DNA from: Rhodocyclaceae bacterium UBA6160
GTDB taxonomy: Bacteria; Pseudomonadota; Gammaproteobacteria; Burkholderiales; Rhodocyclaceae
DNA: 49,421 nt
Reading direction: 5' to 3'
Assembly: GCA_002422995.1 (NCBI GenBank)
Contig: DIUK01000096.1
Span: 1-49,421, forward strand
The notes under the pieces are model-generated. The model saw nothing but the letters and a program-made list of their open reading frames with translations. It was not told the DNA's origin and did not search any database. The position numbers and the translations under genes were made by a program. Positions within the stretch are counted from its first letter, which is position 1. Each line of letters begins with the position of its first letter. Below are positions 1-49,421 of the stretch, one piece after another.

Positions 1-393
1 CATCAGGCCAAGTTTTCCATGGGCACCGTGCTGGCGCTGGTGGCGCAGTTTGGCTTTGCCGGCCTGACCGAGTTTGACCAGCATTTCAAGGATGCGGCGA
101 CAGCGGATTTTTGCCGCCGCGTGAGCATGAAGCTCGACGAAGAAGTGGACACCGCTTATCCGGTACGCTGGATCGGCAAGGTCACCGTGACCACCACGGA
201 TGGCCGCACATTCCACGGGCGCGTGGATGAACCCAAGGGCGACCCGGGCAACACCTTGTCGCGTGCCGAGCTGGAAGATAAAGCGCGGCGGCTGGCGGCC
301 TTTGCTGGCGGGGCAAATGGAGATGAAATCGAGCGCTTGATTCAATTTGCCTGGTCGCTTACTGAGAAAGTTTGCCTGGGGCGTTTGCTATGA
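1..393 (+). CDS. MmgE/PrpD family protein, C-terminal part (5' end outside the window)
   Basis: The frame is open from base 1 (HQAKFSMGTVL...). It has the GRVDEPKGDPGNTLSRAELEDK C-terminal motif typical of MmgE/PrpD proteins. The stop overlaps the next ATG (ATGA). Confidence 0.85.
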   Translation, partial: HQAKFSMGTVLALVAQFGFAGLTEFDQHFKDAATADFCRRVSMKLDEEVDTAYPVRWIGKVTVTTTDGRTFHGRVDEPKGDPGNTLSRAELEDKARRLAAFAGGANGDEIERLIQFAWSLTEKVCLGRLL

Positions 394-1250
394 CAAATAG
401 CACGCAATGCATTGATCTGCGTTCCTATTTATTCGTGCCCGGCAATCGGCCAGAGCGGTTTGCCAAGGCGCTGGACTCTGGTGCTGATGCAATCATCATT
501 GATCTGGAAGATGCCGTCGCCGCAGAAGAGAAAGCAGCTTCGCGCCGCCATATCGAAGCAGCGTTGGATCAAGGCCTTTTTAGAAGCAATGTGCCGTCGA
601 TTTATGTGCGCATTAATGCCGCAGATACTGAGTGGTTTATTGATGATTTAGCGCTGATAAAAGAAGCTCACATGCTTGGTGTGATGTTGCCAAAGGCTGA
701 GCACGCGGAGCAGGTAGCCCGCATTCATGAAATGACAGAAAAGCTTTGCTGCGTGATCCCTATCATTGAAACCGCGACAGGCTTGATCAATGCGCAAGCT
801 ATTGCCCAAGCCGATGGTGTGGAACGCTTAGCCTTCGGTTCGATTGATTTTCAGCTGGATCTGCAGTGCGATGGCAGCGAGACGGCTTTGCTGTATGCGC
901 GTTCGCAACTGGTGGTGGTCTCGCGCTGGGCAGGGCTGGCTGCACCGGTTGATGGCGTGACGGTCGCGCTGGATGATGCAGAACAGCTTACCCAGGATGC
1001 GCAACACGCCAAGTCGCTGGGTATGGGGGCTAAGCTGTGCATTCATCCACGCCAAGTAAGTATTGTTAATGCGATCTGGCAACCCACGCGCGATGAAATT
1101 ACCTGGGCAAAAAAAGTGATTTCGGCGTTAGCGCAGGTAGAAAGTGGTGGACAGTTGGGACAAAATGCGATGAAAGTAGACGGTATGATGATTGATCGGC
1201 CAGTTTTGTTAAAGGCTCAGCGCATACTGAATCAGCTGCGGATGGAATAG
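390..1250 (+). CDS. CitE-like CoA-ester lyase (HpcH/HpaI aldolase/citrate lyase family)
   Basis: Motifs RSYLFVPGNRPERF, IIDLEDAV, IIETA, LAFGSIDF, KLCIHPRQV and DGMMIDRP. The ATG at 390 overlaps the upstream TGA, so it is preferred to the TTG at 372. Confidence 0.9.
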   Translation: MTNSTQCIDLRSYLFVPGNRPERFAKALDSGADAIIIDLEDAVAAEEKAASRRHIEAALDQGLFRSNVPSIYVRINAADTEWFIDDLALIKEAHMLGVMLPKAEHAEQVARIHEMTEKLCCVIPIIETATGLINAQAIAQADGVERLAFGSIDFQLDLQCDGSETALLYARSQLVVVSRWAGLAAPVDGVTVALDDAEQLTQDAQHAKSLGMGAKLCIHPRQVSIVNAIWQPTRDEITWAKKVISALAQVESGGQLGQNAMKVDGMMIDRPVLLKAQRILNQLRME

Positions 1251-1315
1251 ATGTTTGTTTAGAAAAAAGTTGGTTAATAAAGTAGGCTAACAATTAAAAC
1301 TTTGGGGGAGAAAAA

Positions 1316-2401
1316 ATGAAACTGAACAGTCAGCCATTGCTGGGGATCATTGCTAGTGTTCTCGTTGTAAGCGCTTCATTAGGGATTTCAGTGGCGCTGT
1401 CGCCAGATGCTGTTCTGACTTGGGTTAGCCTGATTTTGGTAGCGATGGTGCCCATGCAGATGGTGATTGGCCTGGCTTGGCACAGCCAGCAACCGGCGTT
1501 TATCGCCGCTTTGCCACAGCCAATACGCGGCTTGGCGTTTATTGCCTTGATGTCATTGGTCGGAGGCATTATCGCTTTCATTGGCAACAGCACGGTCGGG
1601 GGCGGTATGCTGCCACCGACACCGTTTGTGAATATGTTCATGATTTTTGCTGTGCCAATAACCATCTCACTGATTATTGTTTTTCAATGCTGGCCATTTT
1701 CATTGATCTTCAAAGGCAAGCCTGTGGCCATGGGTTTTGCCTTAGTTATCTCCGCCTATAGCCTGGCCTGGCTTGTGTATCAATGGCTTTTTAATTTCAG
1801 TTTCCTTGAGCACGCGCCTTTTTATCAAGCAGCGCTTGACCCCAAAGGTTTGTTTCTCGCCTGGTTGCCTTTAGCGGCTGGTTTGAGCTGCGTAGTGGGT
1901 GTTTTGTGTCTGGTCTTGCTGGACTTTTGGCCAGTGCAATTGATTGTTAATGTTTTACCCGCGATGGCCAAGCAACCTGGGTTTGGATTACTTTCAGCCG
2001 TTTTCGTTGCGGTGATTGCAAAGGGTTTGTGGTGGTTTTTTGACGTGCCACAGGGTATGGATGTCGTGACTTTTCTTGTTCAGGTCAATGTCGCCATGGT
2101 TTTTGGCGTATTCATTGTGCTGGTGATGTTCGAAGGCGCACGTTTTATTGCGTTGCCGCAACCCTTTCGCGGTTTGGTTTTGATTGCCGTTGCCGCTGGT
2201 TTGGCTTATGCATTGCACAGCTTGTACCGTATGGTCGCAATTCAGCAATTTGGCTTGCCGAGCGGTGCACCCACCTATGCGTTAGAACTTTGGCTTGCAA
2301 CGAGCATGCTGGCGATTACTTTCCCGCTGATGGTTGCATTTGCAAGTTTCTTTGATTTTTGGCCATTGCGCGCCAATGTTGCAAGTCAAGGCAAGAATTG
2401 A
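1316..2401 (+). CDS. Multi-pass membrane protein, putative transporter
   Basis: 361 aa, very hydrophobic with about 10 TM segments. Internal repeat LPQPIRGL / LPQPFRGL and recurring FxxWP motifs. GGGGAG RBS upstream. Confidence 0.75.
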   Translation: MKLNSQPLLGIIASVLVVSASLGISVALSPDAVLTWVSLILVAMVPMQMVIGLAWHSQQPAFIAALPQPIRGLAFIALMSLVGGIIAFIGNSTVGGGMLPPTPFVNMFMIFAVPITISLIIVFQCWPFSLIFKGKPVAMGFALVISAYSLAWLVYQWLFNFSFLEHAPFYQAALDPKGLFLAWLPLAAGLSCVVGVLCLVLLDFWPVQLIVNVLPAMAKQPGFGLLSAVFVAVIAKGLWWFFDVPQGMDVVTFLVQVNVAMVFGVFIVLVMFEGARFIALPQPFRGLVLIAVAAGLAYALHSLYRMVAIQQFGLPSGAPTYALELWLATSMLAITFPLMVAFASFFDFWPLRANVASQGKN

Positions 2402-2509
2402 TCTGAAGCATTTTGTTGCCACTGCTTTAAGTTGGCGCTTTTGAAAGTGGTAAATCAATAAAAACAGGTAGTTTACAGGCCCGTATCGTCGCGTGATTAT
2501 GGCGATTCG

Positions 2510-2518
2510 TGCTATGCT
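2510..2518 (+). promoter_or_regulatory. Possible extended -10 promoter element (TGcTATGCT) for the polysaccharide export operon
   Basis: Matches TGnTAnnnT about 55 nt upstream of the ATG at 2571. Motif match only. Confidence 0.25.
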
Positions 2519-2570
2519 AACTGCTTAATTTGGTCTAAATTTTGATTTCTTGGTCTTTAGGGGATGGATA

Positions 2571-3215
2571 ATGCTAAAAGAAAACATGGCGTTCGGTTTG
2601 GGGGCGCGTTACTTGTGTAATTTATTGAAAGTGCTAGCTATTGCATCAATACTTAGCGGGTGCGCAATGAATGGCGAGTTTGCACCTGCGCCTGCAACAG
2701 CTGCAAATAGTGAGTACAACTATCACATTGGCCCAGGCGATACGGTAAATATTGTCGTTTGGCGCAATCCTGAACTGTCGATGTCAGTTCCTGTGCGCCC
2801 GGATGGGAAGCTTGCTTCGCCACTGATTGAAGACTTGCCTGCCTTGGGTAAAGACCCTACTACCCTGGCTCGTGATATTGAAAAAGCACTGGCTAAGTTT
2901 ATTCGCGATCCCGTGGTGACAGTGATTGTTACTCAGTTTGTTGGTCCTTATAGCGAGCAAATACGCGTAGTAGGGGAGGCGGCTAAACCACAAGTTCTGC
3001 CTTACAAGCAAAAAATGACGCTCTTGGATGTCATGATTGCTGTGGGCGGTGTGACAGATTTTGCTGATGGCAATGGGGCGACGATTTTACGATCCGCTGA
3101 AGGTAACAAGCAGTACAGTGTGCGCCTTAAGGACCTGATAAAGCGTGGAGACATTTCTGCCAACGTTGAGATGAAACCAGGCGATGTTTTGATTGTTCCT
3201 CGCAGCTGGTTCTAA
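2571..3215 (+). CDS. Polysaccharide export lipoprotein (OPX/Wza-like), XrtA/PEP-CTERM system-associated
   Basis: Lipobox ILSGC, PES motif YHIGPGDTVNIVVWRNPELSMSVPVRPDG, SLBB domain, C-terminus MKPGDVLIVPRSWF. GGGGATGG RBS before the ATG at 2571. Confidence 0.92.
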   Translation: MLKENMAFGLGARYLCNLLKVLAIASILSGCAMNGEFAPAPATAANSEYNYHIGPGDTVNIVVWRNPELSMSVPVRPDGKLASPLIEDLPALGKDPTTLARDIEKALAKFIRDPVVTVIVTQFVGPYSEQIRVVGEAAKPQVLPYKQKMTLLDVMIAVGGVTDFADGNGATILRSAEGNKQYSVRLKDLIKRGDISANVEMKPGDVLIVPRSWF

Positions 3216-3236
3216 TTCGGCACAAAGGACTTTTGA

Positions 3237-4778
3237 ATAGATGAGGTAGTTCGGCAAATACACCTTGCCTTACGGGGTATGTGGTTGCACCGTTGGCTTG
3301 GTGTGGCTGTAGCATGGGTCGTCGGTATCGTCGCTGGCCTGGCTATTTTTATGACACCAGATAAATATGGCGCCTCTGCACGTATTTATGTGGATACTGA
3401 TTCTGTGTTGAGGCCGCTTTTGGCTGGCTTGGTTGTGCAGGGGAATACTGAGCAAAAAATTGCCATATTAAGCAGGACGTTGATCAGTCGTCCGAATGTA
3501 GAGAAGCTTGTTCGAATGGCTGATTTGGATTTAGGATTGAAGTCTCCTAAGGAAAAAGAAGCGTTGATAGACCATGTGATTGATACCGTGAAAATCAAAA
3601 GCATCGGGCGTGATAATCTTTATTTAATCGAGTATCAAGATGCTGTTCCCGAAACGGCGCGTAAAGTGGTTAGTTCCTTGACTACCATATTTGTTGAATC
3701 AGGCTTAGGCGGAAATCAGAACGACTCGGATTCAGCGCGCAAGTTTATTGAAGATCAAATCAAGGTGTATCAAAAAAAGCTCGAAGAAGCCGAGAGTCGC
3801 CTGAAGCAATTTAGGCTTGAAAACCTTGAGGCTCAACTAGATAGTGAAAAAGATGGTGGCGGTCGGCTAAATGATTTAAATGCGCAATTGAACCAGGCAC
3901 GGCTTGAATTGCGCGAAGCTGAAAATGCGAAGGCGTCCTTGAGGCGGCAAATTCTTGGTTCAGGCGAGTCAAGTGGGGAGGGGATTATTGCTGTACCGGA
4001 GATTGATAACCGGATTGATGCAATGAAGCAGGGTTTGGATGTTTTACTGCAAAGGTTTACTGACGATCATCCTGATGTGAGGGGTGCTCGGCGTGTCATT
4101 AAAGAGCTTGAGGAGCAAAAGCGTCGAGAAATAGAGTCAAGAAGGAAGCAGGCAGCAGGGAATGCTTCCTCTTTAGTGAATAGTGATTCGGTTTCGCCGC
4201 AGCTTAAGGCGGCTTTGGTTGCAGTGGAATCTCAAATTGCATCTCTCAGGGCGCGTGTTGCTGAATATGAATCGCGATACGCTAGGACTGTCGGCAGCGT
4301 TAAGCGTTTGCCGGAAATAGAAAGTCAGTATGCGCAGTTGAATCGTGACTACGGAACGATCAAGAAAAATTATGATGACCTTGTCCAGCGGCGTGAGTCT
4401 GTGGCCATTTCTGAGGGGATGTCAACGGTATCGAGTGTGGCTGAATTTAGGTTGATTGATCCGCCAAGGGTATCACCGAGGCCGGTTGCGCCAAATCGGT
4501 CTGTCCTTTTGCCCTTAGCGTTTTTGGCGGCTTTGGTGGCAGGGTTCTTAACGAGTTTTCTGGCTTATCAGGTACGCCCCACATTTTCTGATGCTAGAAC
4601 TTTGCGTGAGATCACTGGTTTGCCTCTATTGGGTTCTGTGTCAAGCTTCCCATCAATGACTGAAAAACTGAAAGCGCGAAAAGAGAAGGTAAGACTCTAT
4701 GGGGGTGTAGGCTCTCTCGCGCTGGTCTATATAGTTGCTATCCTTATGTCATTAATCATGGTTTCGCGGGCGGTCTGA
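3237..4778 (+). CDS. Polysaccharide chain-length determinant (Wzc/PCP periplasmic component), XrtA system
   Basis: Two flanking TM regions, ASARIYVDTDSVLRPLL, coiled coils, FTDDHPDV and FRLIDPP...PVAPNR. The first ATG is at 3279, but the frame extends to an ATA at 3237 behind an AAAGGA RBS (see findings). Confidence 0.9.
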   Translation: MDEVVRQIHLALRGMWLHRWLGVAVAWVVGIVAGLAIFMTPDKYGASARIYVDTDSVLRPLLAGLVVQGNTEQKIAILSRTLISRPNVEKLVRMADLDLGLKSPKEKEALIDHVIDTVKIKSIGRDNLYLIEYQDAVPETARKVVSSLTTIFVESGLGGNQNDSDSARKFIEDQIKVYQKKLEEAESRLKQFRLENLEAQLDSEKDGGGRLNDLNAQLNQARLELREAENAKASLRRQILGSGESSGEGIIAVPEIDNRIDAMKQGLDVLLQRFTDDHPDVRGARRVIKELEEQKRREIESRRKQAAGNASSLVNSDSVSPQLKAALVAVESQIASLRARVAEYESRYARTVGSVKRLPEIESQYAQLNRDYGTIKKNYDDLVQRRESVAISEGMSTVSSVAEFRLIDPPRVSPRPVAPNRSVLLPLAFLAALVAGFLTSFLAYQVRPTFSDARTLREITGLPLLGSVSSFPSMTEKLKARKEKVRLYGGVGSLALVYIVAILMSLIMVSRAV

Positions 4779-4779
4779 T

Positions 4780-5763
4780 ATGGATATTATTGAACAGGCG
4801 GCCAAGCGACTGGCGGAGCTGCGAAATTCAGGCGTTGAAACGCCTTCTGGATCTTTTGATGAGCGGATTGATCAGCCATTAGATAAGATTGATCAACCAC
4901 ATGCGGTAGATCCCAGTGCTTCAGATACCGAAAAAGTTGAGGCTGCTACTGTTAAGTCGACCCCAGAGCGTGATATTGCAAGGCGAGTTGATGTTGAGTT
5001 GGATATGGTTTCGCTTGCAAGCCGTGGAATCATTACGCCTGAATCCGCACGCTCACAATTGGGTGCTGAGTTGCGTATTCTCAAACGTCCTTTGTTGCGC
5101 AATGTCTTAGGAAAAAATGCGTCCAGGATCAAAGATGCAAATTTGATTATGGTTACGAGCGCCGTGCCAGGGGAGGGAAAGTCTTATTTGGCTGCAAACT
5201 TGGCAATGAGTATCGCCATGGAGCTGGATCATACCGTTTTGCTTGTTGATGCCGACGTTGAGAGACCTTCCTTACCCAAGGTGTTTGGGTTTGATCATGG
5301 AAAAGGTTTGCTTGATGTGCTGCTTGATTCACAGTTGGATTTAAGCCAAGTGATGCTCAAAACTAGTGTTAATGGGCTTTCTGTGCTGCGTGCTGGTACG
5401 CCTCATCCCCGCGCAACGGAATTGTTAGCAAGCAGTGCAATGAATAAGCTGCTCTCCGAAATGGTTCAGCGCTATCCAGACCGAATTATTATTTTTGACT
5501 CCCCGCCGTTGTTGGTAACGACAGAGGCTAGGGTGCTTGCGGGACATATGGGGCAAGTTTTGCTTGTTGTTAAGGCTGATAGTACTAGCTATGCCGAAGT
5601 CAAGCATGCCGTAGCGGCACTTGAGGTATGTCCTGTCAAAATGGTTGTGTTAAATCAAACCGCTGGACATTTTGATGGTCATGGTTACGGGTATGGTTAT
5701 GGTTATGGTCAAGAGCCGCAAGCAGAAGATAAGGATAGGTATCAAGAAGGGCTTCAAGGATGA
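4780..5763 (+). CDS. XrtA-associated tyrosine autokinase (BY-kinase cytoplasmic domain)
   Basis: Walker A SAVPGEGKS, A' VLLVDAD, Walker B IIIFDSPP and a C-terminal tyrosine cluster GYGYGYGYG. Confidence 0.92.
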   Translation: MDIIEQAAKRLAELRNSGVETPSGSFDERIDQPLDKIDQPHAVDPSASDTEKVEAATVKSTPERDIARRVDVELDMVSLASRGIITPESARSQLGAELRILKRPLLRNVLGKNASRIKDANLIMVTSAVPGEGKSYLAANLAMSIAMELDHTVLLVDADVERPSLPKVFGFDHGKGLLDVLLDSQLDLSQVMLKTSVNGLSVLRAGTPHPRATELLASSAMNKLLSEMVQRYPDRIIIFDSPPLLVTTEARVLAGHMGQVLLVVKADSTSYAEVKHAVAALEVCPVKMVVLNQTAGHFDGHGYGYGYGYGQEPQAEDKDRYQEGLQG

Positions 5764-7415
5764 TGCTCGTTAGGGATAACCATTTATCTTTTTGTCAGAA
5801 GTGTTGTCTATTCGTGTTCTTATCAGATTTTAGGCAACGCATAGCCAATAGCGCTCTGAGCGTAACGTGCAAGGTTTTTTTTGCCTCGTTTTGCATGGTT
5901 GGTTTTGCACAAGCGCAGGAAGCAGAATCTTCTGGCGGAACTAGCGCTATGGCTGCGTCCAATGGTCCTGCATGGCAGATTATTCCGTCGGTTTCCTCTG
6001 ACTTTACCTATACGGACAACGTCGCTTTAGTGAAAAATAACAAACAGAGCGACTTTGTAACCAGATTGAGCCCAGGGATAGAGATTCATGGAAAGGGTGG
6101 ACGCGTCAAAGGTAATTTGAAATACCAGTGGCAACAATATTTTTATGCAAAAGACAGTGACAGAAATGGTCAGCAGCGTGCCCTTAATGCCGATGGACAG
6201 GTCGAGCTTATTGATCAGTGGTTATATTTAGATGGTAGGGGTTCAATCTCGCAGCAGGCTATTTCAGCCTTTGGAACCCAAAGCGCAAATAACGACTCTG
6301 TCAATGTCAATCGGACAGAAACCTCAACGTATCAATGGTCTCCTTATATTCAAGGGCGATTGGCTGGTTTTGCGGATTATCTTTTACGCTATACCGGATC
6401 GAAGACAAAGTCAGGTGAAGGCGAGCTATCCGTAGGTTCAGGTACAACGTCTGAATCTTGGAGCGGTCGTTTGTCAGGTGATACTGGCATAGCGAAACTT
6501 GGCTGGTCGTTTGATGCTCAACAGCAAAAAAATTCCCGTGAAACCTCACGTGATACCCAATCTAAACGCTTTACGGGTTCGCTGGAATTTCGAATCACGC
6601 CCCAGTTACGCCTGCGTGCTACAGTCGGTCGAGAGTCAGATGACTACAGTGCGGTGCAAGAAACATGGCGGTCAGTTAGGGGCTTTGGCGGAGACTGGGC
6701 GCCGACAGAGCGTACGTCGGTTACTTTAAACAAGGAAAGGCGTTCCTTCGGTGATAGCTATAACGCAGATTTCACCCATCGCACTGCACTGACTGCATGG
6801 AAGCTTTCACAAAGCAAAAATATAAATACGCCCAGTGATCAGCTGATAAATACCGCTTTGGGGTCAGCATTTGATTTGTTGAATTTGCAGCTGACAAGCG
6901 CTTTCCCTGACCCCATCGAACGAGCTCAACAAGCAAGTTTGGCCTTGATGCGAGCAGGTATACCTGCCAATGCGCAGGCTTTTGGTACGATTGTTACTTC
7001 AAGAGTTTACCTGGCGCGTCGTCGTGAAGCATCATTTATGATCACTGGTGCTAGAAATACAGTAACGTTTGCTTATGACAAGAGTGATAACCAACAAATC
7101 GGTAACAGCGGTACTTTTGGTGATGACTTTGATTTAAGTTCAAATATCCGCCAGTCTGGCTTCACGGCAAGTTGGGCACATAAGCTTACGCCAGATAGTG
7201 CGGTTACTCTTAATGGTCGCCGTTCCCGAAATAAAGGAGATACAGCAAATTTAGATACTCAGTTGAGCTCATTGTCGCTTTTATTAACCACCCGGCTCGG
7301 GGCAAAGACGTCGGCAACCGTTGGTGTCAGGCGGACGAGCTCTGATTCAGATAGCCCGACAGCAAATAGTTATGACGAGCAGGCTGTAACTGGGTCTCTG
7401 TCCATGACCTTTTAA
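5760..7415 (+). CDS. PEP-CTERM system-associated outer-membrane beta-barrel protein (TIGR03016-like)
   Basis: Signal peptide ending GFAQA-QE, IIPSVSSDFTYTDNV start of the barrel, amphipathic strands and terminal Phe (LSMTF). Sits in the canonical position between kinase and ATPase. Start uncertain. Confidence 0.85.
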   Translation: MMLVRDNHLSFCQKCCLFVFLSDFRQRIANSALSVTCKVFFASFCMVGFAQAQEAESSGGTSAMAASNGPAWQIIPSVSSDFTYTDNVALVKNNKQSDFVTRLSPGIEIHGKGGRVKGNLKYQWQQYFYAKDSDRNGQQRALNADGQVELIDQWLYLDGRGSISQQAISAFGTQSANNDSVNVNRTETSTYQWSPYIQGRLAGFADYLLRYTGSKTKSGEGELSVGSGTTSESWSGRLSGDTGIAKLGWSFDAQQQKNSRETSRDTQSKRFTGSLEFRITPQLRLRATVGRESDDYSAVQETWRSVRGFGGDWAPTERTSVTLNKERRSFGDSYNADFTHRTALTAWKLSQSKNINTPSDQLINTALGSAFDLLNLQLTSAFPDPIERAQQASLALMRAGIPANAQAFGTIVTSRVYLARRREASFMITGARNTVTFAYDKSDNQQIGNSGTFGDDFDLSSNIRQSGFTASWAHKLTPDSAVTLNGRRSRNKGDTANLDTQLSSLSLLLTTRLGAKTSATVGVRRTSSDSDSPTANSYDEQAVTGSLSMTF

Positions 7416-7429
7416 GGCGTCATTCAATT

Positions 7430-8590
7430 ATGTATGAAGCCTACTATGGGCTGAAGATAAAGCCTTTTCAGCTTAATCCGGACCCCACATTTTATTTTGA
7501 CAGTACGCAACACCGACGAGCGAAGGCTTATCTGGAATATGGGATCCATCAAAATGAAGGATTCATTGTTGTTACAGGTGAAATTGGCGCTGGTAAAACA
7601 ACGATAGTTCGTGGTTTGTTGGCCGCACTTGATCAAAATAAAGTGATTGCAGCCCAGTTGGTGAGTACCCAGCTGGACGCAGATGACATGTTGCGCATGG
7701 TGGCGGCAGCTTTTGGTATAAGAAGTAACAGCCATGCAAAAGCCGATATGTTGTTAGCGCTAGAGGCTTTTTTGGTTGATACCGCTCGCCAGGGAAAGCG
7801 TTGCTTATTAGTAGTAGATGAAGCGCAGAATCTAACGCAGCGTGCTGTTGAAGAGTTGCGGATGTTGTCCAATTTTCAATTTGAATCACATGCGCTTTTA
7901 CAAAGCTTTTTGGTAGGTCAGCCCGAGTTTCGCGCAATATTGCTTAGCCCGCAAATGGAACAATTACGGCAGCGTGTTATCGCAGCGTGTCATATAGGGC
8001 CGCTAAATGTCAGTGAAACGCAGGAATATATTCAGCATCGGCTCAAGTGTGCAGGGTCGACGGGTGATCCCCAGTTTGATGATGCAGCCTATGGTGCTGT
8101 ACATCGCGCTAGCGCAGGGATTCCACGGCGTATCAATGCAATCTGCGATCGCTTGTTATTGGCGGGATTTTTAACAGATAAAAAAGTCTTCAACAAAGAA
8201 GATGTTGATGAAATTGCCGCAGAAATTACTGACAGTGCTTTTATGCCCGGCGCGACCACTGCAGCCAACAGCGTAAATGCTGGAGTACTTAATGCGCCGA
8301 GTGCTTTTGCTGAAGACTTTTCTGCGGTTGATTTTGGAGAGTTGGCAATAGATGCATCGGTGGCAGCAGAGACCGATCGAATGCTAAATGACATGAACAA
8401 GCGTCGGGTTGTTGACCGTTTGGTTCGCTTGGAGCGGAGTTTGCTACGGTTAGAACAAAGTAATTCACTTATTTTGCGCACCCTCCAAAAGTTGATTGAG
8501 AAAATCCGGATTGGTAATGGTCATAGTGGCAGTGCAAGCCGCGATAAAGGCAGCGAAAAGTCGCATGTGGAAAGTGATGGGGAATCATGA
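7430..8590 (+). CDS. XrtA/PEP-CTERM system-associated AAA ATPase (ExeA-like)
   Basis: MYEAYYGL..PFQLNPDP N-terminus, Walker A GEIGAGKTT, Walker B VVDEAQNL and GIPRRIN. Confidence 0.92.
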   Translation: MYEAYYGLKIKPFQLNPDPTFYFDSTQHRRAKAYLEYGIHQNEGFIVVTGEIGAGKTTIVRGLLAALDQNKVIAAQLVSTQLDADDMLRMVAAAFGIRSNSHAKADMLLALEAFLVDTARQGKRCLLVVDEAQNLTQRAVEELRMLSNFQFESHALLQSFLVGQPEFRAILLSPQMEQLRQRVIAACHIGPLNVSETQEYIQHRLKCAGSTGDPQFDDAAYGAVHRASAGIPRRINAICDRLLLAGFLTDKKVFNKEDVDEIAAEITDSAFMPGATTAANSVNAGVLNAPSAFAEDFSAVDFGELAIDASVAAETDRMLNDMNKRRVVDRLVRLERSLLRLEQSNSLILRTLQKLIEKIRIGNGHSGSASRDKGSEKSHVESDGES

Positions 8591-9417
8591 TCAATAATGC
8601 ACTCACAATCGACGTGGAAGACTATTTTCAAGTCTCTGCATTTGCATCGCATATTGACCGTGCTACGTGGGATGCATGTGAGTGCCGAGTTGCTCGGAAT
8701 GTCGAACGTATTTTGAAGATACTCGACGAGCATAACGTGAAAGCAACATTTTTTACGCTGGGCTGGGTTGCCGAGCGCTATCCAGACGTTGTTCGCTTAA
8801 TTGTTGCAGATGGACATGAGCTAGCGAGTCATGGCTATGGACATCAGCGCGTGAGTGATTTGAATGCACAGCAATTTTCTGCAGATATTATTCGTGCCAA
8901 ATCTATTTTAGAAGACATCAGTGGCGTACAAGTCATTGGCTACCGAGCGCCTAGTTTTTCTATCGGGGCGAAAAATCGGGTTTGGGCTTTTGAATGTTTG
9001 GCAGAAGCAGGTTATCGATATAGTTCAAGTGTCTATCCTGTAAAACACGATCACTATGGCATGCCTGATGCGCCTAGATTTGCCCATGAAGCACACCCAT
9101 CTCTCATGGAGGTGCCACCAACCACAGTGCGTGCTTTTGCGCGTAATTGGCCGGCGAGTGGTGTAGGTTATTTCAGGTTAATGCCCTATGCGTTGTCACG
9201 GCAGTTAATCTCGCGGGTAAATCAAGTCGATGGTCAAGCGGCGGTGTTTTATTTTCACCCATGGGAGCTGGATAAAGAACAACCACGCATAGCAGGTATT
9301 AGTGCCAAGACAAAATTTCGCCATTACGTCAACATTTCCCGAATGGAAAACAGGCTTAAAAGACTGTTGAATGATTTTCAATGGGGGCGTATGGATCATA
9401 TTTTCCTGCCCTCATGA
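8587..9417 (+). CDS. XrtA system polysaccharide deacetylase (DUF3473-containing)
   Basis: NALTIDVEDYFQV, HELASHGYGH, GYRAPSFSI and FYFHPWELD motifs. Confidence 0.92.
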   Translation: MINNALTIDVEDYFQVSAFASHIDRATWDACECRVARNVERILKILDEHNVKATFFTLGWVAERYPDVVRLIVADGHELASHGYGHQRVSDLNAQQFSADIIRAKSILEDISGVQVIGYRAPSFSIGAKNRVWAFECLAEAGYRYSSSVYPVKHDHYGMPDAPRFAHEAHPSLMEVPPTTVRAFARNWPASGVGYFRLMPYALSRQLISRVNQVDGQAAVFYFHPWELDKEQPRIAGISAKTKFRHYVNISRMENRLKRLLNDFQWGRMDHIFLPS

Positions 9418-10484
9418 CGAAGGTAAATAGCGTTTTACCGTTGCCCCATGCGTTGTCCATCGGTCAATTAGAGAATGATTCGGATGTGGTCGCCAAATGG
9501 GAAGCTTATGTCACAGCAGCACCGAATGCGACATTTTTCCATCGGGCAGGTTGGCAAAATATTCTGCAACGAGTGTTTGGTCACCGGACCTTTTTTCTTT
9601 ATGCCATGCGGCAAGGTGTTATCGAAGGGGTGCTTCCGCTCGCGCAAATTAAAAGCAGGTTATTTGGCAACTCGTTAACCTCACTTCCTTTTGCTGTCTA
9701 TGGCGGTGTAGTCGCGGATAACGATGCAGCAGCCGCAATGCTTGAAAACGCAGCCGAGAAGCTCGCACTTGAATTAGGCGTAGCGCATCTTGAATACCGG
9801 AACCTGCACGCGCACCATACTGATTGGCCAACGCAGGATTTGTATGTCACTTTTCGGAAAGAAATTTTTGCCGAAGAAGAAGCCAATATGCTGGCGATTC
9901 CGCGCAAGCAGCGGGCGATGGTGCGCAAAGGGATAAATTATCAATTGCGAGCAGAGTTTGATTCAACAGCCGACCGGTTTTTTTCGCTGTTTGCCGATAA
10001 TGTGCACCGACATGGCACGCCTGCCTTACCCAAAAAATACTTTCAGGCGCTGTTAAATGAGTTTGGCAAAGATTGCGAAATACTGACTGTAGTTTCACCC
10101 GATGGCAATCCGTTGAGCAGTGTGTTGAGTTTTTATTTTCGCGATGAAATTTTGCCCTATTACGCTGGGGATGCAATCGCTGCGCGTGATTTTGCAGCAA
10201 ATGATTTCAAATACTGGGCATTAATGTGCCATGCGGCAAAGCGGGGCATCAAGGTGTTTGATTACGGACGCAGCAAAGTCGGCACGGGCCCGTATTCTTT
10301 CAAGAAAAATTGGGGCTTTGAGCCGCAACCTTTGTATTACGAATATCGACTCTATCAACGAGAGAGTATTCCGCAAAATAATCCCAACAACCCAAAATAC
10401 AAGCTGATGATCAACTTGTGGCGCCGACTGCCACTGCCAGTTGCAAATTTTTTAGGTCCGTTTATTGTACGGAATCTAGGCTAA
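9414..10484 (+). CDS. FemAB-related protein, XrtA/PEP-CTERM system-associated
   Basis: ATFFHRAGW, SLPFAVYGG, IPRKQRAMVRKG, FDYGRSKVGTG and FKKNWGFEP. The ATG at 9414 overlaps the upstream stop. Confidence 0.92.
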   Translation: MTKVNSVLPLPHALSIGQLENDSDVVAKWEAYVTAAPNATFFHRAGWQNILQRVFGHRTFFLYAMRQGVIEGVLPLAQIKSRLFGNSLTSLPFAVYGGVVADNDAAAAMLENAAEKLALELGVAHLEYRNLHAHHTDWPTQDLYVTFRKEIFAEEEANMLAIPRKQRAMVRKGINYQLRAEFDSTADRFFSLFADNVHRHGTPALPKKYFQALLNEFGKDCEILTVVSPDGNPLSSVLSFYFRDEILPYYAGDAIAARDFAANDFKYWALMCHAAKRGIKVFDYGRSKVGTGPYSFKKNWGFEPQPLYYEYRLYQRESIPQNNPNNPKYKLMINLWRRLPLPVANFLGPFIVRNLG

Positions 10485-10510
10485 GTTACTAAGACACGAG
10501 CGAATTGCCT

Positions 10511-11722
10511 ATGGCCAAGCTGCTTTATCTCGTGCATCGCCTACCGTATCCGCCGAATAAGGGCGATAAAGTACGTTCTTACAATCTGCTCAAACATCTA
10601 TCGCAGTGCCACCAGATTTACCTGGGGACCTTTATTGATGATCCTGCAGACGCACCTTATCTTGAAAAAGTGCGCAGCTTGTGCACCGAAATGTATATCG
10701 GTCGTCTTTCGCCATCACTGGCTAAGCTGCGCAGCTTGGTGGGGTTGTTCACAGGCGAGGCGCTCTCGCTGCCTTATTATCGGGATAAAGGATTGCGCGA
10801 CTGGATTAAAGCCGTCCGTATGCGCGAGCCGATTGACGGTGCGGTTGTTTTTTCATCTGTCATGGCGGATTACATTCCAGATATGCAACAGCTGCCAACC
10901 TTGGTCGATTTTGTTGATATGGATTCGGCAAAATGGACGCAATATGCCACTACGCACCGCTGGCCAATGTCGTCGATTTATCGACGTGAAGGCCGAAAGT
11001 TGCTGCAATTTGAACGTGCTGTCGCACAGCGGTCACGGCGTTCTTTTTTTGTGACAGCGGCTGAGACCGCTTTATTTGTTCAGGCCGCGCCTGAGAGTAT
11101 TGATCGTGTAGAAGCGATGAGCAATGGCGTTGATGCCGATTTTTTTTCACCAGCGCATCAGTTTCCCTCACCGTATCCTGCACATGAAATACCGATTGTT
11201 TTTACTGGCGCGATGGATTATTGGCCGAATATCGATGCTGCATTATGGTTTGCAACCTCCATATTGCCAACCTTAAAGCAGCAGCATCCTGCGCTAAGGT
11301 TCTACGTTGTCGGTCGCAGTCCGGATGCTTCCATCATATCGCTTGCAACTGACCCAACTGCAGGTATCGTGGTCACGGGCACGGTAGACGATGTACGGCC
11401 TTATATTGCTCATGCGGCGCTCATTGTGGCGCCTTTGCGTATTGCGCGGGGCATTCAAAACAAAGTGCTTGAAGCCATGGCCATGGCTAAAGCCGTAGTT
11501 GCTTCATCCACCTGTGCCGAGCCGATTGACGCACAGCATGGCACAGACATACTCTGCGCAACCCATGCGGAAGATTACGTAAAAGAAATCAGCCGACTGC
11601 TAGCCGCACCTGTCTTGGCTAGTCAGATTGGCATGGCTGCGCGCGCCAAGGTTGTCAGTCAGTATAGTTGGCATGCTCATTTGTCAAAGATAGATCGTTA
11701 TATTGAGGAGGCTATGAAATGA
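10511..11722 (+). CDS. GT4 sugar transferase, PEP-CTERM/XrtA system-associated (TIGR03087-like)
   Basis: LVHRLPYPPNKGDKVRS, DFVDMDSAKW, FTGAMDYWPN and RGIQNKVLEAMA. Confidence 0.92.
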   Translation: MAKLLYLVHRLPYPPNKGDKVRSYNLLKHLSQCHQIYLGTFIDDPADAPYLEKVRSLCTEMYIGRLSPSLAKLRSLVGLFTGEALSLPYYRDKGLRDWIKAVRMREPIDGAVVFSSVMADYIPDMQQLPTLVDFVDMDSAKWTQYATTHRWPMSSIYRREGRKLLQFERAVAQRSRRSFFVTAAETALFVQAAPESIDRVEAMSNGVDADFFSPAHQFPSPYPAHEIPIVFTGAMDYWPNIDAALWFATSILPTLKQQHPALRFYVVGRSPDASIISLATDPTAGIVVTGTVDDVRPYIAHAALIVAPLRIARGIQNKVLEAMAMAKAVVASSTCAEPIDAQHGTDILCATHAEDYVKEISRLLAAPVLASQIGMAARAKVVSQYSWHAHLSKIDRYIEEAMK

Positions 11723-13326
11723 GCATAAAAGCTGTTGCTGCTCGTATAAACGCCGTCTTGCCAGCGCCGACTTTATCCTGGCATTTTGCAACGCTTGCTA
11801 TTACTTTTGCCGTGCTCGGTCTGGCAGCAATTTACGCAGATACCGTGCAGGGCATGGTATCGATCTGGTGGCGGTCAGAGACATTTACCCACGCGTTTTT
11901 GGTTGCCCCCATCAGCCTGTGGTTGATATGGGAAAAACGTGCAGTATTAGCACGCTACCAACCGCGTCCCGCTTTATGGCTTGCTTTGCCTTTGGCAGCA
12001 TTGGGGTTTGGCTGGCTCCTGGGTGAGCTAGCTGCAGTCAATGCCGTCACCCAGCTTGCTTGGGTGGCGATGGTTATTTTGACGGTGCCACTGATTATCG
12101 GTATACCTGCCGCGCGGCAAATTACCTTTCCGCTGCTCTTTTTATTGTTTGCCGTACCCATTGGTGAATTTGTTATGCCCAAGTTCATGGAATGGACAGC
12201 CACCATGACAGTTTTTGGCTTGCGTGCATCCGGTATTCCGGTTTATCAAGAAGGCTTGCAGTTTGTGATTCCTTCGGGGCGCTGGTCTGTGGTTGAAGCT
12301 TGTAGCGGTGTGCGCTATTTGATTGCCTCGCTTACCGTAGGCACTTTATTTGCCTACCTCAATTATCAATCGACCAAGCGGCGCCTGATTTTTATTCTGA
12401 TTTCTTTACTCGTCCCTATCGTAGCAAACTGGGTACGTGCTTATATCATTGTGATGCTGGGACACTTATCGGGGAATGAGCTTGCTGCAGGCGCTGACCA
12501 TCTGATCTATGGCTGGGCCTTTTTTGGTGTAGTGATTATGATTATGTTTGCTATTGGCATGCGTTGGCGTGAAGATGAAAATCAAGCGTTGCCTGTCAGC
12601 CCCTCCAAGGCTAGCGATGCGTCAGCCACACAACAAAAAAGTCAGTCAGTTGCAAGGCGCATTGTGTCACCGATCATGCTGGCTGCTTTTGTTTTAGCGA
12701 TTGCGCTATTACCTTATGGCGCTTTAAAGTTAGTGGAGGCACAAAATAGCCTAACAGTACCCACGCTCTCACTTAAGCCATTAGCGATAGCTGGTTGGCG
12801 AGAAGCAGCGACTGACTTGCCGGCATGGCAGCCGTCATTTCCTAACCCGTCGCTGAAAGAAATGGCCACTTTCAGCAAAGCGTCGCATCAAGTCAGTGTG
12901 CAAGTTTTTTATTACAGACAACAGGGTTACGATAGGAAGCTGATTAGTTCAGAAAATACGCTAGTAAAAAGCAGTGACACTGCCTGGTTAACCATTGCGC
13001 GCGGTGTTCAGGAAGTAAAAATTGCAGGTCAGTCGTTCGTCGCTAAAAGCGCAATTTTGCAGCAGCAAAGTGCGCTTGGCTCATCACCCATGCAATTCCG
13101 CGTAGTGCATTGGTACTGGATTGATGGCAGATATGTGAGTAATGATCATCTAGGCAAGCTGTGGCTGGCGTGGGCCAAGTTGCGTGGCCGAGGCGATGAT
13201 GCAGCGGCTATTTTTGTGTATTCAAAAGTAGGCGCTTTGGATGAGCAGACAGCGCTCAATGGTTTCATTGCAGATACTGGGCGTGCCTTAGCGGATTTGT
13301 TAGCGCAAACCCGGCATGTTCGTTAA
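11719..13326 (+). CDS. xrtA: Exosortase A (EpsH domain fused to EpsI-like periplasmic domain)
   Basis: Catalytic triad motifs VVEACSGVRY (Cys), VANWVR (Arg) and ADHLIYGW (His). Multiple TMs followed by an EpsI-like domain (KLISSEN, HWYWIDG, GRGDDAA). Confidence 0.95.
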   Translation: MSIKAVAARINAVLPAPTLSWHFATLAITFAVLGLAAIYADTVQGMVSIWWRSETFTHAFLVAPISLWLIWEKRAVLARYQPRPALWLALPLAALGFGWLLGELAAVNAVTQLAWVAMVILTVPLIIGIPAARQITFPLLFLLFAVPIGEFVMPKFMEWTATMTVFGLRASGIPVYQEGLQFVIPSGRWSVVEACSGVRYLIASLTVGTLFAYLNYQSTKRRLIFILISLLVPIVANWVRAYIIVMLGHLSGNELAAGADHLIYGWAFFGVVIMIMFAIGMRWREDENQALPVSPSKASDASATQQKSQSVARRIVSPIMLAAFVLAIALLPYGALKLVEAQNSLTVPTLSLKPLAIAGWREAATDLPAWQPSFPNPSLKEMATFSKASHQVSVQVFYYRQQGYDRKLISSENTLVKSSDTAWLTIARGVQEVKIAGQSFVAKSAILQQQSALGSSPMQFRVVHWYWIDGRYVSNDHLGKLWLAWAKLRGRGDDAAAIFVYSKVGALDEQTALNGFIADTGRALADLLAQTRHVR

Positions 13327-13433
13327 GCGAGAAGATAGGCAAGCATGCTATCCGTCCACGCATCAGTTCACATTCAGGCTCTAAATCAATCAAGAGTAAT
13401 TGATTTGATCTACCCATTTTTTAAGTTGATGAC

Positions 13434-14615
13434 ATGAAAATTCTGTATCACCATCGCACCGCTTCGAAAGATGGCCAAGCCGTCCATATTGAAGAAATGA
13501 TCAATGCAATGCGTGCTCAAGGCCATGAAGTGCGCGTGGTTTCACCCGCACCCGATCATGCCAGTCACGCAGGGCAAATGGGCAATAAAGTCAGCTGGGT
13601 ACATCGTTTGCGGAATTTTTTGCCCAAAGCGCTGTATGAGCTCTTGGAGCTGGCTTATAGCCTGGTGGCTTATCGACGTTTAGCGCGTATGGCCAGAGAT
13701 TTTCAGCCAGATGTAATTTACGAGCGCTACAACCTTTATCTGCTTGCAGGTGTCATGCTTAAACGGCGGCAAGGCATCCCGTTGCTTCTTGAAGTCAATG
13801 CGCCGTTGGTCTTTGAACGCTCTCAGCATAGCGGTGGTTTGGCTTTACCGCGCCTGGCGCGGTGGGCTGAAGGATGGGCCTGGCGCAGTGCAGATTATGT
13901 GTTGCCTGTCACGCACGTGTTAGCCAGCCACGTGAAAGCCTATGGCGTACCTGATACACGTATCGCCGTGATTGCCAATGGCATTAACCGCGCGCATTTC
14001 GCCGTCTCACCAGCGCCGACTTTTGCCAAAGAACAGCATGGCCTTGTTGGCAAACTTGTGCTGGGTTTTACTGGCTTCGTGCGTGAATGGCATGGAGTGG
14101 ATCGCGTGGTTCGCTGGATGGCAACGCCTGCAGCGCCCAGCCATTTACACTTGGTCATTGTCGGCGATGGGCCAGTGCGGGCTGACTTGGAAGCGCTGGC
14201 AAAGCAGCTTGACATCAGCGATCGCGTGCGCTTTACCGGCGTGATCCATCGCGATAAAGTACCTGACTGGGTGTCAGCCTTTGACATCGCCTTGCAACCG
14301 GCCGTCGTCCCTTACGCCTCGCCCTTGAAGTTAATGGAATATCTTGTGCTGGGTAAAGCCATCATTGCGCCGCGCACGCCGAACTTGCTGGAAGTGTTAA
14401 CGGACGGTGACAATGCGCTTATGTTTGATGCAGAAGAACCGATGGGTTTCGAGCAAGCCTTGAGCCGTTTATGCACTGACGAATTATTGCGTCAAAAACT
14501 TGGGGCAGGTGCGCATGCCACCATAGCAAAACTTGATTTAACCTGGGATGGCAATGCACAACGCGTGGTAAACCTGGCCCGGCAAGCGATCACCGCATCT
14601 GCAGCCGCAAGATGA
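13434..14615 (+). CDS. Glycosyltransferase family 4
   Basis: MKILYHHRTASKDGQAVHI, IYERY, GFTGFVREWHG and YASPLKLMEY. Confidence 0.9.
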   Translation: MKILYHHRTASKDGQAVHIEEMINAMRAQGHEVRVVSPAPDHASHAGQMGNKVSWVHRLRNFLPKALYELLELAYSLVAYRRLARMARDFQPDVIYERYNLYLLAGVMLKRRQGIPLLLEVNAPLVFERSQHSGGLALPRLARWAEGWAWRSADYVLPVTHVLASHVKAYGVPDTRIAVIANGINRAHFAVSPAPTFAKEQHGLVGKLVLGFTGFVREWHGVDRVVRWMATPAAPSHLHLVIVGDGPVRADLEALAKQLDISDRVRFTGVIHRDKVPDWVSAFDIALQPAVVPYASPLKLMEYLVLGKAIIAPRTPNLLEVLTDGDNALMFDAEEPMGFEQALSRLCTDELLRQKLGAGAHATIAKLDLTWDGNAQRVVNLARQAITASAAAR

Positions 14616-14631
14616 TTCAGACTGATTGACT

Positions 14632-15795
14632 ATGTCAGGGAAATTGCCTCTTCATATCGTACATCTGGTGTATCGGTTTTCCACTGGCGGGTTGGAAAAT
14701 GTCATTGTCCAGCTGGTCAATGGCCTGCCATCAACACAGTTTCGCCATACTGTCGTAGCGATTAGTGACGTAGACGCGACATTTGCCAAGCGCATCACGC
14801 AGCCGAATGTCGAGGTCATTGCGCTGCATAAGCCACCCGGCCAGCCGTTCAGGTTGTATCCCAAAATGTATCGCTTGCTGCGCCGTCTGCAAGCCGACGT
14901 GCTGCACAGTTGCAATCTCGCCGCCATGGAATTTGCTCCGATAGCCGCACTCGCTCGCGTGCCTTTGCGCGTGCATGCAGAGCACGGCTGGGACGTGGGC
15001 GAATTGGATGGCCATAACCGGCGCTACCGGTTTTTGCGGCAACTACTTAAACCTTTTGTGCATGAATTTATCGCCGTGGCCGAGCCGCAAAGACGCTATT
15101 TGCAAAACAGTATTGGCGTCGCATCAAAACATCTGCATGTCATTCCAAACGGCGTGGATACCGAGCGTTTTCACCCACGTCGCGATGATGATGCGTTACC
15201 CGCAGGCTTTCCATTTCAGCGCGGCAAGCATTGGGTGATCGGTACTATTGGCCGTCAGGCCGCCGTGAAAAATCCGCTACTGTTAGTGGATAGTTTTATC
15301 CAGATCATCCAGTCCCAAGCACCCGACACCCACACCTTGCGCCTCGTGATGGTGGGTGACGGCCCCTTGCATGCATCCATCGTACAACGCATTGCCGAAG
15401 CTAACGTAGCCGACAAAGTGTGGCTAGCCGGTGTGCGCGCCGATATTCCTGAATTGCTGCGTGCGATGGATTGCTTTGTGTTGCCATCCTTGTCGGAAGC
15501 CACCTCATGCACATTGCAAGAAGCAATGGCCACTGCACTACCCATCATCGCTACGCAAGTGGGCGGCAATGCTGCGTTGCTGGACGATGGCCGCTATGGC
15601 AGCCTGGTGCCGTCAGAAAATGTCACGGCGCTGGCGGCCGAAATGCTCAAACAATATGGCTTGCGTGAAAAACAGGCTAATCTGGCCGCAAGAGAATCTA
15701 TTGTTGAACAGTATGGGTTGTCCGCCGTATTGGCGCGTTATGACAACGTGTTTAGCCGTGCCCTATCGCCGGCGCAACGTGCGCATTTAGCTTAA
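14632..15795 (+). CDS. GT4 sugar transferase, PEP-CTERM/XrtA system-associated (TIGR03088-like)
   Basis: HLVYRFSTGGLENVIVQLVN, HAEHGWD, NGVDTERF and FVLPSLSEATSCTLQEAMA. Confidence 0.88.
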   Translation: MSGKLPLHIVHLVYRFSTGGLENVIVQLVNGLPSTQFRHTVVAISDVDATFAKRITQPNVEVIALHKPPGQPFRLYPKMYRLLRRLQADVLHSCNLAAMEFAPIAALARVPLRVHAEHGWDVGELDGHNRRYRFLRQLLKPFVHEFIAVAEPQRRYLQNSIGVASKHLHVIPNGVDTERFHPRRDDDALPAGFPFQRGKHWVIGTIGRQAAVKNPLLLVDSFIQIIQSQAPDTHTLRLVMVGDGPLHASIVQRIAEANVADKVWLAGVRADIPELLRAMDCFVLPSLSEATSCTLQEAMATALPIIATQVGGNAALLDDGRYGSLVPSENVTALAAEMLKQYGLREKQANLAARESIVEQYGLSAVLARYDNVFSRALSPAQRAHLA

Positions 15796-15809
15796 AAGGA
15801 AGCGTCACA

Positions 15810-16997
15810 GTGAAACGCCTAAAAATTCTGATGCTGACCCGGCTTTTTCCTAGCCATGCTTTCCCTGCCTTTGGCACGTTCTGTATCGAACGCGCCAAAG
15901 CCTTGGCCGCTCATGCAGAGGTGCGCGTCATGGTGCCCACGCCTTATTACCCCCAATGGCTGCCTGGCAAAGAAGACTGGAAAAAATGGACCCGTGTTGA
16001 GCGCCAAGGCACAGTAGAAGGCAATATCCATGTCACCTATCCGCGCTATGCCTCCGTGCCAGGCACAGCCACCTGGTTGCAGGGTGTCACCATGGCGCAC
16101 AGCGCGCGTCGCGATCTTGAATCAAGCTATGGCGATTGGCGGCCCGATGTGATTGATGGCCATTTTGCTTTTCCCGATGGTTATGCGGCAGTTCAACTAG
16201 GGCGCAGCATCGGCGCGCCTGTGGTGGTGACCTGCCACGGCTCGGATCTGCGCCAATACCCGGATATCCCCGTAGCAGGCACTATGACGCGCTGGACATT
16301 GCGTCATGCCGATCGCGTTATTTCAGTCAGCTCCGATTTAATGCGCCGTAGCATTGAGTTAGGTTGCCCAACGGAAAGGGCGGTCTTTCTAACCAATGGC
16401 GTTGACCCGTCAAAATTTTCAGTTCGACCTCAACAGGCATGTCGCACCCAGCTGGGTTTGCCTTTAGATAGAAAAATAGGCGTGTATGTCGGTTTTTTGA
16501 TCGACCGTAAAGATCAATCGCTGATTTTGCATGCCTTGGTTGAGATCAGAAAACAAGGTGCAGAAGTTCCTCTTGTCGTGTTGGTCGGCGATGGCCCTAA
16601 CCGGCAAAAGCTGGAAAATGAAGTGGTATCGCTAGGGCTGCAAAATGATGTCATGCTCGTAGGCCAGCAGCGGCATGATGAAGTCGCCCAATGGATGGGG
16701 GCTGCCGACTGGCTGCTTTTGTCGAGTAGTTCCGAGGGCTGGGCAACGGTTTACTTCGAAGCAATGGCATGTGGCCGGCCAGTAATTACATCAAACGTGA
16801 GCTCGGCCAAGGATGCCATTCATCAACCCGCGTATGGCAGCGTTGTTGAGCCGCGCACTGCAGTGGCTTTTGCAGCCGCCATGCAAGCCGCCATGCAAAC
16901 AAGATTTGATGAAAATATCATTCGAGCATACGCCGAACAAAATAGCTGGGATAAATGGGCTGATAATGCAATGCGCTTGTTTGTCAGCCTGGCTTGA
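15810..16997 (+). CDS. Glycosyltransferase family 4 (TuaC-like)
   Basis: GHFAFPDG, TCHGSDL, NGVD and SSSEGWATVYFEAMACG. AAAGGA RBS before the GTG start. Confidence 0.88.
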   Translation: MKRLKILMLTRLFPSHAFPAFGTFCIERAKALAAHAEVRVMVPTPYYPQWLPGKEDWKKWTRVERQGTVEGNIHVTYPRYASVPGTATWLQGVTMAHSARRDLESSYGDWRPDVIDGHFAFPDGYAAVQLGRSIGAPVVVTCHGSDLRQYPDIPVAGTMTRWTLRHADRVISVSSDLMRRSIELGCPTERAVFLTNGVDPSKFSVRPQQACRTQLGLPLDRKIGVYVGFLIDRKDQSLILHALVEIRKQGAEVPLVVLVGDGPNRQKLENEVVSLGLQNDVMLVGQQRHDEVAQWMGAADWLLLSSSSEGWATVYFEAMACGRPVITSNVSSAKDAIHQPAYGSVVEPRTAVAFAAAMQAAMQTRFDENIIRAYAEQNSWDKWADNAMRLFVSLA

Positions 16998-17059
16998 ATA
17001 AAAGTGTCTGCAAGCAAATTAACCTCTGTCTCATTTGAAACAGTTTATAAGGTGTAACG

Positions 17060-17233
17060 ATGGAAGCTTTGTTGCTCACATTAGATGTCATTACCCTAAT
17101 TGCCTTATGTATTTTTGTCCTCAGGGTAGCGCGCACAGGGGATGATGCGAACATGGGCTGGCTAGGCTATTCATTGCACCGCGTAAGAAAAATCAAGAAA
17201 ACATTCGCCGATCAAGGAGATCCGCATGCGTGA
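17060..17233 (+). CDS. Small single-TM membrane protein (57 aa), absent from the ORF track
   Basis: Manual translation: MEALLLTLDVITLIALCIFVLRVARTGDDANMGWLGYSLHRVRKIKKTFADQGDPHA. TAAGGTG RBS; the stop overlaps the next start (ATGCGTGA). Confidence 0.7.
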   Translation: MEALLLTLDVITLIALCIFVLRVARTGDDANMGWLGYSLHRVRKIKKTFADQGDPHA

Positions 17234-18554
17234 CTTGATGTTCCTTGGCGGTTTTTTGGTGCTAGTGCCTTTAGCTTTTCGCAATACCTTTATTGCTTAT
17301 TTGATATGGGGTTGGACCGGGCTGATTGCTATTGATAATTACCTGTTTGGTTTTATGGCGTCAATAAAACTGAACTTCACTTTTGCGCTGATCACCTTTT
17401 TGATGATTCTGCTTAAGAAAGATACAGAGCGTGGCACGATCCCTTTTAATGCCACTGTTGTTTTGTTTATCCTGTTTTTTTTGCAAGGCAGCTTATCGGC
17501 AATTTTTGCTTATGAAGGCAATAGACTGAATTGGTTCTTGTATGACCGGTTCTGGAAAGAGATTTTGTTTGCTTTCATCATGCCCTTGGTGATTGTTAAA
17601 CGTTATCGAATTCATGCGTTTGTTTTGGTGATGTGTCTTGGCATGGGATTTCACGGCTTGATTGACGGGCTCAAGTTTTTCGCAAGTGGTGGCTCGCATC
17701 TGGTGCGAGGTTTCGTTAAATTTGGCGACAATAATCACTTTGCTGTGATGCTGGTTATGGCCATACCGCTATTGCTCTATATGAGCAGCTACGCGAAGCA
17801 TTCGCTACTCAGGCTGGGTGCCTTGGCAGCCGCAATTATCACTATTGCCGCAGTGATAGGCACCCACTCGCGTGGCGGATTTGTTGCCATGACGGCTGTT
17901 GCTCTATGGCTTGTGCTAACCAGCCGTAAAAGACTCCCGGCATTGACTGTCTTTATTGCGGGCGTTATTTTTGTCGTTGCCATTGCGCCGTCAGCGTGGA
18001 CACAGCGTATGGAAACAATCCAGGAAGCTGAACAAGACAGCTCCTTCATGACTCGTGTTGAAGCATGGCAGGTCAGTAGTGCCATTGCCCTGCATAACCC
18101 TGTTCTTGGTGGCGGTTTTCATGCTGTCGCCACACAGTCGGTTTGGGATCGTTTTAAGGGGCAAAAAGGACTGTTAGGGTTTGTTGATGTCGGTTTTGTC
18201 TCTGACGTATTTCGGGCGGCTCACAGTATTTATTTTGAAGTGCTGGGCGATATGGGCTTTCTGGGGTTTTTTATTTTTATGGCACTATTGTTGAATGCCT
18301 TGAAAAACAGTATTCAAATTAATCGCATGGCGAAACAAGGCGGTCTTGATCTGGAATGGGCTTTGGATCTCTCCAGAAGCTTGGCCGCCACGATTTTTGC
18401 ATTCATGGTCGGCGGCTTGACTGTCAGCATTGCCTATACGGAGTTTATTTATATGGCGGTGATGCTGATGGAAGTCTTGAAGCAAGAAGTTAAGCGCCAA
18501 TTGCAAGCTAAAACCTTGTCAGTCGCTACCCCGCTACCGGAAATCAACCAATGA
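17226..18554 (+). CDS. Putative O-glycosylation ligase / Wzy-like polymerase, exosortase A system-associated (TIGR03097-like)
   Basis: MRDL N-terminus, GDNNHFA, THSRGG, DSSFMTRVEAW, PVLGGGF and AAHSIYFEVLGDMG. Confidence 0.9.
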   Translation: MRDLMFLGGFLVLVPLAFRNTFIAYLIWGWTGLIAIDNYLFGFMASIKLNFTFALITFLMILLKKDTERGTIPFNATVVLFILFFLQGSLSAIFAYEGNRLNWFLYDRFWKEILFAFIMPLVIVKRYRIHAFVLVMCLGMGFHGLIDGLKFFASGGSHLVRGFVKFGDNNHFAVMLVMAIPLLLYMSSYAKHSLLRLGALAAAIITIAAVIGTHSRGGFVAMTAVALWLVLTSRKRLPALTVFIAGVIFVVAIAPSAWTQRMETIQEAEQDSSFMTRVEAWQVSSAIALHNPVLGGGFHAVATQSVWDRFKGQKGLLGFVDVGFVSDVFRAAHSIYFEVLGDMGFLGFFIFMALLLNALKNSIQINRMAKQGGLDLEWALDLSRSLAATIFAFMVGGLTVSIAYTEFIYMAVMLMEVLKQEVKRQLQAKTLSVATPLPEINQ

Positions 18555-19513
18555 GCCTGCTGCGCCAATCGCTACAATTATTTGCGCAGGGCAAGCTATC
18601 TGTATTCCTGTTTCATAAAGTGCCGCCTACTGCCGACGCTTTGATTTCCGGAGATTTGGGTCAAGCCGAGTTTGCAAACCTGCTGGACTTGATCAAGGCA
18701 AGTTTTAATGTTCTCCCTTTGAATGAAGCAGTACAGCATTTACACAGAGGAACTTTGCCCGCGCGCAGTGTTGCCATCACCTTTGATGATGGGTATCCCG
18801 AATGGCGTGAAGGCGCAGCGAGACTGCTCGAAGAGCGGTCATTACCCGCTACATTTTTCATTACAACCGGCCAGTTTTTTGGCGACCCCATGTGGAACGA
18901 GCGCCTGGCGCATATTGTGCGCTCCTGCCAGTTGCCAGTGCTTGATACCAGCACAGTACGTTTGCCGTCCTTAAGCATTCGTACCGCAGAAGAAAAAAAG
19001 CAGGCATTAGTGACATTGGAATTTCACTTCAAATATTTGCCACCGCGAATCCGCGAACAGTTTTTGCAGCAGCTAGAGCTTCAAACCGGTGTTAATGCGG
19101 CAGAGGTTTCCACCATGCCGATGGATGACCTCATCGCGATCAGTAATCGTGGCTTTGAAATTGGCGCGCATACGCTGAATCACCCGATACTGGGGCTTTG
19201 CGATGTAAAACAGGCAAGAGACGAAATTGGCCAAACGCGCGAGATTCTCGAAGGCATAATTCATAAACCGGTGACTTCATTTGCCTACCCCAATGGCAGG
19301 CCAGGGGTTGATTTTTCTCACCAGCACATTGAAATGGTCAAACAGGCAGGGTATCGCTATGCTGTTACCACGCAATGGGGTGTGGCGAACAGTAAAACCT
19401 CGCCCTATCAAATTCCGCGTTTTACCCCTTGGGGACCCTCGCGCACAAGAATGACACTACAACTTATCCGCAACTTCTACTCAACCCCTAAGCATCTGAA
19501 AGAACTTGGCTGA
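18551..19513 (+). CDS. Polysaccharide deacetylase (CE4/NodB-like)
   Basis: ITFDDGY, EIGAHTLNHPIL and FAYPNG. Confidence 0.9.
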   Translation: MSLLRQSLQLFAQGKLSVFLFHKVPPTADALISGDLGQAEFANLLDLIKASFNVLPLNEAVQHLHRGTLPARSVAITFDDGYPEWREGAARLLEERSLPATFFITTGQFFGDPMWNERLAHIVRSCQLPVLDTSTVRLPSLSIRTAEEKKQALVTLEFHFKYLPPRIREQFLQQLELQTGVNAAEVSTMPMDDLIAISNRGFEIGAHTLNHPILGLCDVKQARDEIGQTREILEGIIHKPVTSFAYPNGRPGVDFSHQHIEMVKQAGYRYAVTTQWGVANSKTSPYQIPRFTPWGPSRTRMTLQLIRNFYSTPKHLKELG

Positions 19514-20511
19514 TGTCTGCAGCAAAAATTATTTTGCGCAAGCTGTTGTATCGCACCGGGGTGTTGGGCCTCATGCATCGCCTGCGCAACCGCCACACAC
19601 TCACCGTGTTCATGTTTCATCGCGTGTTGCCAAAACAGTCAGCCGAATATCAAACCGCTGAAAAGGAATTCACTTTTACGGTAGAGGGCTTTGGCCAGTG
19701 CCTCGATTTCATTCAAAGCCATTACCACGTCGTATCACAAGCTGAAGTCACCGCACACTTGAACGGCAAGAAGCACTTGCCCGCATGCGCAGGGCTGATC
19801 ACCTTCGATGACGGTTGGCGCGATACGCTCACCCATGCGCTGCCTGAACTCAAAAAACGCAACTTGCCTGCAGTTCTTTTTCTCGCCACTGAAGTCGTTG
19901 ATCTTCAGGCTGAGGATTGGTGGCAGGACGTGCTCGTCGAACTGCTCGCGCAAGAAGGCGGCCTTTCTTCCATAAAGTCGGCGCTGGCGATACGGCAATT
20001 ACCTGACGAAAGCCGGTCTGATGAGCTGCGCCGCATCACGGCGACTTTAGGCGCGATGGAGGAACCGCAGCGCCAGGCGATTTTGCAACCACTGGTGTCA
20101 CGCCCGCCGGGCACACGGCAAATGCTCAACCGTGCCGATCTTGAATTACTGCGCCCGTCGATTACTATCGCCGGCCACGGCCACAGCCACGCACCGCTCT
20201 CGCATCATCCTCACGCCAGTGACGATTTGGCCGCTTGCCGGGCGCAACTGCAAGCCATCGGCGGCGAAGATTCGGTGCTGTCCTTCCCGCATGGCGCGTA
20301 TGCCCCGGCCACGCTGCAACAAGCTCGGGCAGCGGGGTTTCGCGTGTGTTATTCCAGTGATCCGATACTGGTGAATACATCCATCAGCAGATCAACCCAG
20401 ACCCCGCTGGGGCGCATTCATATCCCTGAAAATGAATGGACGAGTGATGCGAAAGGCATCGCTGGTGAAAAGCTGGCGACGTTTCTGTTTTTCCGTACGA
20501 TAGAACAATGA
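19513..20511 (+). CDS. Polysaccharide deacetylase (CE4/NodB-like), second copy
   Basis: MFHRV, ITFDDGW, AGHGHSH and SFPHG. Confidence 0.85.
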   Translation: MSAAKIILRKLLYRTGVLGLMHRLRNRHTLTVFMFHRVLPKQSAEYQTAEKEFTFTVEGFGQCLDFIQSHYHVVSQAEVTAHLNGKKHLPACAGLITFDDGWRDTLTHALPELKKRNLPAVLFLATEVVDLQAEDWWQDVLVELLAQEGGLSSIKSALAIRQLPDESRSDELRRITATLGAMEEPQRQAILQPLVSRPPGTRQMLNRADLELLRPSITIAGHGHSHAPLSHHPHASDDLAACRAQLQAIGGEDSVLSFPHGAYAPATLQQARAAGFRVCYSSDPILVNTSISRSTQTPLGRIHIPENEWTSDAKGIAGEKLATFLFFRTIEQ

Positions 20512-21575
20512 CATCATTCATCCTCGGTAAAAATCTTTACATCCGGCGCATTGATGAACTCACGACAGAAGAAGTCGCTGTGTGGGACCAACTGCTGCTG
20601 GCGGATGATTTACGACGTGCCTTCATGAGCTACCGCTATGTGCGCACCGTCGCTGAAACGGGGGGCGATGTGGTTATCTTGGTGCTCTATGATAATCACG
20701 CCCCATGCGGATTCTTGCCCTTGCAACGCGTTGCTGGCCTGCGCGGGAAAGTGGGGATTTTTGAGCCAGTCGGCGATGTGATGACCGATTATTTTGGCTT
20801 GGTCGCAGCGGCTGGTACGCATCTCAGGATCGAAAAACTTTTAGCAGCAACGCGCGGAAGAGTAAACGCAGTATTGTTTTCGCATCTGGATGAAACGCAG
20901 GCACGGTTTGGTTTGACAGGCGAAGAGCAGCGAGCGGGGCTGCGCACGCGGCTTAGCGCATCGCTTGACCAACCCGCCAGTGATTACTGGGTAAATTTAC
21001 GCAAGTCCGACAAAAAACTGGTCTATGACACCGAGCGCCGCGAAAAAAAATTAATCAATGAAATCGGCCCCATAACATTCGAGTGGACCTCACAAAATCC
21101 AGCCCGTGACATGGCCTGGCTGATTGAATCGAAAAAAGCGCAATACACCCGCACAGGCAAGACGCAAGCCCCGTTGTTCGACAGCCATAAAGTGGCTTTG
21201 CTTAACTGTCTGTTGCAATCGCAAGAAGAAAACTGCCAGGGCGTTTTATCAACCCTGCGCTGTGGTGAAGAAATTATCGCCGTGCATTTCGGGCTGCGTT
21301 GTCACGACATGCTGCACGTCTGGTTTCCAGTGTACAACCCAAAGTATTCGAGCTATTCGCCGGGGCGAATTTTGTTCAAGCATCTTTTTTCGGCGGCCGC
21401 CACTGAGGGTATTCAAGTGTTTGATCGTGGTGAAGGCGATACCCAGGCCAAGCGTGATTTTGCCAACATAACGCACCAGTTTTCACGCGGACTCTGGCGT
21501 GCCACGGGTTGGCGTGGCCTGCGCGCGCGCGTTATGCTCAGCATTTTTTGGCGTTTTAGGCGCTGGATTATCTAG
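20508..21575 (+). CDS. GNAT family acyltransferase (CelD/BcsL-like)
   Basis: MTDYFGLV, AVHFGL, WFPVYNPKYSSYSPGRIL and FDRGEGDTQAK. Confidence 0.85.
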   Translation: MTSFILGKNLYIRRIDELTTEEVAVWDQLLLADDLRRAFMSYRYVRTVAETGGDVVILVLYDNHAPCGFLPLQRVAGLRGKVGIFEPVGDVMTDYFGLVAAAGTHLRIEKLLAATRGRVNAVLFSHLDETQARFGLTGEEQRAGLRTRLSASLDQPASDYWVNLRKSDKKLVYDTERREKKLINEIGPITFEWTSQNPARDMAWLIESKKAQYTRTGKTQAPLFDSHKVALLNCLLQSQEENCQGVLSTLRCGEEIIAVHFGLRCHDMLHVWFPVYNPKYSSYSPGRILFKHLFSAAATEGIQVFDRGEGDTQAKRDFANITHQFSRGLWRATGWRGLRARVMLSIFWRFRRWII

Positions 21576-21765
21576 GGCAATGCCGGAAATTTTTGTCGTT
21601 ATTGATTAGTTACAGTCAGAAAATTTTCCAGACTGCGTATCCAGGCTGAATGTCGTTGCACAGAAAGATCGGCAACGATCGCTGGTGTCTGGATACACAT
21701 AAATGATCTGAATACAGTACTGTATTTGTCCTTGCTGGAAATATTTACGGCCAGCAGTTGATGGC

Positions 21766-21777
21766 AATAGTTGCGAC
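21766..21777 (+). repeat. 12-bp direct repeat AATAGTTGCGAC, left copy
   Basis: Identical to 26017-26028. The pair brackets three genes. Confidence 0.7.
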
Positions 21778-21782
21778 CTGCC

Positions 21783-23381
21783 TCACTTTGCGGTCGCACT
21801 GCAACGAAGCACAACCACCCCGCGGAACTGCCAGATTTCTTCACGTGTGGCTGAGGCACACCCAGCACCATCTTTTAGCAAATCGTTGTTGCCTACTTCC
21901 CAGAAACCGGCAGATGTAACCGTGCTTGGTAGCGGGCTCATGCCGATCCACATTGCGCCGTTTGGGGTGGCAAGTTCACGGGTTTCCGGCAACAGCCCCA
22001 GACGTGTGAGCCACGTGGTTCCGAGACGTGCATAAATCCGCGTCCAAGTTTCTGATCCATCGGCTTTTAGGGGGTCCTGAATCTCAAGAAGACTCCCCCA
22101 ACTTGGGCCTTGAAGATATCTGGCCATGCCCCAAAATGCAACATTGATTGGTACGTAAATCGGTAGCTTTTCAGTGTTGGTTTTAGCAAGATGCAGTGCC
22201 GCTTCCCGGTACTGCATCTTGCGCGGTAGTCCAGTCTGGCTCCAGGCAATGGCCACTAATGCGGCGCAGAAGATACCGCTGAGACCGATCAAGATCATGG
22301 GATGCTGCCGCGACGTACCTTGGTTTCTCGAGTATAAAGAGTGCCATAGCAGGGCTGCGGACAGCGCGAGAAAGGGCGCGCAAAAGGCAAGCGCGCGGTC
22401 AATCCACACCGGGCGAACGGCCAAGGACACAATTGCCAGTATCAGAACTGGCCAGACCACAAAAGATAACAGGGTATGCCGGGTTGTCCGGTTCCCGGCG
22501 ATGAGCGCGACTGCGACAAACGCCATAATGGCCAAGGCCATCACCAAGCGAATGGTGCTTGGAATTTCCAGGGTGCCATAACCAAGAGCCCAACCTGAAA
22601 GCGTCTTGACGACAGCCTCGAAGCTTGGGGTGCCCGTATGCGAAACCGAACGCATGCTGGCATTGACTAACCAAGGAGCAAGCAGGATACCTGCGCTTAA
22701 GACAACACCCCAGGAGCGAATGAGCCCCTTGAAGCCAAAGCTACTCCAGCGGCCCAGTAGTGCGTAGAGCAGAACAGATGAAACAGGAACAAAAGCCGAA
22801 CTGTGGGTGCTGGCAAGGGCACCCAGCACAGCCACTAACCAAACTGCATTTCTCGGCTTGGGGTTGTTGATCCATCGTTCTGCACGAATCCAGCCAATGA
22901 CCGTTAAACAGGAAATCATCGCGTACATGCGCAGCTCTGTGGCGTAGTAGATTTCGCTACCCAATGCGGCGAGTAGAGTTGCCGCTAATAGCGCGGTGAC
23001 AGGCCCGGCAAGGCGATATACACCATAGGTAGCCGCCAACAGAGTTCCCATGCTCCAAGCCACCGAATTTGCGAGAAGCCATTCATCCGCAACTGAAGGC
23101 AAGCTCCACAGCTTCAACTGCAAGTAGTAGAGGGGAGGGTGAATGTCGAAACGGAGAACGGCGACAATCACTTCCAGGGGATTCAGGTTGGCAAAGGACG
23201 CGCCAAACACTTCGTCTTGCCACAAGCCATCAACGCCAAGTGCCCTGCATCGCAGCACTAGGGCGAGTGAAGTAATCAGGAAGGCAACGAGCGCCCCTAT
23301 CCATACGGGTATCGTTTTTGTTGCCTGGGTTGGATAAGAGAGGTGAGATGTGAGCAAGTCTATCGAGCCGTTCTTTTTCAT
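21783..23381 (-). CDS. GT-C fold membrane glycosyltransferase (PMT/ArnT-like, polyprenyl-phosphate-sugar dependent)
   Basis: GLWQDE after TM1, DIHPPLYY, ELRMYAM, about 11-12 TMs and a soluble C-terminal domain. Confidence 0.8.
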   Translation of the reverse strand: MKKNGSIDLLTSHLSYPTQATKTIPVWIGALVAFLITSLALVLRCRALGVDGLWQDEVFGASFANLNPLEVIVAVLRFDIHPPLYYLQLKLWSLPSVADEWLLANSVAWSMGTLLAATYGVYRLAGPVTALLAATLLAALGSEIYYATELRMYAMISCLTVIGWIRAERWINNPKPRNAVWLVAVLGALASTHSSAFVPVSSVLLYALLGRWSSFGFKGLIRSWGVVLSAGILLAPWLVNASMRSVSHTGTPSFEAVVKTLSGWALGYGTLEIPSTIRLVMALAIMAFVAVALIAGNRTTRHTLLSFVVWPVLILAIVSLAVRPVWIDRALAFCAPFLALSAALLWHSLYSRNQGTSRQHPMILIGLSGIFCAALVAIAWSQTGLPRKMQYREAALHLAKTNTEKLPIYVPINVAFWGMARYLQGPSWGSLLEIQDPLKADGSETWTRIYARLGTTWLTRLGLLPETRELATPNGAMWIGMSPLPSTVTSAGFWEVGNNDLLKDGAGCASATREEIWQFRGVVVLRCSATAK

Positions 23382-23414
23382 GTAGTTGGCGGTTGAGTTG
23401 TCGTGATAAGAATC

Positions 23415-24845
23415 TCAGATCGCGATGAGTGTCACAAAAGCCATGGCAACACAGACAATCCAGCTGCCGCGATCACGCAGGCTGAATACCAGTGGGTCGT
23501 CGTGCATTTCTCCGCGCGAGGTTTTAATCCACAGTCGTGAAGTCCAATACAGCATCAACGGACAAAGCAGCCACAGCAGGCGGGGGTGGCTGTAATGGTC
23601 GCTCACGGCCGGGCTGTCGACATAAAGGGCCAGAATCAGCACAGCAAGATAGCCTGCCGAGATGCCCATGCTGCTGATGACCTGCGCATCATCAAGCCGA
23701 TAGTCGCGACCTTTGGCCGCCTCGCGTGCAAGTTTTTCCATGGTGACCAGTTCTGCAGCGCGTTTGACCAATGCCAGGCTGAGGAAAGTGAACATCGAGA
23801 AGGCCAGCAGCCATGAAGAGATATCGACGCTGATGACAATCGCGCCAGCAATGATGCGTACCGTATAAAGCAGAGCGAGCAAGATCACGTCAATCAGCAC
23901 ATAGGACTTGAAATAGAGCGAATACGACAACGTGAGAGCAAGATAGCTCAGCAGAGCCAGCAAGAACCATAGCGAGATGCTGGCGGCGAGAAGCAGGCCG
24001 CCAAGCAGTAACAGGGCCATGCCAATACAGCCAGGCACGATGCCCAGATTACCCGCAGCGAAGGGTCGCCGGCACTTGCGGGGATGCTTGCGATCACTCG
24101 CAAGATCAAGCAAGTCATTGAGCATGTAGGTCGCCGATGCCACGAGACCGAAAGCAATGAATGCCAGCGCAATAGCCGCCAGGTTGCTGGCGGTGAAGGC
24201 ATGGGATGTCAACAGGGGCACCCCAATCAGCAGGTTTTTCATCCACTGGTGCAGACGCGTTTGCTTTAACCAGATGCGCCACAGCGGGGGCCTGTCATCA
24301 AAAACCTGGCTGACTTCCGTGCGTTGCCGTGCGCCGCGTATCACGCCGGAACCCGGATTCACGACAATCGCCTGGCGCGCACTGGCCCAGATCGGGAAAT
24401 CGGCATGGGCGTTCCCCGCGTAATCGAACGGAGCGCCGTTAGTGATTTTTAATATTGCCGCCAACTTGACTTCGCTACGTAAATTATTCTTGCCATCACT
24501 GCATAACACGCTCTGAAAGATACCAAGACGCTTAGCTATGGGTTGTGCAAGGCAGGCGTCCGATGCAGTGGCAAGGTGAATGGTGCGCCCAGAGGCGTGC
24601 TGCGCCTGCAGGTAAGCAACGAACTCGTTTTGCAAAGGCAGTGTGTCGTTTTCCAGGCTGACGCGCTCGGCGATGCGGGCTTTCAAATGGGCCTTGCCGC
24701 GCAGCAGCCAAAAGGGCATGACAAAGATCATCCATGGCGCTTGCTTGACCAGCGCCAGCGCACTCTCTGCAAGCAGATCCGTCTTGATGAGCGTGCCATC
24801 AAGATCAACAAATAAAGGCACGGATCGGGGGGTGTCTGAGGTCAT
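23415..24845 (-). CDS. HAD-domain/UbiA fusion, putative polyprenyl-phosphate phosphoribosyltransferase
   Basis: N-terminal HAD motif VDLDGTL. UbiA motifs RLHQWMKN, NDLLDLASDRKHPRKCRRPFAAG, LALVKR and RGEMHDDP. Confidence 0.9.
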   Translation of the reverse strand: MTSDTPRSVPLFVDLDGTLIKTDLLAESALALVKQAPWMIFVMPFWLLRGKAHLKARIAERVSLENDTLPLQNEFVAYLQAQHASGRTIHLATASDACLAQPIAKRLGIFQSVLCSDGKNNLRSEVKLAAILKITNGAPFDYAGNAHADFPIWASARQAIVVNPGSGVIRGARQRTEVSQVFDDRPPLWRIWLKQTRLHQWMKNLLIGVPLLTSHAFTASNLAAIALAFIAFGLVASATYMLNDLLDLASDRKHPRKCRRPFAAGNLGIVPGCIGMALLLLGGLLLAASISLWFLLALLSYLALTLSYSLYFKSYVLIDVILLALLYTVRIIAGAIVISVDISSWLLAFSMFTFLSLALVKRAAELVTMEKLAREAAKGRDYRLDDAQVISSMGISAGYLAVLILALYVDSPAVSDHYSHPRLLWLLCPLMLYWTSRLWIKTSRGEMHDDPLVFSLRDRGSWIVCVAMAFVTLIAI

Positions 24846-24930
24846 AATTCAGTCGGGTCAATAGAGAGTGAGGGTGATTATATGCAATTCGCCTATGCCT
24901 GAAAGACGAGTGAATACCCACGCCCGTGTT

Positions 24931-25998
24931 TTATTTAAAACGAATTTTTACGCGCTCGGCAGGCGAGGCAAGCAGCCCCAAGGCAACAGAGATTACCAGT
25001 GCCAAGAGCCAAACGGCAAGGATAGGTATGCCGAGCTGCTTTCCAGCTAAGGTGGCGATGGTATAGCCAGCGCCTTGCCAGAGATAAATTGAGTATCCCG
25101 AGGTGATGAAAGGCTTCAGCCAGACGGCATCACCCAACTTTTCGAACCATGCAACAACGCGTGGCTTGTTGAATACGATAAATAGAAATAAAGAGATCCA
25201 GAGGCATGAGAATAGAAAAAATAATGCGTTCGGGGGGAATTTATTGACCTGCATATCCAGCATATGAATGTCATGGCCAGCAATGACCATGCTGACAAGC
25301 AGCGCTAGTGAAACGAATGCAATCGTCAAAAAGTTGACTCGGCGGAAGTACTCTTTTGAGTGCGCAAGATAATAGCCAAATAACGAGAAAATCAAATAAA
25401 ACGCAGATTGTTTGATCAGGTTTTCAATGTTTCTGGCCGGGAGGTGAACTTCAGAGAGAAAAACCTCCAATAGCGTAACCCCAAGAACCAAGGCTAATAA
25501 ATGAGGGCTCTTGAGCGGACGAAATTTTGTCACGATTGGCATAGCCGCAGTGACAATCAAAAACACAGGAATAAACCACAAATGCCAATTGAGCATGCCA
25601 GTAGAAAAGCCCTGGCCGGCCTTCACTGGGTTTAACCAGGCGCTCGTTAAGTTGAGCAATGAGACTGTCGCACCGCCGCCGTTAAATGACATGGCATATA
25701 CATAAAGAATGCAAAAAATTGCATACACCATGTACGGTAAAAGAATTCTGGTACATCGTGCGGCGAGAAACAAGCTATACGTTTTTATATCTGATTGCCG
25801 CATCGCCTGGCCATTTTTTGACTGTTCATACAAGTAATATGAATAGCCGGAAACGATAAAGATTGCAGGCATCTCAAACAGCAATAAAGCGCTGATGAAT
25901 TGTGGAAGCAGATGCAGCCAAAAGAGCCCATGAATAACGAAGACAATGTATAACATCAACATGCCCCGCGTTGTATCAATGGTTTTTATGCGCGCCAA
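24931..25998 (-). CDS. Acyltransferase family 3 (OafA-like membrane O-acyltransferase)
   Basis: RIKTIDTTRG...H, MPAIFIVSG, RILLPY, HLWFI, KFPP and SIYLWQ. TTG start behind an AAGGGGG RBS. Confidence 0.85.
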   Translation of the reverse strand: MARIKTIDTTRGMLMLYIVFVIHGLFWLHLLPQFISALLLFEMPAIFIVSGYSYYLYEQSKNGQAMRQSDIKTYSLFLAARCTRILLPYMVYAIFCILYVYAMSFNGGGATVSLLNLTSAWLNPVKAGQGFSTGMLNWHLWFIPVFLIVTAAMPIVTKFRPLKSPHLLALVLGVTLLEVFLSEVHLPARNIENLIKQSAFYLIFSLFGYYLAHSKEYFRRVNFLTIAFVSLALLVSMVIAGHDIHMLDMQVNKFPPNALFFLFSCLWISLFLFIVFNKPRVVAWFEKLGDAVWLKPFITSGYSIYLWQGAGYTIATLAGKQLGIPILAVWLLALVISVALGLLASPAERVKIRFK

Positions 25999-26016
25999 TT
26001 GAACCCCCTTATTTTT

Positions 26017-26028
26017 AATAGTTGCGAC
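26017..26028 (+). repeat. 12-bp direct repeat AATAGTTGCGAC, right copy
   Basis: Identical to 21766-21777. Confidence 0.7.
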
Positions 26029-26262
26029 TGGATCTGATGCCGGAGATAGCTAGCCGTCAGAGTGAATGACATCCTTGCACTGACTGCTCGTTACTCGAAC
26101 AGATTGGCGGGTGTTTCTTTGCACACAAACATAATCAATGGCGAACCCATGCTTTGCGCCGCTGTCCAGTTTATCCTGCAGCAACGCTTTGGCCTGAAAG
26201 CGACGCTTAATATCAATGTCCCTCTTTTTCAGATCTCGAGTTTTAGAAGCCGTAGCGAAACG

Positions 26263-27390
26263 TTAAGATTTCAACCTTTCACAATCAATCAGGTCAATCA
26301 GCTCAAGAAGGCCAATCAGGTCCGCCGCCACTGCTGGCGCCTGGGCCCACAGGAAAGATCCAAAGGTCATGCTGTAGTCCCCCATGCCTGCTGCCTCGCC
26401 AGAGCATTGGCCGACACGGCCTTTATCATCGGTCACTGATTCGATAGCGGAGCGGGCCCGATCCAGCATGCGGGGCTGAAATACGGCCTCGGCAAAATTT
26501 GCTTGGCGCCAGCGTGCCAGCGCATAGGCTACTAACGCCGTGACAGAGCTATCCGGTGCTGCGAACGGCTCATCCAGCCGCCAGGGCCAGTGGCCGTCTT
26601 CGCGCTGGCAGGTGGCGAGCTTTTCCAGCAACTGCTGGCCACGCGCAAGCCAGCGGGTTTTATCTTCGCCCTCGGGCAATTCGCAGACGGTATCGACCAC
26701 GCCAACCAACAGCCAGCCCACGCCGCGCCCCCAACCGGCGATACCACTGGTTTCAAGCGTGTTGGCATCAAAGGCATGAAATATCCAGCCATCGTCAGCC
26801 CGGCCATGCTGCCATAGGGCATCTAGCTGGCGCAGGGCGATGTTGGCGTAATGTGGCTTAGCGGTTAAACGCGAAAGCCGGGCCAGAAACGGGCAGATAA
26901 AGGCCACGGTATCGACCAATACCCAATGTTTTCCCGCTGTGTAGGGAATGCAGCCTTTTTGTGCACCTGGCAGGCACGCAAACGCCTCGCCCTGCGCCTT
27001 GGCGAAAGTCAGGTAACGCGGATTTTGCGTCAATTCGAATAATCTCAGCGCCGCATAACCCAGCCCGCCGCGATCTATCGCCACGCCAGCGAGAGTTGCC
27101 TGCCCTTGCGGGTCGATCAGGCCGTGAAAGCATTTTTCTATCCACGCACATTCTTTTTTGGCTTGATCGCTTGAAGCATTAAGGCATAAAAAAGCCAGGC
27201 CCAGCGGCCAGGTGAGCGCACCCGAGGGGCGGCCAAGCAAACGATAACCCAGCCGCGATAAACGCCAGCCCGATAACTTGAGTGCTGAACGCACCCCATG
27301 CGAGCGAGTGCCCAACCACCAGGCATAGCGTTGCGCAGCAGAAACCAGCCGGGCATGGCGGGCAGCGCTGATGATTGTTTGCGGCGCCAT
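26263..27390 (-). CDS. Glycoside hydrolase family 88/105-like protein (YteR-like unsaturated uronyl hydrolase fold)
   Basis: VLVDTVAFICPFL, IFHAFD, WGRGVGW, QREDGHW and DSSVTA correspond to GH105 motifs. Confidence 0.75.
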   Translation of the reverse strand: MAPQTIISAARHARLVSAAQRYAWWLGTRSHGVRSALKLSGWRLSRLGYRLLGRPSGALTWPLGLAFLCLNASSDQAKKECAWIEKCFHGLIDPQGQATLAGVAIDRGGLGYAALRLFELTQNPRYLTFAKAQGEAFACLPGAQKGCIPYTAGKHWVLVDTVAFICPFLARLSRLTAKPHYANIALRQLDALWQHGRADDGWIFHAFDANTLETSGIAGWGRGVGWLLVGVVDTVCELPEGEDKTRWLARGQQLLEKLATCQREDGHWPWRLDEPFAAPDSSVTALVAYALARWRQANFAEAVFQPRMLDRARSAIESVTDDKGRVGQCSGEAAGMGDYSMTFGSFLWAQAPAVAADLIGLLELIDLIDCERLKS

Positions 27391-27398
27391 CAACGGGT

Positions 27399-28352
27399 TT
27401 ACACCAACAGGTGGCTTTTTAGTGCCAGAACCGCCTGACGCAAAGGGGTGAGGGCGATGTAGGCGGCTGAACGCAGCGGCAAGCCCCCGCCTTTGAGTGC
27501 GCGGAAAAACGCGCGTCGGGCAACCGCGGGCGAGCCCTGCCAGAAGTGGTTATAGCCGTGGGTGAATTCACTTGTGGCCAGCCGTTTTTTGAATTCTTCT
27601 GCGGGCCAATTTGTGCCATCGGGGTTGGTTAGCCCCCAGCGGCTCACCGCGATTTTAAGCAGCTCGGTGAGATGGTTTTCCGGATCCAAACGTCGCATCG
27701 CGCTGGCCTCGTGAATGCGGTAGAGCGCCACCGGGCCATCCAGCGCATGCATCGGGTAGATGCGCGAAACTTTGAGCCAGAACAGATAATCCTCACCGAT
27801 GCGCATCGACGCATCAAATCCACCCAGCAGCGTGAACACCTCGCGACGTATCACGGCGGTATTCATGCCCACCAGCAAGCCACCGAGCAAGCGGGTATAC
27901 AGCCAGCCCGAGCGTTCCGCCTCGCAGCGGGTGAGCGCGCTGCAATCCTGCGTCAGGCTGGACGCATCCGGAAAGCGACCGTCGGCTGCGCGCGTCCATT
28001 TGGTAAAGCCGCCAAACACGCAGCCGACTTCCGGGTGCTGTTCAAAATAGTGAATCTGTGCCGCCAGCTTGCCGGGAAACCAGACATCGTCGGCATCTAA
28101 AAACGCAAAAAATTGCCCACGGGCAAGCTGCATGCCGGTGTTTCTGGCAGTCGAAACCCCGCTGCCTGCCAGGCGATGCACGCGAATTCGCGCATCAAAC
28201 TGCGTGAGCGTCTGGTAATCAAAGTCATCCGAACCATCGTCAATGACGATGATTTCAAGATCGCTGAAGCTCTGAGAGCAAACGCTGGCCAAGGCCTCGT
28301 GAATGAATTCACGCCCATTGCGCACGGGGATGATGACGGAAACGGCGGGCAT
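27399..28352 (-). CDS. Glycosyltransferase family 2
   Basis: VSVIIP, VIDDGS, GVSTARNTG, FLDADD and GEDY. Confidence 0.92.
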   Translation of the reverse strand: MPAVSVIIPVRNGREFIHEALASVCSQSFSDLEIIVIDDGSDDFDYQTLTQFDARIRVHRLAGSGVSTARNTGMQLARGQFFAFLDADDVWFPGKLAAQIHYFEQHPEVGCVFGGFTKWTRAADGRFPDASSLTQDCSALTRCEAERSGWLYTRLLGGLLVGMNTAVIRREVFTLLGGFDASMRIGEDYLFWLKVSRIYPMHALDGPVALYRIHEASAMRRLDPENHLTELLKIAVSRWGLTNPDGTNWPAEEFKKRLATSEFTHGYNHFWQGSPAVARRAFFRALKGGGLPLRSAAYIALTPLRQAVLALKSHLLV

Positions 28353-29611
28353 CAGGACGGTTTAAGCTGGTGGGTAATAAAGTTCAAGGTTTCCATTTCA
28401 AGCTGGTTGCGTCGAGCAGCGATGTGAGCGCGCACCTGCGCCGGATTGGCCAATAAATCTATAGCGCGCAAATACAGTGCATCCGGGTTGAAGTTGGCTG
28501 CCGAGAAGCAGTTTTCAGATAAACCCATCAGATCGAAAAACCCCTGATGCTTGATGTCATACGCCAGCGCAAGGCAGGGTGTGCCAGCGCTGGTGGCCAG
28601 GATGCAAGAATGCAGCATGCCGCCGATGTGAAGATCGAGTTTGGCGTATTCACGTGCTAATGCCACCGTATCACCAGCGCCAGCGCGTTGCGTCCCGGTG
28701 GGAATTTTTTTGATTTTTATGCCGCGCTGGGCAAGCAATTTAGGCAGAACATTTTCTGTACCGTAATGCACAAAATATCTAAATTCCGCGCCGTTTTCAT
28801 GTTGCAGCTTGAGTAGTACATCACAATAAGCCTGTAGATTCTTCTTGAGCAGCGCGGTAGAGTTTTTGCCGTGAAATGAAAAATTAACGCCGATAATTGG
28901 CGGCGCATTTTCTGCCAGGTGTTTTTTGTCAAATGGTTTTTGGATACCCATGAGATGACAAAAATGCAGCGCAGGATCACTAATCAGCACTACAGGTTTT
29001 GAAGTCAGCGGCGTCAGAATAGATTGAGTCGTCGCGTCACGTACGGAGATGCCCTGAACGCGTTCGAGCAATTTGGCGACCATAGCAGCATCTTCAGGAT
29101 GAAAGCCGCTCGGTTTGATTGCCGTTGTTTGACCTGGCTTATTTAAGCCAACCCCAAAGAAAAAAGCAGAAATAGTGTGTTCCTGCAAATAAGCGAGATC
29201 ATCTTTAATGCGCTCGGCAAGTCGGCCATCGGGGTTGAGGAAAAAATAACCGCTGCCGCTAAAAATCAGCATCGTTTTTTTTGCATCGATATCGTTAATC
29301 TCATGCTGGTCAAGCCGCCCCCAGTTGATGGGCGATATGTCCGCGATAGGCAGAGCATGCTTGATTAACGCCGTGGTGGATTCTGCAATGGCAACGTCAC
29401 CCAGGTTGATGGCATCTCGCCCCTCATAGTTTTGGTAATCCAGTTTTGAAACATCTCCTGCGCGAAAGCGTGCGGCATCACGACTGCCATGGTAATAACG
29501 CCGCGCAGCAAAGCGAACACGCTCAACGAGGGTCAATGCCTCATGGGATTCCGCCTCAGCACCATAGACAATGGTTTGAGCTCCATACATGATTACTTTA
29601 TTGGCATTCAT
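28352..29611 (-). CDS. Polysaccharide pyruvyl transferase family protein
   Basis: NLGDVAI, ISVRD, SDPA, GMLHS and LAYDIK. Confidence 0.85.
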   Translation of the reverse strand: MNANKVIMYGAQTIVYGAEAESHEALTLVERVRFAARRYYHGSRDAARFRAGDVSKLDYQNYEGRDAINLGDVAIAESTTALIKHALPIADISPINWGRLDQHEINDIDAKKTMLIFSGSGYFFLNPDGRLAERIKDDLAYLQEHTISAFFFGVGLNKPGQTTAIKPSGFHPEDAAMVAKLLERVQGISVRDATTQSILTPLTSKPVVLISDPALHFCHLMGIQKPFDKKHLAENAPPIIGVNFSFHGKNSTALLKKNLQAYCDVLLKLQHENGAEFRYFVHYGTENVLPKLLAQRGIKIKKIPTGTQRAGAGDTVALAREYAKLDLHIGGMLHSCILATSAGTPCLALAYDIKHQGFFDLMGLSENCFSAANFNPDALYLRAIDLLANPAQVRAHIAARRNQLEMETLNFITHQLKPS

Positions 29612-29739
29612 GGCGTTTACTTGGTCATAGGCGGTAATAGCCTAGCGTTTATTGTTGTTACATAAAAGAAAAAGCATTTTCTGGCTTTCTTTAGCATGCA
29701 AATTCAATTCAGTTTCAATTTGATTCATTCGCTTGCCTG

Positions 29740-30909
29740 TTAATTTTTAACAAGTCCGGCCAGTATGTTCTCATAAAACAAAGCCAGCTTTTGATTCATG
29801 AATTCTTCGGACAAATGTGTTTTGGCGAATTTTTGCGCCGCCTGGCCGAGCGTTTGCCTGGCGGCGGTATCCAGCCGCGCGACGGACAGCAGCGCCTGGC
29901 ACCAATCTGCCGGGGCAGCCGGATTGCAGCGCTGTACTGCGGTGGATGCACCGTACACCGAGTTGAAGACTTCATCATCGGGGACGACAGCAGGAATGCC
30001 GCTGGCCAGCGCCTCGGCGGTTGTCAGAGAAAAGCCTTCTTCTGCGCTAGTTGAAATGTAGCCATCGCTCGCCTGGTAATAGGGGGCGGTATTGGCGACT
30101 TGTCCGGCCAGGATGACTTTGTCTTGCAGTTGTAGCGCGTCAATTTGAGTTCTTAGCGCAGCCAATTCAGGGCCATCGCCCACAATCAGCAAGCGGCTTT
30201 TGGGGTGGCTTTTAACGAGCTCGGCAAATACCTGCAAGGCGAACACAGGACGTTTTATGGTGTCAAGGCGGCCGCAAAACATGAGTACGAAATCTTCCTT
30301 AGCAAAGCCCAGGCGCTCGCGTAATGCTTGCCGGGCATCGGCATTGGGTTGGAAGCGCTCGGTGTCAATGCCATTATGGATCACTTCAATCGGCGTGGCG
30401 GCAGGGATCAAGTCTTGATACAGGCGGACGAAGGAATCTTTCACCGGGGCGGAAATCGTATAAACACCTTTTAAGCTGCGCAGTGCCTGTTTGGCAAAAG
30501 GGAGTGATTTTTTTGGCAGGGTTTTACTGTCAAATCTGCAATGCACGCCCATCACAAAAGGAATGTCGGCGGCGCTTAAAACATAGGCCAGCGAGATACC
30601 GACAAAATTCCAGGGCAAGGCAATATGCGCCAGCTCTATTTTGTAATAACGCAGCATGGGGATGCTGAGCTGAGCCAGCCAGCGAAACGGCGCGGCCAGG
30701 TGTTGCCGTTCGATAAATTTATATGGCTGCCAGTAGATGTATTGCCCACCGGCGGTTTTGATGTCGCGCTGCCATTGCGTCAGCTTGACAAAGCGGGGCG
30801 TGGCGACAAAAACCTGATGGCCAAGACGGGTCAATAGTTTCGTTTCCGCTTCAATGCGCCGTTCCATGCCGCCCAAGGCGGTTGAAATGCTGCAAATCAA
30901 TATTTTCAT
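29740..30909 (-). CDS. Glycosyltransferase family 4
   Basis: MKILI..GGMERR, IHNGIDTERF, GRLDTIK and EEGFSLTTAEALASG. The start at 30909 avoids overlap with the upstream gene. Confidence 0.9.
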   Translation of the reverse strand: MKILICSISTALGGMERRIEAETKLLTRLGHQVFVATPRFVKLTQWQRDIKTAGGQYIYWQPYKFIERQHLAAPFRWLAQLSIPMLRYYKIELAHIALPWNFVGISLAYVLSAADIPFVMGVHCRFDSKTLPKKSLPFAKQALRSLKGVYTISAPVKDSFVRLYQDLIPAATPIEVIHNGIDTERFQPNADARQALRERLGFAKEDFVLMFCGRLDTIKRPVFALQVFAELVKSHPKSRLLIVGDGPELAALRTQIDALQLQDKVILAGQVANTAPYYQASDGYISTSAEEGFSLTTAEALASGIPAVVPDDEVFNSVYGASTAVQRCNPAAPADWCQALLSVARLDTAARQTLGQAAQKFAKTHLSEEFMNQKLALFYENILAGLVKN

Positions 30910-30938
30910 GACAGGGTCCCGGGTGCTTTTGTCGGCAA

Positions 30939-31640
30939 TCAGGTGCGTTCCGCAAGTAAAAAGAAACCGCCGCAAAACAGGCCGGGGTTGCGCCTGGCCA
31001 GCCAGTCGATCAGCCCGGTCAGTCGCAACTGCCGCAGTTGATGCGACATCGGCACGGCGGGCGCTACCGGTGATAAATCGCTTATTAAACGAAAATCTGT
31101 GCTCGCCAGTAATTCACGGATGGAGCCTGGGGTAAAAAAACGGATATGCGGGTTGTCCCAATCGTGGCTGTCCGGGAAAAAGCGGTTCCAGTGAATCCCC
31201 GCGCCTAACAGCATGCGCAGACGCCCGGTGAGGGTGAAATGATTGGGGACGTTTATCAACAGTTTTCCGCCGGGTTTCAGGAGCCGGTGGGCTTCGCGCA
31301 GCGCGTGCTCAGGGGCTGCCAGATGTTCCAGCACGTCCAGGCACAATATCCAGTCGTATTGGGCGGAATCCAAAGGCAAAGCATTCTCCAGATTCGCCAC
31401 AAGGGTGTTCACGCCAAGGCTGTTGGCATGCGCTGCGGCGTCAGCTAAGCCTTCCACGCCGAGCACCTCGTTTTCTGGCTGCAGGATTGCCAGGTTAGCG
31501 CCAGCGCCTGAGCCGAGTTCCAGCACGCGGCAACCCGTGATGCGATGCGATTTTTTCAGTTGGGCGATGGTGTTGCGAATGTGGTCACGTTCGCCAAAAT
31601 CCACGGTGAGTCTTTCAAAACTGTAATTCACGGCTGTCAT
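30939..31640 (-). CDS. Class I SAM-dependent methyltransferase
   Basis: VLELGSGAG, DVLEHL, LKPGG and HIRFFT. Confidence 0.9.
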   Translation of the reverse strand: MTAVNYSFERLTVDFGERDHIRNTIAQLKKSHRITGCRVLELGSGAGANLAILQPENEVLGVEGLADAAAHANSLGVNTLVANLENALPLDSAQYDWILCLDVLEHLAAPEHALREAHRLLKPGGKLLINVPNHFTLTGRLRMLLGAGIHWNRFFPDSHDWDNPHIRFFTPGSIRELLASTDFRLISDLSPVAPAVPMSHQLRQLRLTGLIDWLARRNPGLFCGGFFLLAERT

Positions 31641-31667
31641 TAAAAACTCCTGAAATTTTTTTACGAT

Positions 31668-32831
31668 TCAAGCAGGCTCAAAAATATTTCTCAAGCGGAG
31701 GGCAAAAGCATTGAACGACAGGGTGCTGGAGACTGCACGGTGGCCATTGAGCGCAATGGTTTTTGCATAGTTGTTGTCTGATAACAAGCGAATGCAGTGA
31801 TGGGCAAAGTCATCATTCGATTCACCAACAAGGATATCTTGCCCTGCAACAAGGTAGTTGTTCCAGCCGGTGAATGAATAGCTGCTCGCTACCACAGGGC
31901 GTTGATGTGCACAGGCTTCTGGCACCTTAATGTTTGATCCGCCGCCAGACAACACAGGGACAACACAGACAGCGGCTTCTTTATATGCGGCATCCAGATC
32001 GTCAACATAGCCATCGGCAGTGCAATTGGGGGCGACATTCCAGCGGCGCAGATTGTCGGGCGTGGCTTTGCCGACGATTCTGAAACGGGCTGTGGGTGTT
32101 TTTTCAAGAATCTTCGGCCAGATATGAGCCAGAAAATGATCGACGGCACTGATGTTGGGCTGCCAGGACATAAAGCCGACAAACAACAGGGTCTTGCCGT
32201 CAGATGCTGAGTAATCGGCCGGGTGCCGGGGGAAGGTCGGCATGTTGCTGAGTAACCCGCCTTTTAGCTGGGGGAAGGCTTTTTGGTCGCGCTCACAAAC
32301 AAACAGGAAGGTGGCGTTTTTGAGGCGTGCCGCGTTTAAGCGCCATGTGATGAGGCGTTGATTAAGCCACTTGACCGCTTCTTTGAGGATGGCGCGCGGG
32401 GAGTTCAAGAGTGACCATGAAATGCTGTAAATCGGGTCGTCAAAGTCAATGATGAGTGGTTTGTTGCCGGGCAAATTGAATTTCAGGTAAGGCGTGATGT
32501 AGCGGCAAACGATGCAGTCGTACTGATCGAAATCGATGGTGTTGGCAAGCAGGGTTGAGAGCCGTTTTGAGGGTAGCCCGCACCAGGCGCGATCCAGCAG
32601 GGTTTTCGGCACATAGTTGAGGTGGAAGAGCTTGCCGCCGCCGAGTTCAGCGGGTAGGTCGGATGTGTGGTTAGGTGCATCGGTTTCAGATAACAAGACC
32701 ACATCTGTCGTGGCGTATTGACCAAGTGCCTTGAGCAGAAAGTGCGTTCGTTGCCCTGCGCCATAGTTGGTGCATTGCGGGTCGTGGTAGGTCAACAAGA
32801 GGCTGCGCCGTGGGGTTTGGGGCGAAGTCAT
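31668..32831 (-). CDS. Glycosyltransferase family 4-like
   Basis: GAGQRT, LFVGFMSWQPN, GYVDDL and GGGSNIKVPEA. Confidence 0.85.
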   Translation of the reverse strand: MTSPQTPRRSLLLTYHDPQCTNYGAGQRTHFLLKALGQYATTDVVLLSETDAPNHTSDLPAELGGGKLFHLNYVPKTLLDRAWCGLPSKRLSTLLANTIDFDQYDCIVCRYITPYLKFNLPGNKPLIIDFDDPIYSISWSLLNSPRAILKEAVKWLNQRLITWRLNAARLKNATFLFVCERDQKAFPQLKGGLLSNMPTFPRHPADYSASDGKTLLFVGFMSWQPNISAVDHFLAHIWPKILEKTPTARFRIVGKATPDNLRRWNVAPNCTADGYVDDLDAAYKEAAVCVVPVLSGGGSNIKVPEACAHQRPVVASSYSFTGWNNYLVAGQDILVGESNDDFAHHCIRLLSDNNYAKTIALNGHRAVSSTLSFNAFALRLRNIFEPA

Positions 32832-32893
32832 GACTTATGTCGCCGTCTCGCCAGCGCCGACTTTTTGGCGGGTTATACAGTGGGTGTGCATCG

Positions 32894-33703
32894 TTAGGTT
32901 GTTTCCGGTTTGCCCGTATTCAAATACTTGAGTTTGAGATACTTGAGATAAACCGTATCCCGTACATACTTGCCAAGTATCCGCCCCGGTGCGCCATCGC
33001 GCCAGCCGCCGTAGAGCAGGTGCCAGCGCGCCCAGATCAGCCAGGGGTAGACATAAATTTTTAGCGGGGAAGATGGCTCGCCTTTGGCCTGCATGTCTTC
33101 TGCGGCGAGTTTTGTGTACAGGCCGATTTTTGCGTAAAGGTCATCAATGCTGTCGCAGCTGTAATGCAGCAGAGGTTCGTTGATCTGGCCGATCTTGGCG
33201 CCATCCAGTTGCAGTTGTTCATGGATGATGCGGCTGCCGCGATGGCTTAAGCGTTCACGCTGAAACAGGCGGACAATGAATTCAGGGGTTTTGACGGGGT
33301 AAAAATTGCGCACTGGCTGCCCCATGAAAAACCAGTTTCTGCGGATGGAAAATCCGTCAGGGGTGATGCCTGCGTCGGTTTGAAAATGGGTTTTTTTTAA
33401 TTGTTGCAAGCGTTTGCCGAGTGCTTCTGAAACGACTTCATCCGAATCCAGCGCCAGCACCCACGGTTGGGTGCAGTGGTCTTCGGCAAAGATGCGCTGG
33501 TCGCGAAAGTTGTCAAAACTGCGCGTGAGAATGGTTGCGCCAAATTGGCGGGCTATTGTCAGTGTTTGGTCTGTGCTGCCGGAATCGACAATGAGAATTT
33601 CATCCGCTATCTGCTGGATGGAGGCGAGCACCTGCGCCAGACGGCGTTCACTGTTATGGGTGAGGATATAGCAGGAAAGCGGCGTGAGAGGTGTTGTCGT
33701 CAT
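32894..33703 (-). CDS. Glycosyltransferase family 2 (WaaE/KdtX-like)
   Basis: VDSGSTDQT, LDSDE, RLF, IHE and LLHYS. Confidence 0.9.
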   Translation of the reverse strand: MTTTPLTPLSCYILTHNSERRLAQVLASIQQIADEILIVDSGSTDQTLTIARQFGATILTRSFDNFRDQRIFAEDHCTQPWVLALDSDEVVSEALGKRLQQLKKTHFQTDAGITPDGFSIRRNWFFMGQPVRNFYPVKTPEFIVRLFQRERLSHRGSRIIHEQLQLDGAKIGQINEPLLHYSCDSIDDLYAKIGLYTKLAAEDMQAKGEPSSPLKIYVYPWLIWARWHLLYGGWRDGAPGRILGKYVRDTVYLKYLKLKYLNTGKPETT

Positions 33704-34551
33704 ATCGAGAAACGAGGCAGGCCGAAATGGTCGCGCAGTTGGTCTGAAATGCGTTGATAGACGGCCTTGGGTTTGAGCTTTACAAAGTGGGCGAACGAGG
33801 GCGAGTGTTGCACGTGCGTGCGCGGGAAAAAGCGCCCCAGCAGTCGGTAGTCATCATGGCGGGTAATTTCGCTGGTGTGTGTAAAAGGGTCAAAGCGAAT
33901 GTTGGTGGCGTTAATCGTCGTGATTTGTATGCTGCCTTCCGCTGGCTGGTAGCTGACTGTCGGGGTATGCAGCTTGCCCAGCGTTGCGCCAATGAAGGGT
34001 TCATCGGCCAGTTGCAGTTTGTTGCGATGAAACGAGCCGAGCAGTTCTTTGTGGTTTTCCACAAGGTCCAGCGCGGTGGCGAAAAAATGGTCGGCTTCGG
34101 CGCCCTGGCGGAAGTAAAACACACCGGAATTCAAGGTGCGCATGTAGTCAATGCCAAGTTTTTTAATCACTTCGGCAATATCAAAGCCATACCAGCGGCC
34201 CGAGGTGACTTTGCCGCCGGGGCTGCAAAAGCCGGGGCTTTGAAATTTTGCCCAGTGCCGGTCCATGTCGTTTTTGAGCAATATGCAGTCGGAATCGACA
34301 AACATCGTCTCGTCAAACGGGCTGACTTCATTGACGCGCAATTTATTCAGGCAGCCGTGAAAGCCGGGTTTGGCGTCCATAAAAGTGATCTGGTCGATGA
34401 ACTTGCGGTAGCTCTCGGGGATGCTCATGGTGCGGTCGGTGACGATGCACACTGGCCGCGTGGGGTCGTTGAGCTTTAATGAGAGCACCAGGTTCATGGC
34501 CAGATCAAGATAAAACGGCGTGCCGGTGGCGAGGGTGAGATAGCCTTGCAT
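33700..34551 (-). CDS. GT-A fold glycosyltransferase (GT8-like)
   Basis: LNKL, MFVDSDC (DxD), LNSGVFYF, ADEP and FAHF. CAGGA RBS. Confidence 0.7.
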   Translation of the reverse strand: MQGYLTLATGTPFYLDLAMNLVLSLKLNDPTRPVCIVTDRTMSIPESYRKFIDQITFMDAKPGFHGCLNKLRVNEVSPFDETMFVDSDCILLKNDMDRHWAKFQSPGFCSPGGKVTSGRWYGFDIAEVIKKLGIDYMRTLNSGVFYFRQGAEADHFFATALDLVENHKELLGSFHRNKLQLADEPFIGATLGKLHTPTVSYQPAEGSIQITTINATNIRFDPFTHTSEITRHDDYRLLGRFFPRTHVQHSPSFAHFVKLKPKAVYQRISDQLRDHFGLPRFSI

Positions 34552-34602
34552 GGGTGTCCTGTTGAGGTGTATCGGGTGTGTGCGAATGATGATAGAGAAA
34601 TC

Positions 34603-34995
34603 TCAAGGTTGCCTACTAATTAGTTTTTCCCCTCTCCCCTTGCGGGAGAGGGGTTGGGGGAGAGGGGGAAGCGTTACTGCCGTCATAATAGTTTCCAACA
34701 CGCCTTCTAGATTATTCATAATTTCATTGTTCCAGAACCGTAGCACCTTGAACCCTTGCGCACGCAACCAGGCATCACGGCTTTCATCACGAGGCGCATC
34801 ATTATGTTGCCCGCCATCTGCTTCTACGATCAGGCGCGCTCCAAAATGTACAAAATCGACGACATAAAAACCCATCGGTTGCTGGCGTCTGAATTTTTCG
34901 CCATTCAGTCGATGCGCACGCAAGTGTTGCCACAGCCTGGTCTCGCTTTCGGTCATGTGGTGTCGCAGATGCTTGGCAAATTCCCGCTGCTCCAT
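34603..34995 (-). CDS. DUF559 / Vsr-like PD-(D/E)XK endonuclease domain protein
   Basis: LRHHMTESETRLWQHLR, KFRRQQPMGFYVVDF, VEADGGQH and RDAWLRAQGFKVLRFWNNEI. The ATG at 34995 follows a GGAGAGG SD lying inside the flanking repeat. Confidence 0.9.
   Translation of the reverse strand: MEQREFAKHLRHHMTESETRLWQHLRAHRLNGEKFRRQQPMGFYVVDFVHFGARLIVEADGGQHNDAPRDESRDAWLRAQGFKVLRFWNNEIMNNLEGVLETIMTAVTLPPLPQPLSRKGRGEKLISRQP
34629..34667 (-). repeat. REP-like palindromic repeat, copy A (inverted relative to B and C)
   Basis: CCCCTCTCCC-CTTGC-GGGAGAGGGG (10-bp stem) followed by TTGGGGGAGAGGGG. Reverse complement of copy B apart from one G. Confidence 0.9.
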
Positions 34996-35000
34996 GTATA

Positions 35001-35039
35001 CCCCTCTCCCCAACCCCTCTCCCGCAAGGGGAGAGGGGC
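35001..35039 (+). repeat. REP-like palindromic repeat, copy B
   Basis: CCCCTCTCCCCAACCCCTCTCCCGCAAGGGGAGAGGGGC. Confidence 0.9.
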
Positions 35040-35074
35040 CAGAGACTTTATCAAGTGTTTGTGCGCTCACTCTG

Positions 35075-35105
35075 CCCAACCCCTCTCCCGCAAGGGGAGA
35101 GGGGC
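35075..35105 (+). repeat. REP-like palindromic repeat, copy C
   Basis: 31 nt identical to 35009-35039, 66 nt downstream. Confidence 0.9.
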
Positions 35106-35128
35106 TTTTGACGTGATATCAAGGATAT

Positions 35129-36610
35129 TCAGTGGCATCTGCTCATGCGCCACTGGGTGAGTTTATCCATGATGGTTGATTCCAGCCCTTCAGGCCGTCC
35201 GATCAAGTGCCAGCTCGCCAATGACCATAGCATGAAGAACACCGCGCCAGAAAGTATAGCAGCGGCAAGACTCAGTGCTGGCGAGGCGATTATCGCTGGC
35301 AGCGAGATGATGTAATTGACGAGTCCATACATTAAGGTTGCGCCTGCTAGCGGGCGGACCACGGTTTTAAGCGCAGCACTCATGCGCAGCTGACAAATTT
35401 TTTGGGTGTAGAGCAATGTTACCAGCGAGCTGACGACAGAGCTGATTGTTCGTGCCAGGGCAAGCCCGATCAGATGAAAGCCGGGGACGAGCGCAATCGC
35501 GGCAAGTACAAAGCTGGCAAATTCGATCCAGATAATCTGGCTTTGCGAGCGGGTGTGGCCATGCAGAATCAGCAAAGTGTTGGCCGGGGATGTCATGGTT
35601 TGCAGTACAGAAGCCAAGGCAAACAGCGAAACAAAAGGTACGGCATCCATCCATTTGCTGCCCAGGGCGATGTGGGTTGCTTGAGCGGCAATGGCCATAA
35701 ACCCGAGCCCGATGGGCCAGATGACGGTATTCACTGCGGCGATGGTTTTGATCACCGCCTGATTGGTGCGCTCGATATTTCCTTCAAGAGACGAGAGCAC
35801 AGGTAAAAGCGCTTTGAGCATGGCCGGGCCAATTTCGCCGACGGGCATCTGGCCGAAATCAGAACCGACGTTATACAGCCCGAACTGCGCCGTGGTGCCG
35901 ATGCGGCCCGCAGCAAGTTCGTCCCCTTTGTGCAAGATGAATTGGCCCACGCGCGCCACCATCAGCCATTTGGTGATCGCCCATATCTCGCCAATTTTTG
36001 AGGTGTTCCAGCGCGGGCGATAGGGGTGCCACCAATAGCTCAAGAAAACAGGCACGGTATACCCGGCGATGATGCCGATGACCAGGGCACGGTAATCGCG
36101 CAGTATCATGCCGGCGATTACGGTGGTGACGACGCTGGCAATTTTTGTGGCGGTCGAGATTTTGAAATCCAGCGTGTAGATAAATGCCTTGCGCGCCAGC
36201 ACCTGGCCGATATTGCTAAAGCTGATAAAGATAACGCTGGCAGAAAGTGCCAGAAGCACAAAGGTTAGCCGTGGTTCATTGAAGTATTCAAGCGCTAGCG
36301 GTAGCGCCAGCAGCAGCATGAGGCCCGCGCCCAGCCCTTGGAGTATGCCTAGCGTCCAGGCTGAATCAATTTCATCGCGGGTAACTTCTGCCTTGCGCAG
36401 CAAGGCAACGGATGGGCCGAAATCGAGAAAGGTTTGAATCAGGCCGACAACCAGCATGCCCATGGCGACAATGCCGTAATCTTCCGGCATGAGCAGGCGC
36501 GCCATGATGACGGTATTGATAAAGCCCAGCCCTTTGATGAGCCAGCGGGTGCCGACTGTCCATGCGGCGCCACGGATAAGATTGGTTTTTGGGTTGTTGG
36601 AAGGCGCCAT
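35129..36610 (-). CDS. wzx: Wzx-type polysaccharide flippase (WzxC-like, MOP superfamily)
   Basis: GAAWT, MARLLMPEDYGIVAM, GLYN, LGSKWMDAVP and about 12-14 TMs. Confidence 0.9.
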   Translation of the reverse strand: MAPSNNPKTNLIRGAAWTVGTRWLIKGLGFINTVIMARLLMPEDYGIVAMGMLVVGLIQTFLDFGPSVALLRKAEVTRDEIDSAWTLGILQGLGAGLMLLLALPLALEYFNEPRLTFVLLALSASVIFISFSNIGQVLARKAFIYTLDFKISTATKIASVVTTVIAGMILRDYRALVIGIIAGYTVPVFLSYWWHPYRPRWNTSKIGEIWAITKWLMVARVGQFILHKGDELAAGRIGTTAQFGLYNVGSDFGQMPVGEIGPAMLKALLPVLSSLEGNIERTNQAVIKTIAAVNTVIWPIGLGFMAIAAQATHIALGSKWMDAVPFVSLFALASVLQTMTSPANTLLILHGHTRSQSQIIWIEFASFVLAAIALVPGFHLIGLALARTISSVVSSLVTLLYTQKICQLRMSAALKTVVRPLAGATLMYGLVNYIISLPAIIASPALSLAAAILSGAVFFMLWSLASWHLIGRPEGLESTIMDKLTQWRMSRCH

Positions 36611-36614
36611 AGAA

Positions 36615-39600
36615 TTAAACCAGTTTAGCCGATGCTTGTTGTCTGTTGTATGCCTTTGGGTTAAGAGTGCTGATCAGGGCGAGGGTTATCAATAGAAAGA
36701 GAAAGCGTGGCGCATCAATCAATGTGTCGAAAAGCCCGACGATCAAGAAGCCCGTGGTGGCCGCCAGGGCAATGCCGGCGGCATGGTTGCCTTGCCAGGC
36801 GGCGCGACTGGCAAGGTAGATAGTGGTGGCAAAAAACAGGCTAAAAGCGAGTACGCCTAGCCACCCTTGGTCAAATAAAATAGCCAGTGGCATGCTTTTG
36901 ATGTGCCAGGCAAGGTGTTCATCTGTAGAAAAATACCAATGATCCATGTGGCGTGAAAAGTCGCCATTGGCAATGAGTTCGTTGCCGTCAAGCGTGGTGA
37001 GTTGGATGTTGTCTACATCAACCAGAATGCCATTATTGAAGAATGATAATTTAACGGGTCTTTGGCTAATCCAGCGCCCGCTGCCAAGTTCGCCGGTGTT
37101 GATGGTTTGTTCTACGGTCTGCCACTGGTTGGCTTGTGCAATGCGCTGGCTTTTTTGCCATGTGGCGCAGCGGGATGAGGCAAGCATCCATTTTTCACAT
37201 AACGCAATGCCAACGGTTGCGCCTGGGCTGGCAGAGCGCACATTAAACCGCAGGCGATAGCGTTGGTGCGGTTCAACTGAAACAATCTGCTCAACATACA
37301 TGGCATAGCCGGGGGCGATGCGCAAAAAGCGGTTGTCTGCTTCAGCGCTTAGCGCGTGGACGGACGGGTGAAAGGTTTCGCGGCTACGCCAAAAGTGCGC
37401 ATCAGGAAAACGGCCTATGCCCATGCCGAAAATTTCTGTGAACCACCCGCTATCGCGTATCGACAGCCCATCTTGCCAGTGGGCTTGACGCACGCCTAAA
37501 TCGGTACTGACTTGGGACATGCGTTTTTGCACAAAGCTGCCTTCAAAGAGTGGTACGGCAACGGCAAGTGCGGCGCCTGCTAGCAGGGTAATTGTTACAA
37601 GGCGTTTGATTTTTTTGCTGTGTCCTGCCAGGAGTGCTAGCAAGGCCAGCCCGCAAGCAATGCCATAGCCAGCAAATCCATTGCGCGAGACGGTGGCCAT
37701 GAGTGTGTAGGTGCTGGCGAGCAGCAAAATGACGCCGGCAACCCGCAGCAACCATTGATGGGTAGAAATGATCAGGTAAAGCAGGAAGGGGGTTGCTACG
37801 GCGAGGTAGCACTCTACATAAGCGCCGCCTGTGTGAATGGCAGAAAAAGGTCCTGTGGCACGGTAATCAGAGCTGAAATTGAGTAATCCGCCAAACATGA
37901 ATTTTTCTCGCACCATGATGGCCACGACCGCCGCCAGGCCAAGTGTCATGCCCCAGGCAAACCATTGGAAAACCGATTTCTCGGCGGTGGTGAGACGGCG
38001 CACCAGGCCTGCAAATAGTAATGCCCAGACCAGTCCCTTGCTGATACGCAAGGCGTTGAACTGGCTCAAGTAGGTGATAAACGCATTGTCGTCAATGGAT
38101 TGCCAGGGGAAAAGTGCGTGCAGGGTGCTGAAGAAAAAGCTGAGCACCAGTAGTCCTAGCGCCCATTTAACGGCGGGGTGCCAAGGGGCGCTGTGCAGTG
38201 GTGTTCGGGCATAGCCCACCGCCAGGGTAATTGCCAGCAAAGCATCGAATTCATCCAGATAAAAGCGGCCGCTCCAGGGGGCAAGGTCAAATAAGGGTAA
38301 TGCAGCAGGGATAATCAACAGTGCGGCGAGGGGTTGATACCAAACAGCTACGGCGCTGGCAAAAAAGACGGTTGCCAACAGCCAAGGGTGGACAGGAAAT
38401 TTGATGAGCCAGTAAGCAAGCCCTGCGGCGACGAGACCAAGTACGGCCAGGTCAAGTTTGGCAGGCTGTTTGGGTATGGGCAGGCTGGATGCCGGGGCTT
38501 TGGCTGCAGAGGTTGATGCTGATTTTTCTGTTCTTGATTGAGCTGCGAGTGCTTGAATGTTCTGCATGGGATCGGCGTGAGGTATTTCATTGTTTGCATG
38601 CAGTGAGCGGTTTTCGGGTGACGGAGAAAGAAGGCGCTGCATGATGAGCCAGGTAGCATGAGTTGCAGCAACAGCAATCAGGATGTTCGTGGGGTCTGCA
38701 TGTGTTCTGGTTGAAAAGAGTTTCGCGGTTTCAAGCGCGGCGGATAGTAAAAAAGGCAAAGTTATTGTCAGGTGCTTTGAGCGAGACGAGAAAGCGGCAA
38801 TGACGCCCAGCGGTGCGAAAAGCAGCGCAACGGACAAAAGGCTGGTTAAGGCATTGGCTTCACTCACATAGTAATGGTAATAAAACGGCAGAAAATGGAG
38901 CGCGGTTAGCGCATTGCTTGCCGTATCGAGGTTGCCCCAAGGGCGATAAAACCAATGGGCGAATAGACCGAGGCCGATTAAGTAAATTAGCGTGAGCTTT
39001 CCTGTGTGGCGTTGTAATTGGTTTTGCCATAGGCTGATTTTTGTTTGGAAAGCATGGTGGGATGAATGCGCTAGTTTGCTCGATGCCTGGGTCCACAGCA
39101 TGCCACCAAGGTAAACCCCTGCAGCTCGGGTGAGGGTTGAGGCACCTTGGCTGACACCAGAGTAGGTAAAAAATTGCAGCGCTTCAATACTGATGCCGAG
39201 CAGGAAACCACTGAATATCAAGCGCAGAGAAAGTTTGTTTGCCAGGCTGCGGTTTGATGAGTGGCGGGTATGCCGAGCGATTAAGATGCCTAAAGGCGAA
39301 ATGGCGGCAACTTCAACGCAAAGGGCGATCAAGGTGCGAAATGGATTATGGGGTGGGTTGTTGGCAAATAACCAGCCCCAGCGGTCGGCGGTCATTTTTG
39401 CTGATATTTCATGTGCTGATAAAAGAAAATCAAAAGGGAAAAGGCAGTACAAAATGTAGGCGGCGACATAGAGCTTGAGTAACTGGGTGACGCCTTCTTG
39501 GCTGTCAGTTGGCTTAAAGGCCATCAAGCGTCGAATGCGATGGCTCAGTGGCCAGGCGCAGAGAATTCCCAGTGTGCCGCCTATCACTTCAGCCAGCAGA

Positions 39601-39968
39601 TCATTTTGTGAGACTGTGCGTGGCGGGAAGAAAATTTGCGCAAACTCCACACCAAAAGCCAGGAGTGTGACGGCACAGAGGCTGATGAGTAATGCGCCCG
39701 CTAATGCCAGGCCTTTTAGCCGGCCGACGAATCGCTCCGCTAAAAGAAGACCCGCTGGGAAATACAGCACACCGTTGGCAATCCAGTCAGCACGGCTATC
39801 AAGACCCAGGGCTAGAAAAGGTGTTTGCTCAAATTTTGCCCATGCCCATGCCAGGCTGTGAGGCTGAAAATTCAGTGGAACCAGGCTGCCATAGATGATG
39901 AAAATTAAGGCGGTAATGAGCCAGAAGGGGTGCAAGGGTGGTGCTGTTTTTGGATGGTCAAGGCGCAT
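36615..39968 (-). CDS. Large membrane protein: VanZ-like repeats fused to an O-antigen ligase-like domain with an inserted carbohydrate-binding-like module
   Basis: IYGSLVPLNF, DWIANGVLYFP, VEFAQIFFPPRTVSQND and later VanZ-like segments. These are followed by ATVSRNG, GMGIGRFP, ELIANGDF and WHIKSMPLAILFDQG. Confidence 0.8.
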   Translation of the reverse strand: MRLDHPKTAPPLHPFWLITALIFIIYGSLVPLNFQPHSLAWAWAKFEQTPFLALGLDSRADWIANGVLYFPAGLLLAERFVGRLKGLALAGALLISLCAVTLLAFGVEFAQIFFPPRTVSQNDLLAEVIGGTLGILCAWPLSHRIRRLMAFKPTDSQEGVTQLLKLYVAAYILYCLFPFDFLLSAHEISAKMTADRWGWLFANNPPHNPFRTLIALCVEVAAISPLGILIARHTRHSSNRSLANKLSLRLIFSGFLLGISIEALQFFTYSGVSQGASTLTRAAGVYLGGMLWTQASSKLAHSSHHAFQTKISLWQNQLQRHTGKLTLIYLIGLGLFAHWFYRPWGNLDTASNALTALHFLPFYYHYYVSEANALTSLLSVALLFAPLGVIAAFSSRSKHLTITLPFLLSAALETAKLFSTRTHADPTNILIAVAATHATWLIMQRLLSPSPENRSLHANNEIPHADPMQNIQALAAQSRTEKSASTSAAKAPASSLPIPKQPAKLDLAVLGLVAAGLAYWLIKFPVHPWLLATVFFASAVAVWYQPLAALLIIPAALPLFDLAPWSGRFYLDEFDALLAITLAVGYARTPLHSAPWHPAVKWALGLLVLSFFFSTLHALFPWQSIDDNAFITYLSQFNALRISKGLVWALLFAGLVRRLTTAEKSVFQWFAWGMTLGLAAVVAIMVREKFMFGGLLNFSSDYRATGPFSAIHTGGAYVECYLAVATPFLLYLIISTHQWLLRVAGVILLLASTYTLMATVSRNGFAGYGIACGLALLALLAGHSKKIKRLVTITLLAGAALAVAVPLFEGSFVQKRMSQVSTDLGVRQAHWQDGLSIRDSGWFTEIFGMGIGRFPDAHFWRSRETFHPSVHALSAEADNRFLRIAPGYAMYVEQIVSVEPHQRYRLRFNVRSASPGATVGIALCEKWMLASSRCATWQKSQRIAQANQWQTVEQTINTGELGSGRWISQRPVKLSFFNNGILVDVDNIQLTTLDGNELIANGDFSRHMDHWYFSTDEHLAWHIKSMPLAILFDQGWLGVLAFSLFFATTIYLASRAAWQGNHAAGIALAATTGFLIVGLFDTLIDAPRFLFLLITLALISTLNPKAYNRQQASAKLV

Positions 39969-40048
39969 GGACTGGGGCGGGTGGGTGGGACAATTTCCGC
40001 AAAATGATGAGTGTTCGGCGCTGAGAATTTCGCTCCGCTTATTCTTTC

Positions 40049-41494
40049 TTATCGGGTGATGGGTAAATCCGGTTGCATCGTCTGCCGGGCACCCGGTAAT
40101 GTGGGCATTCCCGGCAATAGCCGGGTTGCAGCAGGGTGTACATATTCCAGTTGAGGGACAAGGCTGACGCCCGCAATAGTGGGTGGCGAAACGTAGGTTC
40201 GCTCCAGCCCGCTGTCTTTGCTTACACGGTAATCCTGCCGGTCAGATAGGACAAAAGCATGTGCATCAACATTCGGGTTATTAATGAATAGTCCGTTAAT
40301 GCCTGTATTCAATGGGCGCTTGCCCAAAAGCAGGTTGTTATAGGCAGTGATATTTATCGCGCCGGGTTTGATTACCAAAAATGTGCCGCCTTCAGGCCGA
40401 TGGTTTGCCAAGGTATTGTTCATGAGATAAAGCGCGTTTGCTGAAGTTTTGTAACCTTCTGCGCCAAACGAAATCAGTGTCGGGTTTTCTGTGGTGGCGC
40501 TTTGTTCGATGATATTGCCGATCACGTAAGCTATGCCGCCATTGGGAAATTCCAGTTCATAACTGGCGCGGCCGCTGGTTTCATCGGTGAGCCGGTTGTA
40601 CAGGATATGGTTTTCGCGCGCGCGGCTTTTGAGTAAATGGCCAGCATTGGCGTGGTGAAAATAGCTGCCAGTGACGCTGAGTTTTTTAATCGCGCCAACG
40701 TAAAGATTATGACTGTAGCCGTCGCCTGCGCCATTGCGGGCGAATTCGCTGTTTTCAATGGTCAGCGTGGCGTTGGGATTACTGCTGCTGAGCAGGCCAT
40801 TTTCGTTGTCCAGAAAACGGCAGCGGCGAATGCTTAAGTCACCTTCTTCAAAACGAATGCCGGCACCGTTTTTATCTGCTACGCGGGCGCCGGAAAATTC
40901 GATATTCTCAATCGTGATTTTGCCGCCACGCACAACCCAGAGTGCTTTTTGTTCGGCACTGGCGCCATTCGCCAGCAGGCGCACGCGACGACCACTTTTT
41001 TCATTTATGCCACGGATGGTCAGGTTGTTCTGTGTCCATACGGCCACATCTTGCGGGTAGTCGCCAGCGGCAATTTCTATCGTGTCGCCATCGCGTGCCA
41101 GGGCGGCAGCTGTGGCAATGGTGCGAATGCGCGCGTTGGGTCCGACAGCAATAGTGCGGCCACCAGGTTTGCTGGTGGGTGTAGTTGTTGGTGCGCTGTT
41201 GTTCTCGGTTGTTGCCGGGGTAGCGATGAGTTGTCCATTGGGCGCGCGACGAACTTCACCCAGGTAAGGCGAGGCGCTGGGCAAGGTGTCATCGCTCACG
41301 AGATTGGGCGCGAACTCTGCAGCGAACACAGGGAGGGAGAGGAATAGCGAAAATACAAACAGTGTGCAAAAAATAATTTTTCTTTCAACTATTCGGCTGG
41401 ATAGCTTGGTGCATGGATCTGAATAGGGTTTGGTGTGTGGCAGGTGGCGCGACACGTTGCATTTTTGGCGACCGGATTGAGCGCTGTACGGCAT
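40049..41494 (-). CDS. Secreted right-handed parallel beta-helix protein (pectin-lyase-like fold)
   Basis: ARDGDTIEIAAGDY, IENIEFSGARVADKNGAGIR, FLDNENG, SHNLYVG and GHLLKSRA. Signal-like stretch ending LPVFA-AE. Start uncertain: 41494 or later; the track's 41602 collides with the divergent gene. Confidence 0.8.
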   Translation of the reverse strand: MPYSAQSGRQKCNVSRHLPHTKPYSDPCTKLSSRIVERKIIFCTLFVFSLFLSLPVFAAEFAPNLVSDDTLPSASPYLGEVRRAPNGQLIATPATTENNSAPTTTPTSKPGGRTIAVGPNARIRTIATAAALARDGDTIEIAAGDYPQDVAVWTQNNLTIRGINEKSGRRVRLLANGASAEQKALWVVRGGKITIENIEFSGARVADKNGAGIRFEEGDLSIRRCRFLDNENGLLSSSNPNATLTIENSEFARNGAGDGYSHNLYVGAIKKLSVTGSYFHHANAGHLLKSRARENHILYNRLTDETSGRASYELEFPNGGIAYVIGNIIEQSATTENPTLISFGAEGYKTSANALYLMNNTLANHRPEGGTFLVIKPGAINITAYNNLLLGKRPLNTGINGLFINNPNVDAHAFVLSDRQDYRVSKDSGLERTYVSPPTIAGVSLVPQLEYVHPAATRLLPGMPTLPGARQTMQPDLPITR

Positions 41495-41600
41495 ATTGTC
41501 CGTGTGTGCTGAAAAAAGTCTGAAAATAAGTCTTGATAGGAGGCTGACTTTTTTTGGTGTAGATTCACCGCTGCTTAATCCAATAAATGAGGAGTTAGTC

Positions 41601-41810
41601 ATGATCTCAATGGTTTTGCGTTGGTCCGGCCGGATTGCAGCGGTTGCAGGGGTATTGCTAAGTGCTGTAGTGGGTTTGTTGCGTTTGCAAGGTCATTACT
41701 GGCTGGGCGGCTTTCAGGCCGGCACCCTGATGTTGGGCGGCATGAGTTTGATGATGTTTGCTTGTTTGTGCTATCTGGTTCTGATCGATCGGCATGTGTT
41801 GAAGCCGTAA
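41601..41810 (+). CDS. Small two-TM membrane protein (69 aa)
   Basis: MISMVLRWSGRIAAVAGVLLSAVVGLLRLQGHYWLGGFQAGTLMLGGMSLMMFACLCYL... with a strong GAGGAG RBS 6 nt before the ATG. Confidence 0.75.
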   Translation: MISMVLRWSGRIAAVAGVLLSAVVGLLRLQGHYWLGGFQAGTLMLGGMSLMMFACLCYLVLIDRHVLKP

Positions 41811-41901
41811 TGTATGGCGGTAAGGATTTTCTTTACCGAGGTGTTAGTAAATTGATCAATAGTTGATGGATTGCGCTTAATGCTTAAGCAGATTTCGCTG
41901 A

Positions 41902-43362
41902 TTATTTTGCTCGGCCGTAAACGTCTTCCAGTCGCACAATATCATCTTCACCCAGATAGCCGCCGGATTGCACCTCAATCATTTCCAGATCGATCTTGCC
42001 AAGATTTTCCAGCCGGTGTACGACGCCGAGCGGGATATAGGTGGATTCGTTTTCCGCAAGCAGGAGTATTTCTTCTCCGCGTGTGACTTGGGCTGTGCCT
42101 TTGACTACTATCCAGTGCTCGGCGCGGTGGTGATGTTTTTGTAAAGAGAGCTGCTTGCCGGGTTTGACGGTAATGCGTTTTACTTGGTAACGGTCGCCCT
42201 GCACGATGCCCTGGTAGCTGCCCCAGGGGCGGTGCACATGGGTATGCAGATCGATTTCGGTGCGACCATCTTTTTGCAGCTTTTCAACAATCGCTTTAAC
42301 TTCCTGGGTGCGATTTTTGGGGGCAATAAGCACGGCATCTGCTGTTTCTATGATGACCATGTCGGTAAGCCCGATTGTTGCAACCAGCCGTGATTCAGCA
42401 CGAATAAGATTATTGGTCGAGTCATGTGCAATGACGTCACCTTCACAGGTGTTGCCGTAAAAGTCGGCGCTGGTGCTACGGCACAAAGTATCCCATGCGC
42501 CAATGTCGTTCCAGCCAGCGGTGAGCGGGATGACAATGCCATCGTCGGTTTTTTCCATCAGGGCATAGTCTATTGAGTCGGCGCGGCAAGCAGAAAAAGA
42601 TTCTCCGTCCAGGCGGACAAAGTCCAGATCAAGCTTGGCGTGATCAACTGCTGTGCGCGCAGGTTCGGTAATTTCGGGCGCCAGGCGATTGAGGGTTTGC
42701 AAGTAACGATCCGCGCGAAACAAAAACATGCCGCTGTTCCAATAATATTCACCTGAATCAAGGTAGCTTTGCGCGGTGTCAGCGTCTGGTTTTTCGACAA
42801 AGCGATCAATGGCAAAGCCGTCTGCAATGGCCGCGCCCCGGTGAATGTAACCGTAACCTGTCTCCGGGCGTTCAGGGGTGATGCCAAAGGTGGCAAAGCG
42901 GCCTGCAGCGGCATGTGGCAAGGCCAATGCCACTGCTTCTTGAAATGCAGCAATATCGGTAACGACATGATCTGATGGCAAAACCAGCATGAGCGGTGAT
43001 TGGCCGCCGCGACGGCACCACTGGGCGGCGGCAGCTAAGGCCGGTGCGGTATTGCGCGCAGCGGGTTCGAGCAGAATGTCGGCTTCAATGCCAATTTCAC
43101 GAATCTGTTCAGCGACTAAAAATCGGTGCGCTTCATTGGTGATCAGGACTGGGCGGCCTAGTCCTGGAAAACCTTGCAGACGCAACAAAGTTGCCTGAAG
43201 TAAAGAGTGTTCGCCTAACAAACGCAAAAACTGTTTGGGATATTGTGAGCGGGATAATGGCCACAGGCGTGTGCCAGAACCGCCGCAGAGCAGCACGGGA
43301 ACAACGGGCGGTTGATTATGAGCAGGCAACGGCGAGTTTTCGTTATGTGTGTTGTTATTCAT
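41902..43362 (-). CDS. manC: Mannose-1-phosphate guanylyltransferase / mannose-6-phosphate isomerase
   Basis: LCGGSGTRLWPLSR..YPKQF, EPAARNTAPA, FVEKP, WNSGMF, RPWG and LQKHHHRAEHW. Confidence 0.95.
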   Translation of the reverse strand: MNNNTHNENSPLPAHNQPPVVPVLLCGGSGTRLWPLSRSQYPKQFLRLLGEHSLLQATLLRLQGFPGLGRPVLITNEAHRFLVAEQIREIGIEADILLEPAARNTAPALAAAAQWCRRGGQSPLMLVLPSDHVVTDIAAFQEAVALALPHAAAGRFATFGITPERPETGYGYIHRGAAIADGFAIDRFVEKPDADTAQSYLDSGEYYWNSGMFLFRADRYLQTLNRLAPEITEPARTAVDHAKLDLDFVRLDGESFSACRADSIDYALMEKTDDGIVIPLTAGWNDIGAWDTLCRSTSADFYGNTCEGDVIAHDSTNNLIRAESRLVATIGLTDMVIIETADAVLIAPKNRTQEVKAIVEKLQKDGRTEIDLHTHVHRPWGSYQGIVQGDRYQVKRITVKPGKQLSLQKHHHRAEHWIVVKGTAQVTRGEEILLLAENESTYIPLGVVHRLENLGKIDLEMIEVQSGGYLGEDDIVRLEDVYGRAK

Positions 43363-43500
43363 GAGTTGTCGTTAAGTCTTTTAAACTGAAGAGGTTGCTA
43401 TCCATGTTATCAAACCTGATAGAGATTTTTGGGTGATGGTTAATTTTTCAGGTGAAACTTGTTTTGATGAGCTGGCGGGCGTTGTCTTGGGGTAAATGGT

Positions 43501-43998
43501 ATGAGTGATCAAAAAGTTTTATTTGTTTGTACTGGAAATATTTGTCGCTCGCCCACTGCGGAAGGTGTGGCACGTGCCTTGGCGGCAAGACAGGGCGTGG
43601 GGCATTTGTTTACGTTTGATTCGGCCGGCACTATTGGCATGCATAAGGGTGCGCCACCGGACTATCGTGCAGTACAGGCCGCCGCACGAAGGGGCTATGA
43701 TTTGACGCCCTTGCGTGCGCGACAAATTGTTGAGAAAGATTTTTTTCGCTTTGATTATGTCTTGGCGATGGATTGCGGACATTTGAGCGTGCTGGAAAAA
43801 ATTTGCCCCGCAACGGCGTCTGGTCGTCTGGGTTTGTTTTTAGATTATGCCAAGGCAGAAGATTTAGCCAATCCTGTTTTGGATGAGGGAGTTCCAGACC
43901 CTTACTATGGCGGGCCGGAAGGGTTTGACTATGTGCTTACTTTGGTTGAAACCACGACACAACGGCTCATTAACCACTTACTCGAAAATACGCGATAG
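43501..43998 (+). CDS. Low-molecular-weight protein-tyrosine phosphatase (Wzb/PtpA family)
   Basis: P-loop VCTGNICRS, DSAGT and VPDPYYG. Confidence 0.93.
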   Translation: MSDQKVLFVCTGNICRSPTAEGVARALAARQGVGHLFTFDSAGTIGMHKGAPPDYRAVQAAARRGYDLTPLRARQIVEKDFFRFDYVLAMDCGHLSVLEKICPATASGRLGLFLDYAKAEDLANPVLDEGVPDPYYGGPEGFDYVLTLVETTTQRLINHLLENTR

Positions 43999-44016
43999 GC
44001 AATTTGGCAGACAGGA

Positions 44017-44040
44017 TGAATGCCAAGCTGAATGCCAAGC
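44017..44040 (+). repeat. 12-bp tandem duplication (TGAATGCCAAGC x2)
   Basis: Directly visible in the convergent intergenic region. Confidence 0.8.
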
Positions 44041-44100
44041 CTTTGATGCGTTTATGGTGAGTTTGTTGAAGCAGGAATGAAAATCACGTGCCCAGAATTT

Positions 44101-45090
44101 TTAAAAGAGTACTTCGCTGACCGTCGGGTGCGATAAAAATCCCTGCGGGCTGGCGCTGGCGCCATAGGCGCCGGATTGGAAAATAACAAATAAATCGCCG
44201 GGTTCGGTGATGGGCAAGTCCACTTTGTCGGCGAGCAGGTCGAGCGGTGTGCACAAGGGGCCGACGACGCTTGCGGTTTCGGTGTTTGTTGTATTGCCAT
44301 TGCGCTGGCTTTGCGCCGTATCGCCATAGCCGACTTTTTTATCGGTATTTTTTATTTCGCCTGCATGAACAATGGCCACAGGATAATTGCGGCGGATGAC
44401 CTGGCCGAAGTTGCCGCTGGCCGCCAGATGGTGGTTCAGCCCGCCATCGGTGACGAGGTAAGTGTGCCCGCGCGAGACTTTTTTATCGACAATGCGGGTG
44501 ACATAAATCCCGGCTTCGCCCACGAGGTATCGGCCGAGTTCCAGGTGCAGGGCGGCTTGTGGCATGCGTTGCGCGGCATCTTGCGCAATCTCGGTTAATG
44601 CGGTGGCAATCGGCGCGAGTTCCAGGGGCGACTCATGCGCGAAATACGGAATGCCAAAACCGCCGCCTAAGTTAAGCGTTTTGATCGGTGTCGGGGCGTG
44701 TTCTGCCAGGCGCAAAGCCAACTGGTAACTGGCGCGCTGTGCTGCGGCGATGGATTCGCCATTCAGGTTTTGCGAGCCGGCAAAAATGTGCAGGCCTTCA
44801 AACGCCAGGTGCGAGCCGAAGCGTCCCCAGCCATCCAGCAAGTCAGGCACGATTTCTTCGTCCAGGCCAAACGGCCGCGACCCGCCGCCCATGCGCATGC
44901 CCGCGCCCTTGAGCTCAAAGGCGGGGTTGATGCGCAGCGCCACGCGCGCTGTGCGCCCAAGCTTTTGCGCGATGGCGGCCAGGCGCGTGAGTTCATTGAT
45001 GGATTCTGCGTTAATCAACACACCGGCGGCCACGGCTTGTTCCAGCTCGCTATCGCGTTTGCCGGGCCCGGCAAAGCTGATCAGGGTCAC
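44101..45090 (-). pseudogene. Pyridoxal-dependent decarboxylase, exosortase A system-associated (TIGR03099-like, LysA fold), 5'-truncated
   Basis: Retains SFAGPGK, HIFAGSQ, NLGGGFG, ELGRY, GPLCTPLD and GAYG. Lacks the N-terminal region with the PLP lysine (YAxKAN) and the ASxGE motif. Confidence 0.85.
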
Positions 45091-45544
45091 GTGTGATTAG
45101 TGCTCCTAGGGCATCCGGCTGTTGCATGGATTGCAAGCGTCGATTTTCCTGCTGCAAATCGTAGAATCGAAAGGCTCGCTCAATAGTTAAATTCAAGGTT
45201 TCTGGTTCAAAGGGTTTCACGAAAAAATCATATGCACCAAGCGCAATAGCTCGTAGGGCATTGGTTTGCTCATTTTGACCTGTTAAAACGATGACTTTGG
45301 TATCAGGGGCTGCTGTTAAAATTTGTTCCAAGAGCTTGAAGCCTTCAGTGACACCATCTGCGTCAGGGGGTAAGCCTAAGTCCATGGTGATGACTGCAGG
45401 CGTATGACGGCGAACTTGAGAAAGGGCGCTTTCCCTGTCACTGGCAAGAAGCACGTTATATTGGTCAAATGACCAGCGAATTTGTTTTTGTAGAGCCGGG
45501 TCGTCTTCTACCACTAATAACTGTCGTAGTTTTTCTGTTGTCAT
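45050..45544 (-). pseudogene. prsR: PEP-CTERM-box response regulator PrsR, 3'-truncated (receiver domain only)
   Basis: LLVVEDD, MDLGLPPD, VLTG and GAYDFFVKP, directly downstream of prsK. Homology stops at LITRDP, before the sigma-54 AAA+ and HTH domains, and the frame runs out of frame into the decarboxylase. Confidence 0.88.
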
Positions 45545-47655
45545 AGTGAGTTTGGTTGTGCTAAATCTGATTTGGTTTGAATTTCAAGTATAGGTAGTCT
45601 GACACGAAAGCGTGTGCCGATATTTTCTTCGCTTTCTACCGTGATTTCCCCGCCGAGTTCTTGTATGTATTGTCGACTCTCATAAGCGCCTATACCCATT
45701 CCTGCTTGCTTGGTTGTTTGAAAGGGTTTGAAGAGTCGTTCCCGAATAAATTCGGCTGACATGCCTTGCCCGGTATCACCCACTTCAATTTGAGCCATTC
45801 CCGCTTCACGGCCGACAGTCATCCATACTTTGCCTTGAGCATCAGTTGCATCTAATGCATTTTGAACCAAATGGCCTATCACGCGTTCTATGCGCTCTTC
45901 CTGACCGCGAATAGAGACTTTTTCATGAATGGTAAGGTCAACAGCAGGGCGCGAGGCAATTTTTGAGCGTTGAATCCGCTCTGCAATTTGATCCAAGCGG
46001 ACACCACTAAAAGGGTCCGCAGTGGTTGCGCCTTCACGTAACTGCAGCATCAGCTGTCGCATGCGGTCTACAGAGTGACTTACTGTTGAGAGCATGTCTT
46101 TTTGGAACTCTGCGTTATCTGCGTGGCGTTCAGCGTTTCGTACAACCAGGGAAAGTTGCGTCAGAATATTTTTGAGGTCGTGGACAACAAAAGCAGACAT
46201 ACGATTAAAGGAATCAAACTTGCGTGACTCCAGTAAGGCTTCTGTTGCTTGCATCTGTGCTAAAAACGTCGCCGCTTGGCGGCCAGCCGTTTTCAATAAA
46301 TCATTAACCTCCCAGTTAAGGTCTATTGGCGTTCGCGATGTATTAAGAATCACAAAGCCGACCATGCCAGCGGATGTGCGTAAAGGAATGACTAGCCAGG
46401 CGGTAGACATTTCAAGCAACCAAGAGGGTAATTGCAGTTCGCCATAGCGTCCAGGCTTGGCGCGGTACTCCTCCAGGCTGAGTACCCAGCCGGAAGTATC
46501 TAAAGTCTTGATAATTTCACTTTGGGGTGTTTCGGTAATATCCGAGACAGGAAAGTTCCAGCGAGCGCTTTGAATGAATTTTTCTCCAGAAATATCCTTC
46601 GTCCACAGCGCGCCAGCGGGGCTTTCGACCATATCTGCTAAGCCACGAATGACTTGTTGTCCTAGTTGTAATACGCTATTTTCAGAACATAAGGCATTCG
46701 TAAATTTGAGCCATTCTTCTCGATAGTCGTAACGATAGCGAAAGAAGTTTTTACCAATGACTACTTTAAGCCAGGCGCGAACAGAGCCGGATAACCAGAG
46801 CAAAATAAGCAGCAAAAAAGCAGCGAATAAAACACCGATTTGTAAGGCGCCACCCCAGCTACCCCCTAGAAATCGAACGTAATAACCGGCCGCAGAGGTG
46901 GCAAGAAGGTAAATGCCAACGAGTGCCAGTGTAGCGGTTTGAAAGACGGCTGTTTTAGAGAGGGTGATGTTCAGCGGACGTGATTGCGTGCGATAGATAG
47001 TCAATACGAGTAAGGGGATAATTGACGCAGACGCAAATCCACGCACGGCAAAAGTATCACCATCAATTTGCTTTAGCATGACGGTGATGGAATAAAAGTA
47101 CAAATCAAAAACAAAAATGGCGACTAACCCAATGGCCAGTGGCTTAATGTTCCAACGAGACTCTTCTGTCGTGTTTCGGTATAACTGTTCCAGCAGTACT
47201 ATTCCAAAAATAACGAGCGCAAGCCCGGCGTAATGGGCGGTATATGTTGCTGCTAGAGAGTAAGGTTCCAGTATGCGAAGTGTTTGCAATGCCAGACTGA
47301 GAAAGGTGAGCGTGCCACCAATAAAAAACAAGCGGGAGGGACGCCATTCAGGTGGGGGACTGCGGTCAGTTGGCGAGGGCAAAAGTAACAACGTTAGCAA
47401 AAAAAACCACGAGCCATAGCGCAGTGCATCAAAAACTTCGTGAATTGGTTGCAGAGGAATAAAGGTGTAGAGGTGAACACTTGTTCCGGTGGCAGCCCAT
47501 AGGGCTGTGAGTATCGCTGCAGCAATGAGTGCATGACGAATCCGGTTTGATACTGCCGCCGACTGTAAGCGGACAAGATGAACCGCGAGGGCGCTATAGC
47601 CAAATAAGGCTAGTCCGTAACCCCAAAGTGCAAGAAGTGATAGCTCGCTATTCAT
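45541..47655 (-). CDS. prsK: XrtA/PEP-CTERM system histidine kinase PrsK
   Basis: N-terminal TMs, FRYRYDYREEW, GAF domain, H-box FVVHDLKN, N-box HLVQNA, DTGQGM and GMGIGAYE. Confidence 0.95.
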   Translation of the reverse strand: MNSELSLLALWGYGLALFGYSALAVHLVRLQSAAVSNRIRHALIAAAILTALWAATGTSVHLYTFIPLQPIHEVFDALRYGSWFFLLTLLLLPSPTDRSPPPEWRPSRLFFIGGTLTFLSLALQTLRILEPYSLAATYTAHYAGLALVIFGIVLLEQLYRNTTEESRWNIKPLAIGLVAIFVFDLYFYSITVMLKQIDGDTFAVRGFASASIIPLLVLTIYRTQSRPLNITLSKTAVFQTATLALVGIYLLATSAAGYYVRFLGGSWGGALQIGVLFAAFLLLILLWLSGSVRAWLKVVIGKNFFRYRYDYREEWLKFTNALCSENSVLQLGQQVIRGLADMVESPAGALWTKDISGEKFIQSARWNFPVSDITETPQSEIIKTLDTSGWVLSLEEYRAKPGRYGELQLPSWLLEMSTAWLVIPLRTSAGMVGFVILNTSRTPIDLNWEVNDLLKTAGRQAATFLAQMQATEALLESRKFDSFNRMSAFVVHDLKNILTQLSLVVRNAERHADNAEFQKDMLSTVSHSVDRMRQLMLQLREGATTADPFSGVRLDQIAERIQRSKIASRPAVDLTIHEKVSIRGQEERIERVIGHLVQNALDATDAQGKVWMTVGREAGMAQIEVGDTGQGMSAEFIRERLFKPFQTTKQAGMGIGAYESRQYIQELGGEITVESEENIGTRFRVRLPILEIQTKSDLAQPNSL

Positions 47656-47839
47656 TATCTTGTTGATTCTACTCGCTAGTGATTAAGTCTTTGTCATGAA
47701 AGCATTAAATCTTGGTTGAGTTTGATTCCAAGAGAAGGCAGGCAAAATGGTTTTGCTTACCTGACAATAATAAGTATCCTGGCAAGGACTTTCATTTTTT
47801 GATCTTCAAGCGTTGATCAAGAAATAATTTAGGGTTTGG

Positions 47840-49087
47840 CTAGGTGCGATGGTGTTTGTCCAATGTCTTTCTTTCAGGTAACCCTGAAAAAAGTACGCCA
47901 CAAATCCAGGCGAAAAATAATCGCTCGGTGAAGTCGAGCATAAAAGAGTTGAAGGTATTACCGATCAGAAAAGCAAATAAGACACCATAGGCTATTTGTC
48001 GATAGGGTGGTGCAAGATAACGAGCCTGCCAGAGCAAGGTTGTAAAAAGACTGATTAAAGCGACCATGCCAAGCAAGCCAAATTGCGCGCTGGTGAGTAA
48101 ATACTGATTGTGAGGGTTATTCGATGGTGCCATTTGTGTGCCTTTGATCTTTGCGCTATAGGCAACTTCAAATCCACCGACACCTACGCCAAACCAAGGA
48201 TGGTCTTTGATGATAGCAAGGGTATTTGAGTAATAGTCGAGTCGTAATCCAATAGATGACTTATCACCTGCCTTGGGTTTCCAAGCCTGCGCTTCAGCAA
48301 TGGCTGTTCGCGTACGGTCATAAAAAGTGTCTGATAGTTGGTAGGCCAATGTGCCTATGGCAAGGCTAAAAAATAACGCGAGCGCAAGCCCTTTTTTACC
48401 AAAGCGGCAGTAGAAAAGATAAGTCGCTAAAGCGACCAGCACCAGATAGCCGGTTCTGCCTATCACCATGAATAAAACATTAACGCCTGCCAATATGGCG
48501 AGGATGATGAACGTCCGGCGCCAAAAAAATAATTGTGCATATTGCGCTCCTAGTGCAAACATAAAGGCGCTGATAGCCATGAGAAAACCATGCGTGATAG
48601 ATAATTTGAAAACGACTGGATTGCTTGTGCCGGTTAACGCTCTATCGGCTAAAAAACCTGTAGCTGAAGGAACCCAGCCAAACCGTAAGGCGTACGATAA
48701 AACTAAGGTGAGTAGCATGGCGAGGCTAAACGCGATGAGCGCATAAAGACGATGTCTGGCAGATGAAAACAGTGGCATTAGTAAAGGAGCGGCTAATAGC
48801 GAAGCATATTTGCCAAAGTAAAACTTTTTGTCTGTTATATCGCCTTGGCCATATAAGCCACCTAGTGCAGTTAAGGCAACAAAGGCAAGGATCATCAATG
48901 CCACAGGATTGCGAACAAGGGATTGGAACTTACGGTAATAGTTACCTGAAAGAGCGAAAAAAAATAACGTTAAACCAAGGAAAATATTACTGGCAGCCGT
49001 GGATATGGGGAGCGCGAAACCCATGGCAATAGCCATCCATGTGGCTGTATTATTCATGCTATTACTCAGTTTTTCAGCGATTGTCAT
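47840..49087 (-). CDS. O-antigen ligase family protein (WaaL-like)
   Basis: GRTGY, SSIGLRL, HPWFGVGVGGF and NPHNQY; about 11 TMs. Confidence 0.88.
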   Translation of the reverse strand: MTIAEKLSNSMNNTATWMAIAMGFALPISTAASNIFLGLTLFFFALSGNYYRKFQSLVRNPVALMILAFVALTALGGLYGQGDITDKKFYFGKYASLLAAPLLMPLFSSARHRLYALIAFSLAMLLTLVLSYALRFGWVPSATGFLADRALTGTSNPVVFKLSITHGFLMAISAFMFALGAQYAQLFFWRRTFIILAILAGVNVLFMVIGRTGYLVLVALATYLFYCRFGKKGLALALFFSLAIGTLAYQLSDTFYDRTRTAIAEAQAWKPKAGDKSSIGLRLDYYSNTLAIIKDHPWFGVGVGGFEVAYSAKIKGTQMAPSNNPHNQYLLTSAQFGLLGMVALISLFTTLLWQARYLAPPYRQIAYGVLFAFLIGNTFNSFMLDFTERLFFAWICGVLFSGLPERKTLDKHHRT

Positions 49088-49112
49088 GGGGTGCTGTACC
49101 TGGAGGTAAGAA

Positions 49113-49421
49113 TTAGGTTTTTACACAGGAGCTGGTAATGGCAGTTAATAACGCTTCGATATTCTTCGACATGAGAAACTGCGTGCGAACAAAGTCATGG
49201 CCATGACTTGCCATCTGTTTCATTTCGTGTGGATGTTCAAGCGCCCAGGTGAGTGTCGTTACCCATGCGCTTACGTCGCCCGGGGCGACAAGCAGGCCAG
49301 TGTGTTCATGCGTGATGGTTTCTGGAATGCCTCCCGTTCTGCTGGCGACCACCGGAATGCCAAGCGAGAGCGCTTCGCTTTGCGACATGCCAAGCGGTTC
49401 GTACAAAGAGGGTTGCACGAC
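49113..49421 (-). CDS. Glycosyltransferase family 4, C-terminal part (5' end outside the window)
   Basis: PSLYEPLGMSQSEALSLGIPVVASRTGGIPE and TGLLV. Confidence 0.85.
   Translation of the reverse strand, partial: VVQPSLYEPLGMSQSEALSLGIPVVASRTGGIPETITHEHTGLLVAPGDVSAWVTTLTWALEHPHEMKQMASHGHDFVRTQFLMSKNIEALLTAITSSCVKT

Follow-up and report, generated by a model that had tools for sequence, protein, structure and literature searches.

Our analysis of the window, i.e. the complete stretch of 49,421 nucleotides of Rhodocyclaceae DNA studied here, indicates that the DUF559 gene next to wzx belongs to a nested mobile structure. In the reading that we favor, at a probability of roughly 0.6, a transposase acting in trans likely brought a DUF559 gene framed by BoxC/TM repeats (TM-DUF559-TM) into wzx inside ISKra4-type ends, and the encoded enzyme likely nicks DNA at or near its own repeats and helps to spread them.

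The window is part of an exosortase-linked polysaccharide cluster on contig C98 of genome G000. On the minus strand, at 34603..34995, it encodes a 130-aa predicted nuclease that is YcjD-like and of the Vsr/EDxHD fold, and the Pfam match (PF04480, E 1.6e-41) bears out the DUF559 ORF of the original prediction. The gene is single-copy in G000 (1.75 Mb, 60% complete). Pfam delimits a core domain of residues 2-106 (34675-34995, minus strand), and the final ~20 codons of the ORF run through repeat copy A and its flank as a C-terminal tail. Upstream lies the gene of a Wzx-type flippase (35129..36610, minus strand; PF13440, E 1e-56), downstream a 283-aa ORF of the polysaccharide cluster (33700..34551, minus strand) that is conserved in the genus and follows wzx directly in empty alleles, with a gap of 37-65 bp. 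The proposed setting between wzx and a 'GT' holds on the wzx side; the 'GT' is unverified, the downstream ORF giving no Pfam match even at E 0.01. Positions 36615-39968 encode a 1117-aa protein whose sole recognised domain is N-terminal and VanZ-like.

Three hairpins, each with a perfect 10-bp stem and a 5-nt loop, are found where they had been predicted, at 34629-34653 (A), 35014-35038 (B) and 35080-35104 (C), with A inverted relative to B and C. A and B match as inverted copies over 31 nt at 100%, and over 38 of 39 nt when the leader is included (read from the sequence); A and C match in inverted orientation over 30 nt, and B and C are direct copies spaced 66 bp apart. The full unit of repeat A (34629..34667, plus strand) lies at the 3' end of the DUF559 gene and consists of a C-rich arm, a 5-nt loop, a G-rich arm, a second 5-nt loop and a mirror G-rich third strand. 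Repeat B (35001..35038, minus strand) is a unit of the same BoxC/TM type inverted to A, and a repeat occupies the equivalent position in most of the best 80 of 215 relatives. Its G-rich third strand directly precedes the DUF559 start codon and may serve as the ribosome-binding site of the gene. Pattern searches revealed neither sigma-70 promoters nor terminators in 34500-35300, and Rfam gave no match near the gathering score in 34400-35300. As had been claimed, no further hairpin copy exists in the window; the genome-wide count adds one more, on contig C114 of G000, and a reversed-pattern control of the search returned 0 matches. This other TM copy (C114, 13571-13593) interrupts a gene that, judged by eye, is probably NAD-dependent epimerase-like and belongs to another polysaccharide cluster.

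The repeats had been described as REP-like and undescribed, a view that we revise, since they belong to the BoxC/PIT/TM family (PMC4666352). By their sequence pattern, we classify hairpins A-C as BoxC/TM (intrastrand-triplex-type) repeats rather than REPs; the letters preceding the three hairpins differ, so that there is no GTAG (or CGTC) tag. Holder et al. 2015 (PMC4666352), in the main text, define TMECO and equate it with BoxC/PIT. The strict TMECO consensus (9-nt stems, loop of 3-6, second loop of 3) has 0 exact matches in the window, and A fits it with one mismatch. If the loops may be 1-6 nt long, as in the general three-tract pattern (the ITxF rule given in section 10 of that article), A and B fit, their second loops measuring 5 and 4 nt, and C requires 2 mismatches. 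The repeats share with TMECO the three-tract layout, near-identical stems and frequent inverted pairs, but differ in the second loop (4-5 nt instead of 3) and in that they frame a nuclease-fold gene. When the unit was compared with E. coli genomes by blastn, the sole match was a 40-bp hairpin stretch. Known since the 1990s, BoxC/PIT/TM repeats are present in over 260 genomes, and PMC4666352 leaves their origin and spread open. Its authors state that they found no mobility genes beside TM motifs, and the main text contains 0 matches for 'nuclease' or 'ycjD'; Table S2 of the article lists genes flanking TMs and could name ycjD. Our literature search, which covered non-subscription papers, returned no paper tying DUF559, YcjD or COG2852 to BoxC/TM.

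Hairpin C, which has a truncated third strand, forms together with a 36-nt unique spacer a segment (35040..35105, minus strand) that is absent in G011, G002 and G004; the B/C pair reflects a 66-bp duplication-plus-spacer that is absent from the congeners. The spacer shows no match beyond chance in G000 itself or in the compared loci, and at 35040-35075 it is bounded by a 5-bp inverted repeat. An assembly artefact as the source of the B/C pair was ruled out, given that contigs from 3 of 4 sequencing runs bridge B and C. There is a hint that the extra copy varies between strains, because coverage in run X7 is ~17x for the spacer and ~184x for the DUF559 gene.

The encoded protein matches N. gonorrhoeae NGO0050 (PDB 3HRL) at E 1.9e-30. 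Its structure model (pLDDT 89.8) has 3HRL as the best Foldseek match and next the catalytic domain of I-Bth0305I (3R3P; E 3.9e-4, rank 2-3, TM 0.6), followed more weakly by 1VSR. Pfam, NCBIfam and fold agree on a DUF559/Vsr-like protein, which does not classify as an HUH/Y1 tyrosine transposase. An alignment of 47 rows shows no variation at D47, E58, D60 and H64 and hardly any at D70, and these five are likely the catalytic residues; the conservation count omits 3 of 82 core sequences that contain a stop in the fixed frame. The protein is under purifying selection, with dN/dS of 0.06-0.12 for most pairs of relatives and of 0.26-0.54, from tiny counts, among three near-identical congeners. Neither Pfam nor the model reveals an extra DNA-binding or strand-transfer domain in the 107-residue DUF559 domain. 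The Vsr mismatch-repair nuclease has the gene of its partner cytosine methyltransferase adjacent to it; here, unlike for Vsr, the neighbors are the flippase and an unassigned ORF, with no cytosine methyltransferase gene. The catalytic fold is common to I-Bth0305I, Vsr and the DUF559 protein, as are conserved acidic residues and a His in similar order (by eye). In contrast to I-Bth0305I, the NUMOD DNA-binding region, the intron and the intein are all absent here, and many unrelated sites are occupied. I-Bth0305I bears N-terminal NUMODs, as its description in PMC3239194 states, which are absent here, the DUF559 domain beginning at residue 2. NGO0050 and E. coli YcjD (51% identical) belong to the same family, and a literature search turned up no function for either.

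Comparison within the genus reveals the history of the site. An orthologue of wzx is present in 8 of 13 genus genomes, and the junction behind it is filled in four cases (G000, G011, G004 and a second junction of G002) and empty in four others (G001, G005, G007 and the first, divergent junction of G002), so that the empty junctions called for by the original prediction exist; in G001 and G005, 63-65 bp separate wzx from the gene that follows. In G006, a solo hairpin connects the left flank with the right repeat. Read in the orientation of the gene, the two C-rich arms repeat each other directly, and recombination between them would therefore yield this solo hairpin; we infer that G006 lost its DUF559 gene in this manner. 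The prediction was to fall if repeats were not enriched near DUF559 genes and the gene was vertically conserved at this site; repeats are enriched there, as detailed below, and vertical conservation is not what the alleles display. In G006 (L025) and G007 (L023), the junction also holds a RelE-family toxin gene (a Pfam match in G006) and a likely antitoxin gene, and hence accepts several kinds of cargo. On contig C52 of G002 (L024, L003), the 3' end of wzx and the start of the next gene are duplicated at 83% identity around what by eye is an apparent toxin-antitoxin pair and an integrase-like fragment, one junction being empty and the other filled.

The boundaries of the insertion lie outside the hairpins. 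Sequence common to close relatives reaches 35-45 bp past them, and a 23-nt end consensus, drawn by eye from those loci on which it was first scored, attains at least 16 of 23 positions at one or both ends of 13 of 82 loci, compared with 0 of 610 control windows. Among the loci with two such ends, 7 of 9 (6 of 8 sites) are flanked by an 8-9-bp direct repeat at 75% or better, against 5.7% of 70 cross pairs; no clear duplication was seen in 2 of these 9 or in 10 of 29 short elements. When the end motif was searched for independently, 153 loci emerged. In five of them, the ends lie ~1.5 kb apart around similar ORFs of 350-364 aa, one of which, of 350 aa (L146), was tested and matches NF033572 (ISKra4) at E 6.7e-56 with 190 bits, below the cut-off of 205. 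The L146 element also has an overlapping 111-aa ORF and hence a split two-ORF transposase layout, such as that described for ISMich2 (Guerillot et al., PMC3942029). The same article gives inverted repeats of 18-39 bp and direct repeats of 8-9 bp for the ISKra4-related superfamily. The same ends are found on 31 short elements, and 19 of the 29 with flanks show an 8-9-bp repeat. The DUF559 loci with ISKra4 ends all fall into one 24-row clade (support 100/99) that covers several families; clustering of the ISKra4-end label, assigned by eye, within a 28-row tree is not significant, 38 of 500 shuffles being as low, and we draw on the enclosing clade alone. Palindromic doublets are frequent in the short ISKra4-ended elements L108, L137, L166, L169, L175, L224, L226 and L258, TM pairs being present in 11 of the 31. 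GTAG-REP-like doublets were noted by eye in L137 and L169, and 'GTAG..CTAC', a loose pattern without a control, occurs in 9 of the 31 short elements.

In the window, a decayed left end of such a non-autonomous ISKra4-type element is preserved at 35118..35140 (minus strand), with 10-13 of 23 positions identical to five IS/MITE ends; the equivalent end position in G002 reaches 14-18 of 23. The left end is homologous to those of G002 and G004 at the junction and provides the new stop codon of wzx (35129-35131), and the empty alleles place the insertion point a few codons before the original stop. Next to it, at 35141..35149 (minus strand), one copy of the 9-bp target survives. This target is duplicated in G002 (9 of 9) and G004 (8 of 9) and single in G001, G005 and G007, and the window copy has lost the right end together with the second target copy. 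No ISKra4 transposase was found in G000 (60% complete), nor one above the cut-off in the 13 genus genomes. Since intact relatives keep inverted ends and an 8-9-bp duplication, and the same ends also flank ISKra4-like transposases, the cassette probably arrived inside ISKra4-type ends through a DDE transposase in trans. Compared with derivatives of the ISKra4 family (p-MULT 4, ISMich2-like), it has the same ~23-bp inverted ends, 8-9-bp duplication and lack of an internal transposase, but its passenger is a repeat-framed nuclease cassette, and the window copy is without the right end and the second target copy. The outer layer is a non-autonomous ISKra4-type cassette of a known kind and accounts for the insertion here. 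Non-autonomous IS derivatives of this sort go by the term mobile insertion cassette (MIC). These data revise three parts of the original prediction: a target-site duplication, which it had not found, does exist in congeners along with outer inverted ends ~35-45 bp past the hairpins; the inserted unit is bounded by the ISKra4-type ends and the 9-bp duplication and not by A and B; and the move to the wzx site, which had been ascribed to the nuclease itself, is explained by an ISKra4 transposase in trans.

The inner layer is not peculiar to this site. For the best 80 of 215 confirmed DUF559 relatives, taken for flank analysis, hairpins are present upstream of 73, downstream of 75 and on both sides of 69, and the density of 193 hairpins in 28.6 kb near the genes versus 26 in 163 kb far from them (~42-fold) confirms the anticipated concentration of repeats around DUF559 genes. 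A stricter three-strand detector retains both sides in 53 of the 80 close loci. When applied order-wide to the top-scoring DUF559 loci (n=29), it detects repeats on both sides of 8, on one side of 14 and on neither side of 7, so that the repeat frame is common, not universal. At least 27 different neighborhoods occur among 82 loci, a rough lower figure in which one 35-locus flank cluster is possibly chained by shared domains, and DUF559 proteins that are 78-95% identical occupy many unrelated sites. Some of these sites lie within other genes: the congeners G008 (L009) and G010 (L010) carry a different TM-DUF559-TM in frame within an MmeI-type restriction-modification gene, in the part encoding the methyltransferase domain, and L298, L300, L304 and L310 comprise in-frame cassettes in radical-SAM and asparagine-synthase genes and one at the C terminus of a TatD frame. 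The asparagine-synthase inserts, from two genomes, contain tandem hairpin arrays with a period of ~41 bp. Foreign inserts of ~35-70 bp recur in TM arms, in the right repeat of L027 and L028 and in the left repeat of L030, L032 and L046, and would fit the repair of breaks there.

Repeat load follows the gene at the level of whole genomes, too. Among 150 near-complete genomes of the order, a sample in which kin are not independent and gene-linked copies are counted, at least 10 hairpins are present in 37 of 49 genomes with DUF559 (E <=1e-20) and in 11 of 101 without, with medians of 21 and 1. Hairpins are more numerous with DUF559 in 16 of 18 families holding both kinds of genome; 12 of the 49 genomes with a strong DUF559 have fewer than 10. 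The load in DUF559-bearing genomes rises to 256 hairpins. No repeat expansion is apparent here, because G000 (60% complete) has one other, dispersed copy and congeners with the gene have 1-13. In E. coli K-12, ycjD (1351407-1351760) has a strict TMECO 168 bp away (1351205-1351239) and a second hairpin overlapping its 3' end, the ycjD repeats being confined to the 3' side. At this fabI-ycjD-sapF locus (L026), the 3' end of ycjD is partly duplicated between its two hairpins. Four chosen E. coli strains agree loosely with this trend: K-12, which carries ycjD, has 23 TMs, and the three that lack the gene have 11 (Sakai), 6 and 1. The gene is present in 3378 of 5426 E. coli genomes; in some lineages it replaces eefRABCD, which PMC12817139 reports as lost at least twice.

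Altogether, the partnership of nuclease and repeat appears as a well-supported correlation in these genome comparisons. Its organization resembles that of REPtrons (RAYT/TnpA-REP with REP/REPIN) and TIRtrons (PMC3733652), in which a single-copy gene under purifying selection is likewise framed by inverted, dispersed palindromes, repeat load tracks the gene and doublets without a gene occur. In contrast to a REPtron, the enzyme has a Vsr/EDxHD-type domain of the PD-(D/E)XK superfamily and is no HUH/Y1 transposase, and the repeats contain a third strand of the triplex type but no GTAG tag. The inner layer is thus REPtron-like in anatomy and statistics and, because enzyme type and repeat type differ, falls outside the REPtrons; the enzyme would play its part by analogy.

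Could the repeats spread without the enzyme? TMs might be unstable through their folding and be spread by host repair and other transposases, with DUF559 as cargo or as a resolver of the structures. According to PMC4666352, TMs adopt triplex structures in vitro in the absence of any enzyme and mark more rearranged loci, and at the wzx site the ISKra4 ends fully account for mobility. TM-like hairpins are, in addition, present in 11 of the 31 short ISKra4-ended elements, among which one (L179) holds a DUF559 gene, and a broken one, and repeats persist in genomes without DUF559, such as Sakai and the 11 of 101 with at least 10 hairpins. However, a passive or protective enzyme leaves unexplained both the fixed inverted framing at many unrelated sites, including those in frame within genes, and the tracking of repeat load with the gene within families. 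We therefore regard this possibility as rather unlikely, with about one chance in four.

Improbable, in our view, is a DUF559 protein acting as a minimal transposase on A and B as terminal repeats, with direct excision and integration of TM-gene-TM. Such an activity would be in keeping with the 69 of 82 loci without any end scoring at least 16, i.e. a bare unit at many sites, with the in-frame units described above (MmeI-type, radical-SAM and asparagine-synthase genes, C terminus of the TatD frame), and with TM doublets that occur without the gene. Yet, directly outside the TM arms, an 8-9-bp duplication was found in 0 of 49 loci and duplications of 4-6 bp are no commoner than in cross pairs, these 49 being the loci with both arms placeable out of 65 without ISKra4 ends. 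The gene is, moreover, single-copy in G000, no additional domain for DNA binding or strand transfer accompanies the 107-residue one, and the true boundaries at the wzx site lie outside the TMs.

The gene itself appears to have moved between congeners. Of 94 conserved codons in DUF559, G000 and G011 differ at 4, whereas control windows (n=307, from 120 genes in 21 regions, ~0.42 of 2.9 Mb) have a lowest silent divergence of 12.6% and a median of 49%; tested against the least diverged neighboring gene (18%), the difference has a binomial P of 6e-5. Silent sites of DUF559 are free to vary, because G004 shows a dS of 0.34-0.42 in the gene, and a silent divergence below all 307 control windows therefore argues for lateral exchange. 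At the wzx end and at either end of the cassette, G002 and G004 resemble each other most, and they have an insertion in the right repeat in common, but their DUF559 genes are the most divergent (31 of 321 nt). The empty allele of G007 groups with filled alleles on wzx trees. The pattern suggests that the gene was swapped within its repeat frame or that the allele was exchanged between species. Over 19513-37000 of the window, silent divergence from G011 is 0.18-0.36 against a genome median of 0.49, which suggests block exchange of this part of the polysaccharide cluster; some homogenisation is thus seen around the cassette as well. As a free-standing homing endonuclease, DUF559 would cleave the empty wzx junction and thereby propagate its own allele within the genus. 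This reading would agree with the fold, closest after 3HRL to the I-Bth0305I catalytic domain, with the peak of G000 identity to G011 or G002 on the cassette (extending ~100 bp into wzx for G011) and with the placement of the G007 allele, but is very improbable given that one sequence-specific cutter cannot target the many unrelated sites of 78-95% identical proteins, that the N-terminal NUMOD region which PMC3239194 describes in I-Bth0305I is absent, that run X7 contains a relative's empty-junction contig alongside filled ones, and that G004 has no identity peak.

We thus return to the nested reading, for which we propose the following course of events. It would begin at a single junction, at which empty, filled and solo-hairpin alleles can be seen side by side. 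The cassette would have entered by DDE transposition, to which the inverted ends shared with ISKra4 and the 8-9-bp duplication in relatives point, and the ISKra4-type ends would likewise have spread one DUF559 clade across several families. With the right end and a target copy lost, the window copy is now likely fixed. Recombination may then have exchanged the gene among congeneric species, a cause suggested by the allele pattern, and removed it from G006, where one hairpin was left. Finally, DUF559 would act as the cognate, structure-guided nuclease of BoxC/TM, in a role like that of RAYT for REPs: a nick in the folded repeat followed by host repair could seed new repeats, and nick and repair could also mobilise the bare TM-gene-TM unit while leaving no target duplication.

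In a wider sense, and more tentatively, at odds that we put slightly below even, DUF559/YcjD proteins may be dedicated BoxC/triplex enzymes and a second, non-HUH class of repeat spreaders. Such an enzyme would be a minimal Vsr/EDxHD-fold nuclease able to read a DNA end folded into three strands, to mobilise the repeat-framed gene that encodes it without duplicating the target, to swap between existing repeat frames and to hitch-hike in the ends of true IS elements. Mobility at a DUF559 site need not stem from the nuclease, and the present locus adds a delivery route (ISKra4 ends), a full natural set of alleles and an indication that exchange between species was limited to the gene. The link to a conserved nuclease makes the origin and spread of BoxC testable in E. 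coli K-12, with ycjD and its 23 TMs. If true, our proposal would provide a function for DUF559, and possibly a nuclease that reads non-B DNA.

What the first reader, a model, noticed from the sequence alone, without database searches (positions are those of the whole stretch)
44101..45544. Deletion/rearrangement junction fuses half of prsR to a headless decarboxylase
Seen: the - strand reads …ATCACACGTGACCCTGATCAGCTTTGCCGGGCCCGGCAAA. PrsR similarity ends at ITRDP and decarboxylase similarity starts at LISFAGPGK in another frame, within about 10 nt (45078-45090). Hand-counted GC is 117/180 (65%) for 44881-45060 and 76/180 (42%) for 45121-45300. PrsR loses its sigma-54 activator and DNA-binding domains, and the decarboxylase loses its PLP lysine. 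Established: PrsK/PrsR drive PEP-CTERM gene expression needed for floc formation in Zoogloea. Inference: a multi-kb deletion, probably including prsT and the acyl-CoA ligase, that switches off flocculation, or else a misassembly.
Basis: partly seen in the sequence, partly recalled or inferred. Interest (0 to 1): 0.7.

Follow-up and report, generated by a model that had tools for sequence, protein, structure and literature searches.

The report
Recent deletion knocks out floc-regulation genes
In one population of a Rugosibacter-like water bacterium, a real deletion, likely about 30 kb long, joins the front of a regulator gene to the back of an enzyme gene and removes genes that related bacteria need to clump into flocs, so these cells likely cannot clump; it is an ordinary kind of loss-of-function mutation, likely recent.

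Summary
The junction is real, at window base 45081. A separately assembled contig of run X1 (probably the source sample) crosses it with no mismatch. Same-species strains from four other studies and two public contigs match up to that base and then continue into intact genes. Two collinear congeners have 31.4 and 34.1 kb between the two breakpoints, holding the 3' two-thirds of prsR, prsT, epsB, two PEP-CTERM genes, hydrolases, ugd, galE and the acyl-CoA ligase. No ortholog of these was found elsewhere in this 60%-complete genome. The two ends share one base, with no repeat or IS; a perfect 18-bp palindrome ends 5 bases from the break. Both remnants are undecayed and the rest of the XrtA/EPS cluster is intact, so the event is probably recent. 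PrsR keeps only its receiver domain; the decarboxylase lacks its PLP lysine. Loss of flocculation is inferred from Zoogloea and Aquincola mutants, not shown here. Verdict: a genuine, population-specific loss-of-function deletion of a known kind. A genus-wide 25-nt repeat resembling DNA uptake sequences, seen in passing, may deserve more attention.

The parts
45541..47655 (-). prsK, PEP-CTERM system histidine kinase, intact (704 aa)
   Evidence: TIGR02916 801 bits, full length; 18 synonymous and 2 non-synonymous differences from intact strain L035
45050..45544 (-). prsR remnant: 154 native codons (receiver domain, linker, first 6 residues of the sigma-54 domain) plus 10 new residues, the last 9 read out of frame from decarboxylase DNA
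   Evidence: TIGR02915 1-147/445; intact allele is 453 aa with Sigma54_activat at 149-315
45081..45081 (.). Deletion junction; one base shared by both ends
   Evidence: All same-species and congener alignments stop at this base from either side; X1 contig 44992-45779 crosses it with 0 mismatches
45058..45075 (.). Perfect 18-bp palindrome inside the decarboxylase, ending 5 bases from the junction
   Evidence: 27 perfect palindromes of 18 bp or more in 1.75 Mb; imperfect in three congeners
44101..45090 (-). Headless exosortase-A-associated PLP decarboxylase: native from 45081, open to its stop; possible new GTG start at 45090 with an AGGAG 12 bases upstream (use untested); lacks the PLP-lysine motif
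   Evidence: TIGR03099 95-397/398; lysine motif at residue 63 and break at residue 102 of the G010 frame; upstream sequence
43501..43998 (+). Low-molecular-weight protein tyrosine phosphatase, downstream neighbour, also next to the decarboxylase in G001 and G010
   Evidence: PF01451; synteny
41902..43362 (-). manC (mannose-1-phosphate guanylyltransferase/isomerase), intact
   Evidence: TIGR01479 full length
11719..13326 (+). Exosortase A (xrtA), intact
   Evidence: TIGR03109 over cut-off
2550..21575 (+). Surviving XrtA-type exopolysaccharide export and modification cluster (export protein, chain-length determinant, tyrosine autokinase, TIGR03016, ATPase, deacetylase, FemAB-like, glycosyltransferases, O-glycosylation ligase)
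   Evidence: Ten TIGR030xx system models over their cut-offs besides XrtA; collinear with G001, G010 and G011

Best explanation
A chromosomal deletion, likely recent and likely about 30 kb long, cut prsR and a PLP decarboxylase gene in mid-frame and joined them at one shared base, and it likely leaves this population unable to switch on its PEP-CTERM surface proteins or to build flocs. Shown: the junction, its exact base, the intact alleles in other strains, the lost domains, the gene content of the interval in congeners. Inferred, how it arose: Ku-independent illegitimate end-joining or template switching with no usable homology, possibly set off by the 18-bp palindrome next to the break. Inferred, what it does: PrsK can at most phosphorylate a receiver-only PrsR with no sigma-54 activator or DNA-binding domain, so the surviving PEP-CTERM gene on contig C158 would stay off despite its sigma-54-type promoter; PrsT and the priming glycosyltransferase EpsB are gone, so the intact export cluster would lack its starter enzyme; any decarboxylase product would be inactive.
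For: Junction in sequencing data: X1 contig of 788 nt covers 44992-45779 with 0 mismatches, 89 bases beyond the break. Laid on the intact allele L036, contigs of X3 and X7 leave it at the same base with 89 further letters, X2 with 15 (the letters themselves were not shown). Intact state elsewhere: 3 of 3 other-study runs (X4, X5, X10) break at 45081 on both sides and run on; X11 has an 8,833-nt contig across intact prsR; L035 and L036 are 98.9% identical up to 45081 and carry 453-aa prsR followed by prsT. Both flanks are one species: each matches at 99% or more in X4, X5 and X10. Size: 31,412 bp in G001, 34,109 bp in G011 (from coordinates), at least 25.4 kb in the sister genome G010. Content. 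G000 is the only one of 10 prsK-bearing genomes of the genus without a prsT match. Recent: no stop or frameshift in either remnant; 2 differences from three intact strains in the decarboxylase part and 1 conservative change private to this strain in the prsR part among the listed sites; remaining cluster intact. Phenotype by analogy: prsK/prsR mutants of Zoogloea resiniphila are planktonic (PMC9012009, passages, second-hand); prsT and epsB2 mutants of Aquincola lose flocs and are complemented (PMC9850573, passages).
Against: All support for the junction comes from one sample (four runs of equal size, possibly one library), probably the window's own source, and as assembled contigs rather than raw reads. 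The genome is 60% complete, so absence of genes from it is weak evidence alone. Collinearity of the two ends is shown only in congeners; in the same species only about 9.5 kb of the interval was seen (7,567 bp in L036; 1,894 bp beyond the break in an X5 contig). G001 and G011 each have a second EpsB-type gene elsewhere, so an unbinned second copy is possible. Flocculation has not been shown for this genus in what was searched. In Aquincola, prsK or prsK-prsR on a plasmid failed to restore flocs to the prsK mutant. The palindrome link is post hoc, and the junction region folds no better than shuffles (z = -0.98).
Confidence: 0.75

Rival explanations
1. The deletion is real but neutral: the module was little used in this habitat, and the loss is drift in a small-genome lineage that is shedding genes. 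No change in aggregation follows.
For: 3 of 12 congeners (93-97% complete) have no prsK, prsT or xrtA match. G000 has a few other broken genes: of 286 sampled orthologs, 12 besides these two were flagged away from assembly gaps, and the 5 inspected are frameshifted genes or 5'-less remnants. Few PEP-CTERM genes in the genus (1-7 matches in 4 of 5 genomes).
Against: The module is intact in the 4 other studies laid and in 2 public contigs of the same species, prsK differences are mostly synonymous (18 to 2), and the rest of the cluster shows no decay.
Confidence: 0.3
2. The deletion is real and was selected: a non-producing or non-aggregating lineage swept, either by saving the cost of surface polymers while a co-occurring congener supplies matrix, or by losing a phage receptor.
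For: The junction contig has depth like its neighbours (5.9 against 4.6-6.5; contig depth is only a hint of frequency). A much deeper contig in X1 over the decarboxylase carries G010's letters at 35 of 35 listed sites and continues as G010's intact gene does; G010 has full-length prsR and prsT. One event removes regulator, PrsT and priming transferase together.
Against: One event in one sample cannot separate selection from a founder effect. No second truncated prsR among 80 related genome loci (75 full length, 5 cut by the end of the contig). No phage or time-series data were examined.
Confidence: 0.2
3. A rearrangement (inversion or translocation) rather than a loss: the missing genes sit elsewhere in this strain, outside the binned 60%.
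For: 40% of the genome is missing from the bin.
Against: Both flanks keep the orientation and order they have in G001 and G011. None of the intervening genes has an ortholog in the 165 contigs. prsR and the decarboxylase would be broken either way.
Confidence: 0.06
4. A library artefact: an amplification or ligation chimera copied into all four runs of the sample.
For: The four runs are one sample and of near-equal size (810-815 million letters); the library method is not on record; a one-base overlap is what a ligation chimera would also show.
Against: A chimera should leave the intact path beside it and break contigs at the fork; instead the X1 contig runs through unbranched, and depth along the flanks is even. 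No other join of two genes in mid-frame was seen among 286 sampled orthologs (5 of 12 other flags inspected).
Confidence: 0.05
5. An assembler misjoin, or a chimera of two species in the bin.
For: A close congener shares the sample and disturbs assembly inside the decarboxylase.
Against: A different assembly of a single run reproduces the junction letter for letter, and both flanks match one species at 99% or more with like depth in three other studies. The congener differs at 50 of 528 positions there.
Confidence: 0.02

Closest known systems
XrtA/PEP-CTERM system with PrsK-PrsR-PrsT (Haft et al. 2006, PMC1569441; passages read)
   Same: prsK-prsR-prsT order in the intact allele, exosortase A within an EPS cluster, and a PEP-CTERM gene with a -24/-12 motif upstream.
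   Different: Here PrsR is cut to its receiver domain, and PrsT and EpsB were not found; the system is present but broken.
Floc-deficient laboratory mutants: Zoogloea resiniphila prsK/prsR (as described in PMC9012009) and Aquincola tertiaricarbonis prsT and epsB2 (PMC9850573)
   Same: The same gene families are lost (TIGR02915, TIGR02917, TIGR03013).
   Different: Those are laboratory mutants of single genes with a measured phenotype; this is one spontaneous multi-gene deletion in an uncultured population with no phenotype data.
Large deletions stimulated by inverted repeats (PMC3519483; abstract and section 12 read); microhomology-poor illegitimate recombination (recalled, no call)
   Same: Large deletion, no long direct repeat at the ends, an inverted repeat at one end.
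   Different: That study used engineered repeats in reporter constructs; the palindrome here is 18 bp of ordinary coding sequence, and its role is untested.

Membership tests
PrsR (TIGR02915) | Receiver domain, gene directly after prsK | tested here: met
   PF00072 at 10-121; overlaps the prsK stop
PrsR (TIGR02915) | Sigma-54 activator domain and C-terminal DNA-binding part | tested here: not met
   Model covered to 147 of 445, below cut-off; intact allele has the activator domain at 149-315
Exosortase-A-associated decarboxylase (TIGR03099) | Full-length match with the PLP-lysine motif | tested here: not met
   95-397/398, 445 bits under 478.45; motif present in 3 of 3 congeners examined, absent here
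Exosortase-A-associated decarboxylase (TIGR03099) | Follows the TIGR03098 acyl-CoA ligase | tested here: not met
   True in G001; here the upstream DNA is prsR, and the best ligase hit in the genome is 27% identical
XrtA/PEP-CTERM system | Exosortase A inside an EPS cluster | tested here: met
XrtA/PEP-CTERM system | Several PEP-CTERM proteins per genome | tested here: inconclusive
   1 match in the 60%-complete genome; 2-7 in three congeners, two of them inside the deleted interval in G001 and in G011
XrtA/PEP-CTERM system | Complete PrsK-PrsR-PrsT triad | tested here: not met
   PrsK intact, PrsR truncated, PrsT not found
XrtA/PEP-CTERM system | Sigma-54 promoter motif upstream of PEP-CTERM genes | tested here: met
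   -24/-12 match at C158:1912, one of 19 strict matches in the genome, with a short inverted motif at 1809 (the patterns are recalled; a motif match only)
Floc-forming bacteria of the Zoogloea type | Floc formation that depends on PrsK/PrsR and EPS | not testable with these tools
   No phenotype data; analogy only
Deletion by recombination or slippage between direct repeats | Repeat of several bases or more shared by both ends | tested here: not met
   One shared base; best local alignment of the two intact ends scores 7 and is off register (decarboxylase side from G010)
IS-mediated adjacent deletion | IS element left at the junction | tested here: not met
   No extra base between the two gene parts
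Ku-dependent end joining | Ku gene in the lineage | tested here: not met
   PF02735 found in 0 of 5 genomes, three of them 95-100% complete; control positive
Assembly misjoin | Junction absent from other assemblies of the reads, or flanks from two organisms | tested here: not met

The most novel reading that the evidence does not exclude
A natural flocculation-off lineage caught just after a selective sweep: one palindrome-triggered deletion removed the regulator output, PrsT and the priming transferase, and the mutant lives as a matrix non-producer beside a more abundant congener that keeps the whole module. It would be the first step of the full loss or absence of the system seen in 3 of 12 congeners.
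Probability: 0.15. Interest if true: 0.55.

Novelty: new member of a known kind. Interest (0 to 1): 0.3.

Why it matters
It is a natural multi-gene knockout of the PEP-CTERM/EPS aggregation module with intact strains of the same species known from other sites, so it offers a ready comparison for what the module does outside Zoogloea and Aquincola. It also shows that the representative genome of this species misstates the species' gene content: other strains carry the interval. It brings no new gene, mechanism or system, and it rests on one sample, so the interest is modest.

Tried and rejected
Looking for the intact allele in the source-sample runs: X2, X3 and X7 laid on L036 gave depth 0 in 20-22 of the 25 bins lying wholly within positions 1-7475; the listed pieces there are short hits to a dispersed repeat, while control run X11 had depth in 30 of 30 bins. 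The tool warns that a hole in contigs proves nothing, so this is not counted as evidence; a minority intact allele is not excluded. Missing gene halves elsewhere in the bin: not found. GC step as a sign of foreign DNA: rejected. Direct repeats, IS, Ku: not found. Stable fold at the junction: no better than shuffles. Decay of the remnants: not seen; an apparent excess of 3 non-synonymous changes in the prsR part fell to 1 private change once other strains were compared. Recurrent independent loss in the genus: not shown; the three genomes without the system lie at the base of the parE and gyrB trees, mixed with G001, which has it, and the starred branches do not force more than one change (G004 left out of both trees, G000, G002 and G009 absent from the gyrB tree). 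recA search was not used, as G000 has no match. Other truncated prsR among 80 genome loci: none. Earlier scan findings: none returned. Literature: no paper on this module in Rugosibacter or on such a natural deletion in the listings (open-access library only; supplements not read). One search gave two listings, one read in part.

Full report
Setting. The window is the whole of contig C98 of a genome bin of 1.75 Mb in 165 contigs, 51.7% GC, 60% complete. The closest named relatives of its PrsR fragment are labelled Rugosibacter sp. or Rhodocyclaceae/Rhodocyclales (88-93% identity). The contig is an XrtA/PEP-CTERM exopolysaccharide region: export and modification genes with exosortase A at 2550-21575, glycosyltransferases and a flippase, manC, a small phosphatase, then the junction, then prsK.

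The observation. The 164-aa ORF covers TIGR02915 positions 1-147 of 445; the 329-aa ORF covers TIGR03099 positions 95-397 of 398. In intact PrsR the sigma-54 activator domain is residues 149-315, so the cut after residue 154 removes nearly all of it and everything after. In three congeners the PLP-lysine motif lies 39 residues before the break and is absent here (the motif's role is recalled). The join is at base 45081: alignments from both sides end on it, so the ends share one base. The GC step is rare in this genome (133 of 28,086 pairs) but is the native make-up of the two genes.

Is it real? Of 23 runs listed for this stretch I laid 8. Run X1, labelled hydrocarbon metagenome and probably the source, has a 788-nt contig over 44992-45779 with no mismatch, 89 bases past the break, at a depth like its neighbours. 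X3 and X7, of the same sample, have contigs that leave the intact allele at the same base with 89 more letters, X2 with 15; those letters were not printed, so their identity is inferred from the length. These four runs are one sample and are not independent biological support, but they are separate assemblies, which makes an assembler error unlikely. X4, X5 and X10, from three other studies, match both flanks at 99% or more and stop at 45081 from each side with long loose ends. X11, a fourth study, has one contig across intact prsR. An exact-match scan of metagenome contigs returned 2 loci, L035 and L036; both are 98.9% identical to the window up to 45081 and continue as a 453-aa prsR followed by prsT. 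So the species normally has the intact genes, and the junction belongs to one population.

What was lost. In G001 and G011, where both ends lie on one contig in the window's order and orientation, they are 31,412 and 34,109 bp apart (computed); in the sister genome G010 (parE tree 100/100) at least 25.4 kb lies between them on two contigs. In G001 the interval holds prsT, a transglycosylase-like and a protease gene, the HprK-related kinase, epsB (TIGR03013), ABC transporter genes, the system's acyltransferase and two hydrolases, galE, UDP-glucose dehydrogenase and the acyl-CoA ligase (26 ORFs scanned), plus two PEP-CTERM genes. The first five genes after prsR are the same in L036. None of the intervening ORFs of G001, G010 or G011 has a hit in G000 above 44% identity, and G000 is the only one of 10 prsK-bearing genomes in the genus without a prsT match. 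The bin is incomplete, so this is supporting, not decisive. For the species itself only about 9.5 kb of the interval was seen.

Age. The decarboxylase remnant is open to its stop and differs from three intact strains at 2 listed sites, one synonymous and one where the window has G010's residue; the prsR remnant has 1 private conservative change among the listed sites (the variant tables were cut). The remaining cluster scores over cut-off in eleven system models and is collinear with three congeners. This points to a recent event.

How it arose. There is one shared base, no direct repeat, no IS and no inserted base, and Ku was found in 0 of 5 genomes. That leaves illegitimate joining of some kind (inferred). 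A perfect 18-bp palindrome ends 5 bases from the break; the genome has 27 such palindromes, and 265 hairpins of a looser class. By hand, the chance that either end of a deletion falls within 10 bases of one is about 0.1% for the strict class and about 1% for the loose class; the test is post hoc. Inverted repeats raised large-deletion rates in E. coli and M. smegmatis constructs (PMC3519483, abstract and section 12), but those were engineered, and the junction region folds no better than shuffles. I rate a causal role as possible, not shown.

What it does. PrsR is the sigma-54 enhancer-binding protein predicted to drive PEP-CTERM genes (PMC1569441, passages). Z. resiniphila without PrsK or PrsR is planktonic and releases soluble EPS (PMC9012009, passages, describing earlier work I did not read). 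In Aquincola, prsT and epsB2 mutants lose flocs and are complemented, while the prsK mutant was not complemented (PMC9850573, passages). This deletion removes all three of prsR output, prsT and epsB. The one PEP-CTERM gene found in the bin (C158) has a -24/-12 motif upstream and an RpoN-box match exists on C140, so that promoter would lack its activator. A possible GTG start with a weak ribosome site could yield a headless decarboxylase, which would be inactive. All of this is inference; whether the genus flocculates is not shown in the papers listed, and two congeners have a second EpsB-type gene elsewhere.

Selection or drift. For drift: 3 of 12 congeners have no prsK, prsT or xrtA match, and G000 has some other broken genes. 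Of 648 G011 ORFs from 45 stretches (about 0.9 of 2.9 Mb), 286 had orthologs: 258 clean or cut by a contig end, 14 broken at assembly gaps, 14 flagged otherwise, two of them this junction. Five of the other 12 were inspected and are frameshifted genes or remnants, none a join of two genes in mid-frame as far as the comparison with G011 shows; the rest I judged from the table to be paralogs, wrong-strand ORFs or over-long starts. For selection: the module is kept in every other strain of the species seen, and a much deeper contig in X1 carries G010's letters at 35 of 35 listed sites, so a congener whose genome has the intact module shares the sample; contig depth is no measure of cell share. One event in one sample cannot decide this, no second truncated prsR was found among 80 genome loci, and the trees do not show repeated loss.

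Verdict. A genuine, probably recent, population-specific deletion that breaks a known aggregation module. It is a new instance of a familiar kind of mutation. Interest 0.3.

Noticed in passing
Genome-wide; window copies at about 11751, 14000, 32841, 42459, and a degenerate one at 44310-44340 inside the decarboxylase; L036:3659-3683: A dispersed, non-palindromic repeat of about 25 nt (core AAAGTCGGCGCT): 221 copies of the 12-mer in G000 (126 per Mb), 233 of the 25-mer at up to 3 mismatches, 142 of 221 inside long ORFs, only 1 inverted pair; 84-142 per Mb in stretches of five congeners, 0 in 446 kb of non-genus loci and 27 kb of a same-family genome. It resembles a DNA uptake sequence of the Neisseriaceae or Pasteurellaceae kind (resemblance recalled; two papers seen as listings only), at lower density. 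No paper linking uptake sequences to this genus or family appeared in the 15 of 20 listed. Function untested; possibly more interesting than the finding itself.
   Followed up: partly
window 44494-45021 in run X1; G010: A much deeper contig (57 against about 6) over the decarboxylase matches G010's letters at 35 of 35 listed sites: the sister species, whose genome has intact prsR, prsT and decarboxylase, shares the sample.
   Followed up: partly
G000:C161:41863-43355: A sigma-54-type response regulator that is one frame of about 480 aa in congeners is split in two here, at or near a run of A. Real frameshift or assembly error not settled.
   Followed up: partly
G000:C59:3818-5091; C39:1945-3205; C109:3505-4517; C165:5017-5683: Other broken or partial genes relative to G011: a gene with many indels and a frameshift at an A run (isocitrate-lyase-like), and three 5'-less remnants (MnmC-like, unknown, heavy-metal efflux-like). 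The labels are recalled from the sequences, not from a call.
   Followed up: partly
G003, G008, G012: Three congeners, 93-97% complete, have no match to prsK, prsT, xrtA or the decarboxylase; they branch near the base of the genus beside G001, which has the system.
   Followed up: partly
G000:C158:1809-2770: The only PEP-CTERM gene found in the bin, with a sigma-54-type -24/-12 motif at 1912 and a short inverted motif at 1809 in an AT-rich upstream region; a candidate target of the lost PrsR.
   Followed up: partly
window 34550-35160: A short ORF (34603-35079, -) flanked by repeated 'PLSRKGRG'-coding stretches, between a glycosyltransferase and the flippase; present in G011 but not aligned in G001. 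It looks like a small endonuclease-domain gene with flanking repeats (recalled, not tested).
   Followed up: no
window 21783-26028: A four-kilobase block with a UbiA-family prenyltransferase that is 87-89% identical to G011, above the 70-78% of its surroundings, and does not align to G001: possibly exchanged between congeners.
   Followed up: no
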